Part shown: positions 1 through 64,000 of the stretch, in pieces | How the letters are laid out: every line of letters begins with the position of its first letter | How positions within the stretch are numbered: position 1 is the stretch's first letter | NCBI GenBank assembly: GCA_965223575.1 | Contig: CBDCWZ010000010.1 | Span: 1 to 64,000, forward strand | Origin: Kofleriaceae bacterium | GTDB taxonomy: Bacteria; Myxococcota_A; Polyangia; Haliangiales; Haliangiaceae | Direction: 5' to 3' | DNA length: 64,000 nt | The notes under the pieces: model-generated | The model's database searches: none | What the model was told of the DNA's origin: nothing | The model's input: only the letters and a program-made list of their open reading frames with translations | Position numbers and translations under genes: made by a program

Positions 1-37
1 AGTAGGCCTACTTCATGCATCGCGTACAGCGTCTTAC

Positions 38-71
38 GGGATTCGAACCCACGACCTCCAGCTTGGGAAGC
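38..71 (-). repeat. Partial tRNA-Gly copy (anticodon stem to T arm); direct repeat of 11503-11536
   Basis: The 34 nt gggattcgaacccacgacctccagcttgggaagc is identical at both sites. The acceptor/CCA part to the left has diverged. Confidence 0.7.
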
Positions 72-147
72 AGCAACTGCATAGTTATAGTTGTCGAGAA
101 CAACTGCGATTTTTAACTATTACAAAATGATAGCTGTGACCTGCCGT

Positions 148-186
148 GGCAGCAAAGGTCCCAAAGTGACGGACAAAGGGGGTGAA
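148..186 (+). repeat. 39-bp repeat, partner in inverse orientation at 26802-26840
   Basis: ggcagcaaaggtcccaaagtgacggacaaagggggtgaa versus the reverse complement of 26802-26840 (gacagcaatggtccaaaagtgacggaaaaagggggtgaa), about 85% identity. Confidence 0.5.
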
Positions 187-327
187 ATAGGGGGTGAAAT
201 TTCTGTAGCGCAACGATACGACCAAATTCTTGCGCAATTGGCCCTCAGGAATCAAACTGAACGGGCGTTATGAACTGGGAACAAGTTAGACAAGAATAAT
301 CCAAACCAGTGGCTTCTGATTGAAGCA

Positions 328-531
328 GTGGCGGCGCATACAGACAATGGTACGCGCGTTGTTGAAGAGATTGTCGTCATCTCCTCATTTGATGACTCCA
401 AACAAGCGCTACAAGCGTACCTTGCTAGTCATAAACAAAATCCAACGCAAGAGCTTTATGTTGCTCACACGAGCAGAGAAGCTCTGGATATCAAAGAGCG
501 TAAGTGGGCTGGTGTCCGAACAGCCGCATGA
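328..531 (+). CDS. Small hypothetical protein (67 aa) preceding the aspartic protease
   Basis: ORF track. Its stop overlaps the ATG of the next ORF (ATGA at 528-531). Confidence 0.4.
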   Translation: MAAHTDNGTRVVEEIVVISSFDDSKQALQAYLASHKQNPTQELYVAHTSREALDIKERKWAGVRTAA

Positions 532-918
532 CACCAATAAAGCTCACTCTCCAAGGTGGTTTACCCTTCGTCTCTGCAACAATTGTCCATCGTGGGCAAC
601 AGATTCACGTTAAAAACGTTCTGGTCGACACCGGCTCTGGTGGAACGGTCTTTGCTGCTGATGACCTAGTAGAAATTGGCATTCTTCCTGAGCCCCGCGG
701 ATGAATTGCACCGTCTTTCCGGGATTGGTGGGACCGAGTACGTTTACAGCAAGACCATCGAAAACCTTGCCGTGGGTAGACTGTCCGTTGACAAATTTTG
801 CATCGAGATTGGAGCACTCGACTACGGGTTCGCTATTCAAGGCATTCTTGGCGTTGACTATCTGAGAGCTGTTGACGCTGTCATTGACCTAGAGCAGTTA
901 ACCCTGCATGCCAACTAG
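528..918 (+). pseudogene. Retropepsin-like (clan AA) aspartic protease, frameshifted near 695
   Basis: VLVDTGSGG active-site motif in frame 1 (528-704). The C-terminal half (GILGVDYL...VIDLEQLTL) is in a second frame (676-918). The frame changes at the ccccgcgg run. Confidence 0.6.
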
Positions 919-1774
919 GGGGTGTCCTCATTAGATCCAGAGGATGGCGCAGGCCAGGAGAAGGAAACCGAGGTAACTTGTTGCCGTTTTTTCATAGCGT
1001 GTTGCGATCCGTCGCCAGCGCTTGATGGTGTGAAAGAAGCATTCCACAAGATAACGCTGCTTGTACATCTCCTTGTCATGCCGGCGTTTCCTCTTCCTTG
1101 ATTTGCCTGATGGAATTACCGGTTTCAGGCCGCGCTCTTTGAGTTCACTAATGATTCGGTCCGAATCGTACGCTCCATCTGCGAGAACAGCTTCACCGTG
1201 AACATAGTCGATCAGTTCCTCGGCCACGGTGGAATCGTGCTGCTGTCCTGGGGTAACAAGGATATGGATAGGTCGTGCTTTCATGTCGACCGCAACATGG
1301 ATCTTCGTGGAGAAACCGCCCCTTGAGCGACCTATTTCGTTTTTTTTGGACCGCCCTTTCCACCCGAAGCATCCTGATGAGTGCGAACAACGGAACCATC
1401 TAGGATCGCACCGATCTCATCATCGTTCAGGCACAAGGCGCGAAATATGTCACGCCAACGGTCCTTGTTCGCCCAGCGCCAGAATCGATTGTACACAGTC
1501 TTCCACGGACCAAATCGCTCAGGAAGATCTCTCCACGGTGCACCCGTTTTTCCAATCCAGTGCACTGCGTTGATAAAACTTCGGTCTCCCCTTTTCGACG
1601 TTTGACCGTGTGGGGGCGGAAGGAGTCCCTCTATCTTGTTCCACTGTTCATCACTGAGTTCGTGGCGCCTCATATAGTGATGTTGATCAATGATCAGTTC
1701 CCGGCGCCAGTTTTTGAACCAACGGCCGGCTAACCGATCGAAATGATCCAGTTTCTAATAGGGACATCCCCTAG
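915..1774 (-). mobile_element. IS5-family (IS427-like) insertion sequence, about 860 bp
   Basis: Imperfect terminal inverted repeats CTAGGGGGTGTCCTCATTAGA (915-) and the reverse complement of 1774- (CTAGGGGATGTCCCTATTAGA). CTAG is present at both ends. Two-ORF transposase inside. Confidence 0.8.
931..1673 (-). CDS. IS5-family DDE transposase, orfA (1332-1673) and orfB (931-about 1340) joined by a -1 frameshift
   Basis: orfA has the DUF4096-type N terminus (GAPWRDLPERFGPWKTVYNRFWRW). orfB has the DDE C terminus (YDSDRI...YKQRYLVECFF..KRWRRIATRYEK). A slippery A8 run (T8 on the + strand, 1340-1347) lies in the overlap. Confidence 0.8.
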
Positions 1775-2454
1775 TACTTGTCTACCAGTCTACAAAGCGC
1801 GCATAGCCATACCAACGGACCAAAACGCATGATATCTGACCAGCTAGGTATAATTCGCAGGAAGTATTTTCCCACGAAAGTGTTGCAGTCCATCAGCCGA
1901 AATCGGGTAAGAGAAAATCCGGGCCAATTAGAAAACTATGTTCGGGCCCGTCACTTACTGTTATCAGGTGATCCGAACATCACGAGTATCGCCCAAGCTC
2001 AATGTGCAAAATGGTTAAAATGGATTCAATATTGCGATGGGAAAGGACTGATCAGCGAGGCAGCAGTCCCCCGGGGACGTTCTCAGCATCTGCCGACAGT
2101 CTGTCTACCTCGCTCTGAAGCAGTGAGCAGAAGTTTCAGTCTGGCGCGGTTAAAAGCCGTTCCCGCGCCCAGGTTGGACGCCGGTGTTGTACCGGTCATC
2201 CGAGCCCCGTCCCCATTCCTGCGTCACGACTCCCAGAAGCGGAGGGCGATGGGGTAATCGACGGGTCGCCGCCTGTGAAGCGAACGCTGGCGCTGACAAC
2301 GGGGGCGCGGACTGGGACGAGGACGGGAACAACACTGACCACACGTACTACGACCCCAATGTACTTTGAGTTCGTGCAGCGTGGCGGCGACGCGCATTGG
2401 GTCTGACTATTTGCCGCGCACCAACAGTATTTGCTGTCGTCAAGAACTATTCTT

Positions 2455-2463
2455 TGCTATAAT
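2455..2463 (+). promoter_or_regulatory. Candidate extended -10 promoter (TGcTATAAT)
   Basis: tgctataat at 2455-2463 with no good -35. It lies upstream of a 59-codon ORF (2487-2666) and the hairpin terminator at 2692. Confidence 0.25.
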
Positions 2464-2691
2464 CGTTTTCACGAACGAGACGAACAATGACTCGCATGTT
2501 TGACATAGCCGCGACACAACCAGCGCCGAGAAAACATCTCGAGCGGCAGGGTACGTGCGCGCGCTTTAGCGATTCCGGGTTATCAGCCAGGCCAGTAGAA
2601 AGTTCGCGTATTTATCTCGCCGGCAACCTGATCTGGAATCCAGAAAGTGGGGCGGCTATGTCATGAAGCTAGTCAAATAGCACCGAGACAC

Positions 2692-2724
2692 AGCCGTCCC
2701 AGGAAAACCTCGGACGGCTTTTTC
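2692..2724 (+). terminator. Rho-independent terminator-like hairpin
   Basis: Stem agccgtcc/ggacggct (8 bp, 12-nt loop) followed by ttttt; 9 nt upstream of the first tRNA. Confidence 0.45.
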
Positions 2725-2732
2725 GTGTTTCG

Positions 2733-2874
2733 GGGGGCACTCCACGGGTTGGTTGCCGCGGCTGTAAACCGCTTGCACGAGGGTTAACTAGGGTCCTTCG
2801 GACCCGTTGCCAGGGCCGAAAAATTCCATTGCATGGAATTTGTTCACCAACCTGGTCGAGTCCTTCTGCCCCCA
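2733..2874 (+). tRNA. tRNA-Tyr(GUA)-like, split in the T-loop by a 71-nt element (2786-2856)
   Basis: Acceptor gggggca/tgccccc. Anticodon loop ctGTAaa. T arm gaggg-TT[insert]CGAGT-ccttc. D arm poorly paired, short variable loop, no CCA. Confidence 0.55.
2786..2856 (+). repeat. T-loop element copy 1 (71 nt, subfamily B)
   Basis: Starts AACTAGG. P1 gggtcc/ggaccc, P2 ccagg/cctgg, P3 gaaaaattcca/tggaatttgttc. Flanks gagggTT|CGAGTcc. Confidence 0.85.
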
Positions 2875-2983
2875 CGACGGGAGACGTGCGCCCAGAAAAT
2901 GGCGCACACGAAAAACAATGACAGCGAAGCGAAAGGAAAAACGATGACGATGACAAAACGAAAACGGATGTGCGGACAACTTC

Positions 2984-3127
2984 TGCCTCCGTGACGCAAC
3001 GGTAGCGTAACCGACTTTTAATCGGAAAGTTGGGGGTTAACTAGGATGCTTCGCATCCGTTGACGCCACGGTATAAATCCAGCGAACTGGATTTATACCG
3101 TAAGGCGGACGATTCCCTCCGGGGCAC
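2984..3127 (+). tRNA. tRNA-Lys(UUU), split in the T-loop by a 71-nt element (3039-3109)
   Basis: D arm acgc/gcgt. Anticodon loop ctTTTaa. T arm ggggg-TT[insert]CGATT-ccctc. Acceptor halves (tgcctcc / cggggca) pair imperfectly. Confidence 0.55.
3039..3109 (+). repeat. T-loop element copy 2 (71 nt, subfamily A)
   Basis: AACTAGG start. P1 ggatgc/gcatcc, P2 cgcc/ggcg, P3 ggtataaatccag/ctggatttatacc. Flanks gggggTT|CGATTcc. Confidence 0.85.
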
Positions 3128-3128
3128 G

Positions 3129-3221
3129 ACCGCGTTGCTGAAGATTTTGCAGAGCGTAGTGGACGCAGTCCACGGAGCTGCAAAAGTTCAGGCGCGTTAA
3201 CGGTCCTGTAGGGACCCAGTT
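3129..3221 (-). repeat. T-loop element copy 3 (93 nt, long subfamily C, reverse)
   Basis: The reverse complement starts AACTGGGTCC and ends ...CAGCAACGCGGT. Flanks on the element strand are gaTT|CGtg. Lies between tRNA-Lys(UUU) and tRNA-Gln(CUG). Confidence 0.75.
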
Positions 3222-3227
3222 AATCAT

Positions 3228-3298
3228 TCGGAGATCGTCTAACGGTAGGACGACTGGCTCTGGACCAGTAAATCGGGGTTCGAATCCCTGTCTCCGAC
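3228..3298 (+). tRNA. tRNA-Gln(CUG)
   Basis: Acceptor tcggaga/tctccga. D arm gtct/ggac. Anticodon loop ctCTGga. T arm cgggg-ttcgaat-ccctg. The 3' end is abutted by reverse element copy 4. Confidence 0.8.
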
Positions 3299-3367
3299 CG
3301 CGTTGCTGAACAAATTCAACGAAGTGGAATTTTTCAGCCGCGATAACGGGTCCGAAGGACCCTAGTT
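3297..3367 (-). repeat. T-loop element copy 4 (71 nt, subfamily B, reverse)
   Basis: The reverse complement reads AACTAGGGTCCTTCGGACCCGTT...GCAACGCGGT. P2 cgcg/cgcg. Element-strand flanks ctggTT|CGgaga. Excising it restores tctccgaACCA. Confidence 0.85.
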
Positions 3368-3502
3368 AACCAGAACGAAACTGCGGTGTTCGCGACACGA
3401 GTGCCTTGAGTGGCCAGGGTGAACGACATCATCGGTGGATTCGCGATCTTTGACAACTGAATAGCGACGACGACAACGCGGGGCGTTTCCCGACGCCCCA
3501 TT

Positions 3503-3578
3503 TCCCACTTTGGCGTAGGTGGTCCGCGCGCCGGTCTGAAGAGCCGGAGGACCTGGTTCGATTCCAGGAGGGTGGGAC
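3503..3578 (+). tRNA. tRNA-Phe(GAA)-like, aberrant acceptor/T junction
   Basis: Anticodon arm ccggt-ctGAAga-gccgg. T arm cctgg-ttcgatt-ccagg. tcccact/ggtggga pair only if 2 extra nt follow the T stem. Confidence 0.45.
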
Positions 3579-3584
3579 TTTTGC

Positions 3585-3737
3585 GGGTTCGTGGTGAAAC
3601 AGGATCATACCGGGTTCTTACCCCGTGAGTGAACTGCGCGCGGCCGAAGGCCGTGCTCGTTACCGCGGTTGAAAAATTCCAGTTTGTACTGGAATTTGTT
3701 CAACAACGCGGTGAGCGTGCAAATCGTTCCGGACCCA
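3585..3737 (+). tRNA. tRNA-Lys(CUU), split between the variable loop and the T stem by an 81-nt element (3632-3712)
   Basis: Acceptor gggttcg/cggaccc. D arm gtga/tcat. Anticodon loop ttCTTac. T arm gagcg-tgcaaat-cgttc. Confidence 0.6.
3632..3712 (+). repeat. T-loop element copy 5 (81 nt, hybrid: GC-rich P1 plus B-type P3)
   Basis: AACTGCGCGC start. P1 gcgcggcc/ggccgtgc, P2 cgcg/cgcg, P3 gaaaaattccag/ctggaatttgttc. Atypical flanks gagTG|GAgcg. Confidence 0.75.
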
Positions 3738-3749
3738 CTACTCGCGTTT

Positions 3750-3893
3750 GCCCCTGGAAGCATCTGGGCGAGGCTAGCCGGCTGTCTACCGGCCGAGGAG
3801 GGTTAACTAGGATGCTCCGCATCCGTTGACGCCACTGTACAAATCCAGCGAACTGGATTTGTACAGTAAGGCGGACGATTCCCTTCAGGGGCG
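3750..3893 (+). tRNA. tRNA-Asp(GUC), split in the T-loop by a 71-nt element (3805-3875)
   Basis: Acceptor gcccctg/caggggc (perfect). Anticodon arm gccgg-ctGTCta-ccggc. T arm gaggg-TT[insert]CGATT-ccctt. Confidence 0.65.
3805..3875 (+). repeat. T-loop element copy 6 (71 nt, subfamily A)
   Basis: AACTAGG. P1 ggatgc/gcatcc, P2 cgcc/ggcg, P3 tgtacaaatccag/ctggatttgtaca. Flanks gagggTT|CGATTcc. Confidence 0.85.
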
Positions 3894-3933
3894 CTTTGGA
3901 AGCGCAAGCCAACTGGCGATGGCACCCGATTCG

Positions 3934-4027
3934 ACCGGGTTGCTAAACTTTTGCGAAGCAGAGCGGATGTTCGTCCGCGGAGCTGCAACAAGTTTAGACG
4001 CGGTGACGGGTCCGAAGGACCCTAGTC
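3934..4027 (-). repeat. T-loop element copy 7 (94 nt, subfamily C, reverse) in an anticodon loop
   Basis: The reverse complement starts GACTAGGGTCCTTCGGACCCGTCACCGCG and ends ...CAACCCGGT. Element-strand flanks cccgagTT|CGAAtcggg. Confidence 0.75.
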
Positions 4028-4042
4028 AACTCGGGGCAGGTT

Positions 4043-4117
4043 AACTGCGCGCGCCTTCGGCGTGCTCGTTAACGCCGCTGTACAACTCCAGTTGCTGGAT
4101 TTGTACAGCAAGGCGGA
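4043..4117 (+). repeat. T-loop element copy 8 (75 nt, hybrid: GC-rich P1 plus A-type P3)
   Basis: AACTGCGCGC. P1 gcgcgcc/ggcgtgc, P2 cgcc/ggcg, P3 ctgtacaactccag/ctggatttgtacag. Flanks gcaggTT|CAACTcc. Confidence 0.8.
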
Positions 4118-4140
4118 CAACTCCTGTCGCTTCCGCCGAT

Positions 4141-4223
4141 GGAAGGTAATCAGGCTGCGGAGCCTGGCCCGGCTGCTACCCGGTGCGCGCCAACAGCGTC
4201 TGGCTCGACTCCAGTGCCTTCCG
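4141..4223 (+). tRNA. tRNA-Ser(GCU), class II
   Basis: Acceptor ggaaggt/gccttcc. Anticodon loop ctGCTac. Long variable arm. G73. T-loop ctcgact. Confidence 0.7.
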
Positions 4224-4227
4224 CAAT

Positions 4228-4302
4228 GGCCCGGTCGTCTAATGGTCAGGACACGAGGCTTTCAATCTCGGAATCGGAGTTCGATTCTCCGTCGGGTCAC
4301 CA
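4228..4302 (+). tRNA. tRNA-Glu(UUC)
   Basis: Acceptor ggcccgg/tcgggtc. D arm gtct/ggac. Loop ctTTCaa. T arm cggag-ttcgatt-ctccg. Encoded CCA. Confidence 0.85.
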
Positions 4303-4303
4303 C

Positions 4304-4375
4304 GGGCTGATAGTGATAGTGGGAACACGCTGCTTTCGCACGGCAGAAAGCCGGGTTCGAATCCCGGTCGGTCCA
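4304..4375 (+). tRNA. tRNA-Ala(CGC)
   Basis: Acceptor gggctga/tcggtcc with G3:U70. Loop ttCGCac. T arm ccggg-ttcgaat-cccgg. Begins 1 nt after the preceding tRNA. Confidence 0.8.
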
Positions 4376-4391
4376 CTTTAGCTCCTTCAAT

Positions 4392-4467
4392 GGGCACGCA
4401 TGTACCAAGGGGGCGAGCTGGCCTTGCAAGCCGGCTGTGGTCGGTTCGATTCCGACCGTGTCCACCA
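4392..4467 (+). tRNA. tRNA-Ala(UGC), D arm poorly paired
   Basis: Acceptor gggcacg/cgtgtcc with G3:U70. Anticodon arm ctggc-ctTGCaa-gccgg. T arm gtcgg-ttcgatt-ccgac. CCA. Confidence 0.6.
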
Positions 4468-4474
4468 TCCAATA

Positions 4475-4620
4475 CCAGGTGTAAGTCAGCGGCAGACGGC
4501 ATCGTTTGGGACGATGCAGACGGAGGTTAACTAGGATGCTCCGCATCCGTTGACGCCACTGTACAAATCCAGCGAACTGGATTTGTACAGTAAGGCGGAC
4601 GATTCCTCCAGGGGGCACCA
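4475..4620 (+). tRNA. tRNA-Pro(UGG), split in the T-loop by a 71-nt element (4529-4599); acceptor halves non-complementary
   Basis: Anticodon arm catcg-ttTGGga-cgatg. T arm ggagg-TT[insert]CGATT-cctcc (perfect). 5' ccaggtg versus 3' agggggc do not pair. CCA present. Confidence 0.5.
4529..4599 (+). repeat. T-loop element copy 9 (71 nt, subfamily A)
   Basis: Nearly identical to copy 6. Flanks ggaggTT|CGATTcc. Confidence 0.85.
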
Positions 4621-4634
4621 CACGCATCGATCTT

Positions 4635-4708
4635 CCGCCGGTAGTTCAACGGGAGAACTGTCGCCTGATAAGCGGCCAATGGTGGTTCGATTCCACCCTG
4701 GCGGACCA
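4635..4708 (+). tRNA. tRNA-Ile(GAU)
   Basis: Acceptor ccgccgg/ctggcgg. D arm gttc/gaac. Loop ctGATaa. T arm ggtgg-ttcgatt-ccacc. CCA. Confidence 0.85.
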
Positions 4709-4709
4709 T

Positions 4710-4784
4710 GGTGATCGTAGCTCAAAGGTAGAGCACTCGGCTGTGACCCGAGCGGTGGGAGTTCGATTCTCCTCGATCACCCCA
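4710..4784 (+). tRNA. tRNA-His(GUG) with G-1
   Basis: G-1 opposite C73. Acceptor gtgatcg/cgatcac. D arm gctc/gagc. Loop ctGTGac. CCA. Confidence 0.85.
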
Positions 4785-4796
4785 ACTTCCTTTTCA

Positions 4797-4870
4797 GCGG
4801 GCTTGGCGTAACAGCAGCGTATCAGGCTTCCAACCTGAGGGTACGGGTGCAATTCCCGTAGCCCGCACCA
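4797..4870 (+). tRNA. tRNA-Gly(UCC)
   Basis: Acceptor gcgggct/agcccgc. Anticodon arm tcagg-ctTCCaa-cctga. T arm acggg-tgcaatt-cccgt (unusual T-loop). CCA. Confidence 0.75.
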
Positions 4871-4872
4871 AC

Positions 4873-4943
4873 GCCTTCGTAGCACAGGGGCAGTGCACTG
4901 GTTTCGTACTCCAGGGACGTGGGTTCGATTCCCGCCGAAGGCT
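4873..4943 (+). tRNA. tRNA-Thr(CGU)
   Basis: Acceptor gccttcg/cgaaggc. D arm gcac/gtgc. Loop ttCGTac. T arm gtggg-ttcgatt-cccgc. Confidence 0.75.
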
Positions 4944-4947
4944 CCGC

Positions 4948-5018
4948 TTCGGTGTCGTCCAACGGCAGGACAGCGGTCTTTGAAGCCGACGACCGGGGTT
5001 CGAATCCCTGCACCGGAA
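4948..5018 (+). tRNA. tRNA-Gln(UUG)
   Basis: Acceptor ttcggtg/caccgga. D arm gtcc/ggac. Loop ctTTGaa. T arm cgggg-ttcgaat-ccctg. Confidence 0.75.
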
Positions 5019-5022
5019 CTGC

Positions 5023-5096
5023 GCCTCTCGTAGCCATCTGGGAAGGCACCTGCCTTGTAAGCAGGCTAGGCGGTTCGATTCCGACGAGGGGCTCCA
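5023..5096 (+). tRNA. tRNA-Thr(UGU)
   Basis: Acceptor gcctctc/gaggggc. Anticodon arm cctgc-ctTGTaa-gcagg. T arm ggcgg-ttcgatt-ccgac (1 mismatch). CCA. Confidence 0.65.
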
Positions 5097-5101
5097 TCTA
5101 T

Positions 5102-5173
5102 TCCTCCGTGGCTTAACGGTAGAGCACCCGGCTGTTAACCGGGGATGTGCAGGTTCGACTCCTGCCGGGGAGC
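5102..5173 (+). tRNA. tRNA-Asn(GUU)
   Basis: D arm gctt/gagc. Anticodon arm cccgg-ctGTTaa-ccggg. T arm gcagg-ttcgact-cctgc. One C:A mismatch in the acceptor. Confidence 0.7.
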
Positions 5174-5176
5174 TAT

Positions 5177-5329
5177 GTCGCTATCGTCCAGTTGGCGAGG
5201 ACGCCGGTCTCTCAAGCCGGAAACGGCGGGTTAACTAGGATGCTTCGCATCCGTTGACGCCGCTGAACAAATCCAGCGAACTGGATTTGTTCAGCAAGGC
5301 GGGCAAGTCCCCCTCCCCTAGCGACGCCA
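5177..5329 (+). tRNA. tRNA-Glu(CUC), split in the T-loop by a 71-nt element (5233-5303)
   Basis: Acceptor gtcgcta/tagcgac (perfect). D arm gtcc/ggac. Loop ctCTCaa. TT[insert]CAAGT. The 3' T-stem side carries 5 extra nt. CCA. Confidence 0.6.
5233..5303 (+). repeat. T-loop element copy 10 (71 nt, subfamily A)
   Basis: AACTAGG. P1 ggatgc/gcatcc, P2 cgcc/ggcg, P3 ctgaacaaatccag/ctggatttgttcag. Flanks gcgggTT|CAAGTcc. Confidence 0.85.
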
Positions 5330-5340
5330 TGCGATCGTCG

Positions 5341-5416
5341 ACCGCGTTGCTGAACAAATTCAACGAAGTGGAATTTTTCAGCCGCGGTAACGAGCACGCC
5401 GAAGGCGCGCGCAGTT
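5341..5416 (-). repeat. T-loop element copy 11 (76 nt, hybrid, reverse)
   Basis: The reverse complement starts AACTGCGCGCGCCTTCGGCGTGCTCGTTACCGCGG and carries a B-type P3. Element-strand flanks ttgTT|CGacga. Confidence 0.8.
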
Positions 5417-5443
5417 AACAAGAGCTATTGAGGCCAAGGGGTT

Positions 5444-5514
5444 GACTAGGGTCCTTCGGACCCGTCACCGCGGCTGTAATCCTCCAGTAAACTGGATGAT
5501 TACAGCAACGCGGT
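5444..5514 (+). repeat. T-loop element copy 12 (71 nt, B-like variant)
   Basis: GACTAGG start. P1 gggtcc/ggaccc, P2 cgcg/cgcg, P3 ctgtaatcctccag/ctggatgattacag. Flanks aggggTT|CGATTcc. Confidence 0.8.
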
Positions 5515-5535
5515 CGATTCCCACCGTCGGCTCCA
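5515..5535 (+). tRNA. Orphan tRNA 3' fragment (half T-loop, T stem, acceptor, CCA)
   Basis: cgatt-cccac-cgtcggc-t-cca follows copy 12. Only about 25 nt lie upstream between copies 11 and 12, so the 5' two-thirds of the gene are missing. Confidence 0.4.
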
Positions 5536-5543
5536 ATCACTAT

Positions 5544-5615
5544 GCCTCCACCCAAGGATGGGACGCGGCGCTACGAACGCTGTCGATGAAGGTTCGAGTC
5601 CTTCTGGAGGTGCCA
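5544..5615 (+). tRNA. tRNA-Arg(ACG)-like with a compact D arm
   Basis: Acceptor gcctcca/tggaggt. ccca-agga-tggg hairpin directly after the acceptor. Anticodon arm cggcg-ctACGaa-cgctg. T arm gaagg-ttcgagt-ccttc. CCA. Confidence 0.55.
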
Positions 5616-5617
5616 AT

Positions 5618-5687
5618 ACCACCGCACGTGGACTCGTGGCCTGGGGTTCCGAACCTTGGTGAAGCAGTTCGATTCTGCTCGGTGGAC
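5618..5687 (+). tRNA. tRNA-Arg(CCG)-like with a compact D arm
   Basis: Acceptor accaccg/cggtgga (6 of 7 paired). cacg-tggact-cgtg hairpin. Loop ttCCGaa. T arm agcag-ttcgatt-ctgct. Confidence 0.5.
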
Positions 5688-5785
5688 CGGGTTGCTGTAG
5701 TTATGCAAAGCGGAGCGGACGGAAGGTCCGCGAAGTTGCAGAACTACAGGCGCGATAACGGGTCGAGCGTAGCGAAACCCTAGTT
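5686..5785 (-). repeat. T-loop element copy 13 (100 nt, subfamily C, reverse)
   Basis: The reverse complement starts AACTAGGGTTTCGC and ends ...CAGCAACCCGGT. Element-strand flanks aagTT|CCaccg. Abuts the tRNA-Arg(CCG)-like 3' end. Confidence 0.7.
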
Positions 5786-5793
5786 AACTTCAT

Positions 5794-5860
5794 GGGCGAC
5801 GATCTGGGATCAGCTTGGGCTCCAAATCCGAGCAGCGGGGTTCAATTCCTCGGTCGCCTG
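5794..5860 (+). tRNA. tRNA-Trp(CCA)-like with a compact D arm
   Basis: Acceptor gggcgac/gtcgcct. gatc-tgg-gatc hairpin. Anticodon arm ttggg-ctCCAaa-tccga. T arm cgggg-ttcaatt-cctcg. 67 nt. Confidence 0.5.
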
Positions 5861-5870
5861 CAACTCTTGC

Positions 5871-5943
5871 AGTCGCGTAGCCCAACGGAAGAGGCGGCAG
5901 GCTTAGAACCTGTGTGTTGGGGGTTCGAATCCTCCCGCGACTA
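5871..5943 (+). tRNA. tRNA with Leu anticodon UAG but a class-I (5-nt) variable loop
   Basis: Acceptor agtcgcg/cgcgact. Leu-type D arm gcc-caacggaaga-ggc. Anticodon arm gcagg-ctTAGaa-cctgt. T arm ggggg-ttcgaat-cctcc. A73. Confidence 0.6.
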
Positions 5944-5946
5944 CTG

Positions 5947-6091
5947 CGGTACGTAGCCCAATCGGCAGAGGCATCCAGTTTAAGCCCGGACCAGTGAGGG
6001 TTAACTAGGATGCTTCGCATCCGTTGACGCCACTGTACAAATCCAGCGAACTGGATTTGTACAGTAAGGCGGACGACTCCCTCCGTACCGA
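5947..6091 (+). tRNA. tRNA with Leu anticodon UAA, class-I variable loop, split in the T-loop (6003-6073)
   Basis: Acceptor cggtacg/cgtaccg (perfect). D arm gcc-caatcggcaga-ggc. Loop ttTAAgc (1 stem mismatch). T arm gaggg-TT[insert]CGACT-ccctc. A73. Confidence 0.55.
6003..6073 (+). repeat. T-loop element copy 14 (71 nt, subfamily A)
   Basis: Same P1, P2 and P3 as copy 6. Flanks gagggTT|CGACTcc. Confidence 0.85.
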
Positions 6092-6098
6092 CCTTCGA

Positions 6099-6243
6099 GC
6101 CAACGTAGCCCAACTGGCAGAGGCACCGGATTCAAATCGCGGACAGTATCGGTTAACTAGGATGCTCTGCATCCGTTAACGCCGCCGAACAAATCCAGCG
6201 AACTGGATTTGTTCAGCAAGGCGGACGACTCCGATCGTTGGCA
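6099..6243 (+). tRNA. tRNA with Leu anticodon CAA, class-I variable loop, split in the T-loop (6155-6225)
   Basis: Acceptor gccaacg/cgttggc (perfect). D arm gcc-caactggcaga-ggc. Loop ttCAAat (2 stem mismatches). T arm atcgg-TT[insert]CGACT-ccgat (perfect). A73. Confidence 0.5.
6155..6225 (+). repeat. T-loop element copy 15 (71 nt, subfamily A)
   Basis: AACTAGG. P1 ggatgc/gcatcc (loop tct), P2 cgcc/ggcg, P3 gaacaaatccag/ctggatttgttc. Flanks atcggTT|CGACTcc. Confidence 0.85.
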
Positions 6244-6249
6244 CAAAAC

Positions 6250-6408
6250 GCGGACGTGGTGGAACGGGATACACGCAACGTTGAGAGCGTTGTGAGCCAC
6301 GTGCTCAATGCCGGTTAACTCGGGGCCTTTGGACCCGTTCTCGGGGCTGAAAAATTCCACGATGTGGAATTTGTTCACCAACCCGGTCGAATCCGGCCGT
6401 CCGCACCA
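6250..6408 (+). tRNA. tRNA-Leu(GAG), class II, split in the T-loop by a 71-nt element (6317-6387)
   Basis: Acceptor gcggacg/cgtccgc (perfect). Anticodon arm caacg-ttGAGag-cgttg. 17-nt variable arm. T arm gccgg-TT[insert]CGAAT-ccggc (perfect). A73 and CCA. Confidence 0.75.
6317..6387 (+). repeat. T-loop element copy 16 (71 nt, subfamily B)
   Basis: AACTCGG start. P1 ggggcc/ggaccc, P2 cggg/cccg, P3 gaaaaattccac/gtggaatttgttc. Flanks gccggTT|CGAATcc. Confidence 0.85.
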
Positions 6409-6441
6409 TCCAGAAACATCAACCCTCAACGAAAGGCAGCC

Positions 6442-6972
6442 ATGACGGCTCAAACACTGTTGTTGTCCGCGGGCTATGAGCCGATCAAGGTCGTCTCTTG
6501 GCAACGCGCGATAACCTTACTCACGCTCGGCAAGATCGAAGTTCTGGAAGAGTATGATCGCGAAGTTCGATCCCCGACCATTGCGTTTAAGATGCCTGCG
6601 GTCGTTCGACTTTTGCAGGTACTCAAGCGCAACAAGAAGGCAGTCAAGTTCTCGCGCATCAACATCTATGCGCGGGATAAGTACCGGTGCCAATACTGCT
6701 GTCGAAAGCTACCCATCGCCGAGTTGACCTACGACCACGTCGTTCCGCGCGCGAAGGGTGGCAAGACGATTTGGCAGAACATCGTGACCGCATGCGAAAC
6801 GTGCAACAGCCGCAAGGGGAACCGGACGCCGGAGCAAGCGCACATGGCGTTGCTCAACCGGCCAACACGGCCGACTTGGGTCCCGGTCATGACGCTTCGG
6901 GTAAACCGCAACACGGCGCCCGATGCCTGGAGAGACTATCTCTACTGGACCGGTGAACTGCAAAGCGGCTGA
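6442..6972 (+). CDS. HNH endonuclease (McrA/COG1403-like, 176 aa) embedded in the tRNA array
   Basis: Motif YRCQYC...LTYDHVVPRAKGG....N.VTACETCNSRKGNR. ATG at 6442 with gaaagg 8 nt upstream. Starts 34 nt after the CCA of tRNA-Leu(GAG). Confidence 0.8.
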   Translation: MTAQTLLLSAGYEPIKVVSWQRAITLLTLGKIEVLEEYDREVRSPTIAFKMPAVVRLLQVLKRNKKAVKFSRINIYARDKYRCQYCCRKLPIAELTYDHVVPRAKGGKTIWQNIVTACETCNSRKGNRTPEQAHMALLNRPTRPTWVPVMTLRVNRNTAPDAWRDYLYWTGELQSG

Positions 6973-7029
6973 CCGCACACCGAATGCCACGGGCCACAGA
7001 TCGGATCCGCGAGCCCGCCGGCATTCACT

Positions 7030-7117
7030 GGAGAGACAAACCGATTGGCGACGGTGCTCGGCTTGAACCCGAGTGAGCGTAACTGCCTTAGGGGTTCGAC
7101 TCCCCTTCTCTCCGCCA
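7030..7117 (+). tRNA. tRNA-Ser(UGA), class II
   Basis: Acceptor ggagaga/tctctcc. Anticodon arm ctcgg-ctTGAac-ccgag. Long variable arm. T arm agggg-ttcgact-cccct. G73 and CCA. Confidence 0.85.
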
Positions 7118-7118
7118 T

Positions 7119-7203
7119 GGAAGGCATCCGAATGGTGAGGACCCCGGTTGGAAGCCGGGCGGGCGACAACGTTGCCTTGAGGGTTCGAGTCCCTCGCCTT
7201 CCG
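7119..7203 (+). tRNA. tRNA-Ser(GGA), class II
   Basis: Acceptor ggaaggc/gccttcc. Anticodon arm cccgg-ttGGAag-ccggg. Long variable arm. T arm gaggg-ttcgagt-ccctc. G73. Confidence 0.8.
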
Positions 7204-7207
7204 CTGC

Positions 7208-7276
7208 GCCTCGCGGGACGGATCCCAGCTGGGTCTTCTAAACCCGGCGCTCCAGGTTCAATTCCTGGGCGAGGTA
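7208..7276 (+). tRNA. tRNA-Arg(UCU)-like with a compact D arm
   Basis: Acceptor gcctcgc/gcgaggt. ggga-cgga-tccc hairpin directly after the acceptor. Anticodon arm tgggt-ctTCTaa-acccg. T arm ccagg-ttcaatt-cctgg. Confidence 0.55.
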
Positions 7277-7277
7277 C

Positions 7278-7345
7278 GGCTCCTCTGATGGACCAGTCCC
7301 GGCTCTTCTAAAGCTGGAGAGAGCGTTCGATTCGCTCAGGAGCCA
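7278..7345 (+). tRNA. tRNA-Arg(UCU)-like (second copy) with a compact D arm
   Basis: Acceptor ggctcct/aggagcc. ctg-atggac-cag hairpin. Anticodon arm cggct-ctTCTaa-agctg. T arm gagcg-ttcgatt-cgctc. Confidence 0.55.
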
Positions 7346-7538
7346 CTTCGCGCCCCGAACACGCGAAGACTCCTACAGCTTCGCGCGTATTTCGCCACCT
7401 CAACCGTACTGGTCATTGATCCGGGTGGATGTCCGCCCATCGCACGCCGAACTTCGCAAGGTACTTGCGAACACGATCTGAATCGTTGGCGCTCGAGACT
7501 TGGGCGAAATCGATACGTTTCGAAATACGGCGAAATAA

Positions 7539-7580
7539 GGGGTCAGACTGAAGTTATAACTTCAGTCTGACCCCACTTTT
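7539..7580. terminator. Perfect 16-bp hairpin, terminator-like, downstream of the tRNA array
   Basis: ggggtcagactgaagt-tataa-cttcagtctgacccc followed by actttt. Confidence 0.5.
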
Positions 7581-7659
7581 CCCGTCAACCAATTCTCACG
7601 GCTTACTCCAGATTGTTGCCAGCATACGGTTCTCCCGCTATCTCTACTATAATCAATCA

Positions 7660-8850
7660 ATGCTCTGCGTGTTTTGCAATTCTCTGTTGCCTTCGAAGAA
7701 GCCCGAACATGTAGTGAGCGCCTTCCTCGGTGGAAGACGAAGCTCAAGGAATCTGCTCTGTGATCTCCACAATGAAACGTTCGGCGGCTCATTTGAACGC
7801 CACGCGGCCAAAGGACTAGCCTCTCTGGCGAACATGCTTGGTGTCAGGAGCGGTCGCCGGCGAGCACCGCCACAAATTCAGGGCATTAAGGGACCAGACA
7901 AGTCTGAGACTTACACGCTCTTGCCAGGAGCAAAGATCATTCAACCCAAAGCGAAGGTCGAGATCGACGAGTCGGAGAACGGGCAGGTTCGAATACGCAT
8001 CAGAGCTGATGCAACCAAAGGCCATCAGATCCATAAGATTCTGGAGAGTTTCGCAGCCAAGTACGGAACCACGCTAGACGAAACGATTTTAGCCCAAGCC
8101 AACGTTACACAGATTCAACTCCCATCGCCCATTGAACTTGATATCACCCTAGGGCCGGACCTGCTGCGTTCACTCTCAAAAATCTCGTTACTACTTCTCG
8201 CTACCAAGACCGGTACAGTCGCGGTTCGAGGCTCCGCCTTTGAGGATGTTCGCAGGTTCATCGAGATCGGCGGACCAAGCAGTGAGTTCATTCGGATGAA
8301 TTCGGCAGCAAAGCTACCAACCATAGTAGGTCTGCACGAACCAGCAGTAGCCGTGCATCGTTTTTTGGTGTACGCAACTCGCGAATTCGGCTGTTTTGCG
8401 ACAATCGAACTGTATGGATGTTTTCTATTCACAGGCCTTCTTTCCAAGGAGTGGAACTCTGAAAATATTAGCGTTGGCCACTCGGTCAACCCCATCACCG
8501 AGCAACACTTCGTAGCTTATAATTTCAGTTCATCACCAATTTCGATTGACCAATTTGCTACTATCAAAGGCGATCAGGTAGCCACCAATGGCCGGCTGGA
8601 CAATCTGTTGAGCTTCGCAATAAGGCGTATGCAACAGCAAGCTCTTGAAGAAATGGTCGCACGATGTATTAATGAAAGCATTGGTAAGAGCGAGGATGTC
8701 ATTACTGAGGAAATGATCGCCAAATTGACCATGTCCTTTGCCGAGCAGTTCGTTGCTACGCAGAAGGGATACGTTCTAGAGCGACAACTCACCATTGACG
8801 ACGTTATTCCTCGAACTCCGACAGGAGAGCCCGACGGCCCTGATGAGTGA
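7660..8850 (+). CDS. HNH_5-type nuclease-domain protein with an uncharacterised C-terminal region (396 aa)
   Basis: N terminus CVFCNS...KPEHVVSAFLGG...LCDLHN matches the CxxC...EH..P..LGG...C..CN pattern of HNH_5 endonucleases. I do not recognise the rest. Confidence 0.55.
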   Translation: MLCVFCNSLLPSKKPEHVVSAFLGGRRSSRNLLCDLHNETFGGSFERHAAKGLASLANMLGVRSGRRRAPPQIQGIKGPDKSETYTLLPGAKIIQPKAKVEIDESENGQVRIRIRADATKGHQIHKILESFAAKYGTTLDETILAQANVTQIQLPSPIELDITLGPDLLRSLSKISLLLLATKTGTVAVRGSAFEDVRRFIEIGGPSSEFIRMNSAAKLPTIVGLHEPAVAVHRFLVYATREFGCFATIELYGCFLFTGLLSKEWNSENISVGHSVNPITEQHFVAYNFSSSPISIDQFATIKGDQVATNGRLDNLLSFAIRRMQQQALEEMVARCINESIGKSEDVITEEMIAKLTMSFAEQFVATQKGYVLERQLTIDDVIPRTPTGEPDGPDE

Positions 8851-9122
8851 TATGGGGATGGTCGCGGTAGGAATGGCCCTTAGCACTCAAGGGTTCGGGC
8901 CACCCCCCGCACAGATCCCGGCGTGCACTACCAATGCACCGGGCTCCTGCCTCGGGTCAAACGCACAAGCGCTCGTTTGGATAAGGATGTGTGATGCGGA
9001 CTGTGGGGATCCATTTGTCTGCCAACCGATACATTCGCTTCCAGGTCATCCTGGTTTTGTCGCTTCGCCGCCTCAGGCTACGATACCACAAGTGGAGGGA
9101 ATGGGGACGCGTTTCGACGGGA

Positions 9123-9190
9123 ATGGGGACGCGTTTCGGAAGTTCGGAACTTCACAATTAGATTTCCGAACTTTCGAAACACGTCCCCAT
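9123..9190. repeat. 68-bp palindromic repeat, copy 1 (plus a half-copy at 9101-9117)
   Basis: atggggacgcgtttcggaagttcggaac...ttccgaactttcgaaacacgtccccat; 27-nt imperfect arms. Confidence 0.8.
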
Positions 9191-9251
9191 TGTTCTATAT
9201 GGTCTGCCAATATTGGATCCTGGTTTTCGTGGGGTGCGAGGGACTGGTGCC

Positions 9252-9746
9252 CTACGCAGCGAAATCTTCTTCAACTACCCAGCCTTTTTTAGCTGAACGG
9301 AACCCAAGCCTGAGTGGTATTGCTTCTTCTTCGATTTCTTGCAGTCGATCGATAGGATATTGCTGAATTGGGTCAAAGGTGGTTGCTGCGAGTCGAAGAA
9401 GTCTATCTGCAGTCGAGTTCATTTTTTGCGATCCCGACTCCCATCGCGAAACCGTCTCACGCTCGACGCCAAAGTGTCGGGCGAAGTCAGTCCCAGACCA
9501 ACCGAGTGATTTTCTGAGGAATCGGATTTCCTCCGGTGTGAGACGAGCTGATTTGGTACTAATGGCATAGACGATGACCCGATGAAGTTCCTCGACTTTG
9601 GGAATCCCAACAAACGATTCACCGCACGCACCACAACGCTTTACATTCACACCAATCAAGGTGACGCGAACTCCTTGGGCGTCGTACAGGTGATTTTCTC
9701 TCGCTGACTTGAGTTGCCCACCACAATGTATGCACTTCATGTCCAT
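9252..9746 (-). CDS. MqsA-like antitoxin (YgiT zinc finger plus XRE HTH)
   Basis: CIHCGG...CGACGE zinc ribbon. LTPEEIRFLRKSLGWSGTDFARHFGVERETVSRWESG HTH. Confidence 0.7.
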   Translation of the reverse strand: MDMKCIHCGGQLKSARENHLYDAQGVRVTLIGVNVKRCGACGESFVGIPKVEELHRVIVYAISTKSARLTPEEIRFLRKSLGWSGTDFARHFGVERETVSRWESGSQKMNSTADRLLRLAATTFDPIQQYPIDRLQEIEEEAIPLRLGFRSAKKGWVVEEDFAA

Positions 9747-9755
9747 CTCCTTGAT

Positions 9756-10076
9756 TCAGCGGCCCATACGCCATGCTGTAACGGCCACAAGCTCCAGCTC
9801 ACTCCAGAAAGCAACCACAACAGTGATGCGCTGCGTTCGGACCTGATATCTCCAGGAACCATTTTCCCATTCGCCCTCGCCGACAACGCCGCCACGCATG
9901 ACGTTGCTACAATCAATTTCCGACAAGTTGTCGTTCGCCATTTCCTGCCGTGCATGCTTTGAGTAATAGACGGTTCCATTGGTGATGATTTCTCGGATGA
10001 GCCGTTTTGCGTCCGAACTACTGAGTGGCTCATCCATATGTGATCTTATATCACATATTGACTTATAGTCAAACAC
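9756..10076 (-). CDS. DUF4258-like toxin partner
   Basis: SKHARQEMANDNLSEIDCSNVMRGG pattern. 9 nt upstream of the antitoxin gene on the same strand. Confidence 0.55.
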   Translation of the reverse strand: MFDYKSICDIRSHMDEPLSSSDAKRLIREIITNGTVYYSKHARQEMANDNLSEIDCSNVMRGGVVGEGEWENGSWRYQVRTQRITVVVAFWSELELVAVTAWRMGR

Positions 10077-10168
10077 TGAATCGAATGCCCCCTACTGATT
10101 GAAATATCAACAATTTCGATCGATTGGGAACTAGGGGGAACGGGATGGGAACGGGATGGGGAAACGGG

Positions 10169-10236
10169 ATGGGGACGCGTTTCGGAAGTTCGGAACTTTG
10201 CAATTAGATTTCCGAACTTTCGAAACACGTCCCCAT
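10169..10236. repeat. 68-bp palindromic repeat, copy 2
   Basis: Same sequence family as 9123-9190. Preceded by degenerate tandem acgggatggg units. Confidence 0.8.
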
Positions 10237-10748
10237 TGTTTCTTCCTCATTGTTTCTCTCTTTCTGAAAAAAGGGGGTGAAACGAATAGACGTTTGTACC
10301 GAGGACCTTAATACATTGATCTCTGAGCAACTAAATATTGTTCGAAGAAAGTTTTTTCCTGCAAAACGTATTGAGGAACATCAGCCGAGGGCGAGTAGAA
10401 ACGAATCCAGAACAGTTGGAAGACTCCTCAACGACCCATTCTTTCTTAGCTGCACGAAACCCAACCCCCCATAGGTATCGCTTCCTCTTCGATCTCTTGC
10501 CGGTCAGGATCTCACCCGTCCGCTGAATGTTCCAGAGTGGCCGGCTTGAAGAACCTGGAAAGGGCGGGTGACGTACCGGACGTTACAGGGATCTGGGGTA
10601 CAAGCATCCGGATATTTGGGTTCCTGGGCATGACGGTAGTATTCTTCACTATGAACCCAACGAGTAGACTGGAGCGAACGCCCTCTTCGCGATAGAATGT
10701 GTGGATTGACCTGGGTATTGCAGTTTGGGAACAAAGGGGGGCATTTCT

Positions 10749-11273
10749 ATGGTTCGTAAAGTTCTCATTGGACTGGCAGGATTAGCTGGTGTACTTGCCA
10801 CAGTTGCCTGGTTTACAACTTCGTCTCCCAATCAAAACGAGCTGCGAATGATCAATATTAAGAACGCCAAAAATTATTTGGGAGTGTTAGTCGGCGGGCA
10901 GCCCAGCGATGAGGAGCTGAGGCATGCCGCAAAGTCCGGCTATCAGACGATTATTAACTTGCGTACGGCTTCTGAACCGGGGAGCGCTGAAGAAAAAGTA
11001 CTCGCGGAAAAGCTCGGCCTTGTTTACGTTTCGATCCCGACAGCAGGGGAGGCCGGATTGACTCGGGAAAATGCAACAGCTTTGCACGAGGCACTCAAGG
11101 CGGCATCAGGGCCAGTCATGCTTCATTGCGGTAGTGGAAACCGCGTCGGTGGTCTGATTGCTTTGCGCGCACACTATTTGTTAGGAATGCCCGCCAACAC
11201 TGCGCTAGAGGAAGGCAAGAAAGCGGGTCTCACAGGACTCGAACCCGCTGTGACACGCATCCTCGGCCTGTAA
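10749..11273 (+). CDS. DUF442/beta-lactamase-hydrolase-like protein phosphatase-fold protein, exported
   Basis: HCGSGNRVG (HCxxGxR) motif. N-terminal hydrophobic anchor. ATG at 10749 after aaagggggg. Confidence 0.6.
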   Translation: MVRKVLIGLAGLAGVLATVAWFTTSSPNQNELRMINIKNAKNYLGVLVGGQPSDEELRHAAKSGYQTIINLRTASEPGSAEEKVLAEKLGLVYVSIPTAGEAGLTRENATALHEALKAASGPVMLHCGSGNRVGGLIALRAHYLLGMPANTALEEGKKAGLTGLEPAVTRILGL

Positions 11274-11295
11274 CGGAACGACCAACTCAGGGGGG

Positions 11296-11363
11296 ATGGG
11301 GACGCGTTTCGGAAGTTCGGAACTTCGCAATTAGATTTCCGAACTTTCGAAACACGTCCCCAT
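11296..11363. repeat. 68-bp palindromic repeat, copy 3
   Basis: Same family. Followed by tandem cattgtt(t)tc units. Confidence 0.8.
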
Positions 11364-11489
11364 TGTTCCATTGTTTTCCCATTGTTTTCTTCGGGCTCGA
11401 TTAGGGGCGAACATCCTCACCGGAGCTGAAATGGAAAACGCCCGACCAGGAATGGAAACCTAACCGGCCGTCTTCAAACTGCTTTCGCG

Positions 11490-11567
<78 letters not shown>

Positions 11568-11739
11568 TGCGTTGTAAGTTACTGCAATACTTAAAGTTGT
11601 CAAGAGGCAATCCGGCATCGTTTCATTCATAAGTGCCTAGTCCCCGGTTTGGTCTCCGGTTTTTGGCAACAAACATCGGCACAATTTGGCGAATCCGATG
11701 CTACTGCTTTTCATCAAGCCCAACATTTGAATAGTGCTC

Positions 11740-11835
11740 TTGCATCTCGACGGTGACATGACCGGTCAACGCCCGCCGAACGACGGGGTCAATCTTCGCC
11801 CTTCGAATCATATCCGAAAACACGCACACGCTACG
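11740..11835 (-). pseudogene. Tyrosine-integrase C-terminal fragment
   Basis: About 80% nt identity to 20950-21040 inside the integrase ORF (..[15 protein letters not shown]..). Confidence 0.4.
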
Positions 11836-11929
11836 CTAAAGGTTCGCCAACAGCTACCAGTCAGGTGGTCGGATTCGCCCCAGGGCTTCGTCGGTTGCGA
11901 GTTCAAGTTCGGCTAACTCGGTTACGGCA

Positions 11930-12008
11930 CCACGACTGGTCGTCTGCCCGTTTGCTCAAGTGGACGATGGGCTCCTAGGTCCGCCCACCAGATTTCACCG
12001 CACTTCAT
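11930..12008 (-). pseudogene. MazF/PemK-like toxin, N-terminal fragment only
   Basis: MKCGEIWWADLGAHRPLEQTGRRPVVV, then homology to the full copy at 32299-32562 ends. Confidence 0.6.
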
Positions 12009-12053
12009 CTAGCATCTTCTTCATCTAGCATCTTCTTCATCTAGCATCTTCTT
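12006..12053. repeat. 16-bp tandem repeat x3 (catctagcatcttctt)
   Basis: Three perfect units. The paralogous locus at 32.56 kb has one unit. The unit spans the antitoxin stop and toxin start junction. Confidence 0.85.
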
Positions 12054-12267
12054 CAGCCAGCATCTCGCACCACTCATCTATTCCTTGATCGGCAAGGGCA
12101 AGATCTTCTTCCTCGCCGGTATTAGCGAGCCTATTTAGGTCCCACCGCGCGGGGTCGGGATGACGGAGCACAATCACAGAGACATGCTCGCCTTGGCGAA
12201 GATCTAGACGTTGGCTGGGTTTGAGCACACCGTCACTGTATTCAGCTTCGATCGGCTTCACATTCAA
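12037..12267 (-). CDS. DUF104/AF2212-type antitoxin (76 aa)
   Basis: MNVKPIEAEYSDGVLKP...L..GE.V.V pattern. Paralogue at about 32.56-32.79 kb. Confidence 0.55.
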   Translation of the reverse strand: MNVKPIEAEYSDGVLKPSQRLDLRQGEHVSVIVLRHPDPARWDLNRLANTGEEEDLALADQGIDEWCEMLAEEDAR

Positions 12268-12341
12268 TAGATTAGCACGTTCGGCAACTATGGGCTATCG
12301 CCGTGATTTTAGCCCTAGAAAAAGCAACAAAAGCGAGAATT

Positions 12342-12471
12342 TCAAACAGATCGAGCGGTGTCTTCCCAAGAGGTTCCTTCGTCGGGATCCCGTTCGTACT
12401 CTGCTAGCCGTTCGTCCAATACTTCGCGGTGCGACCGGCTCGTAGAGCTTATCGATCTCGGTGGGACTCAT
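12342..12471 (-). pseudogene. Addiction-module-component-like small gene, frameshifted
   Basis: C-terminal HREVLDERLAEYERDPDEGTSWED is in a different frame from the N-terminal MSPTEIDKLYEPV. Confidence 0.35.
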
Positions 12472-12676
12472 CGCATGTCTCCGCGCAAGTTCGTTGCTCT
12501 CCTGCGCAAAGTTGTGACCTTTGAGCGTTGTCGCCGATCCTCGACGTGCTGGTTTAAACCCCACGAGTCACCGCATATGCACTATCACTTGGCCAGCCGC
12601 TCAACAGCTGCCCCCGAGGCCGCGGTTACTCCGAGTGCAGAAGGCCAGACACTCGGAAAGAATTGTCCTGCGCAGC

Positions 12677-15600
12677 TCATTGCCGTTCGTCCAGTTCGGC
12701 AAGCAGCTTGGCCAGCACTTTGCTGCGCTCTGGATCGCGCAGTAGTGTTTCACACGCTGCAAGTAGCTCTGCGCGGTTGCCCAAGTAGGCATCGGTTGTC
12801 TTCTCCAGGTACCGCGCTACGCGGAACAAGTCTGAGATCGGGACGGCACTTTTCCGTTTGCGGGAAGCCCGAACTGGCAACCAGCGTGGTCTCTGTGCGG
12901 GCTTGCCGGTCGGGGCAGGCGCCTTCCACGGACCAGGAGGCCTTGGGCCGACACGGAGGGGGCGACCCTCGCGGGTTGACGCCGCGTCCACAGGTAGCCA
13001 GCGCGAACCGTCGTTTGTTTCAACCAGCGCCATTGCCCACAGGTGATCCGGCTCGTCTACGAAACCGCGGTCAAACGTCCAACCCGTAGCGACAACAGCG
13101 GGAATGCCGGCGCGCCGGAGCAGTTCGCAAGCCAGTGCGTTGAGCTCATAACAGACGCCACGCCCCAGGGTGTCGGCGTCACTGCTTGCGTGCAGCGCCG
13201 CGACGTGTACATTGGAACGGCCGCGGCTTCGCTGCCGGAGCCAGGCTGCAACAGAAGGATCTTCGAGATAGGTGGGATCGTAAACGTAGCGCTCTCGAAT
13301 GAAGGAACGCACCGTTTCGGCCGCTGTGAGTACATCGGTCTCGTTGCGCGCGCTCGCCGCAATATCGTGCACTTCGTCCGGTAATTCCGCGTCCGCCACC
13401 GTGGGTTCCAGAAGTGCTCTGGGCGCACGACGCGGTCGGTCGCCGTTTTCCATGTTGGGCGGTTCAAAGAGCTCAACCTCGACAGTCACGACGGCGTCCT
13501 CTTTGTTAAGCCAAACAGAAAGCCCAGCGGCGTCAACCAGATGATCGAGACCATTCCCCATACCGTCGGCCTGTAGGAGAGACACTTGACCAAATAGGGG
13601 CACGGGTATCACCGCCTCTCCACCAGGCAACTTACCCCGCAAACGGACTCGACCCACAGAATCGGTGCCACGAAACCACGATCCATCGCCCACGAAACGC
13701 TGCCAGCTCTGACTCCAGGAGCTAAAGCCCGCGTAGAGGACTTGTGGCGCGTACTGGTATGGAAGTGGCAGCGACGCGGGCGAGTGGGCGAGACCGAAAG
13801 TTCCCGCCCGCTGGCGGTCAGCAAGCCAGCCTGTTCCGTCGGCTAGTTGTTCCTCGAGATTGCTCCGCGATCGAAACCAGCGGCGATCGCGCTTGGGGTC
13901 ACGACGCGCTGGGGGCGGACGTCTTTGCGACCTCGACCCAGACGGACCGCCAGCTGGCGGCGGAGCAAAAGAGCTTGGCTCGGACTTCGTGGAGTCCCGG
14001 CGGTCTGGCCGCGGCTTGGTCTCCTCATCTTGTTTGTCGTTTCCACGCAGCCATTGCCGCATGCGTGTCAAGAACCCTGGGCCCTCTTCCCCTTTGGGTG
14101 GGCTGGGCTCGCTCGGCTTCGGCTTGGCGGACTCTTCTGGCTCTGCGCCATGCTGGAACGTCTCCTGGATTGTGGGGCCGGTTGCGTTCTCCACAACGCT
14201 TGGGGGGCGACTGGTTTCTCTCGCTCCAATGCTGCTTACTACGCCGTAATGAGCTAGGTAGCTGGCCCAGGCAGAATGTTGCGCACCGTCAGCGAGTACA
14301 ATTTCGAACTCGCCTACGCCTTCATCCCCTGCGAATCTAATCCGCGCCGCTGCTTCTGGTAGCAGGCATACGTACAATTCCTCGTGCCTGTGGCATGCTA
14401 CAGCAAGTTGAGGAGGCTTGTGGCCACCACTGTCTACCAGAAGATCGAGGCACCGCGGCAGACGTTCGGCCCAAAGTTTCCCTTCGGCCTTGGCGACGCC
14501 ATCGGCCCAGTCCACGGTTGCACACAATTCTGAAATAAAGGAGACCACGTCGCGCTTTCCGGGCCGGCGTGCGATGCGCAAGGCCGACGCGAGGCGCCCG
14601 AGCTGTGCTCCCCGTGACCAATCGCCTCGTTGGTCTCCGAACCGGTAGCGGGCACCTTCGATGACAACCTCCCCGGGTCGCCGGAGCACGCCCAGGTCGT
14701 CAACGAGCATTGGAACATGACTGAGCGCATCGCGTAACTTGGTGCCGTCGATGCTGCCGGATGTGAGACCGGCATTGAGCCATGCCAGTACCTCGCTGCT
14801 CGCAGGCGGCTGAGCGGCGATGGTGGCCAGCACGTCCTCGAGGTCCGCGCTGGCACTATCTCGGGTGCCGATCCATTCATGTGCGTTGGGCACCCGATGA
14901 ACGACTTCAGGATGCACGAGACGATCTTCGCGTTCCCCGATGAGATCAGTGAGGTTATCCGAGGGCCAGTACAGTGCCTCGGGACGATGGGGTGTGCCAT
15001 TCTGATCGACGAGCCACGTGCGGTCACGAAGGGCCAGGGCATTTCGCAACTCCGGAATGCGGTGACCCAACCCCGCTACGTAACACGCAAGAGCGACTTT
15101 GGCGTCCGGGCCCGGTTTCAGCGCATTGCCGTCGAGAAATGAGCGTAAAGCATCTTCGCTGAGTTCTGCATCGGCTCCCGCGGCGACAAGCAGCGCTACC
15201 GTTTCGGCGGCCTCGTAGCGGCGAGACACCCGCTGGGGCATCGGGTCGGCGAAGCGCGCAATCAGATCACCATCGTGCGGCGTAGACGCCAATAGGGTTC
15301 TGGGCCGCTTAAACTCGCCGCTGGCACTTTCGACTCGGAGACGTTTTCGCAGCTGCAAGCGGCGCACACGATCACCGAACCCCTCTTGGTCGGGCCGCAG
15401 CGCCCGCGCGAGATGAGCAATGATCGACGCGAGCCTGTCGCCATCACGAGCGTCAATCGCCGCATCGGCGGCATCTAGCAGCTTGTCGCTCAGGGGGCGT
15501 AGCTGTTTGGTTGCGGGTCGATAGGCTGCGCGTAGCCATGTGACAAGCCGACTGGGCAGCTCGTCGGCGGGATTCCAATCGATGCCCAGGTCGGGCAGCT

Positions 15601-17248
15601 CGCGATCAAACAGCAACTCTGTTGGCGCGCGCTGGGCCCCCTGCCCTGAACGGACAAACGCGATCTTTCCCAGTAAGCCACGACTCTGCTCATCGTCAGC
15701 AAATGCATCGCACCGCGCCTCGAGCCACTGATAGAAAGCACGGCGGATTTCGCCGTCGGCAAAAACGGTGCTGGCGTGGCCGGGAGTATCGACCAGCGCG
15801 GCGAGAACCTGCCGCGGATTGGCTTTGCCGACCGCATCCGCGTCGGCGGCATGGACGATCGCCGACCATCGCGGATGTCCGATCCTTTTGGCGAATGGAA
15901 GCTCGGCGCAGAATACAAGCTCATGTTCATCGCCGAGGAGCAGATCGCCCGGCACGAGTTCACCGACGAGATTGACTCCAACCGGCAGAGTTTCAAGAGT
16001 TGGACAGGACTCCGCAGCTCGGCCACGAACGAAGGCGACGGCAACCGCTGCTGCTCGCTCCGGTGTCGCCAGGAGCTCGGCCTGTTCGGCTACCGGGGTT
16101 CCCACCTTGGCGATGCGTGATAGTGCTCGCTCAAACGCAGTCAGAGGATTCGAGAAAGTGAGCCACGGCTCGAGTTGCTCAGCCTGCACGTCAGCTTCCG
16201 CCAAGAGCAAGCTCGCTTCGTCGTCATCGAGCGAACTTGACCACAACACGAAAGTATCGTCCTCAACCCAGCGAGTGATGTCCCGGCGGCGAAGGACTTT
16301 TGAGGCGGGCAACAGACCTTGTCGTGTCGGCCAGATCGGTAGTGCGTGCAACGCATCGACGTGCTCTTCCGCCAATCCCGGTAGTTGGTCGCGACTGTTG
16401 ATGAGGGCTTGGCGCAACGCCCATGGATCTGCATCGGGCGCTAGGCCGCCCCCCGCCACCTTGAGTAGATCCACAAAGCTCGCCGGCGGGCGACCAGCCG
16501 CTGCAAGAAAGACTTCCAGTCGGCGAGCCTCTGTCTCGGAAAGCAATGGTAATGCGGTGCCAGCAAACGCTTCGCGCAACTCCGCCGGCACGTGATGCGC
16601 AGAGTTAGCGGCCGGTGCGTCCCAACTGGCCAGTGGCCTGAATACACTGTCGTCACATTGAAAGATCGCAGCGTCGCACACACGGGCCAGGCGTACGCCG
16701 GGAAGATGGCGGCCCGCAGCCGCGAGCAAGTCCGCGATCGCGGACCGTACGTCAATATCCGCGACCGGTAGTGTAGACGTGGCATCACGGTTCTTGGCAG
16801 CGGGCTGCGTCGTCGCAGCGACGAGATCGTCCAAGGCAGTACCGAAGTTCGGGATAACGACCAAATGATCGAGAGCAAGAGCGCGCGCCAGATGCTGAGG
16901 ACTGCCAGGCTCAGTTCCTTCGGTAATGGTGGGCCGATAAGGCCAGCGCTCGTAGAGCGCAGCTACGGCGGGCTCTGTACTGGAATGGCGAAGCTGATGG
17001 ATCGGATAACGACTGCCATCCTCGCTCCGCCAGATCGGCGCAGCCGCCAGTGCCGCGATGGTTGTGGGACTGAGCGCCTCGCGGTGCGTTGCGAGATAAG
17101 CAAAGGCGGCATCTTGGAAGCGAACGTCTTCCTCGCCACCCAAAAGGGCGTTTGCCACTGAGTCGGCATCGACGATCTTGACACCAAGTTTTGCGACGTA
17201 TGGTAGTTCGGCAATGTCGCGGCGGACCCACGCACGCTGGGGCCACAA
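12677..17248 (-). CDS. Giant protein (1523 aa) with a C-terminal transglutaminase-like cysteine-protease domain
   Basis: GRGVCYELNALACELLRRAGIPAVVATGW...PDHLWAMALV....WLPVDA (Cys/His/Asp core). Probably continuous with the upstream ORF via a frameshift. Confidence 0.6.
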   Translation of the reverse strand: MWPQRAWVRRDIAELPYVAKLGVKIVDADSVANALLGGEEDVRFQDAAFAYLATHREALSPTTIAALAAAPIWRSEDGSRYPIHQLRHSSTEPAVAALYERWPYRPTITEGTEPGSPQHLARALALDHLVVIPNFGTALDDLVAATTQPAAKNRDATSTLPVADIDVRSAIADLLAAAGRHLPGVRLARVCDAAIFQCDDSVFRPLASWDAPAANSAHHVPAELREAFAGTALPLLSETEARRLEVFLAAAGRPPASFVDLLKVAGGGLAPDADPWALRQALINSRDQLPGLAEEHVDALHALPIWPTRQGLLPASKVLRRRDITRWVEDDTFVLWSSSLDDDEASLLLAEADVQAEQLEPWLTFSNPLTAFERALSRIAKVGTPVAEQAELLATPERAAAVAVAFVRGRAAESCPTLETLPVGVNLVGELVPGDLLLGDEHELVFCAELPFAKRIGHPRWSAIVHAADADAVGKANPRQVLAALVDTPGHASTVFADGEIRRAFYQWLEARCDAFADDEQSRGLLGKIAFVRSGQGAQRAPTELLFDRELPDLGIDWNPADELPSRLVTWLRAAYRPATKQLRPLSDKLLDAADAAIDARDGDRLASIIAHLARALRPDQEGFGDRVRRLQLRKRLRVESASGEFKRPRTLLASTPHDGDLIARFADPMPQRVSRRYEAAETVALLVAAGADAELSEDALRSFLDGNALKPGPDAKVALACYVAGLGHRIPELRNALALRDRTWLVDQNGTPHRPEALYWPSDNLTDLIGEREDRLVHPEVVHRVPNAHEWIGTRDSASADLEDVLATIAAQPPASSEVLAWLNAGLTSGSIDGTKLRDALSHVPMLVDDLGVLRRPGEVVIEGARYRFGDQRGDWSRGAQLGRLASALRIARRPGKRDVVSFISELCATVDWADGVAKAEGKLWAERLPRCLDLLVDSGGHKPPQLAVACHRHEELYVCLLPEAAARIRFAGDEGVGEFEIVLADGAQHSAWASYLAHYGVVSSIGARETSRPPSVVENATGPTIQETFQHGAEPEESAKPKPSEPSPPKGEEGPGFLTRMRQWLRGNDKQDEETKPRPDRRDSTKSEPSSFAPPPAGGPSGSRSQRRPPPARRDPKRDRRWFRSRSNLEEQLADGTGWLADRQRAGTFGLAHSPASLPLPYQYAPQVLYAGFSSWSQSWQRFVGDGSWFRGTDSVGRVRLRGKLPGGEAVIPVPLFGQVSLLQADGMGNGLDHLVDAAGLSVWLNKEDAVVTVEVELFEPPNMENGDRPRRAPRALLEPTVADAELPDEVHDIAASARNETDVLTAAETVRSFIRERYVYDPTYLEDPSVAAWLRQRSRGRSNVHVAALHASSDADTLGRGVCYELNALACELLRRAGIPAVVATGWTFDRGFVDEPDHLWAMALVETNDGSRWLPVDAASTREGRPLRVGPRPPGPWKAPAPTGKPAQRPRWLPVRASRKRKSAVPISDLFRVARYLEKTTDAYLGNRAELLAACETLLRDPERSKVLAKLLAELDERQ

Positions 17249-19992
17249 CGACTCGATTTCTTTATCGGCGGCAATCTCAGCAGCCCTTCGCCCCGCAACG
17301 GGCAGAGCTTGGCTGTCGCGGTCGGAAAAATGTCCGCGGCCGCGACCCGCTCAAACAGGGCTGCACTGATCTCACTCGCTTGCTCGTCGATGGCTCCATG
17401 AAGTAGGGCCACTTGCTCATGGGCGAAAGCGAGCTCGCCCCGCTCGAGGAGTGCAAGCGCTGCACGTAAATCCAGCAAAGGCGTACCGAGATCCGACAGC
17501 CCCGGACCCCACCGGTCTTCGATCTCCCGGCTCACCAGTGGAGGCCGCGTTTCAGCGTCGCGTACAAGATCTGCCAACGCGCCTTCGCCAGTCAGAAACG
17601 CGAGACCAACGCGGGCCCAATCGGCGCGGTCTGTGGGCACGAGAACCGCCTGATCGATACCAGACCGTTGGCCCAGAGGGGCAGCCAAGACGAGTTCCAT
17701 GATCGGATCGAGACCAGCAGCTTCGACCGCGGCGAGCGCCGCTTTCGGATCGGCAAGTCGCGAAATGAGATCCGCCACGGTTGCGCGTGGAACGCCAAGT
17801 CGCCTGACGAATGGTCGACACTCGGACGTGTCGAGTTCAGGCGCAAGCATTGGGCACAAGGGGCGCAGAGCGCTGGCGAGCACGCCACTTCCACGCAGAA
17901 GCTCGGTGGGGGAGCGTGCGCGGCCGGCGTGATCGGGTAAGCAGGGAAGTAACCGTAGGGGGGCGAGGTCGATGTCGGTAGCGCCGAGAGCGACAGCAAG
18001 CTCTGGAAGGTGCTCACGCCAGGGCGCCGAAAAGGCCGCACCAGATACTTGCGCTTCTGCTTCTCGGGCGAGCAACGCAACAACGCTGGACCAAGCGAGA
18101 TCCCGTGCACCCAGTTCTTTCGCGACTTGTTGATGGCGCGCACTGAGTACGTCAACAAGTCGCCTTTCATCCGCGATAACCAGCCCAGCAAGCGCACGCA
18201 CCACACCAGTATCGGCGCAGAGCAGAGCCTCCAACGGCGCGAGCCATCCGCCCCCAGCTGCGGGCAAGAACGCCACGGGCGCAACCTTGGCGGCGATTGA
18301 CTCATAAGCCGGATCTCCAAGCTCCGAGGGTAAGGAGAGGAGGTCGAGCAGTGAACTCGAACCTTGTTGCTCCTGATTGGTGAGCGTGGAAATGAGCTCG
18401 GCGAAGAGCTCGCCCGCTTGGTCGATTGCCCAGCGGTTCCACGGAGATGAAAGGTCCAGTCTCTCTCGATCTACGGGCAGGTCGAAGTGCGCGTGTAACA
18501 GCATTCGCAGGCCCGAGCGTTCGTTGGTAGGAAGGTAGCTGTACACGGTGGGCCGATCGCCCAAAGGCTCCGGCGTACCATCACCGGCCAACGCAATTGC
18601 GACCAACACAGGTGTGGCCGTTGTGCGGCTGGCATCGCGGGGGCCCTCGTAGCGGCATTCTCGTGAGCCAAGAAAGTAGGAGCGAGCGGCGTTGTTGTCG
18701 CGCAGGGTCACGTACTGATCATCCGCACCATGGCGAACGACGGAGCGTCTGCGACTGCCGTACCGTACATGAATCTCTCGCAACGAGTTTAGAGTTAGGA
18801 GCACTTCCGCTGGCAAATCTGCCATTCGTCCGAATAGGCGTTCTCCAGAGCGAGTCTCGTCAGTTGGGTCGCGTAGAGGCAGAATCAGCAACGTACGGTC
18901 CGGTGCGAGACCCGAGCGAGCTTTGAGCGGACGGGGAATCGAGACATCCGCAATCTCGAAGGCGTAGGCGCCAGAGTAGACCTGGGGACGCTCGCAAATC
19001 TCGTAGACCGACTTGAATCCGACACCGAAGAAACCGATTTGGTCTTTGCTCTTCGTCGTCTGGCCAATGGAAAGGAGACCGACAACGTCGCGAGCGTCAA
19101 AGGGGGCGCCGTCGTGCTCGACCTCGACGCGATCCTCTTCGAGACGCAGGTGCCACACACGAGCGCCCGCGTCGTCGGCGTTTTGTAGAAGCTCGATGAG
19201 AAAGTGCCCGGGGTCGGTATAGATCTGACGTGAGAGAAGCTGCTCTGCGTTGGCCTGGCTCAAAGACTTGGGTTGCGCCTCTAGTGTGTCTAGCAGTTCT
19301 GCCGCGAAACTAGCCAGTCGCGCGTTCCACGCTTCACTCACGTCCGCGTTCGCGGCTATTGCTGCCAGCTCGACAGTGTTTGCGCCGGGTATGCGCATAA
19401 GCTCGCGATCGCCAATTCTGTCTAGGGCCCCGGTACCCAGTGCTTCGCGACAGATGTTCAAGGCCCCGTCCACCATAGAACTGCGTGCCGATGGCGCGAC
19501 GTTCTTGAGCCACCGATCGATGACGGCAAAGGCCGTGATGCGCGTGGCCGGCAGTTCTGCAGCACACCGCACGAGAGCTTCAGCGAATTCAATCACAGCC
19601 GGCGCCCCCTCGAGCGCGCGCAAAACCCTCCGAAGGCCAGTGTCGGGTAGTGCTGTAACCACGCTCGCGATTGAGTCCGCTGAGCCGACGAGCTCGCCGC
19701 TAACCGCGAGATTCGCCAGCATCCGTGCCAGGGGTTCGTGATCGCGAAAGGAGGCAAGTTCAGTGACCAGATCGGGTCCACGCCCCTGGCGAAGAGCTTC
19801 GTCAATGGCGACAATCTGCTCGGGAAACGGCAACCGCCGTAGTGCTGATGGCTCGCTGGTCAACTGGGCCAATCTACCAGCATGATCAGAGTAAGGCCAT
19901 ACCGGCAGCCACAGGCGTATTGTCACCCAAAGGGGCCGCTCGAAAGACGCGATCCGCGGCGTATTCGTCGGGCGATCACCATGCTGTTCCAT
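16963..19992 (-). CDS. Sacsin-like GHKL (HATPase) domain protein (1009 aa)
   Basis: FLIELLQNADDAGA...DGAPFDARDVVGLLSIGQTTK...IGFFGVGFKSVYEI motif. The last 100 or so codons look out of frame, while the frame of the next ORF is already open. Confidence 0.6.
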   Translation of the reverse strand: MEQHGDRPTNTPRIASFERPLWVTIRLWLPVWPYSDHAGRLAQLTSEPSALRRLPFPEQIVAIDEALRQGRGPDLVTELASFRDHEPLARMLANLAVSGELVGSADSIASVVTALPDTGLRRVLRALEGAPAVIEFAEALVRCAAELPATRITAFAVIDRWLKNVAPSARSSMVDGALNICREALGTGALDRIGDRELMRIPGANTVELAAIAANADVSEAWNARLASFAAELLDTLEAQPKSLSQANAEQLLSRQIYTDPGHFLIELLQNADDAGARVWHLRLEEDRVEVEHDGAPFDARDVVGLLSIGQTTKSKDQIGFFGVGFKSVYEICERPQVYSGAYAFEIADVSIPRPLKARSGLAPDRTLLILPLRDPTDETRSGERLFGRMADLPAEVLLTLNSLREIHVRYGSRRRSVVRHGADDQYVTLRDNNAARSYFLGSRECRYEGPRDASRTTATPVLVAIALAGDGTPEPLGDRPTVYSYLPTNERSGLRMLLHAHFDLPVDRERLDLSSPWNRWAIDQAGELFAELISTLTNQEQQGSSSLLDLLSLPSELGDPAYESIAAKVAPVAFLPAAGGGWLAPLEALLCADTGVVRALAGLVIADERRLVDVLSARHQQVAKELGARDLAWSSVVALLAREAEAQVSGAAFSAPWREHLPELAVALGATDIDLAPLRLLPCLPDHAGRARSPTELLRGSGVLASALRPLCPMLAPELDTSECRPFVRRLGVPRATVADLISRLADPKAALAAVEAAGLDPIMELVLAAPLGQRSGIDQAVLVPTDRADWARVGLAFLTGEGALADLVRDAETRPPLVSREIEDRWGPGLSDLGTPLLDLRAALALLERGELAFAHEQVALLHGAIDEQASEISAALFERVAAADIFPTATAKLCPLRGEGLLRLPPIKKSSRCGPSVRGSAATLPNYHTSQNLVSRSSMPTQWQTPFWVARKTFASKMPPLLISQRTARRSVPQPSRHWRLRRSGGARMAVVIRSISFAIPVQSPP

Positions 19993-20473
19993 GCATGGGC
20001 GAGTGCATCGACCTGGTCGTCGTAGCGATCACGAACGCCGGGGAAGGCGTTGAGTTCGGCGAGGAAGTCGGGTAGCCAAGGCGCTGCAGTCGGGACATAG
20101 ACGCGCCCGTCGTTCCACCGAGCGGGTCATTGCCCTCGGCCAGCGCGGGCAGGTTGATGACCTCCCAGGAGCCCGTCTGTTCGAGGCGACCGATGAGGTC
20201 GTCTTGATGCCACCGGGTCTGGATGACGATCACGGAGGCGCCTTAGAGCCTGGTGAACACGACTTCGTTGAACCATTGCCAAACGGTCTCGCGACGCAAG
20301 GCGCTGTCAGCTTCCTCGCGGTTCTTGAGCGCGTCGTCCACGACCATCAAGCCCGACACACCCTGCCCTGTGAGTCCGCCACCGGCGCCACCCGCAAGGA
20401 GGCCACCGCTATGGAGGGTTCGCCACTCGGAGAGATTGTGAGAGTCACTGGCCAACTCGACACCAGCATCCAA
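19976..20473 (-). pseudogene. Phage terminase large-subunit fragment, frameshifted
   Basis: IVIQTRWHQDDLIGRL...INLPALAE and MVVDDALKNREEADSALRRETVWQWF...TRL lie in two frames. Confidence 0.5.
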
Positions 20474-20513
20474 AGCCAGCCGGCGAGCAATACGTGACTT
20501 CGACTTGGCGAGG

Positions 20514-20870
20514 TCATCGTTGTAGATTGCCGGCTACATAGAGTTGCGAGGAATCGTCAGTCGACCTCCGGTACCGCCGTTTGCGAAAGGCATAGAGGCC
20601 CATTTCTCGCATGATTCGAGCGACGCGGTGACGACCAGCAATGCAGCCTCGCTCTCGCAGCGCGTGAGTCATACGCGGGCTCCCATAGCTGTGGCGGGTT
20701 TCTTCGAAGATTTCCTCGATGTGCTCGCGCAGGTCTGCGTTTTGCTCGTCTCGGTTACACGGGCCTCGCGTGAGCCATGCGTAGTACCCGCTCCGTGAAA
20801 CTTCAAGAGCGTCGCATAACGCACGGATGCCGTATTTTGCCTTCTGCGCGTGAACGAATGCATATCTCAC
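20514..20870 (-). pseudogene. IS3-family transposase OrfB N-terminal fragment
   Basis: YGIRALCDALEVSRSGYYAW...SYGSPRMTHALRERGCIAGRHRVARIMREMGL; the catalytic domain is absent. Confidence 0.65.
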
Positions 20871-21412
20871 TCGTTTTCGCTCGCACAGAAGGCCGCGAAC
20901 TTTTTTAGAATTTCACGCTCTGTCTCAAGTTTTGCCACCCGCTTGTGTGTCCCCTGTTCTACGGTGACGTGACCGGTCAACGCCCGCCGAACGACTGGAT
21001 CAATTTTCGCTCGGCGAATTATATCGGAAAACGTGTAGCTTAATCCATTGGGCGTAAATCGCTTGGCAGGATGCTTGGCGTCCTCAGGGTGCCCACGCTT
21101 GATGGGAACATCCAACCCGTCTGAATACCAGCGGATTGTTGTTTTGATCATTGCACGTCGATGTTCACGGAGAATATCAGCAACTTCCGACTCCACTGGA
21201 TACTCTTTGGGGGCTCTTTTTTTGTTTGTAACTTTTCCAATTCTACCACGCACTTGTTTGCGTCTAATGTGCAACACACTATGCTCATCATCCCAGTCCT
21301 CCCAGCGCAGAGCACTCGCGTGACAAAATCTCAACCCGGTATAGGCAAGCACCACCACCAAGGCAAAATGTTGCGGAAACCGATCTCGCATCGCCACAAG
21401 AAACTGCATCAA
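20867..21412 (-). pseudogene. Tyrosine recombinase/integrase catalytic region, degenerate and truncated by the IS3 fragment
   Basis: VVLAYTGLRFCHASALRWEDWD, ..ALTGHV.. Box residues are partly lost and no N-terminal domain is present. Confidence 0.55.
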
Positions 21413-21425
21413 CTCATCGGCTGTC

Positions 21426-21470
21426 AGAGTGTTCGGTTCTTTGTTCTTGTTAGAGTGTTCGGTTCTTTGT
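21426..21470 (+). repeat. 19-bp direct repeat x2 (agagtgttcggttctttgt) next to the integrase start
   Basis: 21426-21444 and 21452-21470 are identical. Confidence 0.7.
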
Positions 21471-21896
21471 CAACTTGGTTAGTGTCGGGTACAACAACAC
21501 CGACCGTCGGATCTCCTTCAAGTCGAAATTTCTTGACTGCATCCTTTGTCATCGTCCGAGTCCCCTGGTTTATTCAGGAAGCTTATCAAAATGAAATGCG
21601 CCAGGGCGAATGCGGTAACTGGCAGAATAACTTTCGAGTTGCAAGGTACTAAGAGTCGTCAGAGATTTTCTGATGGTTGTTGCGAAGCTAGTTGGCCAGG
21701 GGCAGATTTCTGGATTGCCGATCAATATGATGCCAGACGTGCAGTGTCGTGCATCCGTAGTTTACTGACAATGCTTTGTTGGCACCTGATTCACTCAAAC
21801 TACGGATTTTTGTGAAGTAGAATTGGCCATTTTTGAGGGTAACGGGTTAGTTTGGAAGTATACTATACGGATAGACCATAGAATGAGATCCATGAA

Positions 21897-22662
21897 ATGA
21901 ATGTTTGTTTTAGGAATGACATAGTAAGATTTGCGGTTCTTGGATGGCTAGTTATGGGATGTGGAGGAGGTGGGGACGGATGAGGTTGGTGACTGTGGCG
22001 AAATCAAATGCCATGAGCCGTTCGTCTGTTTGGAATGCCAAGATGCATCTGAGTGCATCGAGGAAAACTTAGGGGAGTCAAGTTGCATGAGTCCTTCGAG
22101 TAAGCGACCCGACTGTCAGGGCACTCCCGATGGACAGCTGGTACCTTTCCAAATCGTAGGAAATCGACCCCTACATTGGCCTCTTGAAGCCGGTTGTATC
22201 GCTACTTCATACCACTCTAATATCGCAGATCGGGTTGATGCCATTACTGCCGCTCTTCAAGCTTGGGAGGATATATCGTGTAGTCAAATTTGTTTTGAGG
22301 ATTTGGTTCAGAGGGACGATGCCCCGGATGTTCCTTCAGCCGAAAGACGAATTCACTTTTATGTTGGCGACATTTCAGTAGGAGATGTTCCTGCTCTTAC
22401 CGAGCTTAAGCACGAAACAAAGCCTAACACTGGATGGATTCTCAATGCGCATGTGATTATTCGCTCCAAAGACGATCCGAAGTACGAGCCTATTAGTGAT
22501 TTGCTGTTTCTCACATATGTTGGTTTTGCGATTGGGTTGGAAACTACCTTTGAGACAGAAGACAGTATCATGTCTGTCCTTCGTTCGTCTGAAACCATTA
22601 CTACAAATGACGAGACAGCAGTCTGTACGCTTTATGGAACCCCCTCTTACTGTGGGGATTAG
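21897..22662 (+). pseudogene. Putative lipoprotein, signal peptide out of frame with the body
   Basis: MNVCFRNDIVRFAVLGWLVMGCGGGG lipobox ORF (21897-) stops in the run ggaggaggtggggacgg. The body ORF 21961-22662 is in another frame. Locally AT-rich. Confidence 0.4.
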
Positions 22663-22951
22663 AAAAAGGTCTTCCACTTCTTCTTCGTTACTTTGGCCCC
22701 ATTGACTATCATGCCCGGAGCTTCACCCACGTGTATAGTCATGTTCCTCGTTTTTGGGCGGACCTTACCTGCGTGCGTAATGTTACGAGTTGGACGATGT
22801 TAGAAACGGGGCCACAGCTCCAGCGTCTACCCTCGCGGGACTCCATGCGTAGGGAGGCTAGTCGAGCAAGCATAATTTTTCACCCATTACCAGATTGAGA
22901 TTGCGAGATTTGAAATGCCAAAGCGACTGATGTTTCAAGACCATCATCCTC

Positions 22952-23300
22952 GTGACCGGTCGGCGGCGAATCGGCAAAACTACTTTGATTCAGAAGGCCC
23001 TCGGGTCTGAACGGAAACACGGGGTTTTTTACATCCAAATTCCCGACTCAGGTCCTGCTGGTGTTCTGTCTGGAATTGCAGACGCTATGGATACTTTTGC
23101 GATTAATGAGGACGCCTTTCCTCGGCCAACGAATCTATCGCAGCTCGCCAGCATAGTGGGCCAACTGGCGCGCGCGGGCTATATTGTAGCGCTCGATGAG
23201 TTTCAGTATTTCAATCGTGCGAGACTGAAGGACTTCTGCTCACTGCTTCAGAGCGAGGTCGACAGACTATCGTCAGATGCCGAGAAGTATGCGCCCAATG
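22952..23300 (+). pseudogene. AAA ATPase (Arch_ATPase/DUF234 type), 5' part, interrupted by IS66
   Basis: Walker A GRRRIGKTTL and Walker B VALDEF. The reading frame ends at the IS66 boundary. Confidence 0.65.
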
Positions 23301-23377
23301 CGCCCCATGTAGCATGAATCATCTGGCGGCAGTATTGTCGCTACATGGAACCATGCGGTTCAACAAACTCGATCGGT

Positions 23378-24973
23378 TTATTCCTGATCGACAATCTTCT
23401 CAGCGAGCCATTGAGCAGGGGTAGCGGTTCTCAGCTGGTTGGCGGAGATGCCGGCGGCGATTCTGTGAAAGATGTCTCTGAGATACTCGTAGGGGTTGGC
23501 GCCGACAAGGGTGCAGTTGAGCACAGCAGTCATGATGGTGGCGTAGCGTTGTCCTGCTTCGCGAGAGCCGACGAAGAGTGCATTTTTGCGAACCAGCGTA
23601 ACGATCCGGAGCGCACGCTCGACATGGGCATTGGAGATCGGCACCGAACCGAACTGCAAAAACAGGCCCAGGGCTTCGCGCTGCCGAGTCCAGTAGGTAA
23701 GCGCTTTGGCCAAGGGGGTACGAGATTTCCTCTGTTGGGCAAACTTGGCAACATAAGCATCGATGTCCGCAATCATGGCAACAGAATGTTGTTGACGAAG
23801 CGCGAGGCGTTGTTCGTCAGTCATCTGGTTGTCCTGGGCGTAACGCTCCACCTGATACAGTCTTGCCATCAAATCGATGACTGGTGCAGCTCGTTTGTCA
23901 CCACTGTCGAGCGCATGAACAAATTTTCTACGCGAATGGTCCATACAGCCAGCCTGCCGTGGTGGGGCCAATCCTCGATAGAGTTTTTTGATTCCCGCAT
24001 ATCCATCATGTTGCGTGTTGCCCTGAAATTCGGCGAGAAGTTTACAAGGGTAAATCCCTTTCCAGTCCGGCGAAAATTCACAATACGCGGTCCGCCCGCG
24101 ATCGCCCAAATAGATCCAAAATCGCCCACGCTGAATGTTTTTGGGATGGGCAGGATTTTGCATTGGCATGGGGGTATCGTCAAAGCTGATCAGTGCGCTC
24201 TTGAGTAGGTCTGTCTTGGCGCCTGGGTTAAAAACGGATAACAGCTCGGCCCCTTGCGCATACCACTGTCCCAATGTTTTGTCAGATAGCTCGATCCCGC
24301 GTCGCAGCAATGCGGTGCTTTGACGATACAGAGGCATCGCGTCGCAGACTTTGCTCGTCATGATTTGCGCCATCAGGCTGGGGGTTACCACGGAGCCTGG
24401 GATCAGTTTGGGCGTTAAATTCCCGCTGACAATGCCGTCTTTGCAGTCACGACACGCGTATTTATGAGCGCGTTCTTCGCGGACGAAGGCATGTTGCTGG
24501 TTCAAATTCTAGGTGCACTGTTTTGTCGAAACCAATGTGGTCCTTTTCGCGATTGCAGCCATTACAGTGGCGTTCCGAATCAGGGGGATGTTTGTCGTCG
24601 ATCACTCGCTCGAGATTGTCTAAATTTGTGGTCCGCTTCTTACGCTTTTTTCTCTTGTGAGCAGGAGTCTTCGATCGTTTCCTTTGGTAAGTCCGAAGGC
24701 CCCCTCGGCCACCATGTATTCTAGGAGCGCGAGTGACAACTGAGCCGGGGAGATTTTTTCTGAGCTCGGACGATATTTCGACGCAATCTGCCTCCGCATA
24801 CCATCGATTTCTTGTTTCATGCGCTCAATGATCGGCATGGCTTCGGCAAGAACTTCTTGGCCGGCTTCACGCTCCTTGTCCGTTGCCAGATTGGCAGTGA
24901 CCGAAACAAGAAATTCGTGAATCGATGCCGTATCGATAGAGCCTTCCCACGTCCCCACACCTCCTTGTATCAC
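23378..24973 (-). pseudogene. IS66 TnpC transposase, at least 2 frameshifts
   Basis: Catalytic part 23378-24505 (..MPLYRQ...DDTPMP..GRFWIY..). N-terminal coiled coil 24620-24973. The zinc-finger segment between them is in another frame. Confidence 0.7.
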
Positions 24974-25734
24974 GCGTGTCCGACATTCTCACCTTTACGA
25001 AACTCTTGATTGCGATTGTTTTTCCGCGAAGAAGTTTCGCCAAATCCTCTGCTTTGATCTCGATCGTGTTCCTGATCTTGTTTGGGAATCGGAAATGTCC
25101 CAGACTCAAGTCGCTTCGCCAAAATGCAATATCCCTGCTGATCAAAAAACAAAATCTTGAGCAGATGACGCCGACGATTGGCAAATACGTATAGATGGCC
25201 GGTTTCTGGATCTGCGTCCAGCGCTTCACGAACAACCTTCGCAAGACCATCAAACTGTTTCCTCATGTCAACAGGATTCACTGCCACAAAAACGCGGACC
25301 TTCGTCGGTAGCGTTAACATGAGCCATCCAGAGAGTTTGCCCACTCGCAGACATTCTCGCCGATCCGACTTGGAACAAAACAATAAACGCCTGCCGTTTT
25401 TGAGAACGAGCTCGTAGCGGGGTTCTCCGCTCAAAGCAATCTCGTCACGAACCTTTACTTCAACAAATTCTGTCTGGCCAGATTGTTTTTCACGCCTCTG
25501 CCAACTCCATAACGCAGACGCCGAGATCCCATGATGTTTGCCAAATTCTACCGCAGACCGATTGCTCTTCTGCCATGCGCGGAGAATCTTTCGCTGCTCT
25601 GCACGACTTCTTTGAATCCGTTTTTGCATTCCATGCGGTTTAACTCGACAGGCTGCTGCGCGAAACATGGGGCTCACGGGGCGCATACGCCGAGAACGTC
25701 TCTGGGGGGACTGCTCGTTCTGGGATCCATTCAC
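24970..25734 (-). CDS. IS66 TnpA (HTH) and TnpB (Orf2) read as one frame
   Basis: AVEFGKHHGISASALWSW (TnpA), then LPTKVRVFVAVNPVDMRKQFDGLAKVV...LYVFANRRRHLLKILFFD (TnpB). Confidence 0.7.
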   Translation of the reverse strand: MNGSQNEQSPQRRSRRMRPVSPMFRAAACRVKPHGMQKRIQRSRAEQRKILRAWQKSNRSAVEFGKHHGISASALWSWQRREKQSGQTEFVEVKVRDEIALSGEPRYELVLKNGRRLLFCSKSDRRECLRVGKLSGWLMLTLPTKVRVFVAVNPVDMRKQFDGLAKVVREALDADPETGHLYVFANRRRHLLKILFFDQQGYCILAKRLESGTFPIPKQDQEHDRDQSRGFGETSSRKNNRNQEFRKGENVGHA

Positions 25735-25739
25735 ACCGA

Positions 25740-26743
25740 GATGTCCACGCTTCTAGAAGATCGGAGCGCTCCGTTATTCAATCGCACCACCGACGAAATC
25801 GCGCTATCTCACCTGGACGTTGGTTCCCTAATCAAATTGCTGGACGCGCATACTGATTCGACGCCAGAGCGACTGTTATTTCTTTGGAATATGTTCGAGG
25901 GAGTGCCGAAGTTTTATCGCGACTGTTACGAACAAGGAGTAATAGATGAGGATCGCAACAAACTGCTAAAGCGGGTTTTCTTTCAGAGTTCGTCTCCACT
26001 CAGAACCGAAGCCGATAACTGGTTCTTGAAAGAAATCCACGGACGCTATGATGTGGTGCTCAAATTCATCCGCGCGAAATGGTGGTTGCAGCCATGGAGA
26101 ACTCGTAACCCACGTTCGTAACGTTAGTGGCGAAGAAAGTGAACAGGTTGGCGGCTATCTGAAGGGGTTGATAGAGAAGTATGGACTAATCGAGAAGAAG
26201 CTACCCATCTTTGCAAAACCAAAAGCACGCAAGGGTCGATATTACATTTCCGATAACTTCCTGCGCGCATGGCTGGCGGCTATTGCAAATCAGGTGGCTG
26301 CACTCAATTTCGTTCCGGCGGACAAACTCATTGCAACAACAAATGATCGCCTTGCGGAAGTTGAAGGATTCGCTTTGGAGAAACTGGTTGGGCAGATCTA
26401 CGAGGAATGTAGCCGCAAAGGAGTGGGCGATTTCCTTTTGTCCGACCGAGTTCAAGGTTTTTGGGATCGCAATGACACGGAAATCGATCTCGTGGCTCTC
26501 AATGAAACAGAGCGTCGGATCAGATTTGGCAATTGTAAGCGATCAGCCACAAGACTCGTTGCTGATTTCACAAAATTCGACGGCCATGTCGCACGATTTC
26601 TTAAAGCTCACAAAAAGTACCAAGATTGGACTGTAGAAAAAGCGGCTATCGCACCGACTATCCCGCCGGGAATCCGAGAAGTCATTCTGTCTCACCAGTA
26701 CCTTGCTCAGGATCTAAATGATTTAACTCGTCCGTTACGGTAG
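25740..26743 (+). pseudogene. AAA ATPase (DUF234 type), 3' part, with an additional frameshift near 26.08 kb
   Basis: ..RYDVVLKFI.., then GGCSHGELVTHV...KGRYYISDNFLRAWL...TEIDLVAL in a second frame. Confidence 0.6.
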
Positions 26744-26801
26744 ATTCCTATCGCCATCGGTTTTAGCGAACTTGTTTAGAACCCAGTGACACCAAGAGAA
26801 C

Positions 26802-26840
26802 TTCACCCCCTTTTTCCGTCACTTTTGGACCATTGCTGTC
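26802..26840 (-). repeat. 39-bp repeat, partner of 148-186
   Basis: See 148-186. Confidence 0.5.
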
Positions 26841-26999
26841 ACACAGGGTCTCGTTGCAACTTAGCGAAGTATTTGACCCCTGATGTGAAATTAGAAAGCT
26901 AACGTCGTCTGCTTTCAACGTAGATCGGCACCTGCGCCTCCTTTCTTGCTTGGGCGCTCCAGGGTCACGAGCTCGATGCGATCGAACAGGTGGCGCAGT

Positions 27000-28024
27000 T
27001 CATCGGCTTCCTCTCGAATAATCGCAAAACGCTTGGGTGCACCCAAATCCTCCGCTCCCAGCTCCGAGCAGCGGAAGCGCCACCGTCCGTGCTCCCAACC
27101 AGTGTGCCAGGCGAAGGGATGACTGCGCCGCTTGTCTGATCGATTGCTCCGACGCTCGCCACGCCAGATCAATCGCGTCGGCGTGGATCACCCACTTCGC
27201 CGCAAGCTGGCCGGCGTTTGTTTCCATGGCGTTGCCCAGCGGCAGTGGGCCTGCTCTGCCGGCGGCCGCAATGACTGCCCGCCCGCCCGCACTGCGGATC
27301 GCCCGCGCCACTCCCTGGGGTATGACAAGCCACGGAGGGATGAGATTTCGATTCCACGCGTTCACGATGGCATCGACTTCGCGAGCGGCGATATCTCCCT
27401 CAACCTCGATGATCTCGGCCCGGGTGGCGCTCACCGCCTCCTGAACGGCGAGTCGATCTGCCAGCCAGACGAGGGAATCGCGATGCTGAACTGTGCCCGC
27501 CCACTTCTCAGGGAGGGCTAGGACTCCGATTTGGGCGCCGATGCACGCCGCTACTGTGGCACCAATGCTGTCGGTATCTCCGCCTGCGCGGAACACTGCA
27601 TTCATCGCAGCCTGAATATCCGTGCCGTGATCGAGGAGAGTGTGAACCACGGCCGACATGCAACCGCAATGGTAAGCTGTGTATCGTCGGATACATCTCC
27701 GGGACGGCGCAAGAAACGAATTAGGCCCCGCCGCATTCGTACTGCACCAGGATAACGAAGTCGAGTCATCCAACGCGGTAGGCTCTCCGCTGGCAGGTTG
27801 AGCGCATCACCGACACCCAGGCCAACCAAGCAACCACGGCATCGATCGATGCGCTCACTCACCTCGCGAGAATCGGTTGGTTCAAGCTCCGGGTAGGCGT
27901 GTCGAGCCCAGCGAATTCGGCACGCCGCCACGAAAGCTCTCCAAACAAGATACCCGGCGCTGACGATCCACAGCGCCGTGAAGGCGAAGCGCACCAAGTC
28001 CACCGTCATTGTGCTCCCTCCCAA
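27000..28024 (-). pseudogene. ADP-ribosylglycohydrolase (ARH/DraG-like) fused to a macro domain, frameshifted near 27.65-27.77 kb
   Basis: N-terminal CLVGLGVGDALNLP...SDDTQL (frame of 27602-28024). GGDTDSIGATVAACIG, then macro motifs NAWN...GNAMET...LPLLGAGSGGF (27000-27773). Confidence 0.65.
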
Positions 28025-28154
28025 CGCCTGATGCCCAGGCGCTCGCTCGTTTTCCGATCCGATATCGGAAATACGCTCGGTCGCCCGGACTTTGGCCAGT
28101 GATCATGCAGCTCTACATACTTTTCCGTGCGGAGGTTCATTTGGATCTTGCCTT

Positions 28155-28194
28155 TGTGTACTTGGTACATTAAGCTATGTGTATAGAGTACACA
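28155..28194. promoter_or_regulatory. Two candidate operator palindromes TGTGTA-N5-TACA(C/T)(A/T) in the divergent intergenic region
   Basis: tgtgta-cttgg-tacatt (28155-28171) and tgtgta-tagag-tacaca (28178-28194); 11 nt upstream of the NrtR-like ATG. Confidence 0.4.
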
Positions 28195-28204
28195 ATAAGA
28201 AACC

Positions 28205-28894
28205 ATGACTGTTACCTACAAATATCCGCGCCCCGCTGTCGCGGTCGATTGTGTGGTCTTTGGTGTCGATGATGAGGACCTAAAGGTACTCCTGATTCAA
28301 CGAGATCTGAAACCATTTGAGGGCTCGTGGGCGCTGCCCGGCGGCTTCGTTCACATGGACGAAGGCCTCCCCGATGCTGCTCGTCGCGAACTCAAAGAGG
28401 AGACGGGCCTCGGGCGTGTGTTCCTGGAGCAGCTCTTCACCTTCGGCGCCGTCGACAGAGATCCGCGAGGCCGCGTCGTGTCGGTCGCCTACTACGCGCT
28501 GGTGCGGCTTATGGATCATAAGGTTCAGGCCGCCACGGATGCCCGCGACGCGAAATGGTTCCCCGTCTGGGACACGCCATCACTGGCGTTCGACCACGAG
28601 CGGATCCTGCAAACAGCTCTCGACAGGCTCAAGGGCAAGGTGCGTTATCAGCCCATCGGCTTCGAGCTCCTGCCCAAAAAATTCACCTTGAGTCAACTCC
28701 AAGGCCTCTACGAAACCATCCTGGAGCGCGAGCTCGATCGGCGGAACTTCCGCAAGAAAATCCTGTCCATGGACATTTTGGAGGAGCTCGATGAGGTTCA
28801 GGAAGGCGTCGCCCACCGTGCGGCTCGCCTCTATCGCTTCAACGAGCGCAAATACAAGAAGCTCGTCAAAGCGGGCTTCGACTTTCAAATTTGA
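28205..28894 (+). CDS. NrtR-like regulator (Nudix domain plus C-terminal winged helix)
   Basis: Nudix box [25 protein letters not shown] terminus ..[28 protein letters not shown].. Confidence 0.75.
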
Positions 28895-28903
28895 GGAATC
28901 AAC

Positions 28904-29401
28904 ATGTCGCAGATTTTATACAAGACAGGTGACGCAACTCAGCCCACGACCACCGGTTGCAACATTATCGCCCACATCTGCAACGACCTTGGTGGCTGGG
29001 GGAAGGGGTTTGTCGTAGCAATTTCTCGGCGTTGGCCTGGGCCAGAGAAGGAGTATCGACGGTGGCATGCAGAGAAGTCGCCTGCGTTCGAGCTTGGGGC
29101 GATGCAACTCGTAGCGGTCAGCTCCACACTTGCCGTGGCGAATATGATCGCGCAGCGAGGAATCCGTAGCACATCGGATGGTCCTGCCATTCGGTACGCG
29201 GCCCTTCGAACATGCCTCGAGACGCTAACAGATCACGCACAGCGTCTCCGTGCCAACGTGCACATGCCCCGCATCGGGTGTGGTCTTGCTGGAGGAAAGT
29301 GGGAGCAGATCGAACCGATCATCAAAGATACGCTAATCGCTGGGGACGTCTCGGTGCATGTCTATGACTTCGCACCATCCGGTCCCGCGAGAAAGGAGTA
29401 G
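28904..29401 (+). CDS. Macro-domain protein (ADP-ribose / O-acetyl-ADP-ribose processing)
   Basis: GDATQP...[16 protein letters not shown]...[12 protein letters not shown] pattern. 10 nt after the previous stop. Confidence 0.7.
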
Positions 29402-29404
29402 ACA

Positions 29405-30430
29405 ATGGCAGAGATCAGAGACTTCGGGATTGTTCGGCACCTTCGGGCGGATCCGACTTCGCACATCATCAAGTACAAGAAGGGCCAAGTGCATCGAGCG
29501 GGTCGTGGTGGCGCCCTGTGGTTCTTGCCGATGTCTACGGCCCTGGCGGAAGTGCCGGTCGATGATCGCGAACTGTCGTTCCTGTTCCATGGTCGGTCTT
29601 CGGACTTCCAGGACGTCACGACCCAGGGTGTCATCACCTACCGGATCGCAGCGCCTGAGACAACGGCCGACCGGATTGACTTCAGCATCGACCTCCGCTC
29701 GGGGGTTCACCGGAAACAACCGCTAGAGAAGCTGGCGCTGTTTCTCAATGAGCTGGCCCAACAGTTTGCCTGGGCCTACGTGGTGCGAACTCCGGTTCGC
29801 GAGCTGCTCGTAAGCGGCCAGGAAAAAGTTCGCCAGGACATCATGGCCGGCTTTGCGCAAGAAAATGGGCTGGCGGACCTGGGCATCGAGATCGTCTCGA
29901 TCCGCGTGTCATCCATCAAGCCAACCGCCGACCTGGAGAAGGCCTTGGAGACCAAGACGCGGGAAAAGATCCAGCAAGAGGCCGACGAGGCGATGTTCGA
30001 GCGCCGCGCCCTGGCTGTGGAGAAGGAGCGTGCCATTGCCGAGAACGAGCTACAAAACCAGATCGAACTCGCGACTCGAGAAGAGCAGCTCATCGCCCAG
30101 CAGGGACAAAACGAGAAGCGACGCATCGAAGAGGGGGCCGAGGCCAAGAAGATCGCGGCGCAGGCGGAGGCGGAGCGAACAGAGATCCAGTCTCGCGCCA
30201 AAGCTGGAGGGATCCGGTTCGTGGAGAGCGCAAGAGTTGCGGGCGAGCGCGAGCGCATGGAGATCTACCGGGACTTGCCACCCGCCGTAACCATGGGGCT
30301 CGCGGCCCGCGAGCTTGCCGGCAAGCTCCACAAGATCGAGCATCTCAACCTGTCGCCGGATCTGCTCGGACCGTCGCTGCTGAACCTCATGAACCTCGGC
30401 GCCAAGAAGCTAGATCCGGCAGACGGGTAG
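29405..30430 (+). CDS. SPFH/band-7 family protein
   Basis: Band-7 core (..[20 protein letters not shown]..) and a long Glu/Ala/Arg coiled-coil tail. Confidence 0.65.
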
Positions 30431-30437
30431 CCAAAGG

Positions 30438-31337
30438 ATGAAGGGAAACAAGGCGCCCAGGGTCGTGGTAGTGACGCGGCCAACTCAATACGACGAGTTG
30501 ATCGCTCGCCACGCGACTCGGCAGCAGGCGGAGTTCTTCCTCAAAGGCCGGGGACAATCGCTGGAGTCCGTGGACCGTGCCCACCAGCTCTGGCTCTCTG
30601 CTGTCGAAGCCATTTCGCAGGCGATACCTGTGTCGTGGCGGAGGTCTGCGGTTTCCCGCCTTGACCTCAATCGGTTCGTCTTCGAGCCCAGCGACCTTGT
30701 TGTCGCTGTCGGCCAGGACGGCCTTGTGGCTAACGTCGCTAAGTATCTCAGCGGACAGCGGGTCGTCGGCATCAATCCAGATCCTGAGACCTACGATGGC
30801 ATCCTGGTTCCGCACCAGCCCAGTGCCCTCAAGCGGCTGTTTAGGTCGGTGAAGGATGAGCGATGCGAGATCGAGGCGCGGTGCATGGTCTCTGTGACCG
30901 TCGATGACGGCCAGAAGCTCCTTGCGCTCAATGAGCTCTTTCTCGGGCATCGCACTCACCAGTCGGCGCGATACCGAATTGGCTGGGCAGGAACCGAGGA
31001 AGTACAATCATCCTCGGGGCTCATTGTCACAACCGGGACCGGCGCCACAGGCTGGGCTCGGTCCATTTGTCTGCGGCGCATCGATCCACCACGGTTGCCA
31101 ACACCGACAGAAGCGAGTCTCGCCTTCTTTGTGCGTGAAAGTTTCCCAAGCGTTGGCACAGGGATCGCAATCCAAGACGGACTGATCCCGCAACCCGAGC
31201 AACTGAACGTCGTCTCGCAGATGAACGACGGCGGAGTCATCTTCGGCGACGGGATCGAGAACGACCGAATTGACTTTCACTGGGGCATGACGGCCAACAT
31301 TCAGGTGGCGGATGTACGCCTACAACTCGTGCGCTAG
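30438..31337 (+). CDS. NAD-kinase-like (ATP-NAD kinase fold) protein
   Basis: VVAVGQDGLV (GGDG-like), NELFL, SSGLIVTTGTGATGW (GSTAY-like) motifs. Confidence 0.6.
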   Translation: MKGNKAPRVVVVTRPTQYDELIARHATRQQAEFFLKGRGQSLESVDRAHQLWLSAVEAISQAIPVSWRRSAVSRLDLNRFVFEPSDLVVAVGQDGLVANVAKYLSGQRVVGINPDPETYDGILVPHQPSALKRLFRSVKDERCEIEARCMVSVTVDDGQKLLALNELFLGHRTHQSARYRIGWAGTEEVQSSSGLIVTTGTGATGWARSICLRRIDPPRLPTPTEASLAFFVRESFPSVGTGIAIQDGLIPQPEQLNVVSQMNDGGVIFGDGIENDRIDFHWGMTANIQVADVRLQLVR

Positions 31338-31344
31338 GAGAACC

Positions 31345-32283
31345 ATGCTGCTGCAGCCAATATCAACCCAACTATCAAAGGCTCGCCGGATTTTGCTTGC
31401 GGGCTGTGGCGGCGGATACGATGTGATGGGAGCGGTTCCACTGTTGGTGGATCTTCTAGCGGCCGGGCACGATGTCGCGCTGGCCAACCACTCATTCTCC
31501 AATCTGGCGGATCTGCCGCGCGTACTCCAGGACGCCGAAGTTGATTGTCTGTATGAGGTGCCACCGTCAGCCGCCACGTCGGACAGGTATTGCCCGGAAG
31601 CTTGGCTTGCGCGATGGTGTGCGGAGAGACTTGGGAGGGAGGTCCAGTCGTGGGCCTTCGCCAAGAAAGGCTCGCGACCATTGCACGCTGCCTACCAACG
31701 GCTTATCTTCGAGCATGACTTCGATGCCATCGTTCTCATTGATGGAGGCATTGATGCAATTTTGCGCGGCAATGAGTCCTCTCTTGGGACACCCGCAGAG
31801 GATCTCGCTTCTCTCGCGGCGGTTTCACGACTCGATGTGCCCATCAAACTCATCGGGTGCGTTGGGTTTGGCGGCGAGATGCGCGATGGGATCTGCCACG
31901 ACCAAGTGTTCGACCGCATCGCCGAACTTACGGCACTCGGCGCGAACCTAGGCAGTGCCACGCTCCTCGCACAGACCTTGGCGGGACAGCGCTACCTCGA
32001 GGCGGTGGATTACGTGTTCGCCAACCAACAGGGCCAGCGCACCAGCCACATTCACAAGGTTGTGAGTGCTGCCGTCCGTGGCGAATCGGGCAGTCGCGGC
32101 GAGCATGTCTGGCTCTCGCCACTCCTCAATCAGTTTTGGTTCTTCGACCTCATGGGCGTCACCGGCAGTCATCTGTTCCTAGAGCATCTCTGGGACACGC
32201 AGGAGAGCTGGGACGTCTCGGCTCGTATCGAAGGACTCCGCAAAGGCGTGGACATCTTGCCTCGATCGAGGATTCCGATCTGA
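31345..32283 (+). CDS. DUF1152-like protein
   Basis: ILLAGCGGGYDVMGAVPL N-terminal motif. taggag RBS overlaps the previous stop. Confidence 0.45.
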   Translation: MLLQPISTQLSKARRILLAGCGGGYDVMGAVPLLVDLLAAGHDVALANHSFSNLADLPRVLQDAEVDCLYEVPPSAATSDRYCPEAWLARWCAERLGREVQSWAFAKKGSRPLHAAYQRLIFEHDFDAIVLIDGGIDAILRGNESSLGTPAEDLASLAAVSRLDVPIKLIGCVGFGGEMRDGICHDQVFDRIAELTALGANLGSATLLAQTLAGQRYLEAVDYVFANQQGQRTSHIHKVVSAAVRGESGSRGEHVWLSPLLNQFWFFDLMGVTGSHLFLEHLWDTQESWDVSARIEGLRKGVDILPRSRIPI

Positions 32284-32298
32284 TGAATCAGCACCATC

Positions 32299-32562
32299 CT
32301 AGATCCCTAGCGCTACGCATTGGAGCGCGGATTTGAAACGCCAATGCGACGAGGTTTCAAGACCATCATCTTCGTGGCCGTCAATCACGGCGATTCCGGC
32401 TAGATGGGCACGATCGAGATTCGTCGTAAGCGGCACGACTAGAACCGATTGTAGTGCTCGGATGAGGGCATCACTCTGCCATACCACCACTGGGCGTCTG
32501 CCTGTTTGCTCAAGTGGACGATGGGCACCGAGATCAGCCCACCAGATTTCGCCGCGCTTCAT
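32299..32562 (-). CDS. MazF/PemK-family toxin (full length)
   Basis: MKRGEIWWADLG....EQ.GRRPVVV.QSD....L..V.VVPLTT. Confidence 0.7.
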   Translation of the reverse strand: MKRGEIWWADLGAHRPLEQTGRRPVVVWQSDALIRALQSVLVVPLTTNLDRAHLAGIAVIDGHEDDGLETSSHWRFKSALQCVALGI

Positions 32563-32790
32563 CTAGCATCTTCTTCAGCCAGCATCTCGCACCACTCATC
32601 TATTCCTTGATCAGCAAGGACCATATCCTCTTCCTCACCAATCTTGGCGAGACGATTTAAGTCGCGGGATCGGGACGGCGAAGCACGATCGAAGAGACAC
32701 GCTCTCCATGGCTAAGATCTAGACGTTTGCCGGGCTTGAGCACACCGTCACGGTATTCAGCTTCAATTGGCTTCACAGTCAATAGGTTAC
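32559..32790 (-). pseudogene. DUF104-type antitoxin paralogue, frameshifted
   Basis: VKPIEAEYRDGVLKPGKRLDLSHGERV.., then the C-terminal EDMVLADQGIDEWCEMLAEEDAR in another frame. Confidence 0.5.
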
Positions 32791-32939
32791 CATGTTCCCA
32801 AACTGCGGGCCATCGCCGTGATTTGGCCCTAGAAAAAGCAACAAAAACGAGAGGTTCAAACCGTCTCCGAAAGCGGCGCAGAGCGTGATTTTTCCGGGCT
32901 AGTCCTCGATTGGGCATAGACGGGGAATTCCAACAAACG

Positions 32940-33075
32940 ATTCGCCACACACACTACAACGCTTTACGTTCACACCAATCAAGGTAACGCGAACGCCCTG
33001 GGCATCGTACAGATAGTTTTCTCTTGCAGACTTCAACTGCCCGTCACAATGTATGCACTTCATGTCCATCTCCCC
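32940..33075 (-). pseudogene. MqsA-like antitoxin N-terminal fragment
   Basis: nt similarity to 9620-9746 (MDMKCIHCDGQLKSARENYLYDAQGVRVTLIGVNVKRC..). Confidence 0.55.
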
Positions 33076-33542
33076 AAACTAGCGATGCGTCCGCCATACT
33101 GTGACGATGACAAGCTCGAACTCACTCCAGAAGCAACCACAACGGTGGGCAACACGCCGAATAATAATGCGTGTCATTGCTCAGACGCGTGGTCTGCCGG
33201 TAGCTCTTCCTGAAAATCTTCCCAAGAAGTTCCTTCGTCGGGATCTCGTTCGTACTCTGCTAGCCGTTCGTCTAATACTTTGCGGTGCCAGTTGGGAACT
33301 TCAACTTGCTCTGATTTATGGCCGAAATCCTGCAATTTTTCTCAGTGGACAGGGTGCTCGCCGACGCGCCCGCTTCGCGATGAGGCCCAAGCATTTCCGG
33401 CAAGTCACGGCTCGAAGATCGTCGGTTGCAATACCCTCGACCTCAGCTCGATGGGCAGCCTCGAGATCCCTGGGATTACACAACACCATGTCTTCTGCGT
33501 TGAGAGCATGTAGATCGCACGTTGTTCTCCTGTCGGCCATGT

Positions 33543-34661
33543 TCATGTCCCCTTGTAGACCAGCACTGGTTCCAAACGCCGGACGATGCGTGTAAGCGTT
33601 TTCTGTGCCCGCATTACTTTGTTGATGTTCTTATAGGCCCCGGGAGCCTCGTCTCGCAGACGGCCCGCGATGCGGTGATCGAACCAGATGCCAGTCATCT
33701 GCTCGACCAGTTTATTAATGCTGATTGCTCTTCGAGCCTCGGTTCGGCTGAGGCAGCGACCAGCACCATGAGAGCTTGAACACAAAGACTCGACATCGCC
33801 CCGGCCCTCAACGTGAAAGCTGGCACTACCCATTGATCCGGGGATAATCCCCGGTTCTCGTAAACGGGCTGAGATAGCCCCTTTGCGGTGAACCCACAGC
33901 AGTCGATCTTGGTGTTTCTCCTGTCTAACGAAGTTGTGATGACAGTCAAAGTACGACTCCCACCGTGCAACGCTGCCGGTGACGTCTTCCAACCTGCGTG
34001 CGACGACCTCGGCCATGCGCCGTCGACTCAGCCGCGCATAATCAAGAGCCCACTTGAGATCGTGCAAATAGGCTTGCCCAAGCGACGAATTCGCAGGCAT
34101 CGAGCGTAGACCTCCGTCGGCACCACCATGATGTTCACGGATACCCTGGCCGATCCCACGGGATCCGCTGTGCACCATCAACCACAGCGCGTTCTCGGCA
34201 TCGCGTTGAAATTCGATGAAGTGATTTCCGCGCCCCAGTGTTGCGAACTGCGTCCTAGCGATTTTGGTTTTCTTCTTTTCCAGAGACGACACCGACAGTT
34301 TTCGACTGGCTAGCTCGTCGGGAAGCCTTGCGTTGACTGATCTGTGACTCGACGTAGGCACTTGATTCGCCAGCATCGTGAGCACGCGAGCCGCCATAAT
34401 TCGGTCGTTTAGAAGGTTCGCGTCAGTATCAAATCGCAGCGCCGACATCCCACAACCAATATCGCCTCCCACGGCATCGGGAAAGAGATGGCTGTGCGTT
34501 GCGACGACGGTACCAACGCACACCGCTTTGGCAAGATGTACATCGGGCATCACTGCGACCACAGCGACGTCCTGCAACTCCGCGATCCTATCCAGCGCCC
34601 TGCGAACGTCCGCTGGTAGCGCGTCATGGGTCCACGTTCGGACAGGCATGCGGCTACTCAT
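33543..34661 (-). CDS. rtcB: RtcB RNA 3'-phosphate/5'-OH ligase
   Basis: MPDVHLAK...GGDIGCGM, GRGNHFIE, HSGSRG.G, GSMG..S, SSSHGAGR motifs. ATG at 34661 with GGAGG 8 nt upstream. Confidence 0.85.
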   Translation of the reverse strand: MSSRMPVRTWTHDALPADVRRALDRIAELQDVAVVAVMPDVHLAKAVCVGTVVATHSHLFPDAVGGDIGCGMSALRFDTDANLLNDRIMAARVLTMLANQVPTSSHRSVNARLPDELASRKLSVSSLEKKKTKIARTQFATLGRGNHFIEFQRDAENALWLMVHSGSRGIGQGIREHHGGADGGLRSMPANSSLGQAYLHDLKWALDYARLSRRRMAEVVARRLEDVTGSVARWESYFDCHHNFVRQEKHQDRLLWVHRKGAISARLREPGIIPGSMGSASFHVEGRGDVESLCSSSHGAGRCLSRTEARRAISINKLVEQMTGIWFDHRIAGRLRDEAPGAYKNINKVMRAQKTLTRIVRRLEPVLVYKGT

Positions 34662-35082
34662 TGCCAACCTCCTGTTCCCAATTCCCGTCACTCATCGCCT
34701 TCGCTGGAACAACCGTGAAGCGCAGCATCGGGACGCGCTTACGGTTGATGGCCTTGGCAACTTCGCTGCGAAAATAGCCGGCTGCTCGATCCAATATCTG
34801 ATGCATCCCCTCATAGTCATAGTCTCCTTCTGATGTGACCAGCACCCGCAACTGTGCAGCACCTCCCTGTGGTTCCACGGAGGCGACGTAGACACCCCTA
34901 AGAAATGGATTGGCGGAGCACGCGAGAGCGATCGCAATGGCCTCTTCTACCTGCCTGCAGAGCTGGATTGTTTTGGTATCTACCCTGTGAGGGTCAGAAA
35001 ATACGGATTCTTCTTCGTTACTTGAGCCAACAAGGCCCTCATACGCGCAATCATTTCTGCGCCGTTTCTTGCGTGAAGTCAT
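34654..35082 (-). CDS. RbfA-like (ribosome-binding factor A fold) protein with a basic N-terminal extension
   Basis: R....LCRQVEEAIAIAL......L.GVYV.SVE......L.V.V.....D.......L..A.GYFRSEVAKAI..KRVP.L.F pattern. Its stop overlaps the rtcB start (ATGAGTAG). Confidence 0.5.
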   Translation of the reverse strand: MTSRKKRRRNDCAYEGLVGSSNEEESVFSDPHRVDTKTIQLCRQVEEAIAIALACSANPFLRGVYVASVEPQGGAAQLRVLVTSEGDYDYEGMHQILDRAAGYFRSEVAKAINRKRVPMLRFTVVPAKAMSDGNWEQEVGNE

Positions 35083-36177
35083 GCTTCTCCCATTGCGTGG
35101 CAGGCAGACGCCAGCCACACGTCATCAATCAGACGTTTTCAAACGGGTCTCAAATCCGGCGTCAACCCTCTCAGGGACACCGTGAGAGCTAGAAGACGCG
35201 GGAAGTAAAACCCACGAACGAAAGCATGTTGGCAAGATCGGACATGATGGCCTCCTGTGGTTCTTTTAAGATACCGGCACATCGCCGATTTGGCAAGCAG
35301 ATTCTACTAGTGCGATCAGATCTCGACTGGTCTCGGCAAACAGATGTACCCGTGGCCGGGTCCGATAAGAGCGTTAGCGAGCCGGCAGGCGAAAACCGTA
35401 GCGGTAACCCTGGTCAGAATAGCGTAAGGATTCGACCTGGAATCGAGCTGGAAAGTCAGTTTCCAGCCGTTTTAGAAACTCGGTCAGGCGAGGCCCGTTG
35501 CGGTCAGCGAGGCGGCGATTGTCACCGGGGGGCAATAAACGATTTGGAAATGTCAAAATCACCTTTTTTTAGTCCTAGTTGGGTTAAGTGGAGCTAAAAC
35601 TGGTAGCGTTGATTGAGTTTTTGAGGATGAACAAGTCAAGAACTACATTGAGATCGAGCGTATTCCGTACATACTTGTTAGTCTTATCGCTTGCATGGAT
35701 CTCGTGTGGGCGAGTTGGCTTTGATGCTACGGCAATAGACGATCGTAGCAACCGCGATGCCGGAGACACGAATATTCAAGTCACGGATGGCCTGGTTGCC
35801 CGCTACTTGGTTGCGGGAACGGGACTCACCGACGAATTTGGCGATGGCCCTACCGGAACAAATCCTAGAGCAGGCATCCTTAGGACGACGCACCCATAAG
35901 TTACGAGAAACTTCTTGCGTTTTGCGTCGATTTCGCTAACCTAATTGAATCTCCATTGTCGGGGAGCCAAAGAACATGATTGCTTCGTACTTCATTTAAT
36001 CCCTCCTGCCAAAGCGAACTGTCCAGTTTGATTTAGGCGTCGGCATCACGAGCACAACGTGCTCATTGTTGGTGGCGACATGAGGTTCAGCGGATTCATC
36101 GTTGCAACGCGCGCATGTTTGATCGCAGGTGCGCAAACGCCGAGATGTGTCTGCTGGCGCAGGAGAAGGATAAGCAG

Positions 36178-37551
36178 ATGAAGTTTAAGTCAAAACCGAT
36201 AGAAGAGCATCTCGAAGTACCGCTTCCCGACGATGGTCGTTGGGAGGAAATCGTCGCCCATTGGGCACGACGAGACGGCTCCAGGGCCACAACAAACAAC
36301 GAAAACAATTTGTGCTACGTCGTTGCCGTCGCGCTGCGAGATGAGCTTGAACCACGCGGAAGTCTCGCCGAGCTCATGAGTCTTGTGCGCACCCAGGGTG
36401 ATGCCATCGTAGGTCATGAGACCCACCGCGTAAGCAAGCCCAATCCTCGCTTGCTTGTCGGTGTCGGGACCGCCAAGGATATCGGCCAAAGGGCTACCGA
36501 ATGTGGCGCAGATATGCTCGTGATTGACGCCGAGCTCAGTCCCTCACAAACGCGCAACCTCGAAGACGCGACCGGATTTGCAGTCTGTGATCGTGAGGCG
36601 GTCATCCTCAATGTATTCCAGCGCCATGCAAAAACGCAGAAAGCTCGGATTCAGGTTGAGATTGCACATCTCGAATATCTCCGACCGAGGATCCGTGGCA
36701 TCGGATTGGTGATGGACCAACAAGCAGGTGGAATGGTGAACAGCCGAGGGTCAGGCGAGACCGCCTCCGAGCTCCTGGCCCGGCGGCTCGACGGCCGATT
36801 GGCCGTGCTGCGTAAGGCATTCAGCAAGCTGGCTAAATCTGGAACCGTTCAACGCCAAAAGCGCACGACGTGCAAACGAATCGTCTTGGTCGGGTACACA
36901 AACGCTGGAAAGACCTCACTGATGAACACCATGACCTGTGCTGGGCTGTCCGCAGCCGACCGACCGTTCGAAACATTGGACACTACCTCGCGCTGCTTAA
37001 CGCGGCACGGTGGAGATGTCCTCGTCAGCGACACGGTTGGTTTCATCCGCAATTTGCCTGATCGTCTATTCGCCAGCTTCGAATCGACCCTGTCTGAGAC
37101 ACTAGAGGCATCGCTACTCGCGCTGGTTGTCGATGCTTCTGATCCAGAACGCGAGTTGCATTTGCGAACCAGTGAAGAGCTCCTGGCCCGACTCGGTGCC
37201 GATAAAATCCCTCGGCTGTATGTGTTTAATAAGATCGACCGTCTCAACCTTCAACCTTATCAGGACAGCTTAGATAACCTGAGTCGAGGTCACGAGCACA
37301 TTGCCGTTTGCAGCCACGAGGCTGGAGATGTCGCACGACTCAAGGAGACGCTGTTGCGGCTGGCCCGGCAAGAGCAACAAGTCTGTCGCGTATTCCTCTC
37401 GTACGCATCGACAAAGGCGATTGCCACCGTCTATGCCAAGTGCCGTGTGATCTCGGTAAAGTCAACACAGGACGGGCTTCAGTTCACGATCGCCGGAGAA
37501 CCACACGTCGTTGCCAAGATTCGGTCAGCGAGCGAGGAGATACAACAATGA
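36178..37551 (+). CDS. hflX: HflX GTPase
   Basis: LSPSQTRNLE, VILNVFQRHAKT..A..QVE.A.L.Y..PR, GYTNAGKTSLMN, DTVGFI..LP..L...F..TL. Confidence 0.85.
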   Translation: MKFKSKPIEEHLEVPLPDDGRWEEIVAHWARRDGSRATTNNENNLCYVVAVALRDELEPRGSLAELMSLVRTQGDAIVGHETHRVSKPNPRLLVGVGTAKDIGQRATECGADMLVIDAELSPSQTRNLEDATGFAVCDREAVILNVFQRHAKTQKARIQVEIAHLEYLRPRIRGIGLVMDQQAGGMVNSRGSGETASELLARRLDGRLAVLRKAFSKLAKSGTVQRQKRTTCKRIVLVGYTNAGKTSLMNTMTCAGLSAADRPFETLDTTSRCLTRHGGDVLVSDTVGFIRNLPDRLFASFESTLSETLEASLLALVVDASDPERELHLRTSEELLARLGADKIPRLYVFNKIDRLNLQPYQDSLDNLSRGHEHIAVCSHEAGDVARLKETLLRLARQEQQVCRVFLSYASTKAIATVYAKCRVISVKSTQDGLQFTIAGEPHVVAKIRSASEEIQQ

Positions 37552-39161
37552 AAGTCACAAACCGAAAAGACTCCGGGCAATTGCTACTGCAAGCCAGACG
37601 ACTGGACATCCATGCGCCCGGTGGAAGACCTCTGTTTCGCGACTTGAACATCAACCTGGAGAGAGAACGTGTTGCTCTAATCGGTCGAAACGGCGCGGGC
37701 AAGTCGTCGCTCCTCGAAGTTCTTTCCAAACAAGCGAATCCACGTGCCGGTGAGGTTGTCGTGAATGTCGATTCCGTTCTCGTTGGGCAGCACCTAGATC
37801 CGGTGTGGATCTCAGAGATGGTGCGTAGCCGTTGGGGCGGATGCACTGAAGTTTGGGCGGATGAAGTATCCGGTGAACTTGCAGAAGCAGGCCTACCACT
37901 ATTGCCTCCGCTGTCCGAGATTCCGCGTTGGAGCCGAGGAGAGATGAGAAAGGTCTGCCTTGTGACGGCCAAGACTGCTAGGCCCGAGTTGCTGTTTCTG
38001 GACGAGCCCTCACAAGATCTGGATGACGCTGGTCTCAACTGGCTGACAACGTGGCTGGCCGATTTTCGCAGCGGCCTGATGCTCGTTTCTCATGACAGAA
38101 GACTTCTGCGATACTTTTCCCACTTCTTCATCGTGGCCGAGTCGGGCTGCGATTACTTTCGCGGGTCCCTGGCCAATCTTGAGCGAGAACTGGTGCGGCG
38201 AAGTACGGATGAGCAAGCGCGCTATGTCCGCAACCTCAACGTTCTTATGGAGCGCGAACAACACAATGAGAGAGTGAACAGTCGACGTCGCCGCAAAAAG
38301 AATCTTGGCCGCATCCATGAGATTCGGCGTGCTCCGTCGCGAGCGAAACTCAACGAAAACCGCGGCTACGCCCAAGAGAGTCAAGGCAAGCGCAGTCGCA
38401 TACGCAAACAGCGAATCGGAGCGGTACGAACCTGGGCCAAGGCAACGCGGCGGGCGCTCGCGGTGACGCTACCGTTACAGGCCGTGATGCCACGCTTACC
38501 GGATAGTGATAGCCGTGACAATATCGTACTTGAGGGAGTGAGTGCGACGGTAGGTGGGCGCAGGCTGTTTGCGGCACTCGACTTGCGCATTCGGCGCCAT
38601 CGAGTTGCGGTGATGGGAGCCAATGGGGTCGGGAAAACAACCTTGCTAAGGATGATGTTGGGACACACCGCTCCGAATGCTGGAGCAGTCAAGCTCCGCT
38701 CGCAACAGATCGGCTCGATCGCCCAGGGAGCGACAGACTGGATGTTGGAGGAGAGTCTGTTGTCGTGTCTGCTGAAATGCGGACAAGAGAATTCTCCAGA
38801 GACCCTGGCTCAACTCCTTGTTGGCCACAGGTTTCCGCTTGCCCTCGCCGAACGCTCACTTCGTTCTCTAAGTCCGGGCGAGCGACTTCGCGCAGCGCTG
38901 ATATGTTTGTTCCAACGTTTCCCACCGATCGAGCTCCTCGTGCTAGACGAACCAACCTACAGTCTTGATTTTAGTGGAGCCGTCGCACTGCGTGCGGTTC
39001 TCAGCGAATGGCGGGGGGGTCTGGTCGTTGCCACCCACGATTACGACTTCGTAGCGTCTATTGGGATCGAAAAACGAATCTGGTTCGACGGAAATGGGAG
39101 CCACGAGATTTCTACTTTGACTGCGGCGGAATCGTGTCCCAACCTCGCCGACCACGCATAA
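37548..39161 (+). CDS. ABC-F family ATPase (two ABC domains, Arg/Lys-rich interdomain linker, no TMD)
   Basis: Walker A GRNGAGKSS and GANGVGKTT. Signatures WSRGEMRK and LSPGERLR. Walker B LLFLDEP and LLVLDEP. The ATG overlaps the hflX stop (ATGA 37548-37551). Confidence 0.75.
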   Translation: MKVTNRKDSGQLLLQARRLDIHAPGGRPLFRDLNINLERERVALIGRNGAGKSSLLEVLSKQANPRAGEVVVNVDSVLVGQHLDPVWISEMVRSRWGGCTEVWADEVSGELAEAGLPLLPPLSEIPRWSRGEMRKVCLVTAKTARPELLFLDEPSQDLDDAGLNWLTTWLADFRSGLMLVSHDRRLLRYFSHFFIVAESGCDYFRGSLANLERELVRRSTDEQARYVRNLNVLMEREQHNERVNSRRRRKKNLGRIHEIRRAPSRAKLNENRGYAQESQGKRSRIRKQRIGAVRTWAKATRRALAVTLPLQAVMPRLPDSDSRDNIVLEGVSATVGGRRLFAALDLRIRRHRVAVMGANGVGKTTLLRMMLGHTAPNAGAVKLRSQQIGSIAQGATDWMLEESLLSCLLKCGQENSPETLAQLLVGHRFPLALAERSLRSLSPGERLRAALICLFQRFPPIELLVLDEPTYSLDFSGAVALRAVLSEWRGGLVVATHDYDFVASIGIEKRIWFDGNGSHEISTLTAAESCPNLADHA

Positions 39162-39172
39162 AACTGCACCCG

Positions 39173-39532
39173 TTACTTTTCTCTGTTGAGCGCAAGCGCC
39201 TGCTTCAAATAGTATTTGATGGCGGCTTTGTTCATCTTTTTGAGAGGTACGACTCTCATTACTTTTCCGTTTCCGGTCAGCAACCCGTATTTGTCCTCCA
39301 TCCGTGCGCCTTTCAAAAAACCGATATCAATTCCATACTTCATCGTCCGCATGTGACAAATTCCAGCTTCTGAATCGGAGTAGGTCGTGATTCTGTCTTT
39401 TTTGATTTCGACGATTCCTTTAGTCCCAAGCAGCAATTTTCGTGCTTCGAGGAACAGTTCCTTGTGTTCTGATTTTATATCCTTGTTGAATTGCATGTTT
39501 TCCTCAATGGAACGTGAACTGAAAACTTTCAT
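39173..39532 (-). CDS. DUF1801-like protein
   Basis: Size and pattern (..ITTYSD...ICHMRT.KYGIDIGFLKGA..) resemble the YdhG/DUF1801 family. Low certainty. Confidence 0.4.
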   Translation of the reverse strand: MKVFSSRSIEENMQFNKDIKSEHKELFLEARKLLLGTKGIVEIKKDRITTYSDSEAGICHMRTMKYGIDIGFLKGARMEDKYGLLTGNGKVMRVVPLKKMNKAAIKYYLKQALALNREK

Positions 39533-39566
39533 GAAAGTACAGCCAACTGAAAACACTAGAGCTTAT

Positions 39567-40373
39567 CTAAAACTCTATCGGCAAAAGTACCTCCGTCTGC
39601 AGCTTCTCGGGGGGGACGTCCGCCGGGTCGTTTAGATAAATCTCTCGCATTGAATCGCGTTGGACGTGGCCTCGTTCTTGTGCCCATGCAAATAGTGCGT
39701 GATAGGCGACCCCCAGCTGATCGTAGCTACCGCTATGGGTAAGCCACGCCACTGGTCCTCCAGTGATCGTATCAATGTCTGCTTTTTCGAGTTTAGGAAA
39801 GGGAGCTCGAACCCCAACACATGCGTGGACAATGACTTTCCCATCGGGCCGTGGATCCTCGTTAATACACATCACCGGAAGCTCAAAGCTTCGGCTGGCC
39901 TTCTCCAACTCAGCAAGCACATCGTAGATCAGAGCACCTGACTCGTCGACCATTCGATCAAATGATGTAATGCAACTTCGCTTTGCAACTGTGTAGTCGG
40001 GCTCGGTTCGAATTGCTGCGCTGTACGGGGCAAGGTTACCTGCCTCAGCCAGTTTCTCAATCGATCGCAGGGCATGCTTCTTTTTGCTTAGCTCACGCGC
40101 AACACGCTGCTGTTCTTCTTGCAACAGTTGACGGAGCGTATCTCCTTGGGCATGAATCATGGCGCGAACGGAACTGACCGGCACGTCCAAGGAGCGAAGC
40201 ATGCCGATCATCACCGCAGTCCGGGCCTGCTCTCTGGAATAGTAGCGGTAGCCGGTTTGCGGATCGACATGAGCTGGCTCGAGCAATCCCTCCTTAGCGT
40301 AGTGGCGCAAAGCTTTGATGCTCAATCGACAGGATTTCGAAAACTTTCCTATAGGCATCAAGGATTTCGCCAT
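39567..40373 (-). CDS. MerR-family regulator with a GyrI-like effector domain
   Basis: IGKFSK.C.LSIKALRHYAKEGLL.P..VDP.TGYRYY HTH, plus a GyrI-like C-terminal half. Confidence 0.75.
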   Translation of the reverse strand: MAKSLMPIGKFSKSCRLSIKALRHYAKEGLLEPAHVDPQTGYRYYSREQARTAVMIGMLRSLDVPVSSVRAMIHAQGDTLRQLLQEEQQRVARELSKKKHALRSIEKLAEAGNLAPYSAAIRTEPDYTVAKRSCITSFDRMVDESGALIYDVLAELEKASRSFELPVMCINEDPRPDGKVIVHACVGVRAPFPKLEKADIDTITGGPVAWLTHSGSYDQLGVAYHALFAWAQERGHVQRDSMREIYLNDPADVPPEKLQTEVLLPIEF

Positions 40374-40381
40374 TTTTTCTC

Positions 40382-40792
40382 CTAGCCCTCAAGATGATAC
40401 TTGCGAGCAAACTCTGGTGAGGGTGGGATCATCTTAACAACATCAACCAATAATCCATTGGGGTCAACTGTCATAAAGTGTCGCTGACCCCACTCTTCGT
40501 CGCGAAGCGGGCAAACAATTTTGTATCCGACCTCTTGTGCCTTTTGATACACCGAGTCCACATCATCTAGCTCAATAGTAATCACCACGCCCTGCGGAGA
40601 ATCCTGGAACTCCACCGGCACACTGGAATGACGTCTCTGAACAAACGCAATCTGAAGATTTTCATCCGTGGGGGACCGTAGTTGAATGTACCAGTCGATC
40701 TCAAACACGAGTTCAAAATTCAGGAGCGACGTATAAAATTCTTTAGACTCTATTAGATGGTCTGAACAAATATCGGGAAACAGACTTTTCAT
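40382..40792 (-). CDS. VOC (glyoxalase/bleomycin-resistance) family protein
   Basis: Size and ..FY...L.F......DWY.Q......L.I.F..., ..WGQRHF...DPNG.L.D pattern. AAGGAG RBS before the ATG at 40792. Confidence 0.6.
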   Translation of the reverse strand: MKSLFPDICSDHLIESKEFYTSLLNFELVFEIDWYIQLRSPTDENLQIAFVQRRHSSVPVEFQDSPQGVVITIELDDVDSVYQKAQEVGYKIVCPLRDEEWGQRHFMTVDPNGLLVDVVKMIPPSPEFARKYHLEG

Positions 40793-40824
40793 CGCTAACT
40801 CCTTGGGTTGATGGAAGTGTTTCC

Positions 40825-42606
40825 ATGGTCGAGTCTCCCCTAAGAGGAGAGTCAAGGCTAGGAACTGTCCCAGAATGCGAATTTTCGCGAACGGTGTGGC
40901 ACATCGGCAGGGAACAGGGCCCCACGGCCCCGGGTAGGGTTCAAGTCAGCTTTTGCAAAGTGGTACGAAATGATAACTTCGGCCATACTGCATGGGTGAT
41001 AGGGCCTGGAGATCACAAACACATTTTGCTTTCGAAGCATGCAGAGGCAAAAGCAGCACTTGTTTGCCTCACTCATCCCTGGTCCATCGCAGCGGTGATG
41101 ATTCTCGCATTGAATGATCATGTCTTTAAAGGATTTTGGCCGGGCTGGACGACTGGAAAGTTGAGCGACTTTGCGGGTTTGTTTTTCTTTCCATTTATCG
41201 TGATTACTTTGGCGGGAATTTTCTTTTCCGCTCGGCACCGGTCCCCCCTACGGGTAGGCCGAGTGGCATTTTGCATTGTCGCTGTCTGGTTTGCTGGCGC
41301 AAAGGCGATCCCGTTTATTCATATGGCGACGACCGGCGCTGTTTCGACATTTTTGGGGCCAGTGCAAATTGTCCGTGATCCGACCGATATCATTGCGCTC
41401 CTCTCACTATGGCCTGCATGGCGACTGTACAAAGAGGTTGTTGTTCGCCCTACCGGGCGAAGTCTCAACTCTCTTCGCTTCCTCGTCGTAGGGGCAACCG
41501 TCCTTGTGACTGGCGCCACCCAGCCGCCACCACCACCACCTGCGATTGGGGCCCTTATCACCCACGATCAAAAGCTGTTCGCACCAACCACCAGGGAGCT
41601 CTACTCCACTACTGACGGAGAGAACTGGAGTTCGCAAGGATCCGTGATCGAGTTAGACGGAAAAATTGGCTACGCACAAAATGTACTACCTGAGGAAGTT
41701 GAGAAGGCACATATAAAACGCAAGCAACTGATTGTTCCTGGCCAACCTCCACGTACATACAAACTCGATGGACGCAAAATCCTCCAAGAAAAGGACGGGC
41801 GGTGGGAAGCAGTTTGGGAAGTGTCCATTTCGCGCCAGGAGTATATGCGTGTGGCCGGGGCACACGATTGGGAGTTGGTCGACATCGCCGTGGTGCCACA
41901 AAAACCGGATACGGTCGTGGTCGCGGCACTGACCCAGGGAATCATCATCGGCAGCCCCGACGGCACTTGGAGTTGGGATGGGTCAATGGTTGGTGGCCGT
42001 CCACCGCGGGCTGGTATTGCAGAGCTCGGCGCGCTTATATTGCCAGGCCAGCTCTTGTTCGCGATATCTGCCGCTTTTTTGGCGTGGATCCTTGGCAGCC
42101 TGTTTATTTGGATGCAGCCCAATCCATCTACGATTGCGAAAGCCACATCGCTTCTACCCAAACGCGGACTCCGCGCCAGACTCTGGCACCGTTGGGTACG
42201 CCTGTGTGATCGACTGAGAAACTTACAAGTTGATATTGGACTATTCTTCTTGGCCTTAACCTCACTTATCGTTCCGGGCTTAGTGTTTGCTGGCTTTTCC
42301 CAACCATTTCAGTTGGTCAGTTCATATAGTGCGGTTCCCCTCGAACTGTTTGCAGGTGTCGTGTTTGTAGCCCTATTGCTGTCCTATCTGGTTGCCAATC
42401 ATGGCTGGAAGCGATTTTCTCGTCTCTCCTCGGCTCGGAGTAATATTCGCAAGGGGCGCAGCGAAGCTCTCATGGCCGGCGCGACTGCACTCGCGGCCAT
42501 GTGCCTTTGGGATCTAGGGGTGATTGGCTTCCTTCGCAGCGCCTTTTCACTGGCGTGTTTTGGCATTTTCGCGGCGGTGGTATTGCGACTCACGAGTGAC
42601 ACGTAG
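40825..42606 (+). CDS. Integral membrane protein of unknown function (start uncertain)
   Basis: Multiple hydrophobic segments at both ends and a soluble central region. No family recognised. Confidence 0.4.
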   Translation: MVESPLRGESRLGTVPECEFSRTVWHIGREQGPTAPGRVQVSFCKVVRNDNFGHTAWVIGPGDHKHILLSKHAEAKAALVCLTHPWSIAAVMILALNDHVFKGFWPGWTTGKLSDFAGLFFFPFIVITLAGIFFSARHRSPLRVGRVAFCIVAVWFAGAKAIPFIHMATTGAVSTFLGPVQIVRDPTDIIALLSLWPAWRLYKEVVVRPTGRSLNSLRFLVVGATVLVTGATQPPPPPPAIGALITHDQKLFAPTTRELYSTTDGENWSSQGSVIELDGKIGYAQNVLPEEVEKAHIKRKQLIVPGQPPRTYKLDGRKILQEKDGRWEAVWEVSISRQEYMRVAGAHDWELVDIAVVPQKPDTVVVAALTQGIIIGSPDGTWSWDGSMVGGRPPRAGIAELGALILPGQLLFAISAAFLAWILGSLFIWMQPNPSTIAKATSLLPKRGLRARLWHRWVRLCDRLRNLQVDIGLFFLALTSLIVPGLVFAGFSQPFQLVSSYSAVPLELFAGVVFVALLLSYLVANHGWKRFSRLSSARSNIRKGRSEALMAGATALAAMCLWDLGVIGFLRSAFSLACFGIFAAVVLRLTSDT

Positions 42607-42635
42607 CTTCCTCGCGCCGCGGGCCCGTGCATGTC

Positions 42636-43967
42636 CTATCTTAGGACAATGTTGTTGGGGTCGGTGTCCTCAATCGAGGTCGTGACATTGGGCCCGGTTG
42701 AGAAGATCAACTCCGCCCCACCAATGGCGCCCTCTCCATTGCCCGAATAAAACAAGAATACTTTGCCATCGTTGTCGACAAACACCGCTGGGTCCCGAAG
42801 TTGATTCGCCCCGACGGCATCGCTTCCTTGCGAGGCCTCAAGTGGGTACTCCGATCCTTCCCAAGGGTGCTCTGGCTTTAGAATTACCTTTTGCCCGACT
42901 GGCTTCCAGTTTTCTGGAACAAGGCGCTGATTTCCGTCGAGGCCGCTGAGGCTAAAGCGAGTGAGATAAATCTGCTCGGGTTTGTCACCCTTTGACGTCC
43001 AAAACACAAAGAGACTGTCTGGATCGTCACATGCGGTGAGTACCGCAAAGTGTCTGGGGTCGCGTGGGTCGCGATGCTTTGCGTACATCTTTCCGATCGG
43101 AGAGGCGATGCTGCGCCACGGTAGTTTGCGATCGGGTTTCTCTGGATCTTTCTTCCAAGCGTCATTGTCGGTAGGTCCGGCGCCGAGGATCGGAACCTGA
43201 TACATGCGACCTGTGTTGGTAAAGCCAAACATTTGGCCATCGACTGTGAACGCCCGCGAATATGCATCGCCCAGTGCACCCGCTTGAGTCGTAAAATTGA
43301 GACCCGTCTTTGAGGTCGCGACAAACGTGACCTGCCCCCCCTGGTTTTTAAACTCACGACCATCCTCCCGAAAGGCGGGTTTCCCATGAAAGTACATCAC
43401 GATGCGCTTGTTTGTGTTATCCACAAAAACGTCGGGAGAAGCGATATGATCTCTTGCTTTCCAATCTGGTCCCACTTGGAGCTCACCATCGTTGCCGAGC
43501 GCCAATACGCCTTTGCCGTCATTATAAAGTTTCCAGGGCCCCTCGAGCGAAGATGCCCATGCAAGGCGAATGTAACTGCCTTTGTGGTGGGCAAAATACA
43601 TAAAGTACACGGCCTCCGGTGCGGGCTTGGTCGCAAAATCTGGGATTCGAATTACGCTCGGGCCGTTAATGTTTCCTCCATCGGACGGATTGCTAAACAT
43701 GCCCCAAGTGATAAGTGGCGCAGAATTGTTAATCCGAACCGCATCAAACGTTCCATCTTTGGTTCCAGGAACACAGGTTTTTCCCGCCGGTTTTGGTCCC
43801 CGCTCTGGGACCTCACCGACCGGGGAGCCTTCCTCGGTTACTGTATCGTCGTCGCCATTGGCACCCGTATCATCGGTATCGGTATTGGCATCACACCCCG
43901 ATAGGGTTCCTATGACAAGCAGAACTGTAGCGGTCAAAAATAGGCGATTAATGAATTTCACATACAA
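42636..43967 (-). CDS. Lipoprotein, possibly a beta-propeller glycoside-hydrolase-like fold
   Basis: Signal/lipobox LLVIGTLSGC. The family assignment is tentative. Confidence 0.4.
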   Translation of the reverse strand: MYVKFINRLFLTATVLLVIGTLSGCDANTDTDDTGANGDDDTVTEEGSPVGEVPERGPKPAGKTCVPGTKDGTFDAVRINNSAPLITWGMFSNPSDGGNINGPSVIRIPDFATKPAPEAVYFMYFAHHKGSYIRLAWASSLEGPWKLYNDGKGVLALGNDGELQVGPDWKARDHIASPDVFVDNTNKRIVMYFHGKPAFREDGREFKNQGGQVTFVATSKTGLNFTTQAGALGDAYSRAFTVDGQMFGFTNTGRMYQVPILGAGPTDNDAWKKDPEKPDRKLPWRSIASPIGKMYAKHRDPRDPRHFAVLTACDDPDSLFVFWTSKGDKPEQIYLTRFSLSGLDGNQRLVPENWKPVGQKVILKPEHPWEGSEYPLEASQGSDAVGANQLRDPAVFVDNDGKVFLFYSGNGEGAIGGAELIFSTGPNVTTSIEDTDPNNIVLR

Positions 43968-44377
43968 TCAAACTGCAAAGAGCATTCCAGCGCGCACCTC
44001 TATCCGAAGTAGACCGTCCAGTGACTGTAGACAACGCATTTTACCGGACTTTTTGGCGAGCCATGTTCTTAGGTGTATTGATATCGCTGCAGCGGCTCGT
44101 CCTATGTATGGGAGGTGTATTCCGCAAGTTGTGTACCACCCTCCCAGGCTTGAGTATCGCGCAAACAAACAACGCCTCCCAAGAAGGGGGTGTCGCTGCA
44201 TCTATCAGAAAAAACTGTACTGTGGACAACTAATCACGCAACTTCGGTAGTTCAGTGTATTAAAACAGTTCGCATCGTAATCAAGGCTGCACTGTTTTCT
44301 TCACAAGATGAATGCGCCCACAAACCCCAACGTCCATATGCAATCGACCAGGCCGTCGAGAGATAAGAAGAAGCTTA

Positions 44378-45463
44378 ATGTTTGTGAAAACAAAGATAAC
44401 CGTATTGGGACTGTCCGTTTGCGCCGTTTTCCTCGGAGGCTGCGGCCCAAAGTATTCAAAACTCAAAACCAAGTCTGCCAAGGAGATCAAACTCGATTTG
44501 GCTGCAGGTGGACTGTGGTATTGCGCCAGGCATTTGCCACCGCAGCTGCGTGTGCAAGTCCGGTACGAAAACGGTGAGGTCGTCAAAACCTGGCAGCGGA
44601 ACCAGCCACGACGCGGGACATTAAAATTCAAAAACTTTCAGTGGCGGACCAACTTTGGCGAGGTCGACATCAGCCGCGGCGTATTACGGCTTCCTGCCGA
44701 TCATCTCGCTTGGATGAACAAGCCAGCCAAGGTCGCAGTCAAAATCCCGGGTCGCGATGACTTGCAAACCGAGGCACTACTTCGCCCACGCTATGATTGT
44801 GGTGGAACTGTTTACGTTCAGGGTGATGACGGTTCGCACGGTTCGAGGGGCACCGATGGTGGAGCGGGTGCCGACGGTCCTGACGTCGATGTTGCGCTCG
44901 CGTATGTCGCAAACAACGACAAGCGGCTCATTGTCGTGCGAGTCCGTTCCAGCAACCTTTCTGAGCCGCGAACCTTTTTGACAAGCGCCACTCCCAAAAA
45001 CTTCTTTTACGTCGATGCAAGCGGCGGAGACGGTGGTATCGGCGGTATGGGACAGGCAGGATACAACGGCAAAGACGGCAAAAGCGGCGTTCGTGGCCGC
45101 TGCAATGGGCAAGACGGATACGAAGGCGGTCCTGGTGGCAACGGCAGCAACGGTGGCAATGGCGGCAATATTGTAGTGCGCTACGACGCAGCACACCCTG
45201 AGTTGCCAACGCTCGTGCGCTTTGTCGCCAACGGTGGCAAGCCAGGACAAGCTGGGACTGGTGGAAACGGCGGAAGCGGTGGCTATGGCGGCAAAGGATG
45301 TCGCAATGGTCTCAACGGCCGTAAAGGGCGACGTGGCCCCGATGGAGTCGACGGACAACCGGGCTACGGCGGACAACCGGGCAGTATTCGCGAAGTCCCG
45401 ACGCCCGTTGGACAACTATTTCCCGAGGAGATCAAACGCGGGGTGATCATCGTTCGCAATTAG
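44378..45463 (+). CDS. Lipoprotein with a glycine-rich GGxGG repeat C-terminal region
   Basis: MFVKTKITVLGLSVCAVFLGGCGP lipobox. C-terminal GGDGGIGGMGQAGYNGKDG...GGNGGSGGYGG repeats. Confidence 0.5.
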   Translation: MFVKTKITVLGLSVCAVFLGGCGPKYSKLKTKSAKEIKLDLAAGGLWYCARHLPPQLRVQVRYENGEVVKTWQRNQPRRGTLKFKNFQWRTNFGEVDISRGVLRLPADHLAWMNKPAKVAVKIPGRDDLQTEALLRPRYDCGGTVYVQGDDGSHGSRGTDGGAGADGPDVDVALAYVANNDKRLIVVRVRSSNLSEPRTFLTSATPKNFFYVDASGGDGGIGGMGQAGYNGKDGKSGVRGRCNGQDGYEGGPGGNGSNGGNGGNIVVRYDAAHPELPTLVRFVANGGKPGQAGTGGNGGSGGYGGKGCRNGLNGRKGRRGPDGVDGQPGYGGQPGSIREVPTPVGQLFPEEIKRGVIIVRN

Positions 45464-45503
45464 ATAGTGAGGAGTATCGCCAACTCTCGCCGGCGATCTT
45501 GCA

Positions 45504-46130
45504 TCAATGCGCACGGCGGCGGCGAGTGGCGAGCATGCGTTTGACCATGACATCAAGCACCGACTCGAGTGCAGTTTGTACCGATGGGCTCTCGAGGATG
45601 CCCAATGCGCGAGCGATGGCTTCGAGGGTTGCCACTCGGTCGGGCTTGATATTTTTCCGCAGCCGGTAGTTTGACACCGGCCCCGGGGGCAAAGTGACGT
45701 GAATCGACTGTGACAGCTCGGGAACCCGGCGGACCGACCGCTTGGCTTGGCCCCAATTTCCGTCGGGAACAACGAGGGTCACGGGCCGATCGGACGCGAT
45801 GATGTCGCGACTGAGGGGAATGCTTTTCTCAGATGGATACAGGACAAAGCGTTGGGGATTCCCATGGAGCAGCGAGGAAGCATCCAGCGGCCGATCTTTC
45901 GCCCCACGAATCAGCAGCTGCGAGTTGGTCAGGCAACGCAGGGCGAGCCGTCCAGTGTTGCTCGATCGGCGGTATTCGTTGTAGTGCATAATGACTGCGA
46001 CTCGAGTCTTGAGCGCGAGCTTGGGCATCAGCGGGCACATACAGGTCGCTGGGCCCAACCGGCAGCCGATGCACCAGAGCCCGGAAACGTCACGCTCTGC
46101 GCTCGCTCTCACCAGGGTCCTTGTTCCCAT
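45504..46130 (-). CDS. DTW-domain protein (tRNA acp3U transferase family)
   Basis: N-terminal C.GC....C.C cluster. VVPDGNWGQAKR (DTW-like) motif. Confidence 0.6.
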   Translation of the reverse strand: MGTRTLVRASAERDVSGLWCIGCRLGPATCMCPLMPKLALKTRVAVIMHYNEYRRSSNTGRLALRCLTNSQLLIRGAKDRPLDASSLLHGNPQRFVLYPSEKSIPLSRDIIASDRPVTLVVPDGNWGQAKRSVRRVPELSQSIHVTLPPGPVSNYRLRKNIKPDRVATLEAIARALGILESPSVQTALESVLDVMVKRMLATRRRRAH

Positions 46131-46276
46131 ACGGTCATTCTGCCCTGTTCATAACTTTATTTGCCGGCGATTGACAGAGCAAACCCGGGCGAGTAATTAG
46201 GGGGTGTCCCGACTATGAATGTACCACCAGATAATCCCCTGAAACAGCAGGGGGCGTTGCTCGTTGGTCACCGCCT

Positions 46277-47209
46277 ATGAGCGTCCCTTTTTCGATTCTG
46301 ACAGGATATCTCGGAGCTGGGAAGACAACAGTGCTGAATCGCGTGCTGGCCAACGCTCAGGGGCGGCGCATCGCGGTGCTGGTCAACGAGCTGGGCCGAG
46401 TCGCGATCGACAGCAAATTAATCCTGTCGCGGGGAAGCGACGTCCTAGAACTCGCCGGTGGATGCATCTGCTGTTCGCTCGATCTCAAAAACGATTTGTG
46501 GGACGGCATCGTCGATGTTGTCAAACGCTCAAAGCCAGACCATGTCGTGCTCGAGACAACCGGGATTGCCGAGCCGCAAGCGATTGTCGATGGGCTCGGG
46601 AGATTGCCGGCCGAACATCAGGGAGTGGTTGATCTCGCTGGCGTCATTGCCGTTGTCGATGGGGTTGTCGGCAAGGCAACATTGCAGGACCGAGAAGAGG
46701 CATCGGAGCAAGTCATCACCGCAGATCGCGTGCTGTTTTCAAAGCTGGATATTGCGGGTCCAGAGCTAGTTTCAGCTATTCACAGTAGCGTATCGGCTCT
46801 AAACAACGATGCCGAGCGCGCTGCGTTTCCGCACACGCCTGACGGTGACCGCGCATTGGTCCCTTGGCTGCTCAATCATCGGCGACAAGCAAAAAAAGCG
46901 GCGAGGTCTCATCACCATTCGCACCAAGTTTCGGCAGCTGTATTTTGCGAACAAACGCCACTGCATTCGGTTCCGCTCATGAAATTATTTGAAGAGCTCG
47001 CACCGACACTGTTGCGCGTGAAGGGCTGGGTCCATATTGCCAATGAACAGCGGCGCGCATATCTCGAACTTGCAGGAGACACACTGTCGCTGCGATATGA
47101 CAAACCGTGGGGAGAAACGCGGCCAGAAACCGAGTTGGTCGTCATCGGCGACAACCTCGATGAGGCAGCGTTACGCCGCCGGCTATGGGCCTGCCGAACC
47201 TCGACCTAA
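46277..47209 (+). CDS. CobW/G3E-family GTPase metallochaperone
   Basis: TGYLGAGKTTVLN Walker A, GGCICCS motif, C-terminal CobW_C-like region. Confidence 0.75.
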   Translation: MSVPFSILTGYLGAGKTTVLNRVLANAQGRRIAVLVNELGRVAIDSKLILSRGSDVLELAGGCICCSLDLKNDLWDGIVDVVKRSKPDHVVLETTGIAEPQAIVDGLGRLPAEHQGVVDLAGVIAVVDGVVGKATLQDREEASEQVITADRVLFSKLDIAGPELVSAIHSSVSALNNDAERAAFPHTPDGDRALVPWLLNHRRQAKKAARSHHHSHQVSAAVFCEQTPLHSVPLMKLFEELAPTLLRVKGWVHIANEQRRAYLELAGDTLSLRYDKPWGETRPETELVVIGDNLDEAALRRRLWACRTST

Positions 47210-47241
47210 CCCCAGAGACCACTTGACATAATGGCATAATT

Positions 47242-47261
47242 ATTTGATTTCTTTATCAAAT
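47242..47261. promoter_or_regulatory. Candidate ArsR operator ATTTGAT-N6-ATCAAAT in an AT-rich promoter region
   Basis: Perfect 7-bp inverted repeat. TTGACA at 47223-47228. 44 nt upstream of the arsR-like ATG. Confidence 0.4.
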
Positions 47262-47304
47262 ATTAATAATTTGCATAAATGTGCAACTATGCTAATGTGT
47301 ATTT

Positions 47305-47796
47305 ATGTTGCTCGAAACACTACTTCGTCCCGACTTCTTCAAAGCACTGGCAGACCCCAATCGGATCAAACTCCTGTGCAAGCTATGCCAGTGCAAAGCT
47401 GGATGTTGTGTGCAAGAAGCCGCTGACTGCTGCGATGTCGACCTATCGGTCGTATCTCGGCACCTGGCACAACTGTGCGACGCAGGACTGCTCTGTAAAC
47501 AAAAACGCGGAAAACAAGTCCACTATAAAATCGACTGCACAGCCATCGTGAAAACCTTGCGCGAGATTGCCACAGAAATTGAGAACTGTTGTTCCCCACA
47601 AGGCGCCGATGGTGGCTGCTGCGGGGAAACGCCAAACCACCCCAACCAAAGGAGAAGACCAATGAGTTGTGCACCCAAACGCGACTGCTGCTGCAATTGT
47701 TCGTGCTGTAACTGCTGCTCGTGCTGCTGCTGCACCGATAGCGGCAAAGAAAGCCCAAAAAACGATAGCGGCTGTTGCGAACCCAAGCAGGACTAA
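47305..47796 (+). CDS. ArsR/SmtB-family metalloregulator fused to an extremely Cys-rich tail
   Basis: ADPNRIKLL...VSRHL..L..AGL HTH. Tail CCCNCSCCNCCSCCCC. Internal AAGGAG-N7-ATG at 47649-47663 in the same frame. Confidence 0.7.
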   Translation: MLLETLLRPDFFKALADPNRIKLLCKLCQCKAGCCVQEAADCCDVDLSVVSRHLAQLCDAGLLCKQKRGKQVHYKIDCTAIVKTLREIATEIENCCSPQGADGGCCGETPNHPNQRRRPMSCAPKRDCCCNCSCCNCCSCCCCTDSGKESPKNDSGCCEPKQD

Positions 47797-48058
47797 CTCC
47801 TGACAAACTCGGGACACTCGAGTGTCTCGCACCCGGTGTCCCGAGGTTTGTCCGTCGCCCAATTACGCCCGTTATTTGTCCGTCCGGTCGAACCCCCGCG
47901 TCAGGGGCGATTCCCATAACCCCAACCGATCTCCCTCCGAGGTCCTCAGTCACGTATTTCTATAACGTTCCTGGGGACTTCTCGCCCACGCCTCGCCCGG
48001 TACGCGCCTCGCGAGCCAAGCTCGGTCCGGCGTTTTGATAGACCAGTTGAGATGAGCT

Positions 48059-49549
48059 CTAATCCGCAGTCGCTTTCAGGATATTTTCGAGCGTCAAAAC
48101 CCTGTCAAAGTAGGGGAAGTCCTGTAACTGTTCATGATACTCGTTGGCGGTGATAAGCACTTTCTGCACGCGGTAACGCTGTGGGATATCAAACGCCTCG
48201 AGTTTACGATTAAAGGTTTCACCTACGTTGGCGCTGAGTTTTTTGTCTACATATTTTACTTCACATATGGTGTACGTTTTGTCTGCACGGTGAAAAATGA
48301 GATCGAGTTGATATCCGGGATCTCCAGCCTGTGTGCTTCTGTTGAAGAAGGGTCCGACTTGGTAATCCACATCTTCGAATCCTAGCGCTCGTGCAATAAC
48401 AAGGGAATTTGCTCTACACCAGCGCTCAAAAGCATAGCCATACGCCTGGGACAAGCGATGCAATGGCAACGCGGCTGTTGGTTTGCGTTTGTATTTTCCC
48501 TCCTGTATCGATCGTCGCTGTGGTTTTACGAAACGATAATACGAATTGAGATAAGCATCGCTAATTTCATACCGGCTGAGTTTACTATCCTCTGACTTAT
48601 TTATAGGCGTATAACGGTTCACAAAACCACATTGCTCAAGGTCTTCCAGAAAGGTAGTAGTCGTTCCCCCTGAAGATAAGCGGAGATGTTTTAAAATTTG
48701 GCTGCGCGTAGCGAATTTTCTCTTGCTGAGAAATTCCACTGTCTTTCTGTAATTTGGGTTTTTGGCAAGGACAGAGAGAAATATTTTGTCGACCTCAGTC
48801 GAGAAGTATCCATTGGGCACAAATGTATTCTTGCAAAAACCAAGATAGACCGAAGATTCTCTCTCCAATCGCTTTAGATAGGCTGGAATGCCGCCAACCA
48901 GCAGCGCCGCGTTAAAAGCTTCATGTGCAGAGTTGTTGCCAAGAAACTCCTGTATTGTGCGAATTCCAAATGGCTTCAATGCAATTTCATGCATCGATCG
49001 GCCATATAATGCGCGGGAAAGAACCACCTTTTCAACCATAAAAGAAGGCGATGACCCACATAGAATCAACAGCAATTGCGGATTCCGGCGCAGTAGGTCA
49101 TCCCATACTGGCTTCAGTCCGGAGAGCAGCCGGCTATCGTAGCTCGCCATCCATTGGAGTTCTTCGAGAAAGATCGTCCATGCCCCCTTTGCGGTTGCCT
49201 GTGCAAGTAACTCGAATACATGCCGCCAGCTTTTTGGGGTAATTTCCGAGTACAAGGGATTTTCAGTATATTGTCCAAGCTTCCGCAGAAACTCGTGCTG
49301 TTGAACGGTCTCGTTTTGTTCTTCCAGTCCTTCGAACTTGATCAATCGTCGCTTGCGAAAGGTCTGCTCGATAAGCTCGGTTTTCCCAATTCGTCTGCGA
49401 CCGTGAACCACAATAATTGCGGACTCAGGCTCGCTTGCGATCTCCTTAAGACGCTCAACTTCGTACCTTCGCCCAATAAATCTATTATTGGCTGGGATAT
49501 TAGGGAGATTCACAGCCAATAGTGTTACACTTTGTACACTATTGGACAA
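48059..49549 (-). CDS. AAA ATPase (Arch_ATPase plus DUF234 type), intact paralogue of the IS66-disrupted gene
   Basis: FIGRRYEVERL...VVHGRRRIGKTELI Walker A. FLEELQW Walker B. C-terminal nuclease-like/DUF234 region. Confidence 0.65.
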   Translation of the reverse strand: MSNSVQSVTLLAVNLPNIPANNRFIGRRYEVERLKEIASEPESAIIVVHGRRRIGKTELIEQTFRKRRLIKFEGLEEQNETVQQHEFLRKLGQYTENPLYSEITPKSWRHVFELLAQATAKGAWTIFLEELQWMASYDSRLLSGLKPVWDDLLRRNPQLLLILCGSSPSFMVEKVVLSRALYGRSMHEIALKPFGIRTIQEFLGNNSAHEAFNAALLVGGIPAYLKRLERESSVYLGFCKNTFVPNGYFSTEVDKIFLSVLAKNPNYRKTVEFLSKRKFATRSQILKHLRLSSGGTTTTFLEDLEQCGFVNRYTPINKSEDSKLSRYEISDAYLNSYYRFVKPQRRSIQEGKYKRKPTAALPLHRLSQAYGYAFERWCRANSLVIARALGFEDVDYQVGPFFNRSTQAGDPGYQLDLIFHRADKTYTICEVKYVDKKLSANVGETFNRKLEAFDIPQRYRVQKVLITANEYHEQLQDFPYFDRVLTLENILKATAD

Positions 49550-49648
49550 CTGCGATTGTAGTAATTAAGCCAAATCGTAGCTATTTGTGTCATAGTTGGC
49601 TCACTGGCTGCTACGATGTTAGCCAATATGCCGAGACAGACAAAAAAG

Positions 49649-50794
49649 CTATTCCTCAAAACAATACACAGGCAGTGATTGGTTGCACAATCCGTTAGAG
49701 CTTGTCTCCCACGAGGTTGACCAATTTGCTACGTTTCCTACTGCTGCTTCGTCGAGACCTGATGATTTCCAGTCGAAGCAATTTGAGACAGAGTTCCCTG
49801 TCCAGACAACCTCTCTACCCGATGCGCGATAGAGCGAGCCATCCGCATGCAAGGCCAGCGGTGTATCTAAGGGGTTGCGTCCGAGGTCACTCGCTTGCTC
49901 GACGAGCCGGACGCCATCTGCCCGTACCCAAGCTGGCTTGGTTGTATCAAAGCGACCCTGGCCAGGTTGCTGTGATGTCGTAAGCATTGCCCGAAACGAG
50001 CGCGATGGCCACAAGGGCTTGCCCTCGGTGTTGCAGATCGAATCGGCACCATCGAGGCCTTCGCCGCCCGTCATTTTGCCTTTGCTTATAAAGGCGATTC
50101 GAAAACCATCTGTGCTGGAGTGCGGGACCTCTCGATCGAGATCGATACCCAAGCAATACAGGGAAGCCGACCCTTCACAGGAGAGTGTCAACGCCTCGGT
50201 ATATCGGCTGTGAATCGTCGCACCAATGCCAATGGTGCTCATCCCGGTATTACTTGTATAGCCAGAGCAATTGCTGAGCGTCGCCATACCAGACGGAAAC
50301 GTCCCGGTGTGCACGACAAACTTCTTTACATCGCCAAATTCATCTACGTTGAGCGGATAACGAGGCCCATGCGCAATAAAGTCAGAAATGGTATCAGCGA
50401 CCGGTTTGCCATCGACCCGATGCCACCCTCGCGCACCGTCAAAACGATCTTTTGCGGCTTCGGTGGCGCTCGATAACCACGCGCGGTAGGTCCCGGCGAG
50501 GCCGGCAGTATTGGCGCGCTCTTGGCATTTTGCATCGGCGCCAAGAAGACCACCAAGATCCCCTTTATATCTTGTTGATGTAACAAACACCCTGTTGGCA
50601 CAGGGGCCACAATCTAGGGTGTCCCCACCGCTGATGATCGAGCCGCAACGGCCAGCGCAACGTGCCACGGTGTCATCATCGTCCTTTTGTTGGGGGCCCG
50701 CATCGGGTTTGATATCTAGCTCTTCAGGACCGTCGTCGCCACACGCGAGCATCAATGCAAAAACAACCGACAAACTCGCAACGAAGGCCCTCAT
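49649..50794 (-). CDS. Secreted DUF1554-like protein
   Basis: Signal peptide/lipobox MLAC. VFVTSTRYKGDLGGLLGADAKC..RA..AGL.G.YRAWLS motif. Confidence 0.5.
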   Translation of the reverse strand: MRAFVASLSVVFALMLACGDDGPEELDIKPDAGPQQKDDDDTVARCAGRCGSIISGGDTLDCGPCANRVFVTSTRYKGDLGGLLGADAKCQERANTAGLAGTYRAWLSSATEAAKDRFDGARGWHRVDGKPVADTISDFIAHGPRYPLNVDEFGDVKKFVVHTGTFPSGMATLSNCSGYTSNTGMSTIGIGATIHSRYTEALTLSCEGSASLYCLGIDLDREVPHSSTDGFRIAFISKGKMTGGEGLDGADSICNTEGKPLWPSRSFRAMLTTSQQPGQGRFDTTKPAWVRADGVRLVEQASDLGRNPLDTPLALHADGSLYRASGREVVWTGNSVSNCFDWKSSGLDEAAVGNVANWSTSWETSSNGLCNQSLPVYCFEE

Positions 50795-50812
50795 AGCAAC
50801 AACAGCCGTTGT

Positions 50813-52284
50813 CTAGCGGCCGCCGAAGTGCTGGTGGATCCCACGTGATGGTAGCCACGCGGTCGATCCCGTGCGCAGGGCAATATCGATCTCGCGCGCT
50901 GCTTCGCGGCCTTCGGAGATGGCCCAAACGATCAAGCTTTGGCCCCGATTCGCGTCTCCTGCGCAGTAGACGCCCTCCACATTTGTGGCAAAGCAATCGT
51001 CGGTCTTGACGTTTCCACGTGGATCGAGCTCGACCCCAATCTGGTCGACGAGACGACAGGTATCTGGCCCGGTAAATCCCATCGCCAAAATGAGCATATC
51101 AACGGGAATCGTAAACTCGCTTCCCGGTTGCTCCTCAAACAATAAGCCGCCGCCTTCTTTTGGTTTGATCTTGATCCGGACGGCGTGCAGCGTTGTCAGT
51201 TTACCATTTTCGCCAGTGAGTTTTTTGGTGAGCACAGCAAAGTCGCGATCGCCCCCCTCCGCTTGGCTTGATGAGGTACGGAAAATCAGCGGCCACTGCG
51301 GCCACGGATTCGATCCGGCCCGCGCCTCCGGGGGTGCGGGCATCAGCTCGATCTGGTCAACCTTGGCAGCTTTTTGACGCAGGGATGTGCCAACGCAATC
51401 TGACCCTGTATCGCCGCCGCCAAGGATGATGACGCGCTTGCCCGCAGCGTCAAGCTCTGGTGCATGAGCCGGATCTCCGGCGTTGATTTTGTTTTGTCGC
51501 GTCAAAAAGTCCATAGCAAAATGGACACCGTCTAGATCTCGCCCTGGGACCTGTAGATCCCGTGCCCGCCTCGCTCCGGTGGCGATGAGAAGCGCATCAT
51601 AGGCTTGATGCAACTCGGACCAGGTCGGATCCGTGCCAACATCTGCGTTGGTGACAAATTCGATACCCTCTGCTCGCATGACGTCAAGGCGACGATCGAG
51701 CACCCACTTTTCCATCTTAAAGTCGGGAATCCCGTAGCGTAAAAGGCCCCCGATGCGGTCTGCAGCCTCGTAGACCTTTACGTGATGACCAACCGAGTTG
51801 AGTTGCGCGGCGGCAGCAAGACCAGCGGGGCCACTGCCAACAATCGCAACGCGTTTGCCGGTGCGCGCAGATGGGGGACGTGGCTCCACCCATCCTTCTT
51901 TGAAGGCCCGCTCGATGATCTCTTGCTCGATCTGCTCGATGGTTACCGGATCAGTATTAATGGCAAGCACGCAGGCACCCTCACATGGTGCCGGGCAAAG
52001 GCGTCCGGTAAACTCGGGAAAGTTATTCGTCGATTCGAGGCGATGGTGAGCCTCTTGCCATCGATCTTGATAGACAAGGTCGTTCCAGTCCGGAATTTGG
52101 TTGCCTAGCGGGCAACCTTGTTGGCAAAATGGAATCCCGCAGTCCATACAGCGACCGCCTTGTTCGCGCGCTTGCTCTACTGTTTGCAGCTCGTAGACTT
52201 CTTGCCAATCCTCGAGGCGGCCCTTTGGGTCGCGCGGTTTGGGCATTTTGCGTTGCCACTCCAAAAACCCTGTTACTTTGCCCA

Positions 52285-52285
<1 letters not shown>
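50813..52285 (-). CDS. gltD: Glutamate synthase small subunit (NADPH)
   Basis: CMDCGIPFC..GCPLGN, VAIVGSGPAGLAAA, CAGD motifs. The start overlaps the gltB stop. Confidence 0.9.
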
Positions 52286-56895
<4,610 letters not shown>

Positions 56896-57003
56896 CGCCG
56901 GCCATCATACGGATCGCGACGCACCGCAGCAACCCCTTTTATGGGGGACCTCACGGGGACACGTGGGGGGACACGTTCCTCACATGGGGGACACGTTCCT
57001 ATC

Positions 57004-57147
57004 ACATGGGGGGACACGTTCCTAGGTGATAAGCATTTAGAATCGTAGGGTTTTTTGCACCACTCGTTGAATCTATGAGTTCAACGAGTGGTGCAAAAAA
57101 CCCTACGATTCTAAATGCTTATCACCTAGGAACGTGTCCCCCCATGT
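57004..57147. repeat. 144-bp perfect palindrome (68-bp arms, 8-nt centre) preceded by tandem copies of its outer 20 bp
   Basis: acatggggggacacgttcctaggtgataagc...cgttgaa / tctatgag / ttcaacg...ccccccatgt. Partial direct copies at 56960-57003. Confidence 0.85.
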
Positions 57148-57164
57148 GTACCAATAGATGAAAA

Positions 57165-60100
57165 CTACTTCAACTGGGCGATTCGCTGCAGGACATCGCG
57201 GAATTCGCGATCTTGGTTTGTGACCAAGGTATAAAAGCGTTTTGCGTCGGTGGGCTTGTTCATCGCCTCATAGGTAAGGCCAAGCTCATAGTAGAAGCCG
57301 ATCTTTTCAAGGTCACTGATTTCTGGGACCGACAAGGCTTGCTCAAAGTAGTCGATTGCCTCGTCTGTGTTCCCCTGATCGCGATGGCACAGGCCAAGCA
57401 TCAACCGCGACTGGATTCGCCGGCCCGAAACATTGAGCACCTTCTCAAAGGCCTGCATCGCCTCGCCGTGTAGACCCATCTCTCGATAGGCCAGGCCTAA
57501 GTCGTAGTGCGAATCGGCATCTTCATCATCGATGGGTTCTTCCAGCATCACTTGTGGTGCGCGACTGGGCACCGGTGCAGATTCCACCCCCTGCTCGGTT
57601 GCACCAGCGTCCGCGCTGTGCTCTTTGCGAAGCGCATCGAGCTTGGCAACTAGGCTCGGGTGATCTGGATAGGTCTTGAGTAGCTCTTCAAGCGTTTCGA
57701 CCGCTTCTTCAAAAAGCCCTTGCGAAGCGTAAAACTCAACCTCATCCAGTTCGTCTTCAAACACAGAGTCGTCAACAAATGACGAGTCTTTCACCGATGA
57801 AGAGCTGTTCGCGAAATTGGCTTCGGGCTCCAGGGCCAGCTGTGGTTGGGGATCGGGGGCAACCGCTTCCGGTTCCAAATCCGCGAGCTCCGGCTCTAGC
57901 TCCGGCTGTACCACAGTCTCGGGAACAAACTCCGGTCCCCGAGCGGCGAACGCAATCCCTGGAGCGACAAACTCGGGTTCGGCAGTGGCCTCAGGTGTCG
58001 GCGCAAACTCAGGACCTGGTATTGAGTCTCGAACCGGGGATCCGTTATCAATCAAATCCAGCGGGGGAAACTCCGTCTCCACCGGCTCATCCGGCGCCGG
58101 TGCGGCAGTAGGTGCAGCTGTAAACGCATCGATCAGCGGGGAGCTCGAACCGAACGAAGACTCTAGCGTCCACTCACTTTGTGCTCGCTGTGGTCCAGAG
58201 GGCTCCTGTTTGGGCCAAACCGCCGCAGTCAACTCCTCATCGCCCGGCAAATCAAAACCAGAATCGAGTCGATTGGTTCCGATCGGCCCGACGCCAAGTT
58301 CTTGGGCGACTTGATCTAATTTTTGAGAATGGTGCAAAGGATCTCCAGCAACGAGTGCTGTATCCGTCAAAGGCTCATCAGTAAGGAGCGGCTCACCGAC
58401 CAGCAACGGATCATCGGCGACCAGTGGATCTCGGGCGAGATGGCCAAAGGTCTCCTCTTCTATGTCGCTTGTCGGATTGGGCGGAAAATTCGTCGGCTCG
58501 AGATCGACGTCAAATCCTGTAAGCCCCGCCCCGGAAACTCCGGTAACGGACTCGATATCATCGATCTGCTCCGGCATGATCTCTTGAGTGGGGCGCCGAG
58601 GATAGTCGCCAGACCCTACCTGGCTGATCTCTCCCGTAAAATCACCCGGTGACAGGAGCTCGGCCGACAACTCATCCAGATCGAATTCTTCTAAGGCCTC
58701 TACGTCCACATCAAGATGCTGCGCGTTGTCAAAAGGCATTGAGCGGGAGGCAGAGGAATCACTGATATTCCAACTTGGATCGGAAGGAAGATCTTCAGAC
58801 TCATCCACAATCACAACGCCCCCATCAGAACCTTGAGTCCCCGCAGTGTGTCCGGGAATATGCAAATCATGTTGCTCTGCAAGCAAGAACGCCGGTTGGT
58901 AGGTACCGTTGAGAGCGAGAAGATCTTTGAGCCACGCCTCCGCCTGTCCAGGATCGATGGGCGCCAATTGTCTTGCCAGATGCATGAGCTCGCGAACCGC
59001 ATCGTCCCGACGTCCCTGGGACAAATAGACATCCTTGAGTTGCTCGCGTGCCTCGATATTGTCAGGGTCCAGCGCAAACACACCTTGGAGATGATCCGCG
59101 GCCTTTTGGTGGAGTCCATACTTCACATACACGTCGGTTTCCGCGAGAATTTTGACGATCTCTTGCTCGTGGAGCTCGCCGGCCAAAGTGCCCTCGTTAT
59201 CTGCGAAGGTGACATCCTCGTCCAACGAGATATCCGCGGCAAGGGTCTCCGATTTCGGATTCGATCCAAGCTGCGTCGATGGCTGTCTGGCCGGCCGGAT
59301 ACTCTTTGCTTTCGGCGCAACCGGGACTCTCACCGACGTTGCGGTTGCCTCTCCTGGATGATCATCAGGACGATCTAGCGGGACGGCGCCCGTCGCATTA
59401 GAGGGCGATTTCCCGTAGGACCCCAGCGTTATCGCGCGCGGAGGCCTTTGGGGCGGACCAACGCGAGATCCAACCGACACCCTCGCACTCGGTGCCTTCC
59501 CTGGATTGCTCGCGCTGGGATTGATATAGGCCAAGGAATCGGCGTCTTCGGGAGAATAGCGAAGAATGTCCTCGTGGACCTCTTTGGCTCGCTGTTTTTG
59601 GCCATCTTCGTCATAAATTCGTGCCAGCTCTTTGAGCACCGAGACTGTTTTTGCCTTCTGGTCTAGCTCCTGAAACGCCTGGGCCAAAAGTGCGAGCGTC
59701 TCGACATCGCGCGAATCTGCTTTGAAACAGACTTGCAATTTTTGTAGGGCACGTCGCGGATCTTGTTTGTCCAAATATATCGTCGCAAGCTCTCGACTCA
59801 GCGCAAGGTCGTCGGGTTTTGTGCCAAAGCAACCTCTCTGCCACTTTAATAAAATCCTCTGGCCGATCTTTCGAACGCAAAAAGTCGCAGGCGTATGCAA
59901 ACTCTTTGGTCGCCTCTTCTTTCATGTCTTCTTTTGAATATAACTCTGCGAGTTTGATCCGAGTCGCGATATTGTCTGGGTCCAAATCAACCAGTTGCCT
60001 AATGGTCGCCAACGCTTCGTGGGTTTTACCCTCCTGGTGAAAGTGAGCGGCCACCGCTTCGAAGTGCTGCATCGCGTCAGAAAGCAGTCCGAGCTGCCGA

Positions 60101-60408
60101 TACAGCTCCGCTAACTTTAGATTGACCTCTACCATTCGAGCATCAAGCTTTAAGATCTGCTTGTAGACAGCGACAGCCTTCAGGTAGAAGCCCTGCTCGC
60201 TATAAAACTTGGCCACCTTTAGGTAAGTCTCGCTTGCCTCGCGTTTCGACCCCTTCTTTGCATAGAGATCTCCAATCTTGAGCCAAACGCGAACATCATT
60301 TGAATCTTGACCAACAATGCGGAGATATTCCTTGATCGCGCGGTCGGTCTGCCCTTTGTCCACATACTTACGGGCGACTTCCATGACTTTGCTTTTGTTA
60401 AAGGCCAC
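57165..60408 (-). pseudogene. Long TPR-repeat protein, single frameshift near 59.82 kb
   Basis: N-terminal TPR ORF (60408-59611) and the 911-aa ORF (59900-57165) overlap in different frames. TPR sequence continues across the junction. Confidence 0.6.
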
Positions 60409-60782
60409 CGCTTGTGCCTCCCCGCAAAATCATCAACGATTCAGATCGTCTACCCATCCCCGCTTTCCGCGACACCCGTCGGTTGCATCCATTGGCAGCT
60501 GGCCGACGCTTGTCCCGCAGGATATACGGAACTTTTTGTCGTGGCTCGGCATGCGAATTCATCTGCTTACCGATCATCCTGGCGATCGCTCCTGCGCAAC
60601 TCGTTATGATTTCCGCGAGGAAGCACTCGTTATTCCTCAAGAACACCGCCGAAATACACGTTCATCGCCGCGTTGCACGGATTGATGGTGCTGGATCCAG
60701 GCCACAATCTTCAGCTTACGGGGGCGGTAGAGACCCGGTCAAGCTAGCAATTCTAAGAAAACCAGAAAATTTCCGGGGAGTT

Positions 60783-62157
60783 CTACGACGACTCGCTAAG
60801 CATGCGACCGACAAAGCCAGTATCAAAGTCACCGCTTTGAAAGGCCCGATTGCTAACGAGTTTTTTGTGAAACGGAATACTCGTACGAACCCCCTCAATA
60901 ACGAACTCGTCCAGACATCTCCGTACACGTCGCATCGCCGCCTCCCTTGTATCATCATGGACGATGAGCTTTGCCAGAAGTGAATCGTAGTTTGGGGGAA
61001 CCACATATCCCTCGTAAATGTGGGTGTCGACGCGGACCCCCTGGGCCGCACGGGAATATTGAGACCCGTGATCTTGCCGAGGCCAAGGGGACAAAGGTGC
61101 TCGGGGTCCCTCGGCGTTTGATTCGAAGCTCTACTCTCGAAGTGACCGCGCGCAGATCGCGGCTGCCGAAACGACATCTTGTCGCCCCGCTGCGATGAGG
61201 ATTTTGCTCGCGGACCAAATCGAGCCCGGTAACCATCTCGGTAACTGGTGGTGCTCGACTCTGCAGGCGCGTATTCATTTCCATGAAATAAAAGCCTGCC
61301 ATCCTGATCGAGTAAAAACTCGTACCGTTCCCAGATTGACGTAGCCGATGCTGCGCGCCGCCGATACAGCCGCCTGGGTCAGTTTGGTGCGTATAGAATC
61401 TTCAAGCGCTATAGATGGTGCCTCTTCGGCGACCTTCTGGTGGCGGCGCTGAATCGAAGCACTCACGCTCGAGCTCGATATGAACACAATTGCCGTGGGT
61501 TATCGGCGACAATCTGGATCTCAATTATGGCGGGGCCCGCTCGCACCAATAGCGCTCCATGTACATATCCGGGTTGCCAAAACGCAGCGGTTGCCTCAGC
61601 GCGTGCCGTTCGTCCAATCCTGAACCAGACGGTCGGGCTCTTGTACGATCTTCATGCCCCGACCACCACCGCCAGCGGCCGCCTTCAAAATGACCGGAAA
61701 CCCGATCTCATTTGCCGCCTGGGATAATGCGCTCTCACTCTCGATCACGCCCGAGCCAGGCAGGACGGGAACGTTGGCATCGTCCATCGCCGCACGAGCG
61801 CGGATCTTGTCGCCCATGAGACGCATCGCTTCGGGCGAGGGGCCAATCCACTGGATGTCGCATTTTTGGCAAACCTCGGCAAACTCGGCGCTCTCCGAGA
61901 GGAATCCATATCCGGGATGGATCGCGTCGGCGCGGGTAATTTCGGCGGCGCTAATAATCGAGGGAATATTGAGATAGCTCTGACTGGCAGCAGCGGCGCC
62001 AATGCACACGGCTTCGTCGGCAAACTTCACGTGGAGCGCGTTGGCATCAATTTCAGAATAGACGGCGACCGACTGAATGCCAAGCTCGCTCGCGAGCGCG
62101 CGGATAATCCGGAGCGCAATTTCTCCCCGGTTGCGCGACAAGGACTTTTCGAAACAC
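60783..62157 (-). pseudogene. accC: Biotin carboxylase, multiple frameshifts
   Basis: [12 protein letters not shown]..., GGGGRGM, FMEMNTRLQ, EHPVTEM-like and C-terminal segments are spread over at least 4 frames. Confidence 0.7.
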
Positions 62158-62165
62158 AGCGATTC

Positions 62166-62911
62166 CTAACTCGGGACGATCCGAAACAGCGGCTGTCCGT
62201 ATTCTACAGGTTTGGCGTCTTCAACCAATACCGCCCGTTGATGACGCCCGAGACATCCGCCTCGATTTCGTTCATGAGTTTCATCGCCTCGACGATGCAC
62301 AACATGTCGCCTTTTTGCACAGTCTGGCCGACGTCGACATAGGGATCTGCATCTGGAGTCGGGACGACGATAAAACGTGCCCACAAACGGACAGGTCACA
62401 AGATGGTGCTCTTCTTCGTCGGGAGCTAGCGGTCCGCTACCTGAGGCGCAGATACAGGCGCCGGCGTGGTTGCTTTCGACCGCAGCCGGGGGGGCGACCC
62501 CTGGTGCTACCAAATTTGTCGGGGCTGCCCATGACGACCTGGCCTGATGCGGCCGCGCCACGCCGAAGTGGTCACCGTAGCCTCGGCATTCTCGACGATG
62601 AGCTCACTCAGCCCACGCCGCTCGGCAATCGCCGCGAGCTCACGAACCATGGTGACAATCCCAGCACGCCTCGGCTCGGATCTTGGCAACAACTGCCGCG
62701 GACTGTCCCCGAAACGAGCCGACTCTTCGCAGGTTGAGGACTCCCGTTCTTTTTTGGGAATCGCCGCTTTCTTGACCGTCTTTGCTCTGGGTGCGGGCCG
62801 AGAGCTTTGGCCGCGCGGGGCTTGGACACTTTTGCCTTGCCTGTCGTTCTTGGTCGACGCCTTGCTTGCCTTACTCGCTTTGGTCTTCGTAGAACTCTTC
62901 TGCTTAGCCAC
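62166..62911 (-). pseudogene. accB: Biotin carboxyl carrier protein, frameshifted
   Basis: [14 protein letters not shown] biotinyl motif (62204-62386), the C-terminal ..[11 protein letters not shown].. and the N-terminal region lie in different frames. Confidence 0.65.
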
Positions 62912-62971
62912 TCGTTCTCCTAAAGTAGGTTCTCCAAAATCAGGGGCGCCTCCCCCAAATATCAGGAGAGC

Positions 62972-63420
62972 TTATTGCGCGAGGCTTCCACATGGGCAAG
63001 TACTGCGTCTAGCCCGAGATAGTAGCTTTGTGCTCTGAAACCCCGTGATTTGCCCTACGCACCGGGAGGCTGTCAATGACGATATGGCGAAACTCCTCAC
63101 GCGCATATGAACATTTGACAAGTGGACCTCGACAGTCGGCAAACCGACCGCTTCAATCGCATCGCGAATTGCTACGCTCGTATGCGTATACGCGGCCGGA
63201 TTGATAAACAATGGCGTCATGACGCAGTGCGGCGTCCTGAATATGAGTGACGATCTCCCCCTCGACATTGCTCTGCACCGCCGTGACCTCCGCCCCCCGC
63301 AACGCTGCACGTTTGGTCAGCTCGGCGTTGATGTCATCCAGGGTCGTCGTGCCTGTAAATCGATGGCGCACGCGTCCCCAGCAGATTCAAATTGGGGCCG
63401 TGCACAACAAAGACGCGCAC
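62972..63420 (-). pseudogene. aroQ: Type II 3-dehydroquinate dehydratase, frameshifted
   Basis: [33 protein letters not shown] and VEVHLSN.H segments lie in at least 3 frames. Confidence 0.6.
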
Positions 63421-64000
63421 AGGAGTCTTCAACCTGCCGGGAGTCGTTTCAGCCGGTGCTTCTGACTGTTTCTCGGACATCGTTCCCTTTCTTCTCGCGA
63501 ACTACGAGGCGGGAAACTATAGTTTCGTCGACGAGTTTAGGAGTAGCCATCCGCATCAGAAATCGGCACTTGCCCAGATTCCCCTGCTGGCTCAGCAAGA
63601 TCGCGAAAAAGTACTCATCGCTCAGCATCCGCATCACCAGCGTCAGCTTCTCGGCATTGAGGGCCACCTCACCCAGCGACCCCACCTCCAAAATGTCCGG
63701 CCGCTTTTTTGACCTGCCCCAAAATGAACGAGAAACTCCATACCAATCGTATTGGGATCGATATTCTGGCCTTCGCGGATATAGGTCTCGACGGCAATGC
63801 CATCCAACCCCATAATCAACCCGCCGAAGCCCCCTCGACATTATCAACGACCTTTTTGAGTACCTGTGCAAACACGATAGAGTCCTTACAATCTTATAAC
63901 ACAGGTCAAACCTTGGTGACAAATTTAGCAGCTGAACATGCCTGGTTTCGCAAAAACGATTCCTGCCCGGATCAGCGTGAAACCGCACTCGGCCAGGTCC

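What the first reader, a model, noticed from the sequence alone, without database searches (positions are those of the whole stretch)
2786..6387. Sixteen copies of a 71-100 nt three-helix element inserted at GTT^CG sites; eleven split tRNA genes, ten of them exactly between T55 and C56 of the T-loop
Seen directly.
- Forward copies: 2786-2856, 3039-3109, 3632-3712, 3805-3875, 4043-4117, 4529-4599, 5233-5303, 5444-5514, 6003-6073, 6155-6225, 6317-6387.
- Reverse copies: 3129-3221, 3297-3367, 3934-4027, 5341-5416, 5686-5785.
- Ten copies are exactly 71 nt.
- All begin AACT(A/G/C)GG or GACTAGG and fold into the same three helices. P1 is 6-8 bp with a 3-nt loop (GGATGC/GCATCC, GGGTCC/GGACCC, GCGCGCC/GGCGTGC). 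A CGTT joiner follows. P2 (CGCC/GGCG, CCAGG/CCTGG, CGCG/CGCG, CGGG/CCCG) closes a long P3 hairpin (TGTACAAATCCAG/CTGGATTTGTACA, GAAAAATTCCA/TGGAATTTGTTC, CTGTAATCCTCCAG/CTGGATGATTACAG).
- The helices differ in sequence between copies but stay paired, which is compensatory variation.
- Deleting each of ten forward copies rejoins a canonical 7-nt T-loop, TT|C(G/A)AnT, mostly flanked by complementary T-stem halves.
- The acceptor halves on either side are perfectly complementary for Tyr, Asp, Glu(CUC), Leu(UAA), Leu(CAA), Leu(GAG) and the doubly hit gene. Each of these is therefore one tRNA gene split at 55/56.
- Reverse copies lie where the opposite strand reads (G/A)TT|C(G/C).
- There are no terminal inverted repeats and no target-site duplication.

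Established knowledge.
- The bacterial tRNA introns I know of are group I/II introns in the anticodon loop.
- T-loop introns removed by an endonuclease plus RtcB are known from archaea.
- Hairpin-ended, TIR-less, TSD-less insertion next to a short target word is the signature of IS200/IS605-type (Y1 transposase) elements and their miniature derivatives.

Inference. This is either a new T-loop-specific miniature mobile element that is eroding an accessory tRNA array, or a new class of bacterial tRNA intervening sequence. The sense-orientation bias (11 of 16) and the rtcB at 33.5 kb keep the second reading open. I know of no description of either.
Basis: partly seen in the sequence, partly recalled or inferred. 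Interest (0 to 1): 0.92.

Follow-up and report, generated by a model that had tools for sequence, protein, structure and literature searches.

The report
Hairpin mobile element splitting tRNA T-loops
A small non-coding mobile DNA element (67-100 bp) has inserted itself, without leaving a footprint, into the conserved GTT^CG word of the T-loop in about a third of the genes of an accessory tRNA array, and it behaves like a gene-breaking parasite rather than a spliced intron.

Summary
A covariance model finds 16 copies at the stated coordinates and none elsewhere in the 64 kb. The fold is supported by covariation, and excising the forward copies lets ARAGORN recover six more tRNAs.

The element is mobile at the DNA level. 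A close relative's array (L018) has about 21 copies, 11 at the same sites as the window and the rest at different sites. A third homologous array (L019) has none. Filled and empty sites differ by exactly the element, between GTT and CG, with no duplication.

Antisense copies sit at look-alike words, including one inside an anticodon loop. The 11:5 orientation bias matches where the target word lies (28 of 33 GTTCG sites are on the + strand).

The copies damage the array:
- One 'gene' is a Pro/Val chimera left by recombination between two copies.
- tRNA-Ser(CGA) carries two hits and a 16-nt deletion.

Related longer copies lie in ordinary intergenic DNA of other metagenomic contigs.

No bulge-helix-bulge motif, Rfam family, transposase gene or publication matched. 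My best reading is a new, trans-mobilised element without terminal inverted repeats or target duplication (the IS200/IS605 or REP style) that is eroding a Myxococcota tRNA array. The intron reading is not excluded, but nothing positive supports it (about 0.1).

The parts
2700..7300 (+). Accessory long tRNA array (about 35 tRNA or tRNA-like genes, all on the + strand) that hosts every copy of the element
   Evidence: ARAGORN and Rfam. Homologous arrays are L018-L024, L003 and L005.
2786..2856 (+). Copy, 71 nt, in tRNA-Tyr(GUA) 2733-2875 between T55 and C56
   Evidence: Filled in L018 and L020, empty in L019.
3039..3109 (+). Copy, 71 nt, in tRNA-Lys(UUU) 2984-3127 between T55 and C56
3129..3221 (-). 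Antisense long copy, 93 nt, 1 nt after the 3' end of tRNA-Lys. The target on the - strand reads ATT|CG.
3297..3367 (-). Antisense copy, 71 nt, inside the last base pair of the tRNA-Gln(CUG) acceptor stem. It separates the gene from its encoded ACCA. The target on the - strand reads GGTT|CGG.
3632..3712 (+). Copy, 81 nt, at the variable-region/T-stem junction of a Lys(CUU)-like tRNA (3585-3737). The junction register is shifted by 1 nt (GTG|AACT...GGT|GAG).
   Evidence: The empty site in L018 reads GAGTT|GAGCG.
3805..3875 (+). Copy, 71 nt, in tRNA-Asp(GUC) 3750-3894 between T55 and C56
   Evidence: Empty in L019.
3934..4027 (-). Antisense long copy, 94 nt, in the anticodon loop of tRNA-Ser(CGA). 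The - strand there reads GAGTT|CGAAT.
   Evidence: Empty in L018.
4043..4117 (+). Copy, 75 nt, in the T-loop (TT|CAACT) of the same tRNA-Ser(CGA) remnant (about 3898-4135), which also lacks 16 nt of its variable arm
4529..4599 (+). Copy, 71 nt, flanked by the 5' half of tRNA-Pro(UGG) and the 3' half of tRNA-Val(UAC). This is the product of a deletion of about 0.9 kb between two copies.
   Evidence: L018 7041-7111 and 7935-8005.
5233..5303 (+). Copy, 71 nt, in the T-loop (TT|CAAGT) of a defective tRNA-Glu(CUC) (about 5177-5329)
5341..5416 (-). Antisense copy, 76 nt. The target on the - strand reads TTGTT|CGA.
5444..5514 (+). Copy, 71 nt (GAC/GTC variant), in a T-arm fragment with no recognisable 5' half of a tRNA
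5686..5785 (-). Antisense long copy, 100 nt, directly after the acceptor 3' strand of an Arg(CCG)-like tRNA (5625-5685). The target on the - strand reads AGTT|CC.
6003..6073 (+). Copy, 71 nt, in tRNA-Leu(UAA) 5947-6093 between T55 and C56
   Evidence: Empty in L019.
6155..6225 (+). Copy, 71 nt, in tRNA-Leu(CAA) 6099-6244 between T55 and C56
   Evidence: Empty in L019.
6317..6387 (+). Copy, 71 nt, in tRNA-Leu(GAG) 6250-6408 between T55 and C56
   Evidence: Empty in L018, where Leu-GAG is intact at 9877-9964.
6442..6972 (+). Context: small HNH endonuclease (176 aa), the conserved companion gene of these arrays. It is present in arrays with and without the element.
   Evidence: PMC8421152.

Best explanation
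The sixteen copies belong to a family of small (67-100 bp), non-coding mobile DNA elements built from hairpins.

**Shown**
- A copy enters DNA precisely after the word GTT (occasionally GT) and before C, usually CGA.
- It always enters in the same orientation relative to that word.
- It has no terminal inverted repeats and leaves no target duplication.
- GGTTCGA is the coding sequence of the universally conserved T54-T55-C56-R57-A58 of tRNA. A dense tRNA array is therefore a field of targets on one strand, and the element splits tRNA genes between T55 and C56.
- It also enters the same word on the other strand, at acceptor 3' ends and in an anticodon loop.
- Copy number differs greatly between close relatives.
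- Copies serve as substrates for recombination that deletes tRNA genes.

**Inferred**
- The element is non-autonomous and is moved in trans by an enzyme encoded elsewhere.
- That enzyme recognises the folded ends. The first three nucleotides pair with nucleotides 21-23, and the last two pair with nucleotides 24-25, so the two ends abut at a junction.
- This suggests a single-strand or hairpin-dependent mechanism of the IS200/IS605 or REP-RAYT (HUH nuclease) kind. This step is the weakest, at about one chance in three.
- Interrupted tRNA genes are most probably inactive. This is tolerated because the array is accessory.
For: **Copies and structure**
- Exactly 16 copies, all inside the array.
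- Structure with covariation: 18 of 28 pairs change on both sides. Only 4 of 763 cells are G-U. Both strands fold equally well, and the L003/L005 subfamily folds better as antisense.

**Presence/absence between relatives**
- L018 (HNH 96% identical) has about 21 copies, 11 at window-orthologous sites.
- L019 (HNH 86% identical) has none, although its array is homologous.
- Precise filled/empty pairs, each GTT|CG with no duplication:
  - Window Tyr, Asp, Leu-UAA and Leu-CAA against L019.
  - Window Leu-GAG, the anticodon loop of Ser-CGA and 3632 against L018.
  - L018 Ala-CGC, Thr-CGU and Arg-like against the window.
- A second pair of arrays (L003, L005) shows the same for Glu-UUC.

**Targets**
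- Of 44 distinct insertion contexts, 34 have GTT on the left and 30 have CGA on the right.
- Per-site occupancy is no higher on the sense strand (8/28 against 3/5).

**Damage**
- Pro/Val chimera.
- Ser-CGA with two hits plus a 16-nt deletion.
- The copy in tRNA-Tyr carries a different P2-breaking substitution in L018 and in L020.

**Spread of the family**
- Members occur outside tRNA genes, including tandem copies.
- One such long copy inserted recently in L018.
- Distribution is sporadic: 6 arrays with the element, 4 without.
- Different tRNAs are hit in different lineages.
Against: - No transposase candidate was found. The window ORFs I scanned hold only IS5- and IS66-type DDE transposases. 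No longer protein-coding relative of the element turned up in any fetched locus.
- The two end hairpins do not resemble each other, unlike IS200/IS605 ends.
- The short target word does not explain confinement to the array. GTTCG is occupied at 11 of 33 sites in the array and 0 of 180 outside (p = 2e-10). GGTTCGA is occupied at 8 of 21 and 0 of 16 (p = 0.006). Extra assumptions are needed: selection against insertions in coding DNA, local hopping, or a preference for hairpin or transcribed DNA.
- The junction register varies by one nucleotide (GTT|AACT...GGA|C against GT|G-AACT...GG|TC). I cannot derive this from a known mechanism.
- Nothing here shows that the interrupted tRNAs are non-functional.
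Confidence: 0.72

Rival explanations
1. A mobile T-loop intron. The sense copies are transcribed within the pre-tRNA, cut out by an unidentified endoribonuclease and the halves are joined by RtcB. Insertions in T-loops would then be phenotypically silent, as with group I introns or IStrons.
For: - The exons of six interrupted genes are intact enough for ARAGORN after excision, and eight to nine more in L018.
- The element's fold brings the two T-loop halves together.
- At least one of the two junction nucleotides is always T, so a canonical 7-nt T-loop can always be reconstituted (44 of 44 contexts).
- Arrays lie beside RNA-repair genes: RtcR-X-RtcB-RtcA in L018, Ro60 in L003/L005, RtcB at 33.5 kb in the window.
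- The interrupted tRNA-Tyr survives in L020, where almost all of the array is gone.
Against: - There is no bulge-helix-bulge motif. Only U54 and U55 separate the T-stem from the 5' junction (and inspection).
- No Rfam intron or ribozyme family matches. The conserved unpaired nucleotides are too few for a catalytic core.
- Five of 16 copies are antisense, one of them in an anticodon loop, and per-site occupancy is not sense-biased.
- G-U pairs are almost absent, and the sense strand has no folding advantage.
- The shifted 'G...T' junction also occurs at antisense, non-T-loop sites, so it is not selected for tRNA function.
- No insertion position is conserved across lineages, and four arrays lack the element.
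- Hit genes decay.
- RtcB and HNH are general neighbours of long tRNA arrays, described without any mention of such inserts (PMC8421152).
Confidence: 0.1
2. Spread driven by the array's own HNH endonuclease. The small HNH protein nicks T-loop-coding DNA, and the element is copied into nicked sites. Occupied sites become immune, as in collaborative homing.
For: - The HNH gene is the one protein gene conserved with these arrays (PMC8421152).
- Its closest solved relatives are small HNH proteins and the HNH domains of IscB and Cas9. Small phage HNH proteins are site-specific nickases with 3-7 bp specificity (PMC3592412).
- This would explain why the element is confined to the arrays.
Against: - L019, L022, L023 and L024 have the HNH gene, intact T-loops and no element.
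- Family members in ordinary intergenic DNA have no such HNH gene nearby.
- Flanking T-stem sequences are never co-converted.
- An HNH nuclease has no strand-transfer chemistry.
Confidence: 0.08
3. No dedicated enzyme. Copies spread only within arrays, by template switching or gene conversion between the conserved T-arm sequences.
For: - All copies in array-bearing loci lie inside the arrays.
- T-arms share GGTT and CGA(A/T)TCC.
- Recombination between copies does occur.
Against: - Antisense and non-T-loop insertions share only 3-5 nt with T-loops.
- Family members occur in non-tRNA DNA and as head-to-tail tandems.
- Orientation relative to GTT is strict.
- The terminal structure is conserved by covariation, which implies recognition by a protein.
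Confidence: 0.05

Closest known systems
IS200/IS605-family elements and their miniature derivatives (palindrome-associated transposable elements), moved by a Y1 HUH transposase
   Same: No terminal inverted repeats and no target duplication. Hairpins at both ends. Insertion immediately 3' of a short fixed word in one orientation. Precise filled and empty sites. Non-coding short derivatives are mobilised in trans.
   Different: No Y1 transposase was found. The two end hairpins are unlike each other. The 5' hairpin starts only 5 nt from the cleavage point. The first three nucleotides pair internally, not with the target (GAC and GCC variants still sit after GTT). The junction register varies by 1 nt. 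The target is the tRNA T-loop word.
REP/REPIN elements with RAYT transposases
   Same: Short, structured, non-coding repeats found in many copies per genome, sometimes adjacent or in tandem, and thought to be moved in trans by a domesticated HUH enzyme.
   Different: REPs are extragenic, carry a conserved GTAG head and occur as inverted pairs. This element has an AACTAGG head and two different hairpins, and it sits inside genes.
Non-canonical tRNA introns of Thermoproteales and other archaea, including T-loop positions and inferred intron transposition
   Same: Short inserts at T-loop positions of many tRNA genes in one genome, with related sequences in different tRNAs. An RtcB-type ligase is present.
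   Different: Archaeal introns form a bulge-helix-bulge motif with the exons, are cut by EndA, and are sense-only. Here there is no such motif, no known endonuclease, antisense copies exist, and members lie outside tRNA genes.
IS91/ISCR rolling-circle elements (Y2 HUH). Their GTTC/CTTG target is recalled from my own knowledge, not checked here.
   Same: No inverted repeats and no duplication. The target tetranucleotide GTTC overlaps the GTT|C seen here. Hairpin-containing ends.
   Different: Those elements insert next to the tetranucleotide, not within it, and are kilobase-sized coding elements. No Y2 transposase was seen.
Integrases and retroelements that use tRNA genes as landing sites (T-loop-targeting tyrosine integrases; Ty3 and TRE elements)
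   Same: They exploit the most conserved and repeated sequence available in a genome.
   Different: Integrases restore the gene by carrying a duplicate of its 3' part. Here the gene is simply split, and nothing is duplicated.
Long tRNA arrays (L-arrays) with an associated HNH gene (PMC8421152)
   Same: The host locus fits: tens of tRNA genes on one strand, a conserved small HNH gene, RNA-repair neighbours, and patchy distribution suggesting horizontal transfer.
   Different: That work describes pseudogenes, duplications and deletions, but no insert in T-loops.

Membership tests
IS200/IS605-type elements (including miniature derivatives) | No terminal inverted repeats | tested here: met
   The ends AACTAGG... 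and ...GCGG(T/A) are not inverted copies of each other.
IS200/IS605-type elements (including miniature derivatives) | No target-site duplication; precise filled/empty sites | tested here: met
   At least 12 orthologous filled/empty pairs differ by the element only. Copies ending in T leave a 1-nt ambiguity.
IS200/IS605-type elements (including miniature derivatives) | Insertion 3' of a short specific word, in a fixed orientation | tested here: met
   The left flank is GTT in 34 of 44 contexts, GTG/GTA in 7 and ATT/ATG in 3.
IS200/IS605-type elements (including miniature derivatives) | Similar subterminal hairpins at the left and right ends, bound by the same transposase | tested here: not met
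   P1 (6 bp, 3-nt loop) and P2/P3 (about 19 bp) share no sequence.
IS200/IS605-type elements (including miniature derivatives) | A Y1 HUH transposase in an autonomous copy or elsewhere in the genome | tested here: inconclusive
   None among the window ORFs scanned or the L001/L002 ORFs. The rest of the genome is not available.
Classical MITE | Terminal inverted repeats plus target-site duplication | tested here: not met
Archaeal-type (endonuclease plus RtcB) tRNA intron | Bulge-helix-bulge motif at the exon-intron junctions | tested here: not met
   In the pre-tRNA fold the element folds on its own. Only 2 nt lie between the T-stem and the 5' junction, so there is no 4-bp central helix with 3-nt bulges (and inspection).
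Archaeal-type (endonuclease plus RtcB) tRNA intron | Sense orientation only, within transcribed tRNA | tested here: not met
   Five of 16 copies are antisense in the window, 6-7 of 21 in L018 and 2 of 8 in L005.
Archaeal-type (endonuclease plus RtcB) tRNA intron | Removal from the RNA, giving a mature tRNA | not testable with these tools
   This needs tRNA-seq or RT-PCR.
Group I / group II introns and known self-cleaving ribozymes | Match to the catalytic-core covariance models | tested here: not met
   Rfam 15 at gathering threshold and at E <= 5 gave only tRNA-clan hits and chance matches. The size is 67-100 nt.
REP/REPIN-RAYT | Extragenic palindromes with a conserved GTAG head; a RAYT gene | tested here: not met
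   The head is (A/G)ACT(A/G/C). The copies are intragenic here. No RAYT was seen in the scanned ORFs.
Integron attC site / cassette | RYYYAAC...GTTRRRY cores with crossover at G|TT | tested here: not met
   The junction falls after GTT, not after G. Copies of the GGA type have no TT at the right junction.
Serine-recombinase-moved element (2-nt crossover) | The same dinucleotide at both junctions | tested here: not met
   Junction pairs such as TT...GA and TG...GT cannot be reconciled with any 2-nt overlap.
Long tRNA array (L-array), as host locus | Tens of co-oriented tRNA genes with a conserved small HNH gene | tested here: met
   PMC8421152.

The most novel reading that the evidence does not exclude
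The element is both things at once. It is a DNA-mobile parasite and also a true bacterial tRNA intron at position 55/56. Its folded ends present the two junctions to a protein endonuclease of the array-linked RNA-repair system, and RtcB reseals the T-loop. This would be the first protein-spliced tRNA intron in Bacteria, and the bacterial counterpart of mobile archaeal tRNA introns.
Probability: 0.1. Interest if true: 0.95.

Novelty: new variant of a known kind. Interest (0 to 1): 0.62.

Why it matters
- It shows a mobile element using the most conserved short word in biology, the tRNA T-loop sequence, as its landing site. This turns accessory tRNA arrays into nurseries for the element and erodes them through gene disruption and inter-copy deletion.
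- It explains why tRNA finders undercount genes in such arrays. Six genes in the window and eight to nine in L018 reappear after excision.
- It offers a clean natural system of many precise filled and empty sites between close relatives. That system could be used to find the enzyme behind a family without inverted repeats or target duplication.
- It makes a sharp question testable: can bacteria splice a T-loop insert?

Tried and rejected
- **Phage origin of the window.** Rejected. The window holds glutamate synthase, HflX, ABC-F and similar genes, and the phage database gave only tRNA-level similarity.
- **Known RNA families.** No Rfam family matched, even at a permissive threshold.
- **Other sequence collections.** No match in IMG/VR with the P1 word. 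The 55 hits to a 15-mer from the long-copy end were chance, and none was confirmed by the model; the double hit in L025 is a coding repeat. No match in plasmids.
- **Autonomous copy.** P1 modules without the usual 3' part (L004, L014, L016) are followed by unrelated genes or a toxin-antitoxin pair, not a transposase.
- **Transposase near intergenic copies.** None in L001, L002 or L013.
- **AAC(1-3) as a guide that pairs with the target GTT.** Rejected, because the GAC and GCC variants still sit after GTT.
- **Integron-like or serine-recombinase crossover.** Rejected on junction sequences.
- **G55 T-loops (TGCAAT) as excision footprints.** Rejected. The same tRNA-Gly(UCC) has this T-loop in arrays without the element.
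- **The 721-aa gene between rtcR and rtcB in L018 as a candidate endonuclease.** It has no Pfam family and no homologue in the window.
- **Strand asymmetry of wobble pairs as a test of RNA against DNA.** Mixed result. The helix bodies favour the antisense strand or neither strand, while the two terminal pairs use G-T on the sense strand.
- **Source record of the window.** Exact look-ups failed.

Full report
**1. What is in the window**

The region 2.7-7.3 kb is a dense, single-strand array of tRNA genes. ARAGORN finds 16 genes there and Rfam finds 13-14. A small HNH endonuclease gene (6442-6972) and three more tRNA genes follow it.

The rest of the window is ordinary bacterial chromosome: glutamate synthase, HflX, an ABC-F ATPase, RtcB at 33.5 kb, a DTW-domain protein, and IS5- and IS66-type insertion sequences.

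An exact HflX match shows that the window comes from a 65.4-kb contig held by NCBI and ENA. Its closest named relatives, at about 60% identity, are Enhygromyxa and Nannocystaceae of the Myxococcota.

The locus fits the 'long tRNA arrays' (L-arrays) described with a conserved HNH gene and RNA-repair neighbours (PMC8421152, read).

**2.

All sixteen intervals hold the element. A covariance model built from ten 71-nt copies finds exactly those sixteen and nothing in the other 60 kb.

The fold is supported by covariation, measured on 28 distinct copies from six loci:
- 18 of 28 pairs change on both sides (107 cells).
- 89.8% of cells pair, against 24-46% with slid partners.
- No shuffle reaches the observed values (smaller set).

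I refine the anatomy in two ways.
- Nucleotides 1-3 pair with 21-23. The pairing covaries as AAC/GTT, GAC/GTC and once GCC/GGC.
- The last two nucleotides usually pair with 24-25, as A-T/C-G, wobble, or tandem G-A.

In the fold, therefore, the two ends of the element abut on adjacent nucleotides.

Removing the forward copies lets ARAGORN call Tyr, Lys-UUU, Asp, Leu-UAA, Leu-CAA and Leu-GAG.

**3. It is mobile at the DNA level**

I fetched loci through homologues of the HNH protein. This gave two arrays from one metagenome that are homologous to the window's array.
- L018 (HNH 96% identical) has about 21 copies.
- L019 (HNH 86% identical) has none. Its Tyr, Lys, Asp, Leu-UAA and Leu-CAA genes are intact.

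Eleven insertions are shared by the window and L018, with identical flanks. The others differ in both directions:
- Ala-CGC, Thr-CGU and an Arg-like tRNA are filled in L018 and empty in the window.
- Leu-GAG, the anticodon loop of Ser-CGA and site 3632 are filled in the window and empty in L018.

In every pair the alleles differ by the element alone. The junction falls between GTT and C, and nothing is duplicated.

A second, unrelated pair of syntenic arrays from Myxococcota contigs (L003, L005) shows the same for Glu-UUC.

A more distant array on a 1.3-Mb contig (L021) carries two copies of another subfamily. One lies at position 55/56 of an otherwise perfect tRNA-Asn.

Four further arrays with the same HNH gene have none: L019, L022, L023 (Haliangium) and L024 (a phage-like contig).

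The tRNAs that are hit differ between lineages. The element is therefore a sporadic coloniser, not an inherited feature of particular tRNAs.

**4. Target and orientation**

Across 44 distinct insertion contexts:
- The left flank is GTT in 34, GTG/GTA in 7 and ATT/ATG in 3.
- The right flank begins CGA in 30 and C in 41.

The five antisense copies in the window sit where the minus strand happens to read the same word. Two lie at or next to acceptor 3' ends, reading GGTT|CGG and AGTT|CC. One lies in the Ser-CGA anticodon loop, whose complement reads GAGTT|CGAAT.

After in-silico excision the array holds 33 GTTCG words, 28 of them on the + strand.
- Occupancy is 8 of 28 on the + strand and 3 of 5 on the - strand (Fisher p = 0.30).
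- The 11:5 orientation bias is therefore explained by where the targets are.

The short word does not explain confinement to the array.
- GTTCG is occupied at 11 of 33 sites inside and 0 of 180 outside (p = 2e-10).
- GGTTCGA is occupied at 8 of 21 inside and 0 of 16 outside (p = 0.006).

Possible reasons are selection against 71-bp insertions in coding DNA, local hopping, or a preference for hairpin or transcribed DNA. I cannot separate these.

**5. A junction peculiarity**

One nucleotide at the junction is variable. It sits either at the 3' end of the element (GTT|AACT...GGA|CGA; 11 contexts) or at the 5' end (GT|G-AACT...GG|T-CGA; 8 contexts). With T the two cases are indistinguishable (23 contexts).

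At least one of the two positions is always T.

For site 3632, the only difference between the filled window allele and the empty L018 allele in 44 flanking bases is this nucleotide.

The shifted arrangement also occurs at antisense, non-T-loop sites in L005. It is therefore a property of the insertion process or of the sublineage, not of selection to rebuild a T-loop.

It rules out a 2-nt (serine-recombinase) or G|TT (integron) crossover. I have no derivation for it from a known mechanism.

**6. Consequences for the host locus**

- The 'gene' around 4529-4599 is the 5' half of Pro-UGG joined to the 3' half of Val-UAC. In L018 these two genes each carry a copy and lie 0.9 kb apart, with five tRNA genes between them. 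Recombination between the copies deleted that stretch in the window.
- Ser-CGA in the window carries an antisense copy in its anticodon loop, a sense copy in its T-loop and a 16-nt deletion in its variable arm. It is intact in L018 and L019.
- The copy in tRNA-Tyr has acquired a different P2-breaking substitution in L018 and in L020.
- In L020 nearly the whole array has been lost.

**7. Members outside tRNA genes**

Pattern scans of one genome per species and of metagenomes returned longer relatives of 93-100 bp. They have the same 5' module, a branched 3' hairpin and the ending ...CAGCCATGTT.
- They lie in ordinary intergenic DNA, for example between a DegP-type protease gene and a xanthine-dehydrogenase subunit gene in L013.
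- Some are head-to-tail tandems. That is expected if the terminal GTT of one copy serves as the target for the next.
- One such copy inserted recently, in antisense, in the 5' part of Ala-CGC of L018.
- The long antisense copies in the window (93, 94 and 100 nt) belong to this class.

**8. Intron or transposon**

Against an RNA-level reading:
- There is no bulge-helix-bulge motif. The element folds on its own, and only U54 and U55 separate the T-stem from the 5' junction.
- No Rfam intron or ribozyme family matches at any threshold.
- G-U pairs are nearly absent (4 of 763 cells).
- The antisense strand folds as well as the sense strand, and clearly better in the L003/L005 subfamily. The two terminal pairs do use G-T on the sense strand, so this test is mixed.
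- Antisense and gene-killing copies exist.
- There is no positional conservation.
- RNA-repair neighbours accompany arrays whether or not the element is present (PMC8421152).

For it:
- Several interrupted genes have intact exons.
- The ends abut in the fold.
- A canonical T-loop can always be reconstituted.

I put splicing at about 0.1.

**9. Mechanism**

What is shown:
- Insertion is precise, orientation-specific and free of duplication, after GT(T).
- Both ends are structured.
- The element has no coding capacity.
- Copy number is high and changes fast between relatives.

What is inferred:
- The element is mobilised in trans by an enzyme that reads folded DNA ends.
- The closest analogues are IS200/IS605-type miniature elements and REP/RAYT systems.

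What does not fit:
- I found no HUH transposase in the window or in any fetched locus.
- The two end hairpins are dissimilar.

Membership in that family is therefore not claimed.

The array's HNH protein resembles small site-specific nickases and IscB/Cas9 HNH domains (PMC3592412). It is an alternative driver. However, it is also present in arrays without the element.

**10. Novelty**

Full-text searches for T-loop inserts, interrupted bacterial tRNA genes, or repeat elements in tRNA arrays found no description. The L-array paper mentions pseudogenes and rearrangements only.

I rate it a new variant of a known kind: a small, trans-mobilised hairpin element with a new and striking target.

Noticed in passing
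window 931-1673 (-): An IS5/IS4-type transposase in two frames (DUF4096, then DDE_Tnp_1), immediately upstream of the array. In L018 and L019 a large serine recombinase gene lies at the corresponding side of the array.
   Followed up: partly
window 23378-25734 (-), with 22952-23317 and 26048-26743 (+): An IS66-family element (TnpB_IS66 and DDE_Tnp_IS66) appears to split an AAA/DUF234 ATPase gene into two ORFs.
   Followed up: no
window 4797-4870; L018 8203-8276; L019 9149-9222; L023 936-1008: The array tRNA-Gly(UCC) has the T-loop TGCAA(T/A/C)T, that is G at position 55 instead of the near-universal U. This is conserved across arrays with and without the element. Ala-CGC in L021 and Cys in L023 have it too.
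   Followed up: partly
window 2733-2875 (after excision): The array tRNA-Tyr(GUA) is 72 nt and lacks the long variable arm typical of bacterial tRNA-Tyr. Several other array tRNAs score poorly or are missed by ARAGORN (for example 4141-4222, 5625-5685 and 5793-5860).
   Followed up: no
window 3297-3372: The antisense copy at the end of tRNA-Gln(CUG) replaces the last acceptor nucleotide with its own A. The stem stays intact, but the gene is cut off from its encoded ACCA.
   Followed up: partly
window 7660-8850 (+): A 396-aa ORF with a weak N-terminal HNH_5 match and no other family, just downstream of the array. It has no counterpart next to the L018 array.
   Followed up: no
window 9252-10076 (-): A probable toxin-antitoxin pair: an MqsA-like HTH antitoxin and a DUF4258 protein.
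   Followed up: no
L018 11051-17538: Directly after the array and HNH gene lies an RtcR - 721-aa protein of no known family - RtcB - RtcA operon. The 721-aa protein has no homologue in the window.
   Followed up: partly
L005 2056-2219 (-) against L003 1212-1366: In L005 an intact tRNA-Ser(CGA) is followed, after 5 nt, by an isolated T-arm fragment carrying a copy. In L003 the copy sits inside the Ser(CGA) T-loop. The rearrangement linking the two states is unexplained.
   Followed up: partly
L003 1897-3474; L005 about 1500-1640 (-); L023 1202-2794: Ro60/TROVE-vWA (Rsr-like) genes are embedded in or next to these tRNA arrays. No Y-RNA-like Rfam hit was seen in the window.
   Followed up: no
L024 (Ga0366838_1000030, 191 kb): A phage-like contig (many short ORFs, an amidase, phage zinc-binding domains) carries a 35-tRNA array with the same HNH gene and no element. 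This suggests that such arrays also travel in large phages.
   Followed up: no
window 3750-3894: In the RNA fold of the interrupted pre-tRNA-Asp, exon G53-U54-U55 plus AAC(1-3) can pair with GUUGAC (21-26). The left junction GTT|AAC and the internal GTT|GAC are both GTYRAC palindromes.
   Followed up: no

Follow-up and report, generated by a model that had tools for sequence, protein, structure and literature searches.

A 64,000-nucleotide stretch of DNA from a Kofleriaceae bacterium (CBDCWZ010000010.1:1-64000, called the window throughout) carries a dense run of tRNA units, and raises the question of what this array is for and why so many of its genes escape recognition by standard tools. An earlier note, made from the sequence alone, placed about 31 same-strand tRNA or tRNA-like genes at 2733-7345. 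The array is borne out as 31 units on the + strand at 2733-7346, and the anticodon order then read is essentially correct, but intact genes are far fewer.

Content and relatives of the array

In this interval, ARAGORN identifies 16 canonical tRNAs at its default threshold and Rfam (RF00005) 13 at the gathering score, one of the latter (2985-3038) being merely the 5' part of the Lys-UUU unit, which is interrupted. Of the Rfam models, only that for tRNA-Sec picks up the two class II Ser genes. Six units (Tyr-GUA, Lys-UUU, Asp-GUC, Leu-UAA, Leu-CAA and Leu-GAG) reach the default threshold only after in silico excision of a 71-nt T-loop insert, and five only a relaxed one (Lys-CUU after excision, Ser-GCU, Arg-ACG, Trp-CCA and the second Arg-UCU). 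Four are recognised by neither ARAGORN nor Rfam: Ser-CGA, which carries two inserts and no longer has its variable arm; "Pro-UGG", a Pro/Val chimera; Glu-CUC, whose T stem contains 5 additional nt; and Arg-CCG. The "tRNA-like" units are not a special kind of tRNA but ordinary tRNA genes, split by a mobile element or damaged by recombination between copies of it. Very short spacers (1-3 nt at 4302/4304, 4708/4711 and 4870/4873), the encoding of CCA by only some genes and the absence of Met, Val and Cys genes (by ARAGORN, also after insert excision) agree with the first reading. The window has one other tRNA outside the array, Gly-CCC (ARAGORN). A single HNH gene is embedded among the 31 units; of two HNH-type nucleases proposed earlier, that at 6442-6972 is Pfam-positive, whereas that at 7660-8850 has only a sub-threshold HNH_5 match and lies outside the conserved module. 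The module and its genes are as follows.

2450-7491, +, conserved mobile module (upstream region, array, HNH gene, distal tRNAs); blastn homology to contig L017 is limited to it and the flanks differ
2733-2875, +, tRNA-Tyr(GUA), T-loop interrupted; ARAGORN default only after excision
2984-3127, +, tRNA-Lys(UUU), T-loop interrupted; ARAGORN after excision, Rfam 5' part
3228-3299, +, tRNA-Gln(CUG), canonical, encoded 3' A-CCA displaced by next element; ARAGORN, Rfam
3504-3578, +, tRNA-Phe(GAA), canonical; ARAGORN, Rfam
3585-3738, +, tRNA-Lys(CUU), interrupted at variable region/T stem junction; relaxed ARAGORN after excision, empty site in L017 (GAGTT^GAGCG)
3750-3894, +, tRNA-Asp(GUC), T-loop interrupted; ARAGORN after excision
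3898-4135, +, tRNA-Ser(CGA) pseudogene, two inserts, 16-nt variable arm lost; compared with intact L017 gene 6370-6456
4141-4224, +, tRNA-Ser(GCU), weak/non-canonical; relaxed ARAGORN only, Rfam tRNA-Sec 30.8 bits
4228-4302, +, tRNA-Glu(UUC), canonical, CCA encoded; ARAGORN, Rfam
4304-4376, +, tRNA-Ala(CGC), canonical, two inserts in L017 orthologue; ARAGORN, Rfam
4394-4467, +, tRNA-Ala(UGC), canonical, CCA encoded; ARAGORN
4475-4620, +, chimeric pseudogene of Pro-UGG 5' part, element and Val-UAC 3' part; comparison with L017
4635-4708, +, tRNA-Ile(GAU), canonical; ARAGORN, Rfam
4711-4784, +, tRNA-His(GUG), canonical; ARAGORN, Rfam
4797-4870, +, tRNA-Gly(UCC), canonical; ARAGORN, Rfam
4873-4945, +, tRNA-Thr(CGU), canonical here, interrupted in L017; ARAGORN, Rfam
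4948-5019, +, tRNA-Gln(UUG), canonical; ARAGORN, Rfam
5023-5096, +, tRNA-Thr(UGU), canonical; ARAGORN, Rfam
5102-5173, +, tRNA-Asn(GUU), canonical; ARAGORN, Rfam
5177-5329, +, tRNA-Glu(CUC), interrupted, degenerate (extra TCCCC 3' of T stem); ARAGORN fails after excision
5515-5535, +, orphan tRNA 3' fragment (CGATTCCCACCGTCGGCTCCA), matching 5' half not found; sequence reading
5543-5614, +, tRNA-Arg(ACG), weak; relaxed ARAGORN only
5618-5685, +, tRNA-like unit Arg(CCG), recognised by no tool, L017 orthologue interrupted; sequence reading
5792-5858, +, tRNA-Trp(CCA), weak; relaxed ARAGORN, Rfam tRNA-Sec 25.9 bits
5871-5944, +, tRNA-Leu(UAG), canonical score, 74 nt, without long variable arm; ARAGORN, Rfam
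5947-6093, +, tRNA-Leu(UAA), T-loop interrupted; ARAGORN after excision
6099-6244, +, tRNA-Leu(CAA), T-loop interrupted, extra reverse copy in L017 gene; ARAGORN after excision
6250-6408, +, tRNA-Leu(GAG), T-loop interrupted, window-specific insertion; ARAGORN after excision, L017 empty site GCCGGTT^CGAATCC
6442-6972, +, HNH endonuclease gene, 176 aa; Pfam HNH_5 and HNH
7030-7117, +, tRNA-Ser(UGA), class II; ARAGORN, Rfam tRNA-Sec 43.3 bits
7119-7204, +, tRNA-Ser(GGA), class II; ARAGORN, Rfam tRNA-Sec model
7203-7277, +, tRNA-Arg(UCU); ARAGORN
7278-7346, +, second tRNA-Arg(UCU), weak; relaxed ARAGORN only

The accessory, mobile character suggested earlier holds: the module, whose homology to L017 ends at window positions 2450 and 7491 (blastn), is found in different genomic contexts among related contigs. 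HNH-linked homologous arrays occur in L002, L017, L018, L043-L048, L019 and L021; relatives are known from Myxococcota MAGs and from contig L019, on which a phage portal gene is present. L017 and L018 each carry a large serine recombinase flanking the array, and RtcR/RtcB, Ro60 or EF-Tu adjoin or sit inside related arrays; RtcR/RtcB adjoin that of L017, L048 retains an RtcB fragment, and the window has an RtcB gene at 33543-34691. More than 1,900 homologues of the HNH protein were found, and HNH is present in every related array examined. Over 79% of its length, the protein shares 40.6% identity with that of Nostoc/Anabaena pCC7120delta, where the homologous gene lies directly upstream of 24 tRNAs, and the arrangement matches all8564-trn of Anabaena (PMC8421152). 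The likeness to known arrays noted earlier can be narrowed to the long HNH-endonuclease-linked class (PMC8421152), and the array, with its homologue of Anabaena all8564 and the RtcB/Ro60 neighbours in relatives, matches the known "L-array" kind.

The explanation that we consider probable is a mobile accessory L-array of reserve tRNAs, colonised by a mobile hairpin element that targets T-loops. The array would be an accessory, horizontally mobile operon in which about 31 tRNA genes, all on one strand, surround an embedded, highly conserved HNH gene, and its tRNAs would form a reserve set expressed under attack on translation or the tRNA pool. The host genome appears to belong to the Myxococcota (Nannocystales/Polyangia-like). 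The reserve role is the most likely one by homology with a single studied operon, Anabaena trn; codon-usage buffering, raised in the first reading, is speculative. A counter-defence device of phage origin, which would chiefly make good the loss of host tRNAs to anticodon nucleases or to defence systems that target tRNAs instead of serving as a reserve in cell stress, is a less likely alternative. The related HNH-linked array of L019, with the same kind of insert, adjoins the phage portal gene, many large phages, Myxococcus phage Mx1 among them, encode HNH homologues, and defence-type genes lie nearby in the window (TmtA-like at 12677-19992 and an MqsA-like antitoxin). However, the window, L017, L018 and L043-L047 present cellular contexts in which phage structural genes are absent, and counter-defence is compatible with the reserve-tRNA explanation without being exclusive of it.

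A two-hairpin element in T-loop-coding sequence

The inserts are copies of a two-hairpin element of 71-100 nt, missed in the first reading, whose 16 copies add up to 1,229 nt, or 27% of the 4,613-base array, splitting ten tRNA units and clipping an eleventh (Gln-CUG). All significant covariance-model matches fall in 2783-6390, with none outside the array within the 64,000-nt window, and a pattern matching 10 forward copies gave 0 chance matches in 100 shuffles. Copies for which no other support is given below were placed by the covariance model.

2786-2856, +, 71 nt, in Tyr-GUA; 84.5 bits
3039-3109, +, 71 nt, in Lys-UUU; site-specific variant common to L017
3129-3221, -, 93 nt, between Lys-UUU and Gln-CUG; 0/93 differences from L017
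3297-3367, -, 71 nt, in 3' acceptor end of Gln-CUG; opposite strand TGGTT^CGGAG
3632-3712, +, 81 nt, in Lys-CUU, window-specific; covariance model and L017 comparison
3805-3875, +, 71 nt, in Asp-GUC
3934-4027, -, 94 nt, inside Ser-CGA anticodon; opposite strand GAGTT^CGAATC
4043-4117, +, 75 nt, in Ser-CGA T-loop
4529-4599, +, 71 nt, recombination joint in Pro/Val chimera
5233-5303, +, 71 nt, in Glu-CUC
5341-5416, -, 76 nt, first half of reverse-27 nt-forward composite
5444-5514, +, 71 nt, second half of this composite
5686-5785, -, 100 nt, abutting Arg-CCG; 0/100 differences from L017
6003-6073, +, 71 nt, in Leu-UAA
6155-6225, +, 71 nt, in Leu-CAA
6317-6387, +, 71 nt, in Leu-GAG

The composite (5341-5514) recurs in L048 in the opposite orientation. 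Insertion takes place directly 3' of GTT without target duplication, preferably at the T-loop-coding site GGTT^CGAATCC, between T55 and C56, and reverse copies sit at opposite-strand T-loop mimics, among them the Ser-CGA and Ser-UGA anticodon loops. Comparison of filled and empty sites gives exact, duplication-free junctions (GGGTT^CGATTCC, GCCGGTT^CGAATCC and GAGTT^GAGCG), and in silico removal at the junctions yields default-threshold tRNAs in L017 (10) as in the window (6). Among GTT^CGA sites of the window, 10 of 29 are occupied in the array versus 0 of 36 outside (p = 1e-4), and the free-standing tRNA-Gly(CCC) at 11490-11564, a perfect target, is nonetheless uninvaded. The element is present in both orientations and also at intergenic sites.

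L017, whose HNH is 96% identical, has 21 copies versus 16 in the window, at partly different tRNAs, and the covariance model finds none in L018 (HNH 86%) or in six other arrays. The Tyr-GUA site is filled in the window, L017 and L048 and empty in L018, L043 and L046. Related subfamilies follow G|TT in non-tRNA DNA of 22 metagenome contigs, some as head-to-tail tandems, and in the distant arrays L019 and L021 a further subfamily is found in T-loops. Because near-identical arrays from metagenomes differ in part in their insertion sites and one homologous array is empty, the element is a mobile DNA insertion, non-coding and with T-loop-coding sequence as its preferred site. No strand asymmetry in its folding energy was seen, it matches no known ribozyme or intron family in Rfam, no transposase for it was found in the window or any related locus examined, and a literature search returned no earlier description of such a T-loop-site mini-element. 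It would be a parasite or commensal of redundant tRNA genes, mobilised in trans by a putative enzyme encoded elsewhere, and the interrupted genes are most likely non-functional. Since single-isoacceptor genes, Tyr-GUA and Asp-GUC among them, are interrupted, the array cannot be the sole tRNA set if the inserts stay in the RNA.

Recombination between copies has deleted or fused neighbouring tRNA genes. L017 has separate Pro-UGG (6987-7132) and Val-UAC (7882-8026) genes with one copy each; the window lacks the approximately 800 nt between them, and Pro-GGG, Gly-GCC, Met, Ile-UAU and Pro-CGG are lost with the fusion. The missing Met and Val reflect a recent deletion by recombination between two copies and not a design feature. 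Two copies join Ser-UGA to Ser-GGA in both L017 and L048, and nearly all of the L048 array is gone.

Conservation of the element and alternative roles

Copies shared by the window and L017 differ at 5 of 910 positions; core spacers differ at 15/428, spacers taken together at 62/939 and third codon positions of HNH at 21/177. Between L017 and L048, elements differ at 1/171 positions, the tRNA parts that flank them at 9/139 and one spacer at 13/49. The exons of interrupted tRNAs differ at 6/734 positions versus 16/1064 for intact tRNAs, and tRNA-Tyr, which carries its insert in three arrays whose HNH third positions are about 35% different, at 1/72. Reverse copies are equally conserved (0/340 and 0/95); between arrays, copies of both orientations are more conserved than spacers and approximately as conserved as working tRNAs. 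This conservation far exceeds that expected of a neutral insertion, and counts against the explanation preferred here; the figures agree with purifying selection, or with very recent spread or homogenisation, and not with decaying pseudogenes.

In one alternative, the inserts would be mobile tRNA introns that enter as DNA and are then excised from RNA, with rejoining (for example, by the RtcB ligase associated with such arrays) to give working tRNAs. Canonical tRNAs result when the inserts are taken out at the mapped junctions, the T-loop insertions in tRNA genes (10 in the window, more in L017, L002, L019 and L021) all share one orientation, the exons are conserved like intact tRNAs, the Tyr insertion is kept in three diverged arrays, RtcB genes or, in L048, a fragment are present in the window, L017 and L048, and in Anabaena rtcB and the array are co-regulated (PMC8421152). 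RNA-level removal is nevertheless unlikely. Reverse copies, which would be antisense in RNA and lie between genes or inside anticodons, are just as conserved, so element conservation is not tied to splicing; predicted folds contain no bulge-helix-bulge motif and bury the 5' junction in a helix, and no ribozyme or intron family was detected. Copy-free arrays exist, interrupted genes carry lethal deletions and fusions, the perfect target in the free-standing tRNA is unused, and RtcB also accompanies element-free arrays (PMC8421152).

Domestication of the elements by the array as stable RNA or DNA hairpins, which form in either orientation, would, if true, explain their conservation, which is of at least tRNA strength irrespective of orientation or position; as has been proposed for REP sequences, the hairpins could act in processing, transcript stabilisation, attenuation or protein binding. 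The hairpin arms also show compensated differences between copies, and tRNA-Gln is bordered exactly, at each end, by a reverse copy. Yet most homologous arrays work without elements, copy positions vary between near-identical arrays, the majority of copies lie inside rather than between tRNA genes, and related elements occur in unrelated non-tRNA DNA, which makes this role about as improbable as splicing.

A housekeeping role, with the array as the genome's basic tRNA set, might be suggested by its coverage of most amino acids and the lone Gly-CCC elsewhere in the window but is hardly credible: inserts interrupt the genes for Tyr, Asp, both Lys and three Leu tRNAs, those for Met, Val and Cys are absent, many units score poorly, the close relative L048 has lost most of the array, and the module occupies differing genomic contexts.

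Composition of the tRNA array

The array and the features closest to it are located as follows.

2450-7491, conserved mobile module
2733-7346, plus strand, tRNA array
6442-6972, HNH gene embedded in the array
7539-7574, perfect 16-bp hairpin (GGGGTCAGACTGAAGTTATAACTTCAGTCTGACCCC) just beyond the end of the conserved array module, which may be a bidirectional terminator or the end of an element
11490-11564, minus strand, tRNA-Gly(CCC) unrelated to the array (ARAGORN)

The array packs 31 units with about 29 different anticodons into 4.6 kb, the tRNAs being separated by spacers of 1-15 nt; the arrangement is non-periodic, and the sole tandem-type unit is an inserted non-coding element of 71-100 nt. 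At the default threshold, ARAGORN recognizes 16 tRNAs on the plus strand within 3228-7277, and this number rises to 22 once the element is excised in silico. With the Rfam tRNA model, 13 places in the array interval reach the gathering score, and a permissive threshold additionally brings up both class II Ser genes along with a handful of weak units. It is because of the element that gene finders overlook every second gene or so in arrays of this kind: about half of the 31 units read by eye in the earlier note are missed by the tools since many normal tRNA genes have the T-loop split by a block of approximately 71 nt. The dense array of about 31 tRNA or tRNA-like genes proposed in that note does exist, yet only half of its “genes” are unbroken. 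Canonical units make up 16 of the 31, and six more are interrupted yet restorable by excision at the default threshold (Tyr, Lys-UUU, Asp, Leu-UAA, Leu-CAA and Leu-GAG); five need a relaxed threshold to be recognized (Ser-GCU, Arg-ACG, Trp, Arg-UCU-2 and, once excised, Lys-CUU), and four are not recognized (Ser-CGA, “Pro-UGG”, Glu-CUC and Arg-CCG).

The unrecognized Ser-CGA unit carries two inserts and is devoid of a 16-nt variable arm that is still present in L017, a contig with a near-identical array whose HNH protein is 96% identical to that of the window, and Glu-CUC has additional bases within the T stem. The “Pro-UGG” unit is a chimera that consists of the 5' part of Pro-UGG and the 3' part of Val-UAC, with the joint at a single copy of the element. 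In L017, Pro-UGG and Val-UAC each have their own copy and are separated by about 800 nt holding Pro-GGG, Gly-GCC, Met, Ile-UAU and Pro-CGG. Met and Val genes are indeed absent from the window array, as had been reported earlier, and the comparison with L017 identifies this element-joined deletion as the cause. A fusion of Ser-UGA and Ser-GGA at element copies is found in L017 and in L048, a related contig whose stretch from Tyr to the HNH gene has lost almost every tRNA. Such element-mediated deletions and fusions illustrate the decay and reshuffling of these arrays.

Bacterial tRNA-Leu normally has a long variable arm. This arm is missing from the Leu tRNAs UAG, UAA and CAA of the window array (5871-6244), which are 74-76 nt long, and the tRNA-Tyr is 72 nt. 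In its unusually short Leu tRNAs, the window array resembles the Anabaena array, where they measure 75-78 nt (contig L042, 4326-4862). A promoter and terminator scan of the array found nothing that exceeds the shuffled background.

Structure, insertion sites and distribution of the element

Repeat finding and pattern searches identified 11 forward and 5 reverse copies of the element in the window, which account for 1,229 of the 4,613 bases of the array. The pattern of an insert in the T-loop context matches the window 10 times, compared with 0 matches in 100 shuffles, and all significant matches of a covariance model built from the copies in the 64-kb window fall within 2783-6390. Each copy contains a first hairpin of 6-9 bp, often with a UUCG-type loop, and a longer second hairpin that comprises 4-5 basal pairs, a two-A bulge and then about 15 pairs. 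The folding energies of the sense and antisense strands are equal among 23 unique copies, so that there is no signal as to an RNA strand.

The exact junctions were derived from filled and empty orthologous sites in the window and L017. The empty site GGGTT^CGATTCC corresponds to the filled site GGGTT[AAC...GGCGGA]CGATTCC, and further exact junctions are GCCGGTT^CGAATCC, GCAGTT^CGATTC and GAGTT^GAGCG. These comparisons show that the element sits immediately 3' of GTT, between T55 and C56 of the T-loop, without duplication of target bases at the tRNA sites. Reverse copies follow the GTT rule on the opposite strand: GAGTT^CGAATC, for instance, is complementary to the anticodon loop of Ser-CGA, and TGGTT^CGGAG lies at the 3' terminus of Gln-CUG. 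Excision at the mapped junctions yields additional tRNAs at the default threshold, 6 in the window and 10 in L017; the Leu-CAA gene of L017, which is restored by excision, harbors two copies, a reverse one on the 3' side of its anticodon loop and a forward one in the T-loop. The 3' side of the Leu-CAA anticodon arm reads ATCGCGG in the window (6099-6154) versus GTCCCG plus the reverse copy in L017 (9648-9781), a difference that may be the footprint of imprecise excision.

Within the array, 10 of the 29 GTT^CGA sites are occupied, versus 0 of 36 elsewhere in the window, and tRNA-Gly(CCC), which stands by itself, is not invaded despite its perfect GGGTTCGAATCC site. This array-only occupancy fits either selection against hits in tRNAs that are needed or a targeting confined to the array. 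The new finding here is a miniature mobile element that prefers the T-loop, the most conserved sequence in every tRNA gene. The element seems to persist solely among redundant tRNA genes. It provides a natural marker of the tRNA genes that a cell can spare. A composite of two copies inverted around a core of about 27 nt (AACAAGAGCTATTGAGGCCAAGGGGTT) is found at different places and in opposite orientations (window 5341-5514, L048 about 6155-6351, and L017 10625-10823), as if the pair had been moved or inverted as one unit.

A scan with the T-loop-insert pattern, which is closely bound to the window's own subfamilies, was run on one genome per species and yielded 16 loci, 15 of them single chance matches in coding DNA. 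The only real case (L002) is a 1.3-Mb contig of an uncultured “delta proteobacterium” with 13 tRNAs, two inserts in T-loops and an HNH gene orthologous to that of the window. The first hairpin, used as a query, led to a viral contig, L019, that encodes 26 tRNAs, an HNH protein 52% identical to that of the window, Ro60 and a phage portal protein, and contains three copies of another subfamily, two of which interrupt T-loops and the third the anticodon loop of an Arg tRNA. The same search retrieved 22 metagenome contigs, among them L021, which has a small HNH-linked array with a T-loop insert. Most of the other contigs found in this way contain a related subfamily in non-tRNA DNA, always after G|TT and ending in ...CATGTT, sometimes as head-to-tail tandems. 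In plasmid and phage collections, blastn with the element produced matches limited to the tRNA-Leu part. Literature searches uncovered no account of repeats that target the T-loop, nor of tRNA arrays in myxobacteria.

Nature of the element and conservation of its copies

Presence or absence at orthologous sites, insertion in both orientations, intergenic locations, relatives in non-tRNA DNA, tandems, and deletions and fusions joined at copies mark this sequence as a mobile DNA element, not an ancient intron. Sugahara (2008) and Fujishima (2010) reportedly described archaeal tRNA introns at non-canonical positions and proposed their transposition among tRNA genes. Like those introns, the element forms short inserts in many tRNA genes, including the T arm, and related sequences occur in different tRNAs, suggesting spread; unlike them, it resides in a bacterial host, and copies are also reversed and located outside tRNAs. 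Archaeal tRNA introns are defined by the bulge-helix-bulge motif cut by EndA, in which both splice sites lie in 3-nt bulges flanking a 4-bp helix. This motif is absent from the predicted folds of three interrupted precursors, where a 6-bp helix encloses the 5' junction and the 3' junction is unpaired in an open stretch, which speaks against an intron of this type. In the interval 2000-8500, no Rfam family of group I introns or known self-cleaving ribozymes was detected up to E = 10, and the element itself is only 71-100 nt long.

IS608 of the IS200/IS605 family transposes by a single-strand “peel and paste” mechanism into a target tetra- or pentanucleotide such as TTAC and has hairpins 19 and 10 nt from its ends (PMC3201880). 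Like members of the family and their miniature derivatives, the element inserts 3' of a fixed short sequence, in all cases (G)TT, with exact junctions that neither gain nor lose target bases, its orientation is fixed relative to the target, and in place of terminal inverted repeats it has a hairpin close to either end (PMC3201880). Unlike in IS608, the target is GTT and the hairpins start 2-8 nt from the ends (PMC3201880). Pairing of a guide with the target (GTT with an internal GAC or AAC) is possible in some copies or subfamilies, not in all. A Y1 (HUH) transposase was not found in the window or in 49 loci by tblastn with an IS200 probe. The hairpin-loop target test is uninformative because, although 18 of 19 sites pass, so do 74% of control GTT sites; only a few sites lie clearly in strong hairpin loops (loci L027 and L030). 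A Pfam search for transposases among about 29 larger ORFs of the window identified only two candidates, both unrelated to the element:

23378-25734, minus strand, IS66-family transposase with a TnpB-like Orf2
931-1284, minus strand, truncated DDE_Tnp_1 transposase fragment upstream of the array

REP and REPIN sequences are small palindromic non-coding repeats maintained by RAYT transposases, sometimes arranged as inverted pairs. The element is similarly small, palindromic, non-coding and conserved to a far greater degree than neutral DNA, with related copies in intergenic hairpins; unlike REPs, it lacks the usual GTAG signature (it has ACTAGG), and a RAYT was not found. To our knowledge, REPs do not target tRNA T-loops. 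The IS91 family moves by a rolling-circle mechanism without target duplication, and its members have subterminal palindromes and a GTTC/CTTG tetranucleotide target (PMC13181058). The element shares the absence of duplication, the subterminal palindromes and a GTTC-containing target (PMC13181058). Unlike IS91, it is only about 75 nt long and gene-free, and an HUH Y2 enzyme was not seen; membership in this family was rejected given that the junction GTT^C falls inside the tetranucleotide, not after it. The small size, the absence of coding capacity, the multiple copies (16 in the window, 21 in L017 and 0 in L018, a contig with 22 tRNAs) and the presence or absence at orthologous sites are reminiscent of MITEs. 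A classical MITE, that is, a deletion derivative of a DDE transposon, was nonetheless ruled out because terminal inverted repeats and target-site duplication are both lacking, the ends of the element not being inverted repeats of one another and two internal hairpins being present instead. A “TT crossover” model of the integron-like or serine-recombinase type suits the subfamily outside tRNAs (...CATG-TT) but does not suit the tRNA copies, which have the right junction GG(T/A/G)|CGA. The array's own HNH enzyme is a further candidate for the mobilizing enzyme.

The conservation of the copies was compared with that of the surrounding sequence.

Differences between the window and L017 (differences/positions)
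Element copies: 5/910 (reverse copies, 0/340)
Exons of interrupted tRNAs: 6/734
Intact tRNAs: 16/1064
Core spacers: 15/428
All spacers: 62/939
HNH third codon positions: 21/177

Between L017 and L048, two copies differ at 1 of 171 positions, the flanking tRNA parts at 9 of 139, one spacer at 13 of 49 and the HNH third codon positions at 61 of 177; between the window and L048, the Tyr gene differs at 1 of 72 positions, its insert at 1 of 71 and the upstream non-coding region at 27 of 262. By these alignments, the shared copies are far better conserved than the neighboring DNA, and neutral decay does not fit. The conservation may reflect a recent spread, a correction of copies that draws on some conserved and active lineage, or a role of the hairpins at the level of the host. 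The most likely reading is that the element is a parasite or commensal, followed by domesticated hairpins and, last, by mobile introns rejoined by RtcB. Under this last reading, the 71-nt inserts would be mobile bacterial tRNA introns at T-loop position 55/56 that spread as DNA and are excised from the precursor, the halves being rejoined by the array-linked RtcB, such that the invaded genes stay functional. This would account for the conserved interrupted exons and inserts. Reverse and intergenic copies are conserved equally well, however, so that conservation alone is no proof of splicing of the interrupted tRNAs, and we consider such introns improbable. Still, the unexpected conservation of the inserts and the constant company of RtcB leave room for RNA-level excision of transposon-interrupted tRNAs in bacteria. 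A gene for an RtcB-family RNA ligase is located in the window at 33543-34691 on the minus strand (Pfam E = 1e-81), 26 kb from the array; in L017, RtcB is a direct neighbor of the array, and L048 contains a fragment of it.

Relatives and genomic surroundings of the array

Santamaria-Gomez et al. (2021) define L-arrays as long, horizontally transferred, supernumerary tRNA operons with a conserved HNH homing endonuclease and neighbors implicated in RNA repair or translation, including rtcB (PMC8421152). The HNH gene and 24 tRNAs on the Anabaena plasmid delta constitute the trn operon studied there, which is induced under translational stress (PMC8421152). Normal silence and aminoacylation of the tRNAs are counted among the traits of the class. 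The HNH protein of the window matches (tblastn, 40.6% identity over 79%) the one encoded just upstream of 24 tRNAs on Nostoc/Anabaena pCC7120delta. As in L-arrays, the window contains tens of same-strand tRNA genes for most amino acids, with few-base spacers, an aperiodic order and some pseudogenes, linked to an all8564-like HNH gene, and RtcB, Ro60 and EF-Tu are encoded near the arrays of its relatives. Unlike in the Anabaena operon, the HNH gene is embedded within the array instead of lying upstream, and the host belongs to a myxobacterium-like lineage. In the window, one third of the array genes are split by a site-specific mobile element; for L-arrays, the parts of that study consulted here mention only insertions, duplications and deletions of unspecified type (PMC8421152).

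More than 1,900 close homologues of the HNH protein were retrieved, and their contigs show arrays of the same type; the HNH gene is present in 12 of 12 related arrays. Contigs L043-L047 have arrays reaching 35 tRNAs and 0 copies of the element. The homology between the window and L017 ends at 2450 and 7491, the module has different flanks in L017, L018 (HNH 86% identical) and L048, and in both L017 and L018 the array is bordered by a large serine recombinase. In the relatives, RtcR/RtcB, Ro60 or EF-Tu adjoin the array or lie inside it. Together, the HNH match, these neighbors, the serine recombinase and the limits of homology place the array with the known L-arrays, and its earlier reading as accessory and mobile is supported. 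Protein genes embedded in related arrays are EF-Tu in L043 (5579-6760) and Ro60/TROVE in L045 (1202-2794) and L019 (4507-6075). Directly downstream of the array, L017 (11051-16655) encodes RtcR, an unannotated 721-aa protein without a Pfam match, a candidate partner in RNA repair, and RtcB.

The HflX protein of the window is 100% identical to that of one 65-kb contig and at most 64% identical to others; its named relatives come from Enhygromyxa, Nannocystaceae and Polyangiaceae, which points to a position of the window in Myxococcota. The array carries the known HNH-linked L-array class into Myxococcota and one of their phages. There is also a resemblance to phage tRNA clusters with free-standing homing endonucleases, such as T4 SegB (cited in the same study), where tRNA genes are grouped with an endonuclease gene thought to aid spread (PMC8421152), and the array of the viral contig L019 lies beside a phage portal gene. 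Unlike SegB, a GIY-YIG enzyme, the enzyme of the window is an HNH, and most of its relatives occur in cellular contexts. From the homology with L-arrays, we infer that the array would be a tRNA reserve for stress or conflict.

Several other genes of the window were annotated.

9252-9746, minus strand, HTH-domain antitoxin of the MqsA type (Pfam E = 2e-10), with small ORFs adjacent
12677-19992, minus strand, a pair of very large ORFs (1,523 and 1,009 aa) with transglutaminase-core and sacsin-type domains
27000-28894, Macro-domain/ADP-ribosylglycohydrolase protein adjoining an NrtR-type Nudix regulator
45504-46130, minus strand, DTW-domain protein (Pfam E = 1e-38) of a family that includes tRNA-uridine aminocarboxypropyltransferases

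The Macro-domain protein and the NrtR-type regulator suggest a pair involved in ADP-ribose metabolism or signaling. The two very large ORFs match the PADLOC models of TmtA (Tiamat), down to E = 1e-48 for the second ORF, which suggests a defense island beside the array.

Follow-up and report, generated by a model that had tools for sequence, protein, structure and literature searches.

Long tRNA arrays (L-arrays) are found in cyanobacteria, actinobacteria, and their phages. No protein gene is more widespread in them than HNH (PMC8421152; PMC5966550), and in Anabaena rtcB and the L-array are regulated together (PMC8421152). The window analysed here (the whole stretch of DNA, 64 kb in length) contains an accessory host locus of this kind, with more than 30 tRNA genes (the type calls for more than 20, densely packed), an embedded HNH gene, atypical and pseudo-tRNAs, links to RNA-repair genes (PMC8421152; PMC5966550), and a position on mobile DNA. 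Within this locus, tRNA genes are interrupted by a structured sequence of 67-100 nt. Literature searches, and PMC8421152 and PMC5966550 screened for intron- and interruption-related terms, yielded no report of structured T-loop inserts in array tRNAs; the insert is a previously undescribed small hairpin-forming mobile element. The gene at 3898-4135 is a single tRNA-Ser(CGA)-like gene holding two copies of it. The history of this gene is probably that of a degenerate tRNA-Ser(CGA) in a horizontally mobile L-array, hit twice by a non-autonomous hairpin DNA element that would move as a single strand.

On the element strand, the target GTT is followed by RAC-TA, the hairpin hp1, GTY, and P3, the closing helix of the long hairpin hp2. 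The hp1 hairpin has 5-7 bp (most commonly GGGTCC-NNN-GGACCC) and is conserved in sequence. P3/hp2 extends over 15-35 bp, is variable and unrelated to hp1, and includes a conserved C.C or C.T mismatch within hp2. The 3' strand of P3 reaches the last base of the element or stops at most 2 nt short of it, and P3 pairs these last bases with the triplet that follows hp1 (GAC, ACC, or GCC). This triplet matches the complement of the target GTT as well, which gives 6/6 pairing at the junction in 23 of 59 copies; the subfamily of the L003 type lacks such pairing with its internal triplet. Reverse, intergenic, and non-tRNA copies retain the same structure.

Relatives of the element occur only in Myxococcota metagenome-assembled genomes (MAGs), one phage-like contig, and metagenomes; a search of isolated phages and plasmids gave no match. 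Two IS5-like MITEs, unrelated to tRNAs, carry the element along at high copy number. No autonomous copy, with an open reading frame inside hp2 or between distant ends, was found among the loci. One locus (L069) has a 190-nt insert only, and two (L061, L123) have truncated copies. A generic scan for tRNAs split at the T-loop gave mostly chimeras of neighbouring tRNAs; the inserts kept are therefore those validated by sequence family. Rfam 15, applied to positions 2600-6500 at E<=5, yielded tRNA-type matches only and none to the element. Group I introns, HDV-like and theta ribozymes, hammerhead, twister, and Y RNA gave no Rfam match at either gathering or permissive thresholds. An identity with Y RNA or YrlA was rejected: the element has no Rfam match, and the true YrlA genes in related arrays are different sequences. 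A resemblance between GUUGACUAG/GUCGA and the Ro-binding helix of metazoans was supported by no model and was dropped.

The Ser(CGA)-like gene had been delimited in a preliminary description, and all of its coordinates proved correct on re-inspection. Its acceptor halves (ggaagcg, 3898-3904; cgcttcc, 4128-4134) are complementary in 7/7 pairs and are followed by the discriminator base G4135. In the anticodon arm, cccga (3925-3929) and tcggg (4031-4035) flank a loop, TTCG and AAC, split by the copy at 3934-4027; in the T arm, gcagg (4036-4040) and cctgt (4123-4127) enclose TT, the copy at 4043-4117, and CAACT. The ends of both copies came out the same from independent delimitation. Both acceptor halves belong to one gene, as had been proposed, on the evidence of homology to intact Ser tRNAs and of conserved neighbour order. 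In-silico removal of both copies leaves a sequence that can be aligned to the other Ser tRNAs of the window and to tRNA-Ser(CGA) from related arrays, with agreement in the acceptor (GGAAG../..CTTCC-G), D arm, anticodon arm, and T arm; the gene order Ser(CGA)-Ser(GCT)-Glu is conserved. Uninterrupted orthologues, which the preliminary description had suggested seeking, have the anticodon loops TTCGAAA (L029, L001) and TTCGAAC (L038), and these were judged not to refute that description.

Every Ser tRNA has a long variable arm. In the Ser(CGA)-like gene, the T stem directly follows TCGGG and the variable region is absent, a feature missed earlier; all aligned Ser orthologues carry a variable arm of 15-19 nt at the corresponding position. 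Moreover, the doubly excised sequence is not called by ARAGORN, even at lowered thresholds. The missing variable arm and the lack of recognition thus identify the gene as a degenerate tRNA-Ser(CGA), which is probably dead irrespective of its inserts.

The 16 copies counted in the preliminary description were recovered by independent delimitation, and all of them lie between 2786 and 6387 (3.6 kb; Table 1). Eleven of the 16 are in T-loops, five are in reverse orientation, and none is outside the array. Four forward copies (F2, F4, F6, and F9) are 94-100% identical though they reside in different tRNA genes, which points to recent spread. In-silico excision gives ARAGORN-valid tRNAs for six hosts in the window and for 15 hosts in related arrays; five window hosts still receive no tRNA call after excision.

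Table 1. Coordinates of the element copies, their host gene parts, and neighbouring features in the window (^ marks the insertion junction; flanks are given on the element strand).
Feature	Description	Position	Strand	Source
DDE transposase	fragment	931-1284		
L-array	long accessory tRNA array, ~33 tRNA or tRNA-like genes; sole element-bearing region of the window	2733-7345	+	
F1	71 nt; T-loop of tRNA-Tyr(GTA) 2733-2875	2786-2856	+	
F2	71 nt; T-loop of tRNA-Lys(TTT) 2984-3127	3039-3109	+	
R1	93 nt; intergenic, just 3' of tRNA-Lys(TTT); flanks ATT^..^CGTG	3129-3221	-	
R2	71 nt; abuts 3' end of tRNA-Gln(CTG); flanks GGTT^..^CGGA	3297-3367	-	
F3	81 nt; variable region of tRNA-Lys(CTT) 3585-3737; flanks GTG^..^GAG	3632-3712	+	
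F4	71 nt; T-loop of tRNA-Asp(GTC) 3750-3894; identical to F6 over 79 nt	3805-3875	+	
Host 5' part	acceptor 5' strand, D arm, anticodon stem 5' strand, loop TTCG	3898-3933	+	sequence; Ser tRNA alignment
R3	94 nt; long-hp2 form; minus strand GTT^GACTAGGGTCCTTCGGACCCGTCACC...CCCGGT^CGAATC	3934-4027	-	
Host middle	AAC, TCGGG (anticodon stem 3' strand), GCAGG (T stem 5' strand), T54 T55	4028-4042	+	
F5	75 nt; T-loop, between T55 and C56	4043-4117	+	
Host 3' part	CAACT, CCTGT (T stem 3' strand), CGCTTCC (acceptor 3' strand), discriminator G	4118-4135	+	sequence
F6	71 nt; T-loop of Pro(TGG)-like gene that has lost its acceptor pairing	4529-4599	+	
F7	71 nt; T-loop of Glu(CTC)-like gene; extra CCCCT between T stem and acceptor	5233-5303	+	
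R4	76 nt; in degenerate tRNA-like remnant; flanks TGTT^..^CGAC	5341-5416	-	
F8	71 nt; T-arm-like site in the same tRNA-like remnant as R4	5444-5514	+	
R5	100 nt; abuts 3' end of tRNA-Arg(CCG)-like gene; flanks AGTT^..^CCAC	5686-5785	-	
F9	71 nt; T-loop of tRNA-Leu(TAA) 5947-6093	6003-6073	+	
F10	71 nt; T-loop of tRNA-Leu(CAA) 6099-6244	6155-6225	+	
F11	71 nt; T-loop of tRNA-Leu(GAG) 6250-6408	6317-6387	+	
HNH	endonuclease gene inside the array; generic L-array gene, not element-specific	6442-6972	+	PMC8421152; PMC5966550

Insertion is precise and occurs directly 3' of GTT on the element strand, with neither target duplication nor terminal inverted repeats; in one subfamily the junction is shifted one base earlier (GT^T). 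At 35 sites outside T-loops, positions -3 to -1 are G in 32, T in 31, and T in 31, which is the only near-invariant feature, the right flank being weak. At T-loop sites, GGT(T/G) precedes the element in 24 of 24. The 3' CGA is a property of T-loops and is not required. A stem flanking the target is favoured, flank complementarity modestly exceeding that of shuffled controls and being striking at five loci (L094, L077, L008, L068, and L110), but it is not a requirement. An empty and a filled site are available for Leu(CAA): in L029 the site is empty (GCAGGTT^CGAATCCTGC), and in L003 it is filled at the same position.

The orientation of each copy follows the strand that carries GTT, a rule drawn originally from the Ser(CGA)-like gene and reproduced at independent sites. 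TTCGAA is a palindrome, and the flanking base decides the orientation: in the Ser(CGA)-like anticodon loop, the minus strand reads G-TTCGAA-T, as in a T-loop, and the plus strand A-TTCGAA-C. Insertion 3' of GTT on the element's own strand thus explains the orientation in loops that contain TTCGAA. An independent reverse copy on contig L001 occupies the CTTCG^AA anticodon loop of tRNA-Arg(TCG), with GGTT^CGAAGCC on the minus strand, and its excision restores a 76-nt tRNA. A reverse copy in a tRNA-Leu gene of L003 lies in the D-loop (GCCC^AAC). Approximately 30 unique non-tRNA insertion sites were found in metagenomes, and in L126 and L130 copies are arranged head to tail, the second right behind the terminal GTT of the first. 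The earlier reading, recognition by sequence or hairpin rather than by tRNA context, is supported. GTT occurs about 2000 times in the window, yet the copies are mostly in T-loops and none is outside the array, so a factor beyond GTT must direct insertion; this could be hairpin context, the longer sequence GGTTCGA, or the single-strandedness of a highly transcribed array.

The structure of the element has been preserved during its evolution, and the manner of preservation bears on the nucleic acid in which it folds. Helix cells are paired in 94.3% of cases; shuffling lowers this value to 75% and sliding the partner to 30-50%. Double-sided changes occur in 14 of 24 helix pairs. The ~220 element helix cells contain no G-U pair, whereas in the same alignment the tRNA T stem has 4 in 60 cells. 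Over 59 unique copies, seven G.T and 11 A.C appositions were counted; minimum-free-energy folds contain 49 G-U pairs on the top strand and 61 on the bottom strand. Strong covariation with neither G-U pairs nor strand asymmetry argues for a DNA hairpin, and the alignments favour structure at the level of DNA over RNA. These statistics and insertion into either strand support a transposon-like mechanism over a classical intron, as the preliminary description had held. In a strand test for an RNA or single-strand bias, the minimum-free-energy difference is in favour of the bottom strand; it is explained by loops and pyrimidine mismatches, and the neutral mismatch count is unbiased. A group-I-like U.G wobble at the 5' junction was rejected as a rule, being present in some copies only. 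Fold prediction places the 5' junction either in unpaired sequence or in the P1 helix, and the 3' junction next to P3; no bulge-helix-bulge motif is formed at the junctions, and 3-nt bulges 4 bp apart are absent.

The element enters whichever DNA strand carries GTT, with a preference for sites at which GTT begins the loop of a hairpin. Its ideal and most abundant target is the tRNA T-arm (stem-G53 T54 T55^C56), which a TTCGAA anticodon loop mimics on the complementary strand. Transposition would proceed via single-stranded, folded DNA and depend on an enzyme encoded elsewhere. The putative enzyme would recognize the conserved bulged hairpin hp1 and cut after the target GTT and after the element's own GTT/GGT-like 3' end, by a logic like that of IS200/IS605-type HUH transposases and other hairpin-directed recombinases. 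A single-stranded DNA intermediate and an enzyme of this class are the most likely solution. Several observations count against the proposed route. Neither a transposase nor any other gene for mobilisation turned up among the Pfam-scanned window ORFs, in the 131 loci, or inside a copy. The hp1 hairpin is unlike hp2, whereas the ends of IS200/IS605 elements carry similar hairpins. Also adverse are the junction pairing missing from the L003-type subfamily and the restriction of the copies to one array, mostly to T-loops, despite the abundance of GTT.

A different reading, judged unlikely, is that the forward copies are true T-loop introns: the array would be transcribed, a protein endonuclease, or the RNA itself, would cut at the two junctions, and an RtcB-like RNA ligase would rejoin G53-T54-T55 to C56, with DNA mobility secondary and reverse copies as dead ends. 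They would then be the first tRNA T-loop introns of bacteria or phages, mobile as DNA and tolerated via the array's RNA-repair toolkit (endonuclease and RtcB, possibly Ro60/Rsr), which seems doubtful in itself. Interrupted genes do provide anticodons otherwise missing, in the window (Tyr, Asp, Lys twice, Pro, and Leu three times) as well as in L029 (Lys-TTT, Arg-CCT, Met, and Ile-TAT), and about 75% of them are canonical after excision, like their uninterrupted neighbours. The window also carries an RtcB gene at a distance of 27 kb, and Ro60/Rsr and YrlA RNA-quality-control genes occur in related arrays. Moreover, four interrupted tRNAs are tolerated in L001, a contig with a phage portal gene; two unrelated inserts among them share the TT^CGA position. 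L003 and L029 have in common one filled site that is clearly orthologous, in Ile(TAT); its exons are 97% conserved (72/74 identical), and its spacers, at ~59% identity, are unalignable, so the interrupted gene is possibly still under selection, which purely destructive insertion does not predict. Against introns stand the absence of G-U pairs and strand asymmetry from the element helices, the lack of a bulge-helix-bulge motif or a ribozyme or intron family match, and the structure shared by reverse, intergenic, and non-tRNA copies. The implied cuts also vary by subfamily relative to hp1 and P3, by 1 nt (5') and 3 nt (3'). Finally, the hosts of 4 of the window's 11 forward copies are defective, as is the Lys(TTT) host of L002, and L-arrays are accessory, so that loss is tolerated.

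Homing by the array's HNH endonuclease is quite improbable. The enzyme would cut the empty T-loop (GGTT^CGA), repair would copy the insert from an occupied T-loop, and the insert would shield the site (collaborative homing). An HNH homologue (52-57% identity) does lie at a conserved position in every element-bearing array. However, the same HNH family is present at 17 viral-contig loci, 14 of them beside arrays of 5-36 tRNAs, and none has the hp1 motif or a convincing T-loop insert; HNH was accordingly rejected as the element's enzyme. Flanks show no co-conversion, each host retaining its own T-loop 3' half and T stem, and many copies are at non-tRNA sites on contigs that show no array there. 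Passive spread, by replication template switching or gene conversion between the dozens of GGTT...CGAnTCC motifs directly repeated in an array and with no dedicated enzyme, is very improbable: it would account for the predominance of forward T-loop copies within arrays, the precise junctions, and near-identical copies in neighbouring genes, but it leaves unexplained the reverse copies, the sites with GTT as their sole shared feature, the non-tRNA sites of other genomes, the tandem copies placed after the element's own GTT, and the strong conservation of hp1 with compensatory changes. It is scarcely credible that the element has been domesticated as a cis-acting module, for instance to bind a protein or to signal processing or termination of the array transcript, and is not selfish, since, for all the strong conservation of hp1 across distant copies, the conserved hp2 mismatch, and three reverse copies no more than 2 nt from the 3' ends of tRNAs, essential tRNA positions are interrupted, occupancy varies between closely related arrays, both orientations occur, and two MITEs unrelated to tRNAs carry the element at high copy number.

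The reading as a mobile hairpin DNA element has several implications. The element behaves as a hairpin-directed transposon of single-strand DNA would, yet it prefers to land in the seven bases that are most conserved among all tRNA genes, and a single rule, GTT in a loop on either strand, accounts for insertions in T-loops, anticodon loops, and D-loops. In the window, the element masks from standard tRNA finders the six otherwise canonical tRNA genes, in addition to the five unrecognised after excision; as a result, the tRNA repertoires of Myxococcota and of phage tRNA arrays will be under-counted. The RNA-repair genes beside the arrays (RtcB, and Ro60/YrlA in relatives) offer a test of protein-enzyme tRNA splicing in bacteria. 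If the T-loop introns were real, bacterial RtcB, whose role is a long-standing question, would gain a physiological splicing substrate. If the mobilising enzyme were found, a hairpin-guided integrase with a 3-nt target on folded DNA could serve as a tool.

Among known systems, bacterial group I introns in tRNA anticodon loops are likewise potentially mobile intervening sequences of bacterial and phage tRNA genes. However, they are ribozymes of 200-400 nt with a P1-P9 core, inserted in the anticodon loop and in the sense orientation only, whereas the element has 67-100 nt, no Rfam intron match, and mostly T-loop positions. The transposing tRNA introns of Thermoproteales (bulge-helix-bulge, EndA and RtcB) also form families of short inserts across the tRNA genes of one genome, including the T arm, and their exact removal restores the tRNA. 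In contrast to these, the element has a bacterial or phage host, lacks a bulge-helix-bulge, forms helices without G-U pairs, and is found antisense and at non-tRNA sites.

REP/BIME sequences with RAYT (TnpA-REP), IS110/IS1111, and attC sites share with the element the use of short structured repeats that act as folded single strands, with compensatory changes that keep the structure and with extrahelical bases. In particular, IS1111 inserts into hairpins such as attC or REP, and the integron crossover is at G^TT. REPs, however, do not lie inside genes at a fixed base, and attC is one imperfect hairpin with RYYYAAC/GTTRRRY cores that depends on IntI, whereas the element has two hairpins and resembles attC only in GTT/GTYRAC. 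No RAYT, IS110-type gene, or integrase was found among the scanned window ORFs, and no cognate tnpA (Y1_Tnp) or tnpB among the Pfam-scanned window ORFs or adjoining copies in the loci.

PATEs, which derive from IS200/IS605 and depend on the Y1 HUH transposase TnpA, differ from the element in several respects. They have similar imperfect hairpins near both ends, bound by the same TnpA, whereas the two hairpins of the element are unrelated in sequence and length; their targets are tetra- or pentanucleotides, whereas the element needs no more than the 3 nt GTT and strongly prefers T-loops; and one element subfamily has its junction shifted by one base. In both cases, inverted terminal repeats and target duplication are absent, excision restores the site, and insertion is strand-specific, immediately 3' of a short fixed sequence. 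PATEs and the element also have in common subterminal hairpins, one of them with bulged bases, a target-like 3' end, a short internal stretch that is complementary to the two cleavage sites, and the possibility of head-to-tail tandems.

Judged from its sequence, the interval that carries a reverse and a forward copy of the repeat (R3 and F5; see the table) is one gene, a homologue of tRNA-Ser(CGA), because the excised sequence aligns with Ser tRNAs and the order of its neighbours is conserved. In particular, in silico removal of both copies leaves 71 nt which, together with a few bases from downstream, align with the other three Ser tRNAs of the window and with tRNA-Ser(CGA) from four related arrays; shared are the acceptor GGAAG../..CTTCC with discriminator G, a Ser-type D arm, the anticodon CGA and the T arm. 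Related arrays keep the order Ser(CGA)-Ser(GCT)-Glu. The single gene, its acceptor halves, stems and two copies are therefore as the preliminary description had them, and the copy ends, delimited independently by alignment of all repeats in the window, are the same. Uninterrupted orthologues, whose search it had proposed, exist: the Ser(CGA) T-loop is empty in the related locus L029 and filled in L026, L003, L038 and the window. Because the host gene lacks the entire variable arm, which comprises 15-19 nt in all other Ser tRNAs aligned, and because ARAGORN, also at relaxed thresholds, does not accept the spliced sequence as a tRNA, it is very probably a pseudogene irrespective of both inserts.

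The 16 copies in the window (11 forward, 5 reverse) all lie within 2786-6387, with none in the other 60 kb, and 9 of the 11 forward copies are exactly 71 nt long. From the 5' end, the target GTT is followed by RAC-TA, a short hairpin (hp1), GTY plus three bases, and the helix P3. P3 closes a long hairpin, hp2, which bears a small 3'-side bulge; the element ends with the 3' strand of P3 or, in the commonest window subfamily, with GA after it. Covariation in the alignment strongly supports this structure: 94.3% of cells are paired, as against 75% after shuffling and 30-50% when the partner is slid, and 14 of 24 pairs have changes on both sides. Moreover, hp1 changes as one unit (GGGTCC/GGACCC, GGATGC/GCATCC or GCGCGCC/GGCGTGC). 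No matching family was found in Rfam, and the element family appears to be undescribed.

On the element strand, positions -3 to -1 read GTT at 31-32 of the 35 non-T-loop sites, GGT(T/G) precedes the element in all 24 T-loop sites, and CGA follows only at T-loops or their mimics. Registers of subfamilies differ by one base (GGTT|..GGA|CGA in the window's commonest type, GGT|G..CCG|TCGA in the L003 type). TTCGAA is its own reverse complement; the anticodon arm of the Ser(CGA)-like gene reads A-TTCGAA-C on the plus strand and G-TTCGAA-T, a T-loop with its closing G, on the minus strand, and R3 is reversed because only the latter is T-loop-like. Independently, a reverse copy in L001 splits the CTTCG|AA loop of tRNA-Arg(TCG) (minus strand GGTT|CGAAGCC), and its removal restores a 76-nt tRNA. 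Here, insertion follows anticodon-loop position 36 rather than 35 as in Ser(CGA); therefore, the rule tracks sequence and not tRNA position. In L003, the D-loop of a tRNA-Leu is split by a reverse copy at GCCC|AAC, the complement of which is GTT|GGGC. A stem around GTT is common, and striking at L094 (10 bp), L077, L008, L068 and L110, and flank complementarity modestly exceeds shuffled controls (the longest match averages 4.4 versus 3.85, P ~0.003); such a stem, which had been raised as a possible requirement, is not obligatory. These results support recognition of GTT on either strand of the DNA, with a preference for G-TT|CGA within a loop, in line with the earlier view that sequence or hairpin, rather than tRNA context, is read and that a transposon-like mechanism is likelier than a classical intron.

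Relatives were collected by pattern scans with the hp1 sequence, which yielded one contig in IMG/VR (L001), Myxococcota MAGs in a set of 185,579 species genomes (matches in other phyla look like chance) and 74 metagenomic stretches; no match was found in isolated phages and plasmids. Syntenic tRNA arrays sharing the same HNH gene occur in L001, L002/L003/L026, L029, L038 and L064. In these, the element again sits at T-loops of hosts that are valid tRNAs once excised (Lys-TTT, Arg-CCT, Ile-TAT and Met-CAT in L029; Val-GAC, Ile-TAT, Leu-TAA, Leu-CAA and Ser-TGA in L003; Ser-CGA and Glu-TTC in L026; Ser-CGA in L038; Asp-GTC and Val-GAC in L001). Occupancy varies: in Leu(CAA), L003 carries the element where L029 has the empty site GCAGGTT|CGAATCCTGC. 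Copies can evidently decay in place, because a truncated copy in L038 retains hp1 only. A long form of ~98 nt (GTT|RACTAGGGTCCTTCGGACCCGTYGACAGGTCTGTAACC...GGTTACAGCCATGTT|) is present in several metagenomes at ~30 distinct non-tRNA sites; in L126 and L130, a second copy lies head-to-tail, exactly 3' of the terminal GTT of the first. In each of two IS5-like MITEs (265 bp and ~220 bp) with CTAG-type (CTAGA..) inverted ends, a complete long-form copy lies ~40 bp from one of the ends, and the long form is a passenger that the MITEs have amplified genome-wide, with ~15 MITE-borne copies in MAG IP29b_bin.34 (L004-L037) and ~40 in metagenome Ga0214473. Many contigs break at these MITEs.

The window is bacterial chromosome, with genes for both glutamate synthase subunits (large and small), HflX, an ABC-F protein, and TPR and DUF1554 proteins. 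ARAGORN finds 16 intact tRNA genes in its array, repeat excision uncovers six more (Tyr-GTA, Lys-TTT, Asp-GTC, Leu-TAA, Leu-CAA, Leu-GAG), and several further atypical tRNA-like genes were recognized by eye or Rfam. Position 55, nearly universally T/pseudouridine in tRNAs, is G in two of the genes. The F7-host duplication could be the footprint of another event; the F6 host may be a chimeric gene from recombination between copies, F6 being identical to F4. Upstream of the array is a DDE transposase fragment; downstream are a gene for the antitoxin MqsA, a second HNH-like ORF and an IS66 element. Taken together, the IS66 transposase with its partner, the IS4/IS5-type transposase fragments and the macro-domain cluster (see the table) resemble a mobile or defence island. 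The array itself is of the L-array type, an accessory, horizontally transferred tRNA operon. L-arrays have been described in cyanobacteria and actinobacteria, where no companion is conserved more than an HNH gene; the Anabaena L-array is co-regulated with rtcB (PMC8421152, PMC5966550). As a specific partner of the element, the array HNH gene was rejected: the same family is encoded at 17 further loci, most of them adjoining arrays with as many as 36 tRNAs, and at these loci neither the hp1 motif nor a credible T-loop insert was found.

Coordinates of features in the window and, where named, in related loci
Feature	Position	Strand	Remark
Acceptor halves, Ser(CGA)-like gene, 7 nt each	3898-3904 and 4128-4134	+	sequence
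Anticodon stem cccga/tcggg	inside 3898-4135	+	sequence
T stem gcagg/cctgt	inside 3898-4135	+	sequence
Repeat copy R3	3934-4027	reverse	sequence
Repeat copy F5	4043-4117	forward	sequence
Long tRNA array	2733-7345	+	
Five uninterrupted tRNA-like genes missed by ARAGORN	4141-4222, 5544-5613, 5621-5685, 5793-5860, 7280-7345		Ser-GCT (T-loop CTCGACT), Arg-ACG, Arg-CCG, Trp-CCA, second Arg-TCT
tRNA-Lys(CTT), 3' part	3713-3737		T-loop TGCAAAT, G at 55
tRNA-Gly(TCC)	4797-4870		T-loop TGCAATT, G at 55; otherwise good
F6 host, Pro-TGG-like	4470-4625		acceptor strands non-complementary
F7 host, stretch 3' of F7	5304-5330		tandem 5-nt duplication CCCCT CCCCT between T stem and acceptor 3' strand
HNH endonuclease gene	6442-6972		within array
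396-aa ORF	7660-8850	+	directly downstream of array; only weak N-terminal HNH-like match; no homologue found in related loci
RtcB RNA ligase gene	33543-34691	-	27 kb from array; adjoined by RbfA-like ORF
DTW-domain gene	45504-46130		
IS4/IS5-type transposase fragments	931-1673	-	
IS66 transposase and Orf2 partner	23378-25734	-	
Macro-domain, ADP-ribosylglycohydrolase and NUDIX/NrtR cluster	27000-29401		
L001 reverse copy in tRNA-Arg(TCG)	2168-2258	reverse	
L001 66-nt insert, tRNA-Ser(CGA)	4105-4170		single-copy, sequence-unrelated to main family
L001 76-nt insert, tRNA-Leu(CAA)	3040-3115		as preceding; two-hairpin layout similar to the element's
L001 phage portal ORF	7279-9090		
L001 Ro60/Rsr gene	4507-6075		TROVE + vWA domains
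L029 Ro60/Rsr gene	1136-2737	-	TROVE + vWA domains
L001 YrlA-type Y RNAs	1202-1336 and 3912-4037		Rfam RF02553
L029 YrlA-type Y RNA	5826-5958	-	Rfam RF02553
L064 YrlA-type Y RNA	1600-1725	-	Rfam RF02553
L038 truncated copy, ~29 nt	~2300-2335	-	in Met-like tRNA T-loop, replacing part of the loop
L097 MITE	6604-6868		example; ~40 other Ga0214473 contigs

An RNA fold under selection would tolerate G-U pairs on its own strand only. In the alignment, G-U pairs fill 0 of ~220 cells in element helices and 4 of 60 in the tRNA T stem (hypergeometric P ~0.002 from those counts, relatedness ignored). When 59 unique copies were folded with wobble disallowed, single G.T mismatches (7) did not exceed A.C (11); with wobble allowed, G-U pairs were similar on the two strands (49 versus 61). 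These patterns favour a structure that acts at the level of DNA rather than RNA. The fold is retained in copies that are reversed, intergenic or at non-tRNA sites. In hp2, conserved pyrimidine-pyrimidine mismatches, like the bulged TA adjoining hp1, resemble protein-recognition features of a folded strand.

The same statistics oppose removal of the element from interrupted tRNAs at the RNA level, which is unlikely, although several observations would suit it. Interrupted tRNAs fill anticodon gaps of the arrays, and most are canonical once excised. L003 and L029 share one filled site, in Ile-TAT, that is clearly orthologous: identity is 72/74 in the exons and ~94% in the element copies, whose changes preserve the structure and include a compensatory G:C to C:G change in P3, whereas it is ~59% in the spacers, with >50% gaps, and 78% in the HNH gene. 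L001, which has a phage portal ORF, holds two unrelated-looking inserts at exactly the same TT|CGA T-loop position. The arrays are accompanied by RNA-repair genes, which are RtcB in the window; L001, L026, L029 and L064 have Ro60/Rsr, lying between tRNA genes, with YrlA. However, no splicing motif was found, the implied cut sites are unlike between subfamilies, and decayed hosts occur (the Ser(CGA)-like gene, those of F6, F7 and F8/R4, and Lys-TTT in L002). YrlA-type Y RNAs, two of them above the gathering threshold, account for a recurrent GGCGAATGC..GGGACTACAT motif in related arrays; the window has none, and tblastn found no Ro60 homologue there.

A DNA-level mechanism is suggested by the junctions. 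In P3, the terminal bases of the element pair with the triplet after hp1 (in the long form, GACAGG with CC(A)TGTT). This triplet is also complementary to the target GTT, and all six junction bases are pairable in 23 of 59 copies; one subfamily lacks this pairing. Thus, one internal sequence beside a hairpin would read both target and element end. Because IS200/IS605 transposition follows the same logic, a putative single-strand DNA, HUH-like mechanism is favoured; no gene for a mobilising enzyme was found among window ORFs or at related loci. In contrast to what an IS200/IS605-like mechanism would predict, the two hairpins are dissimilar. The element is best filed as a variant of hairpin-directed, duplication-free miniature elements, among which its preference for tRNA T-loops is unusual and of biological interest.
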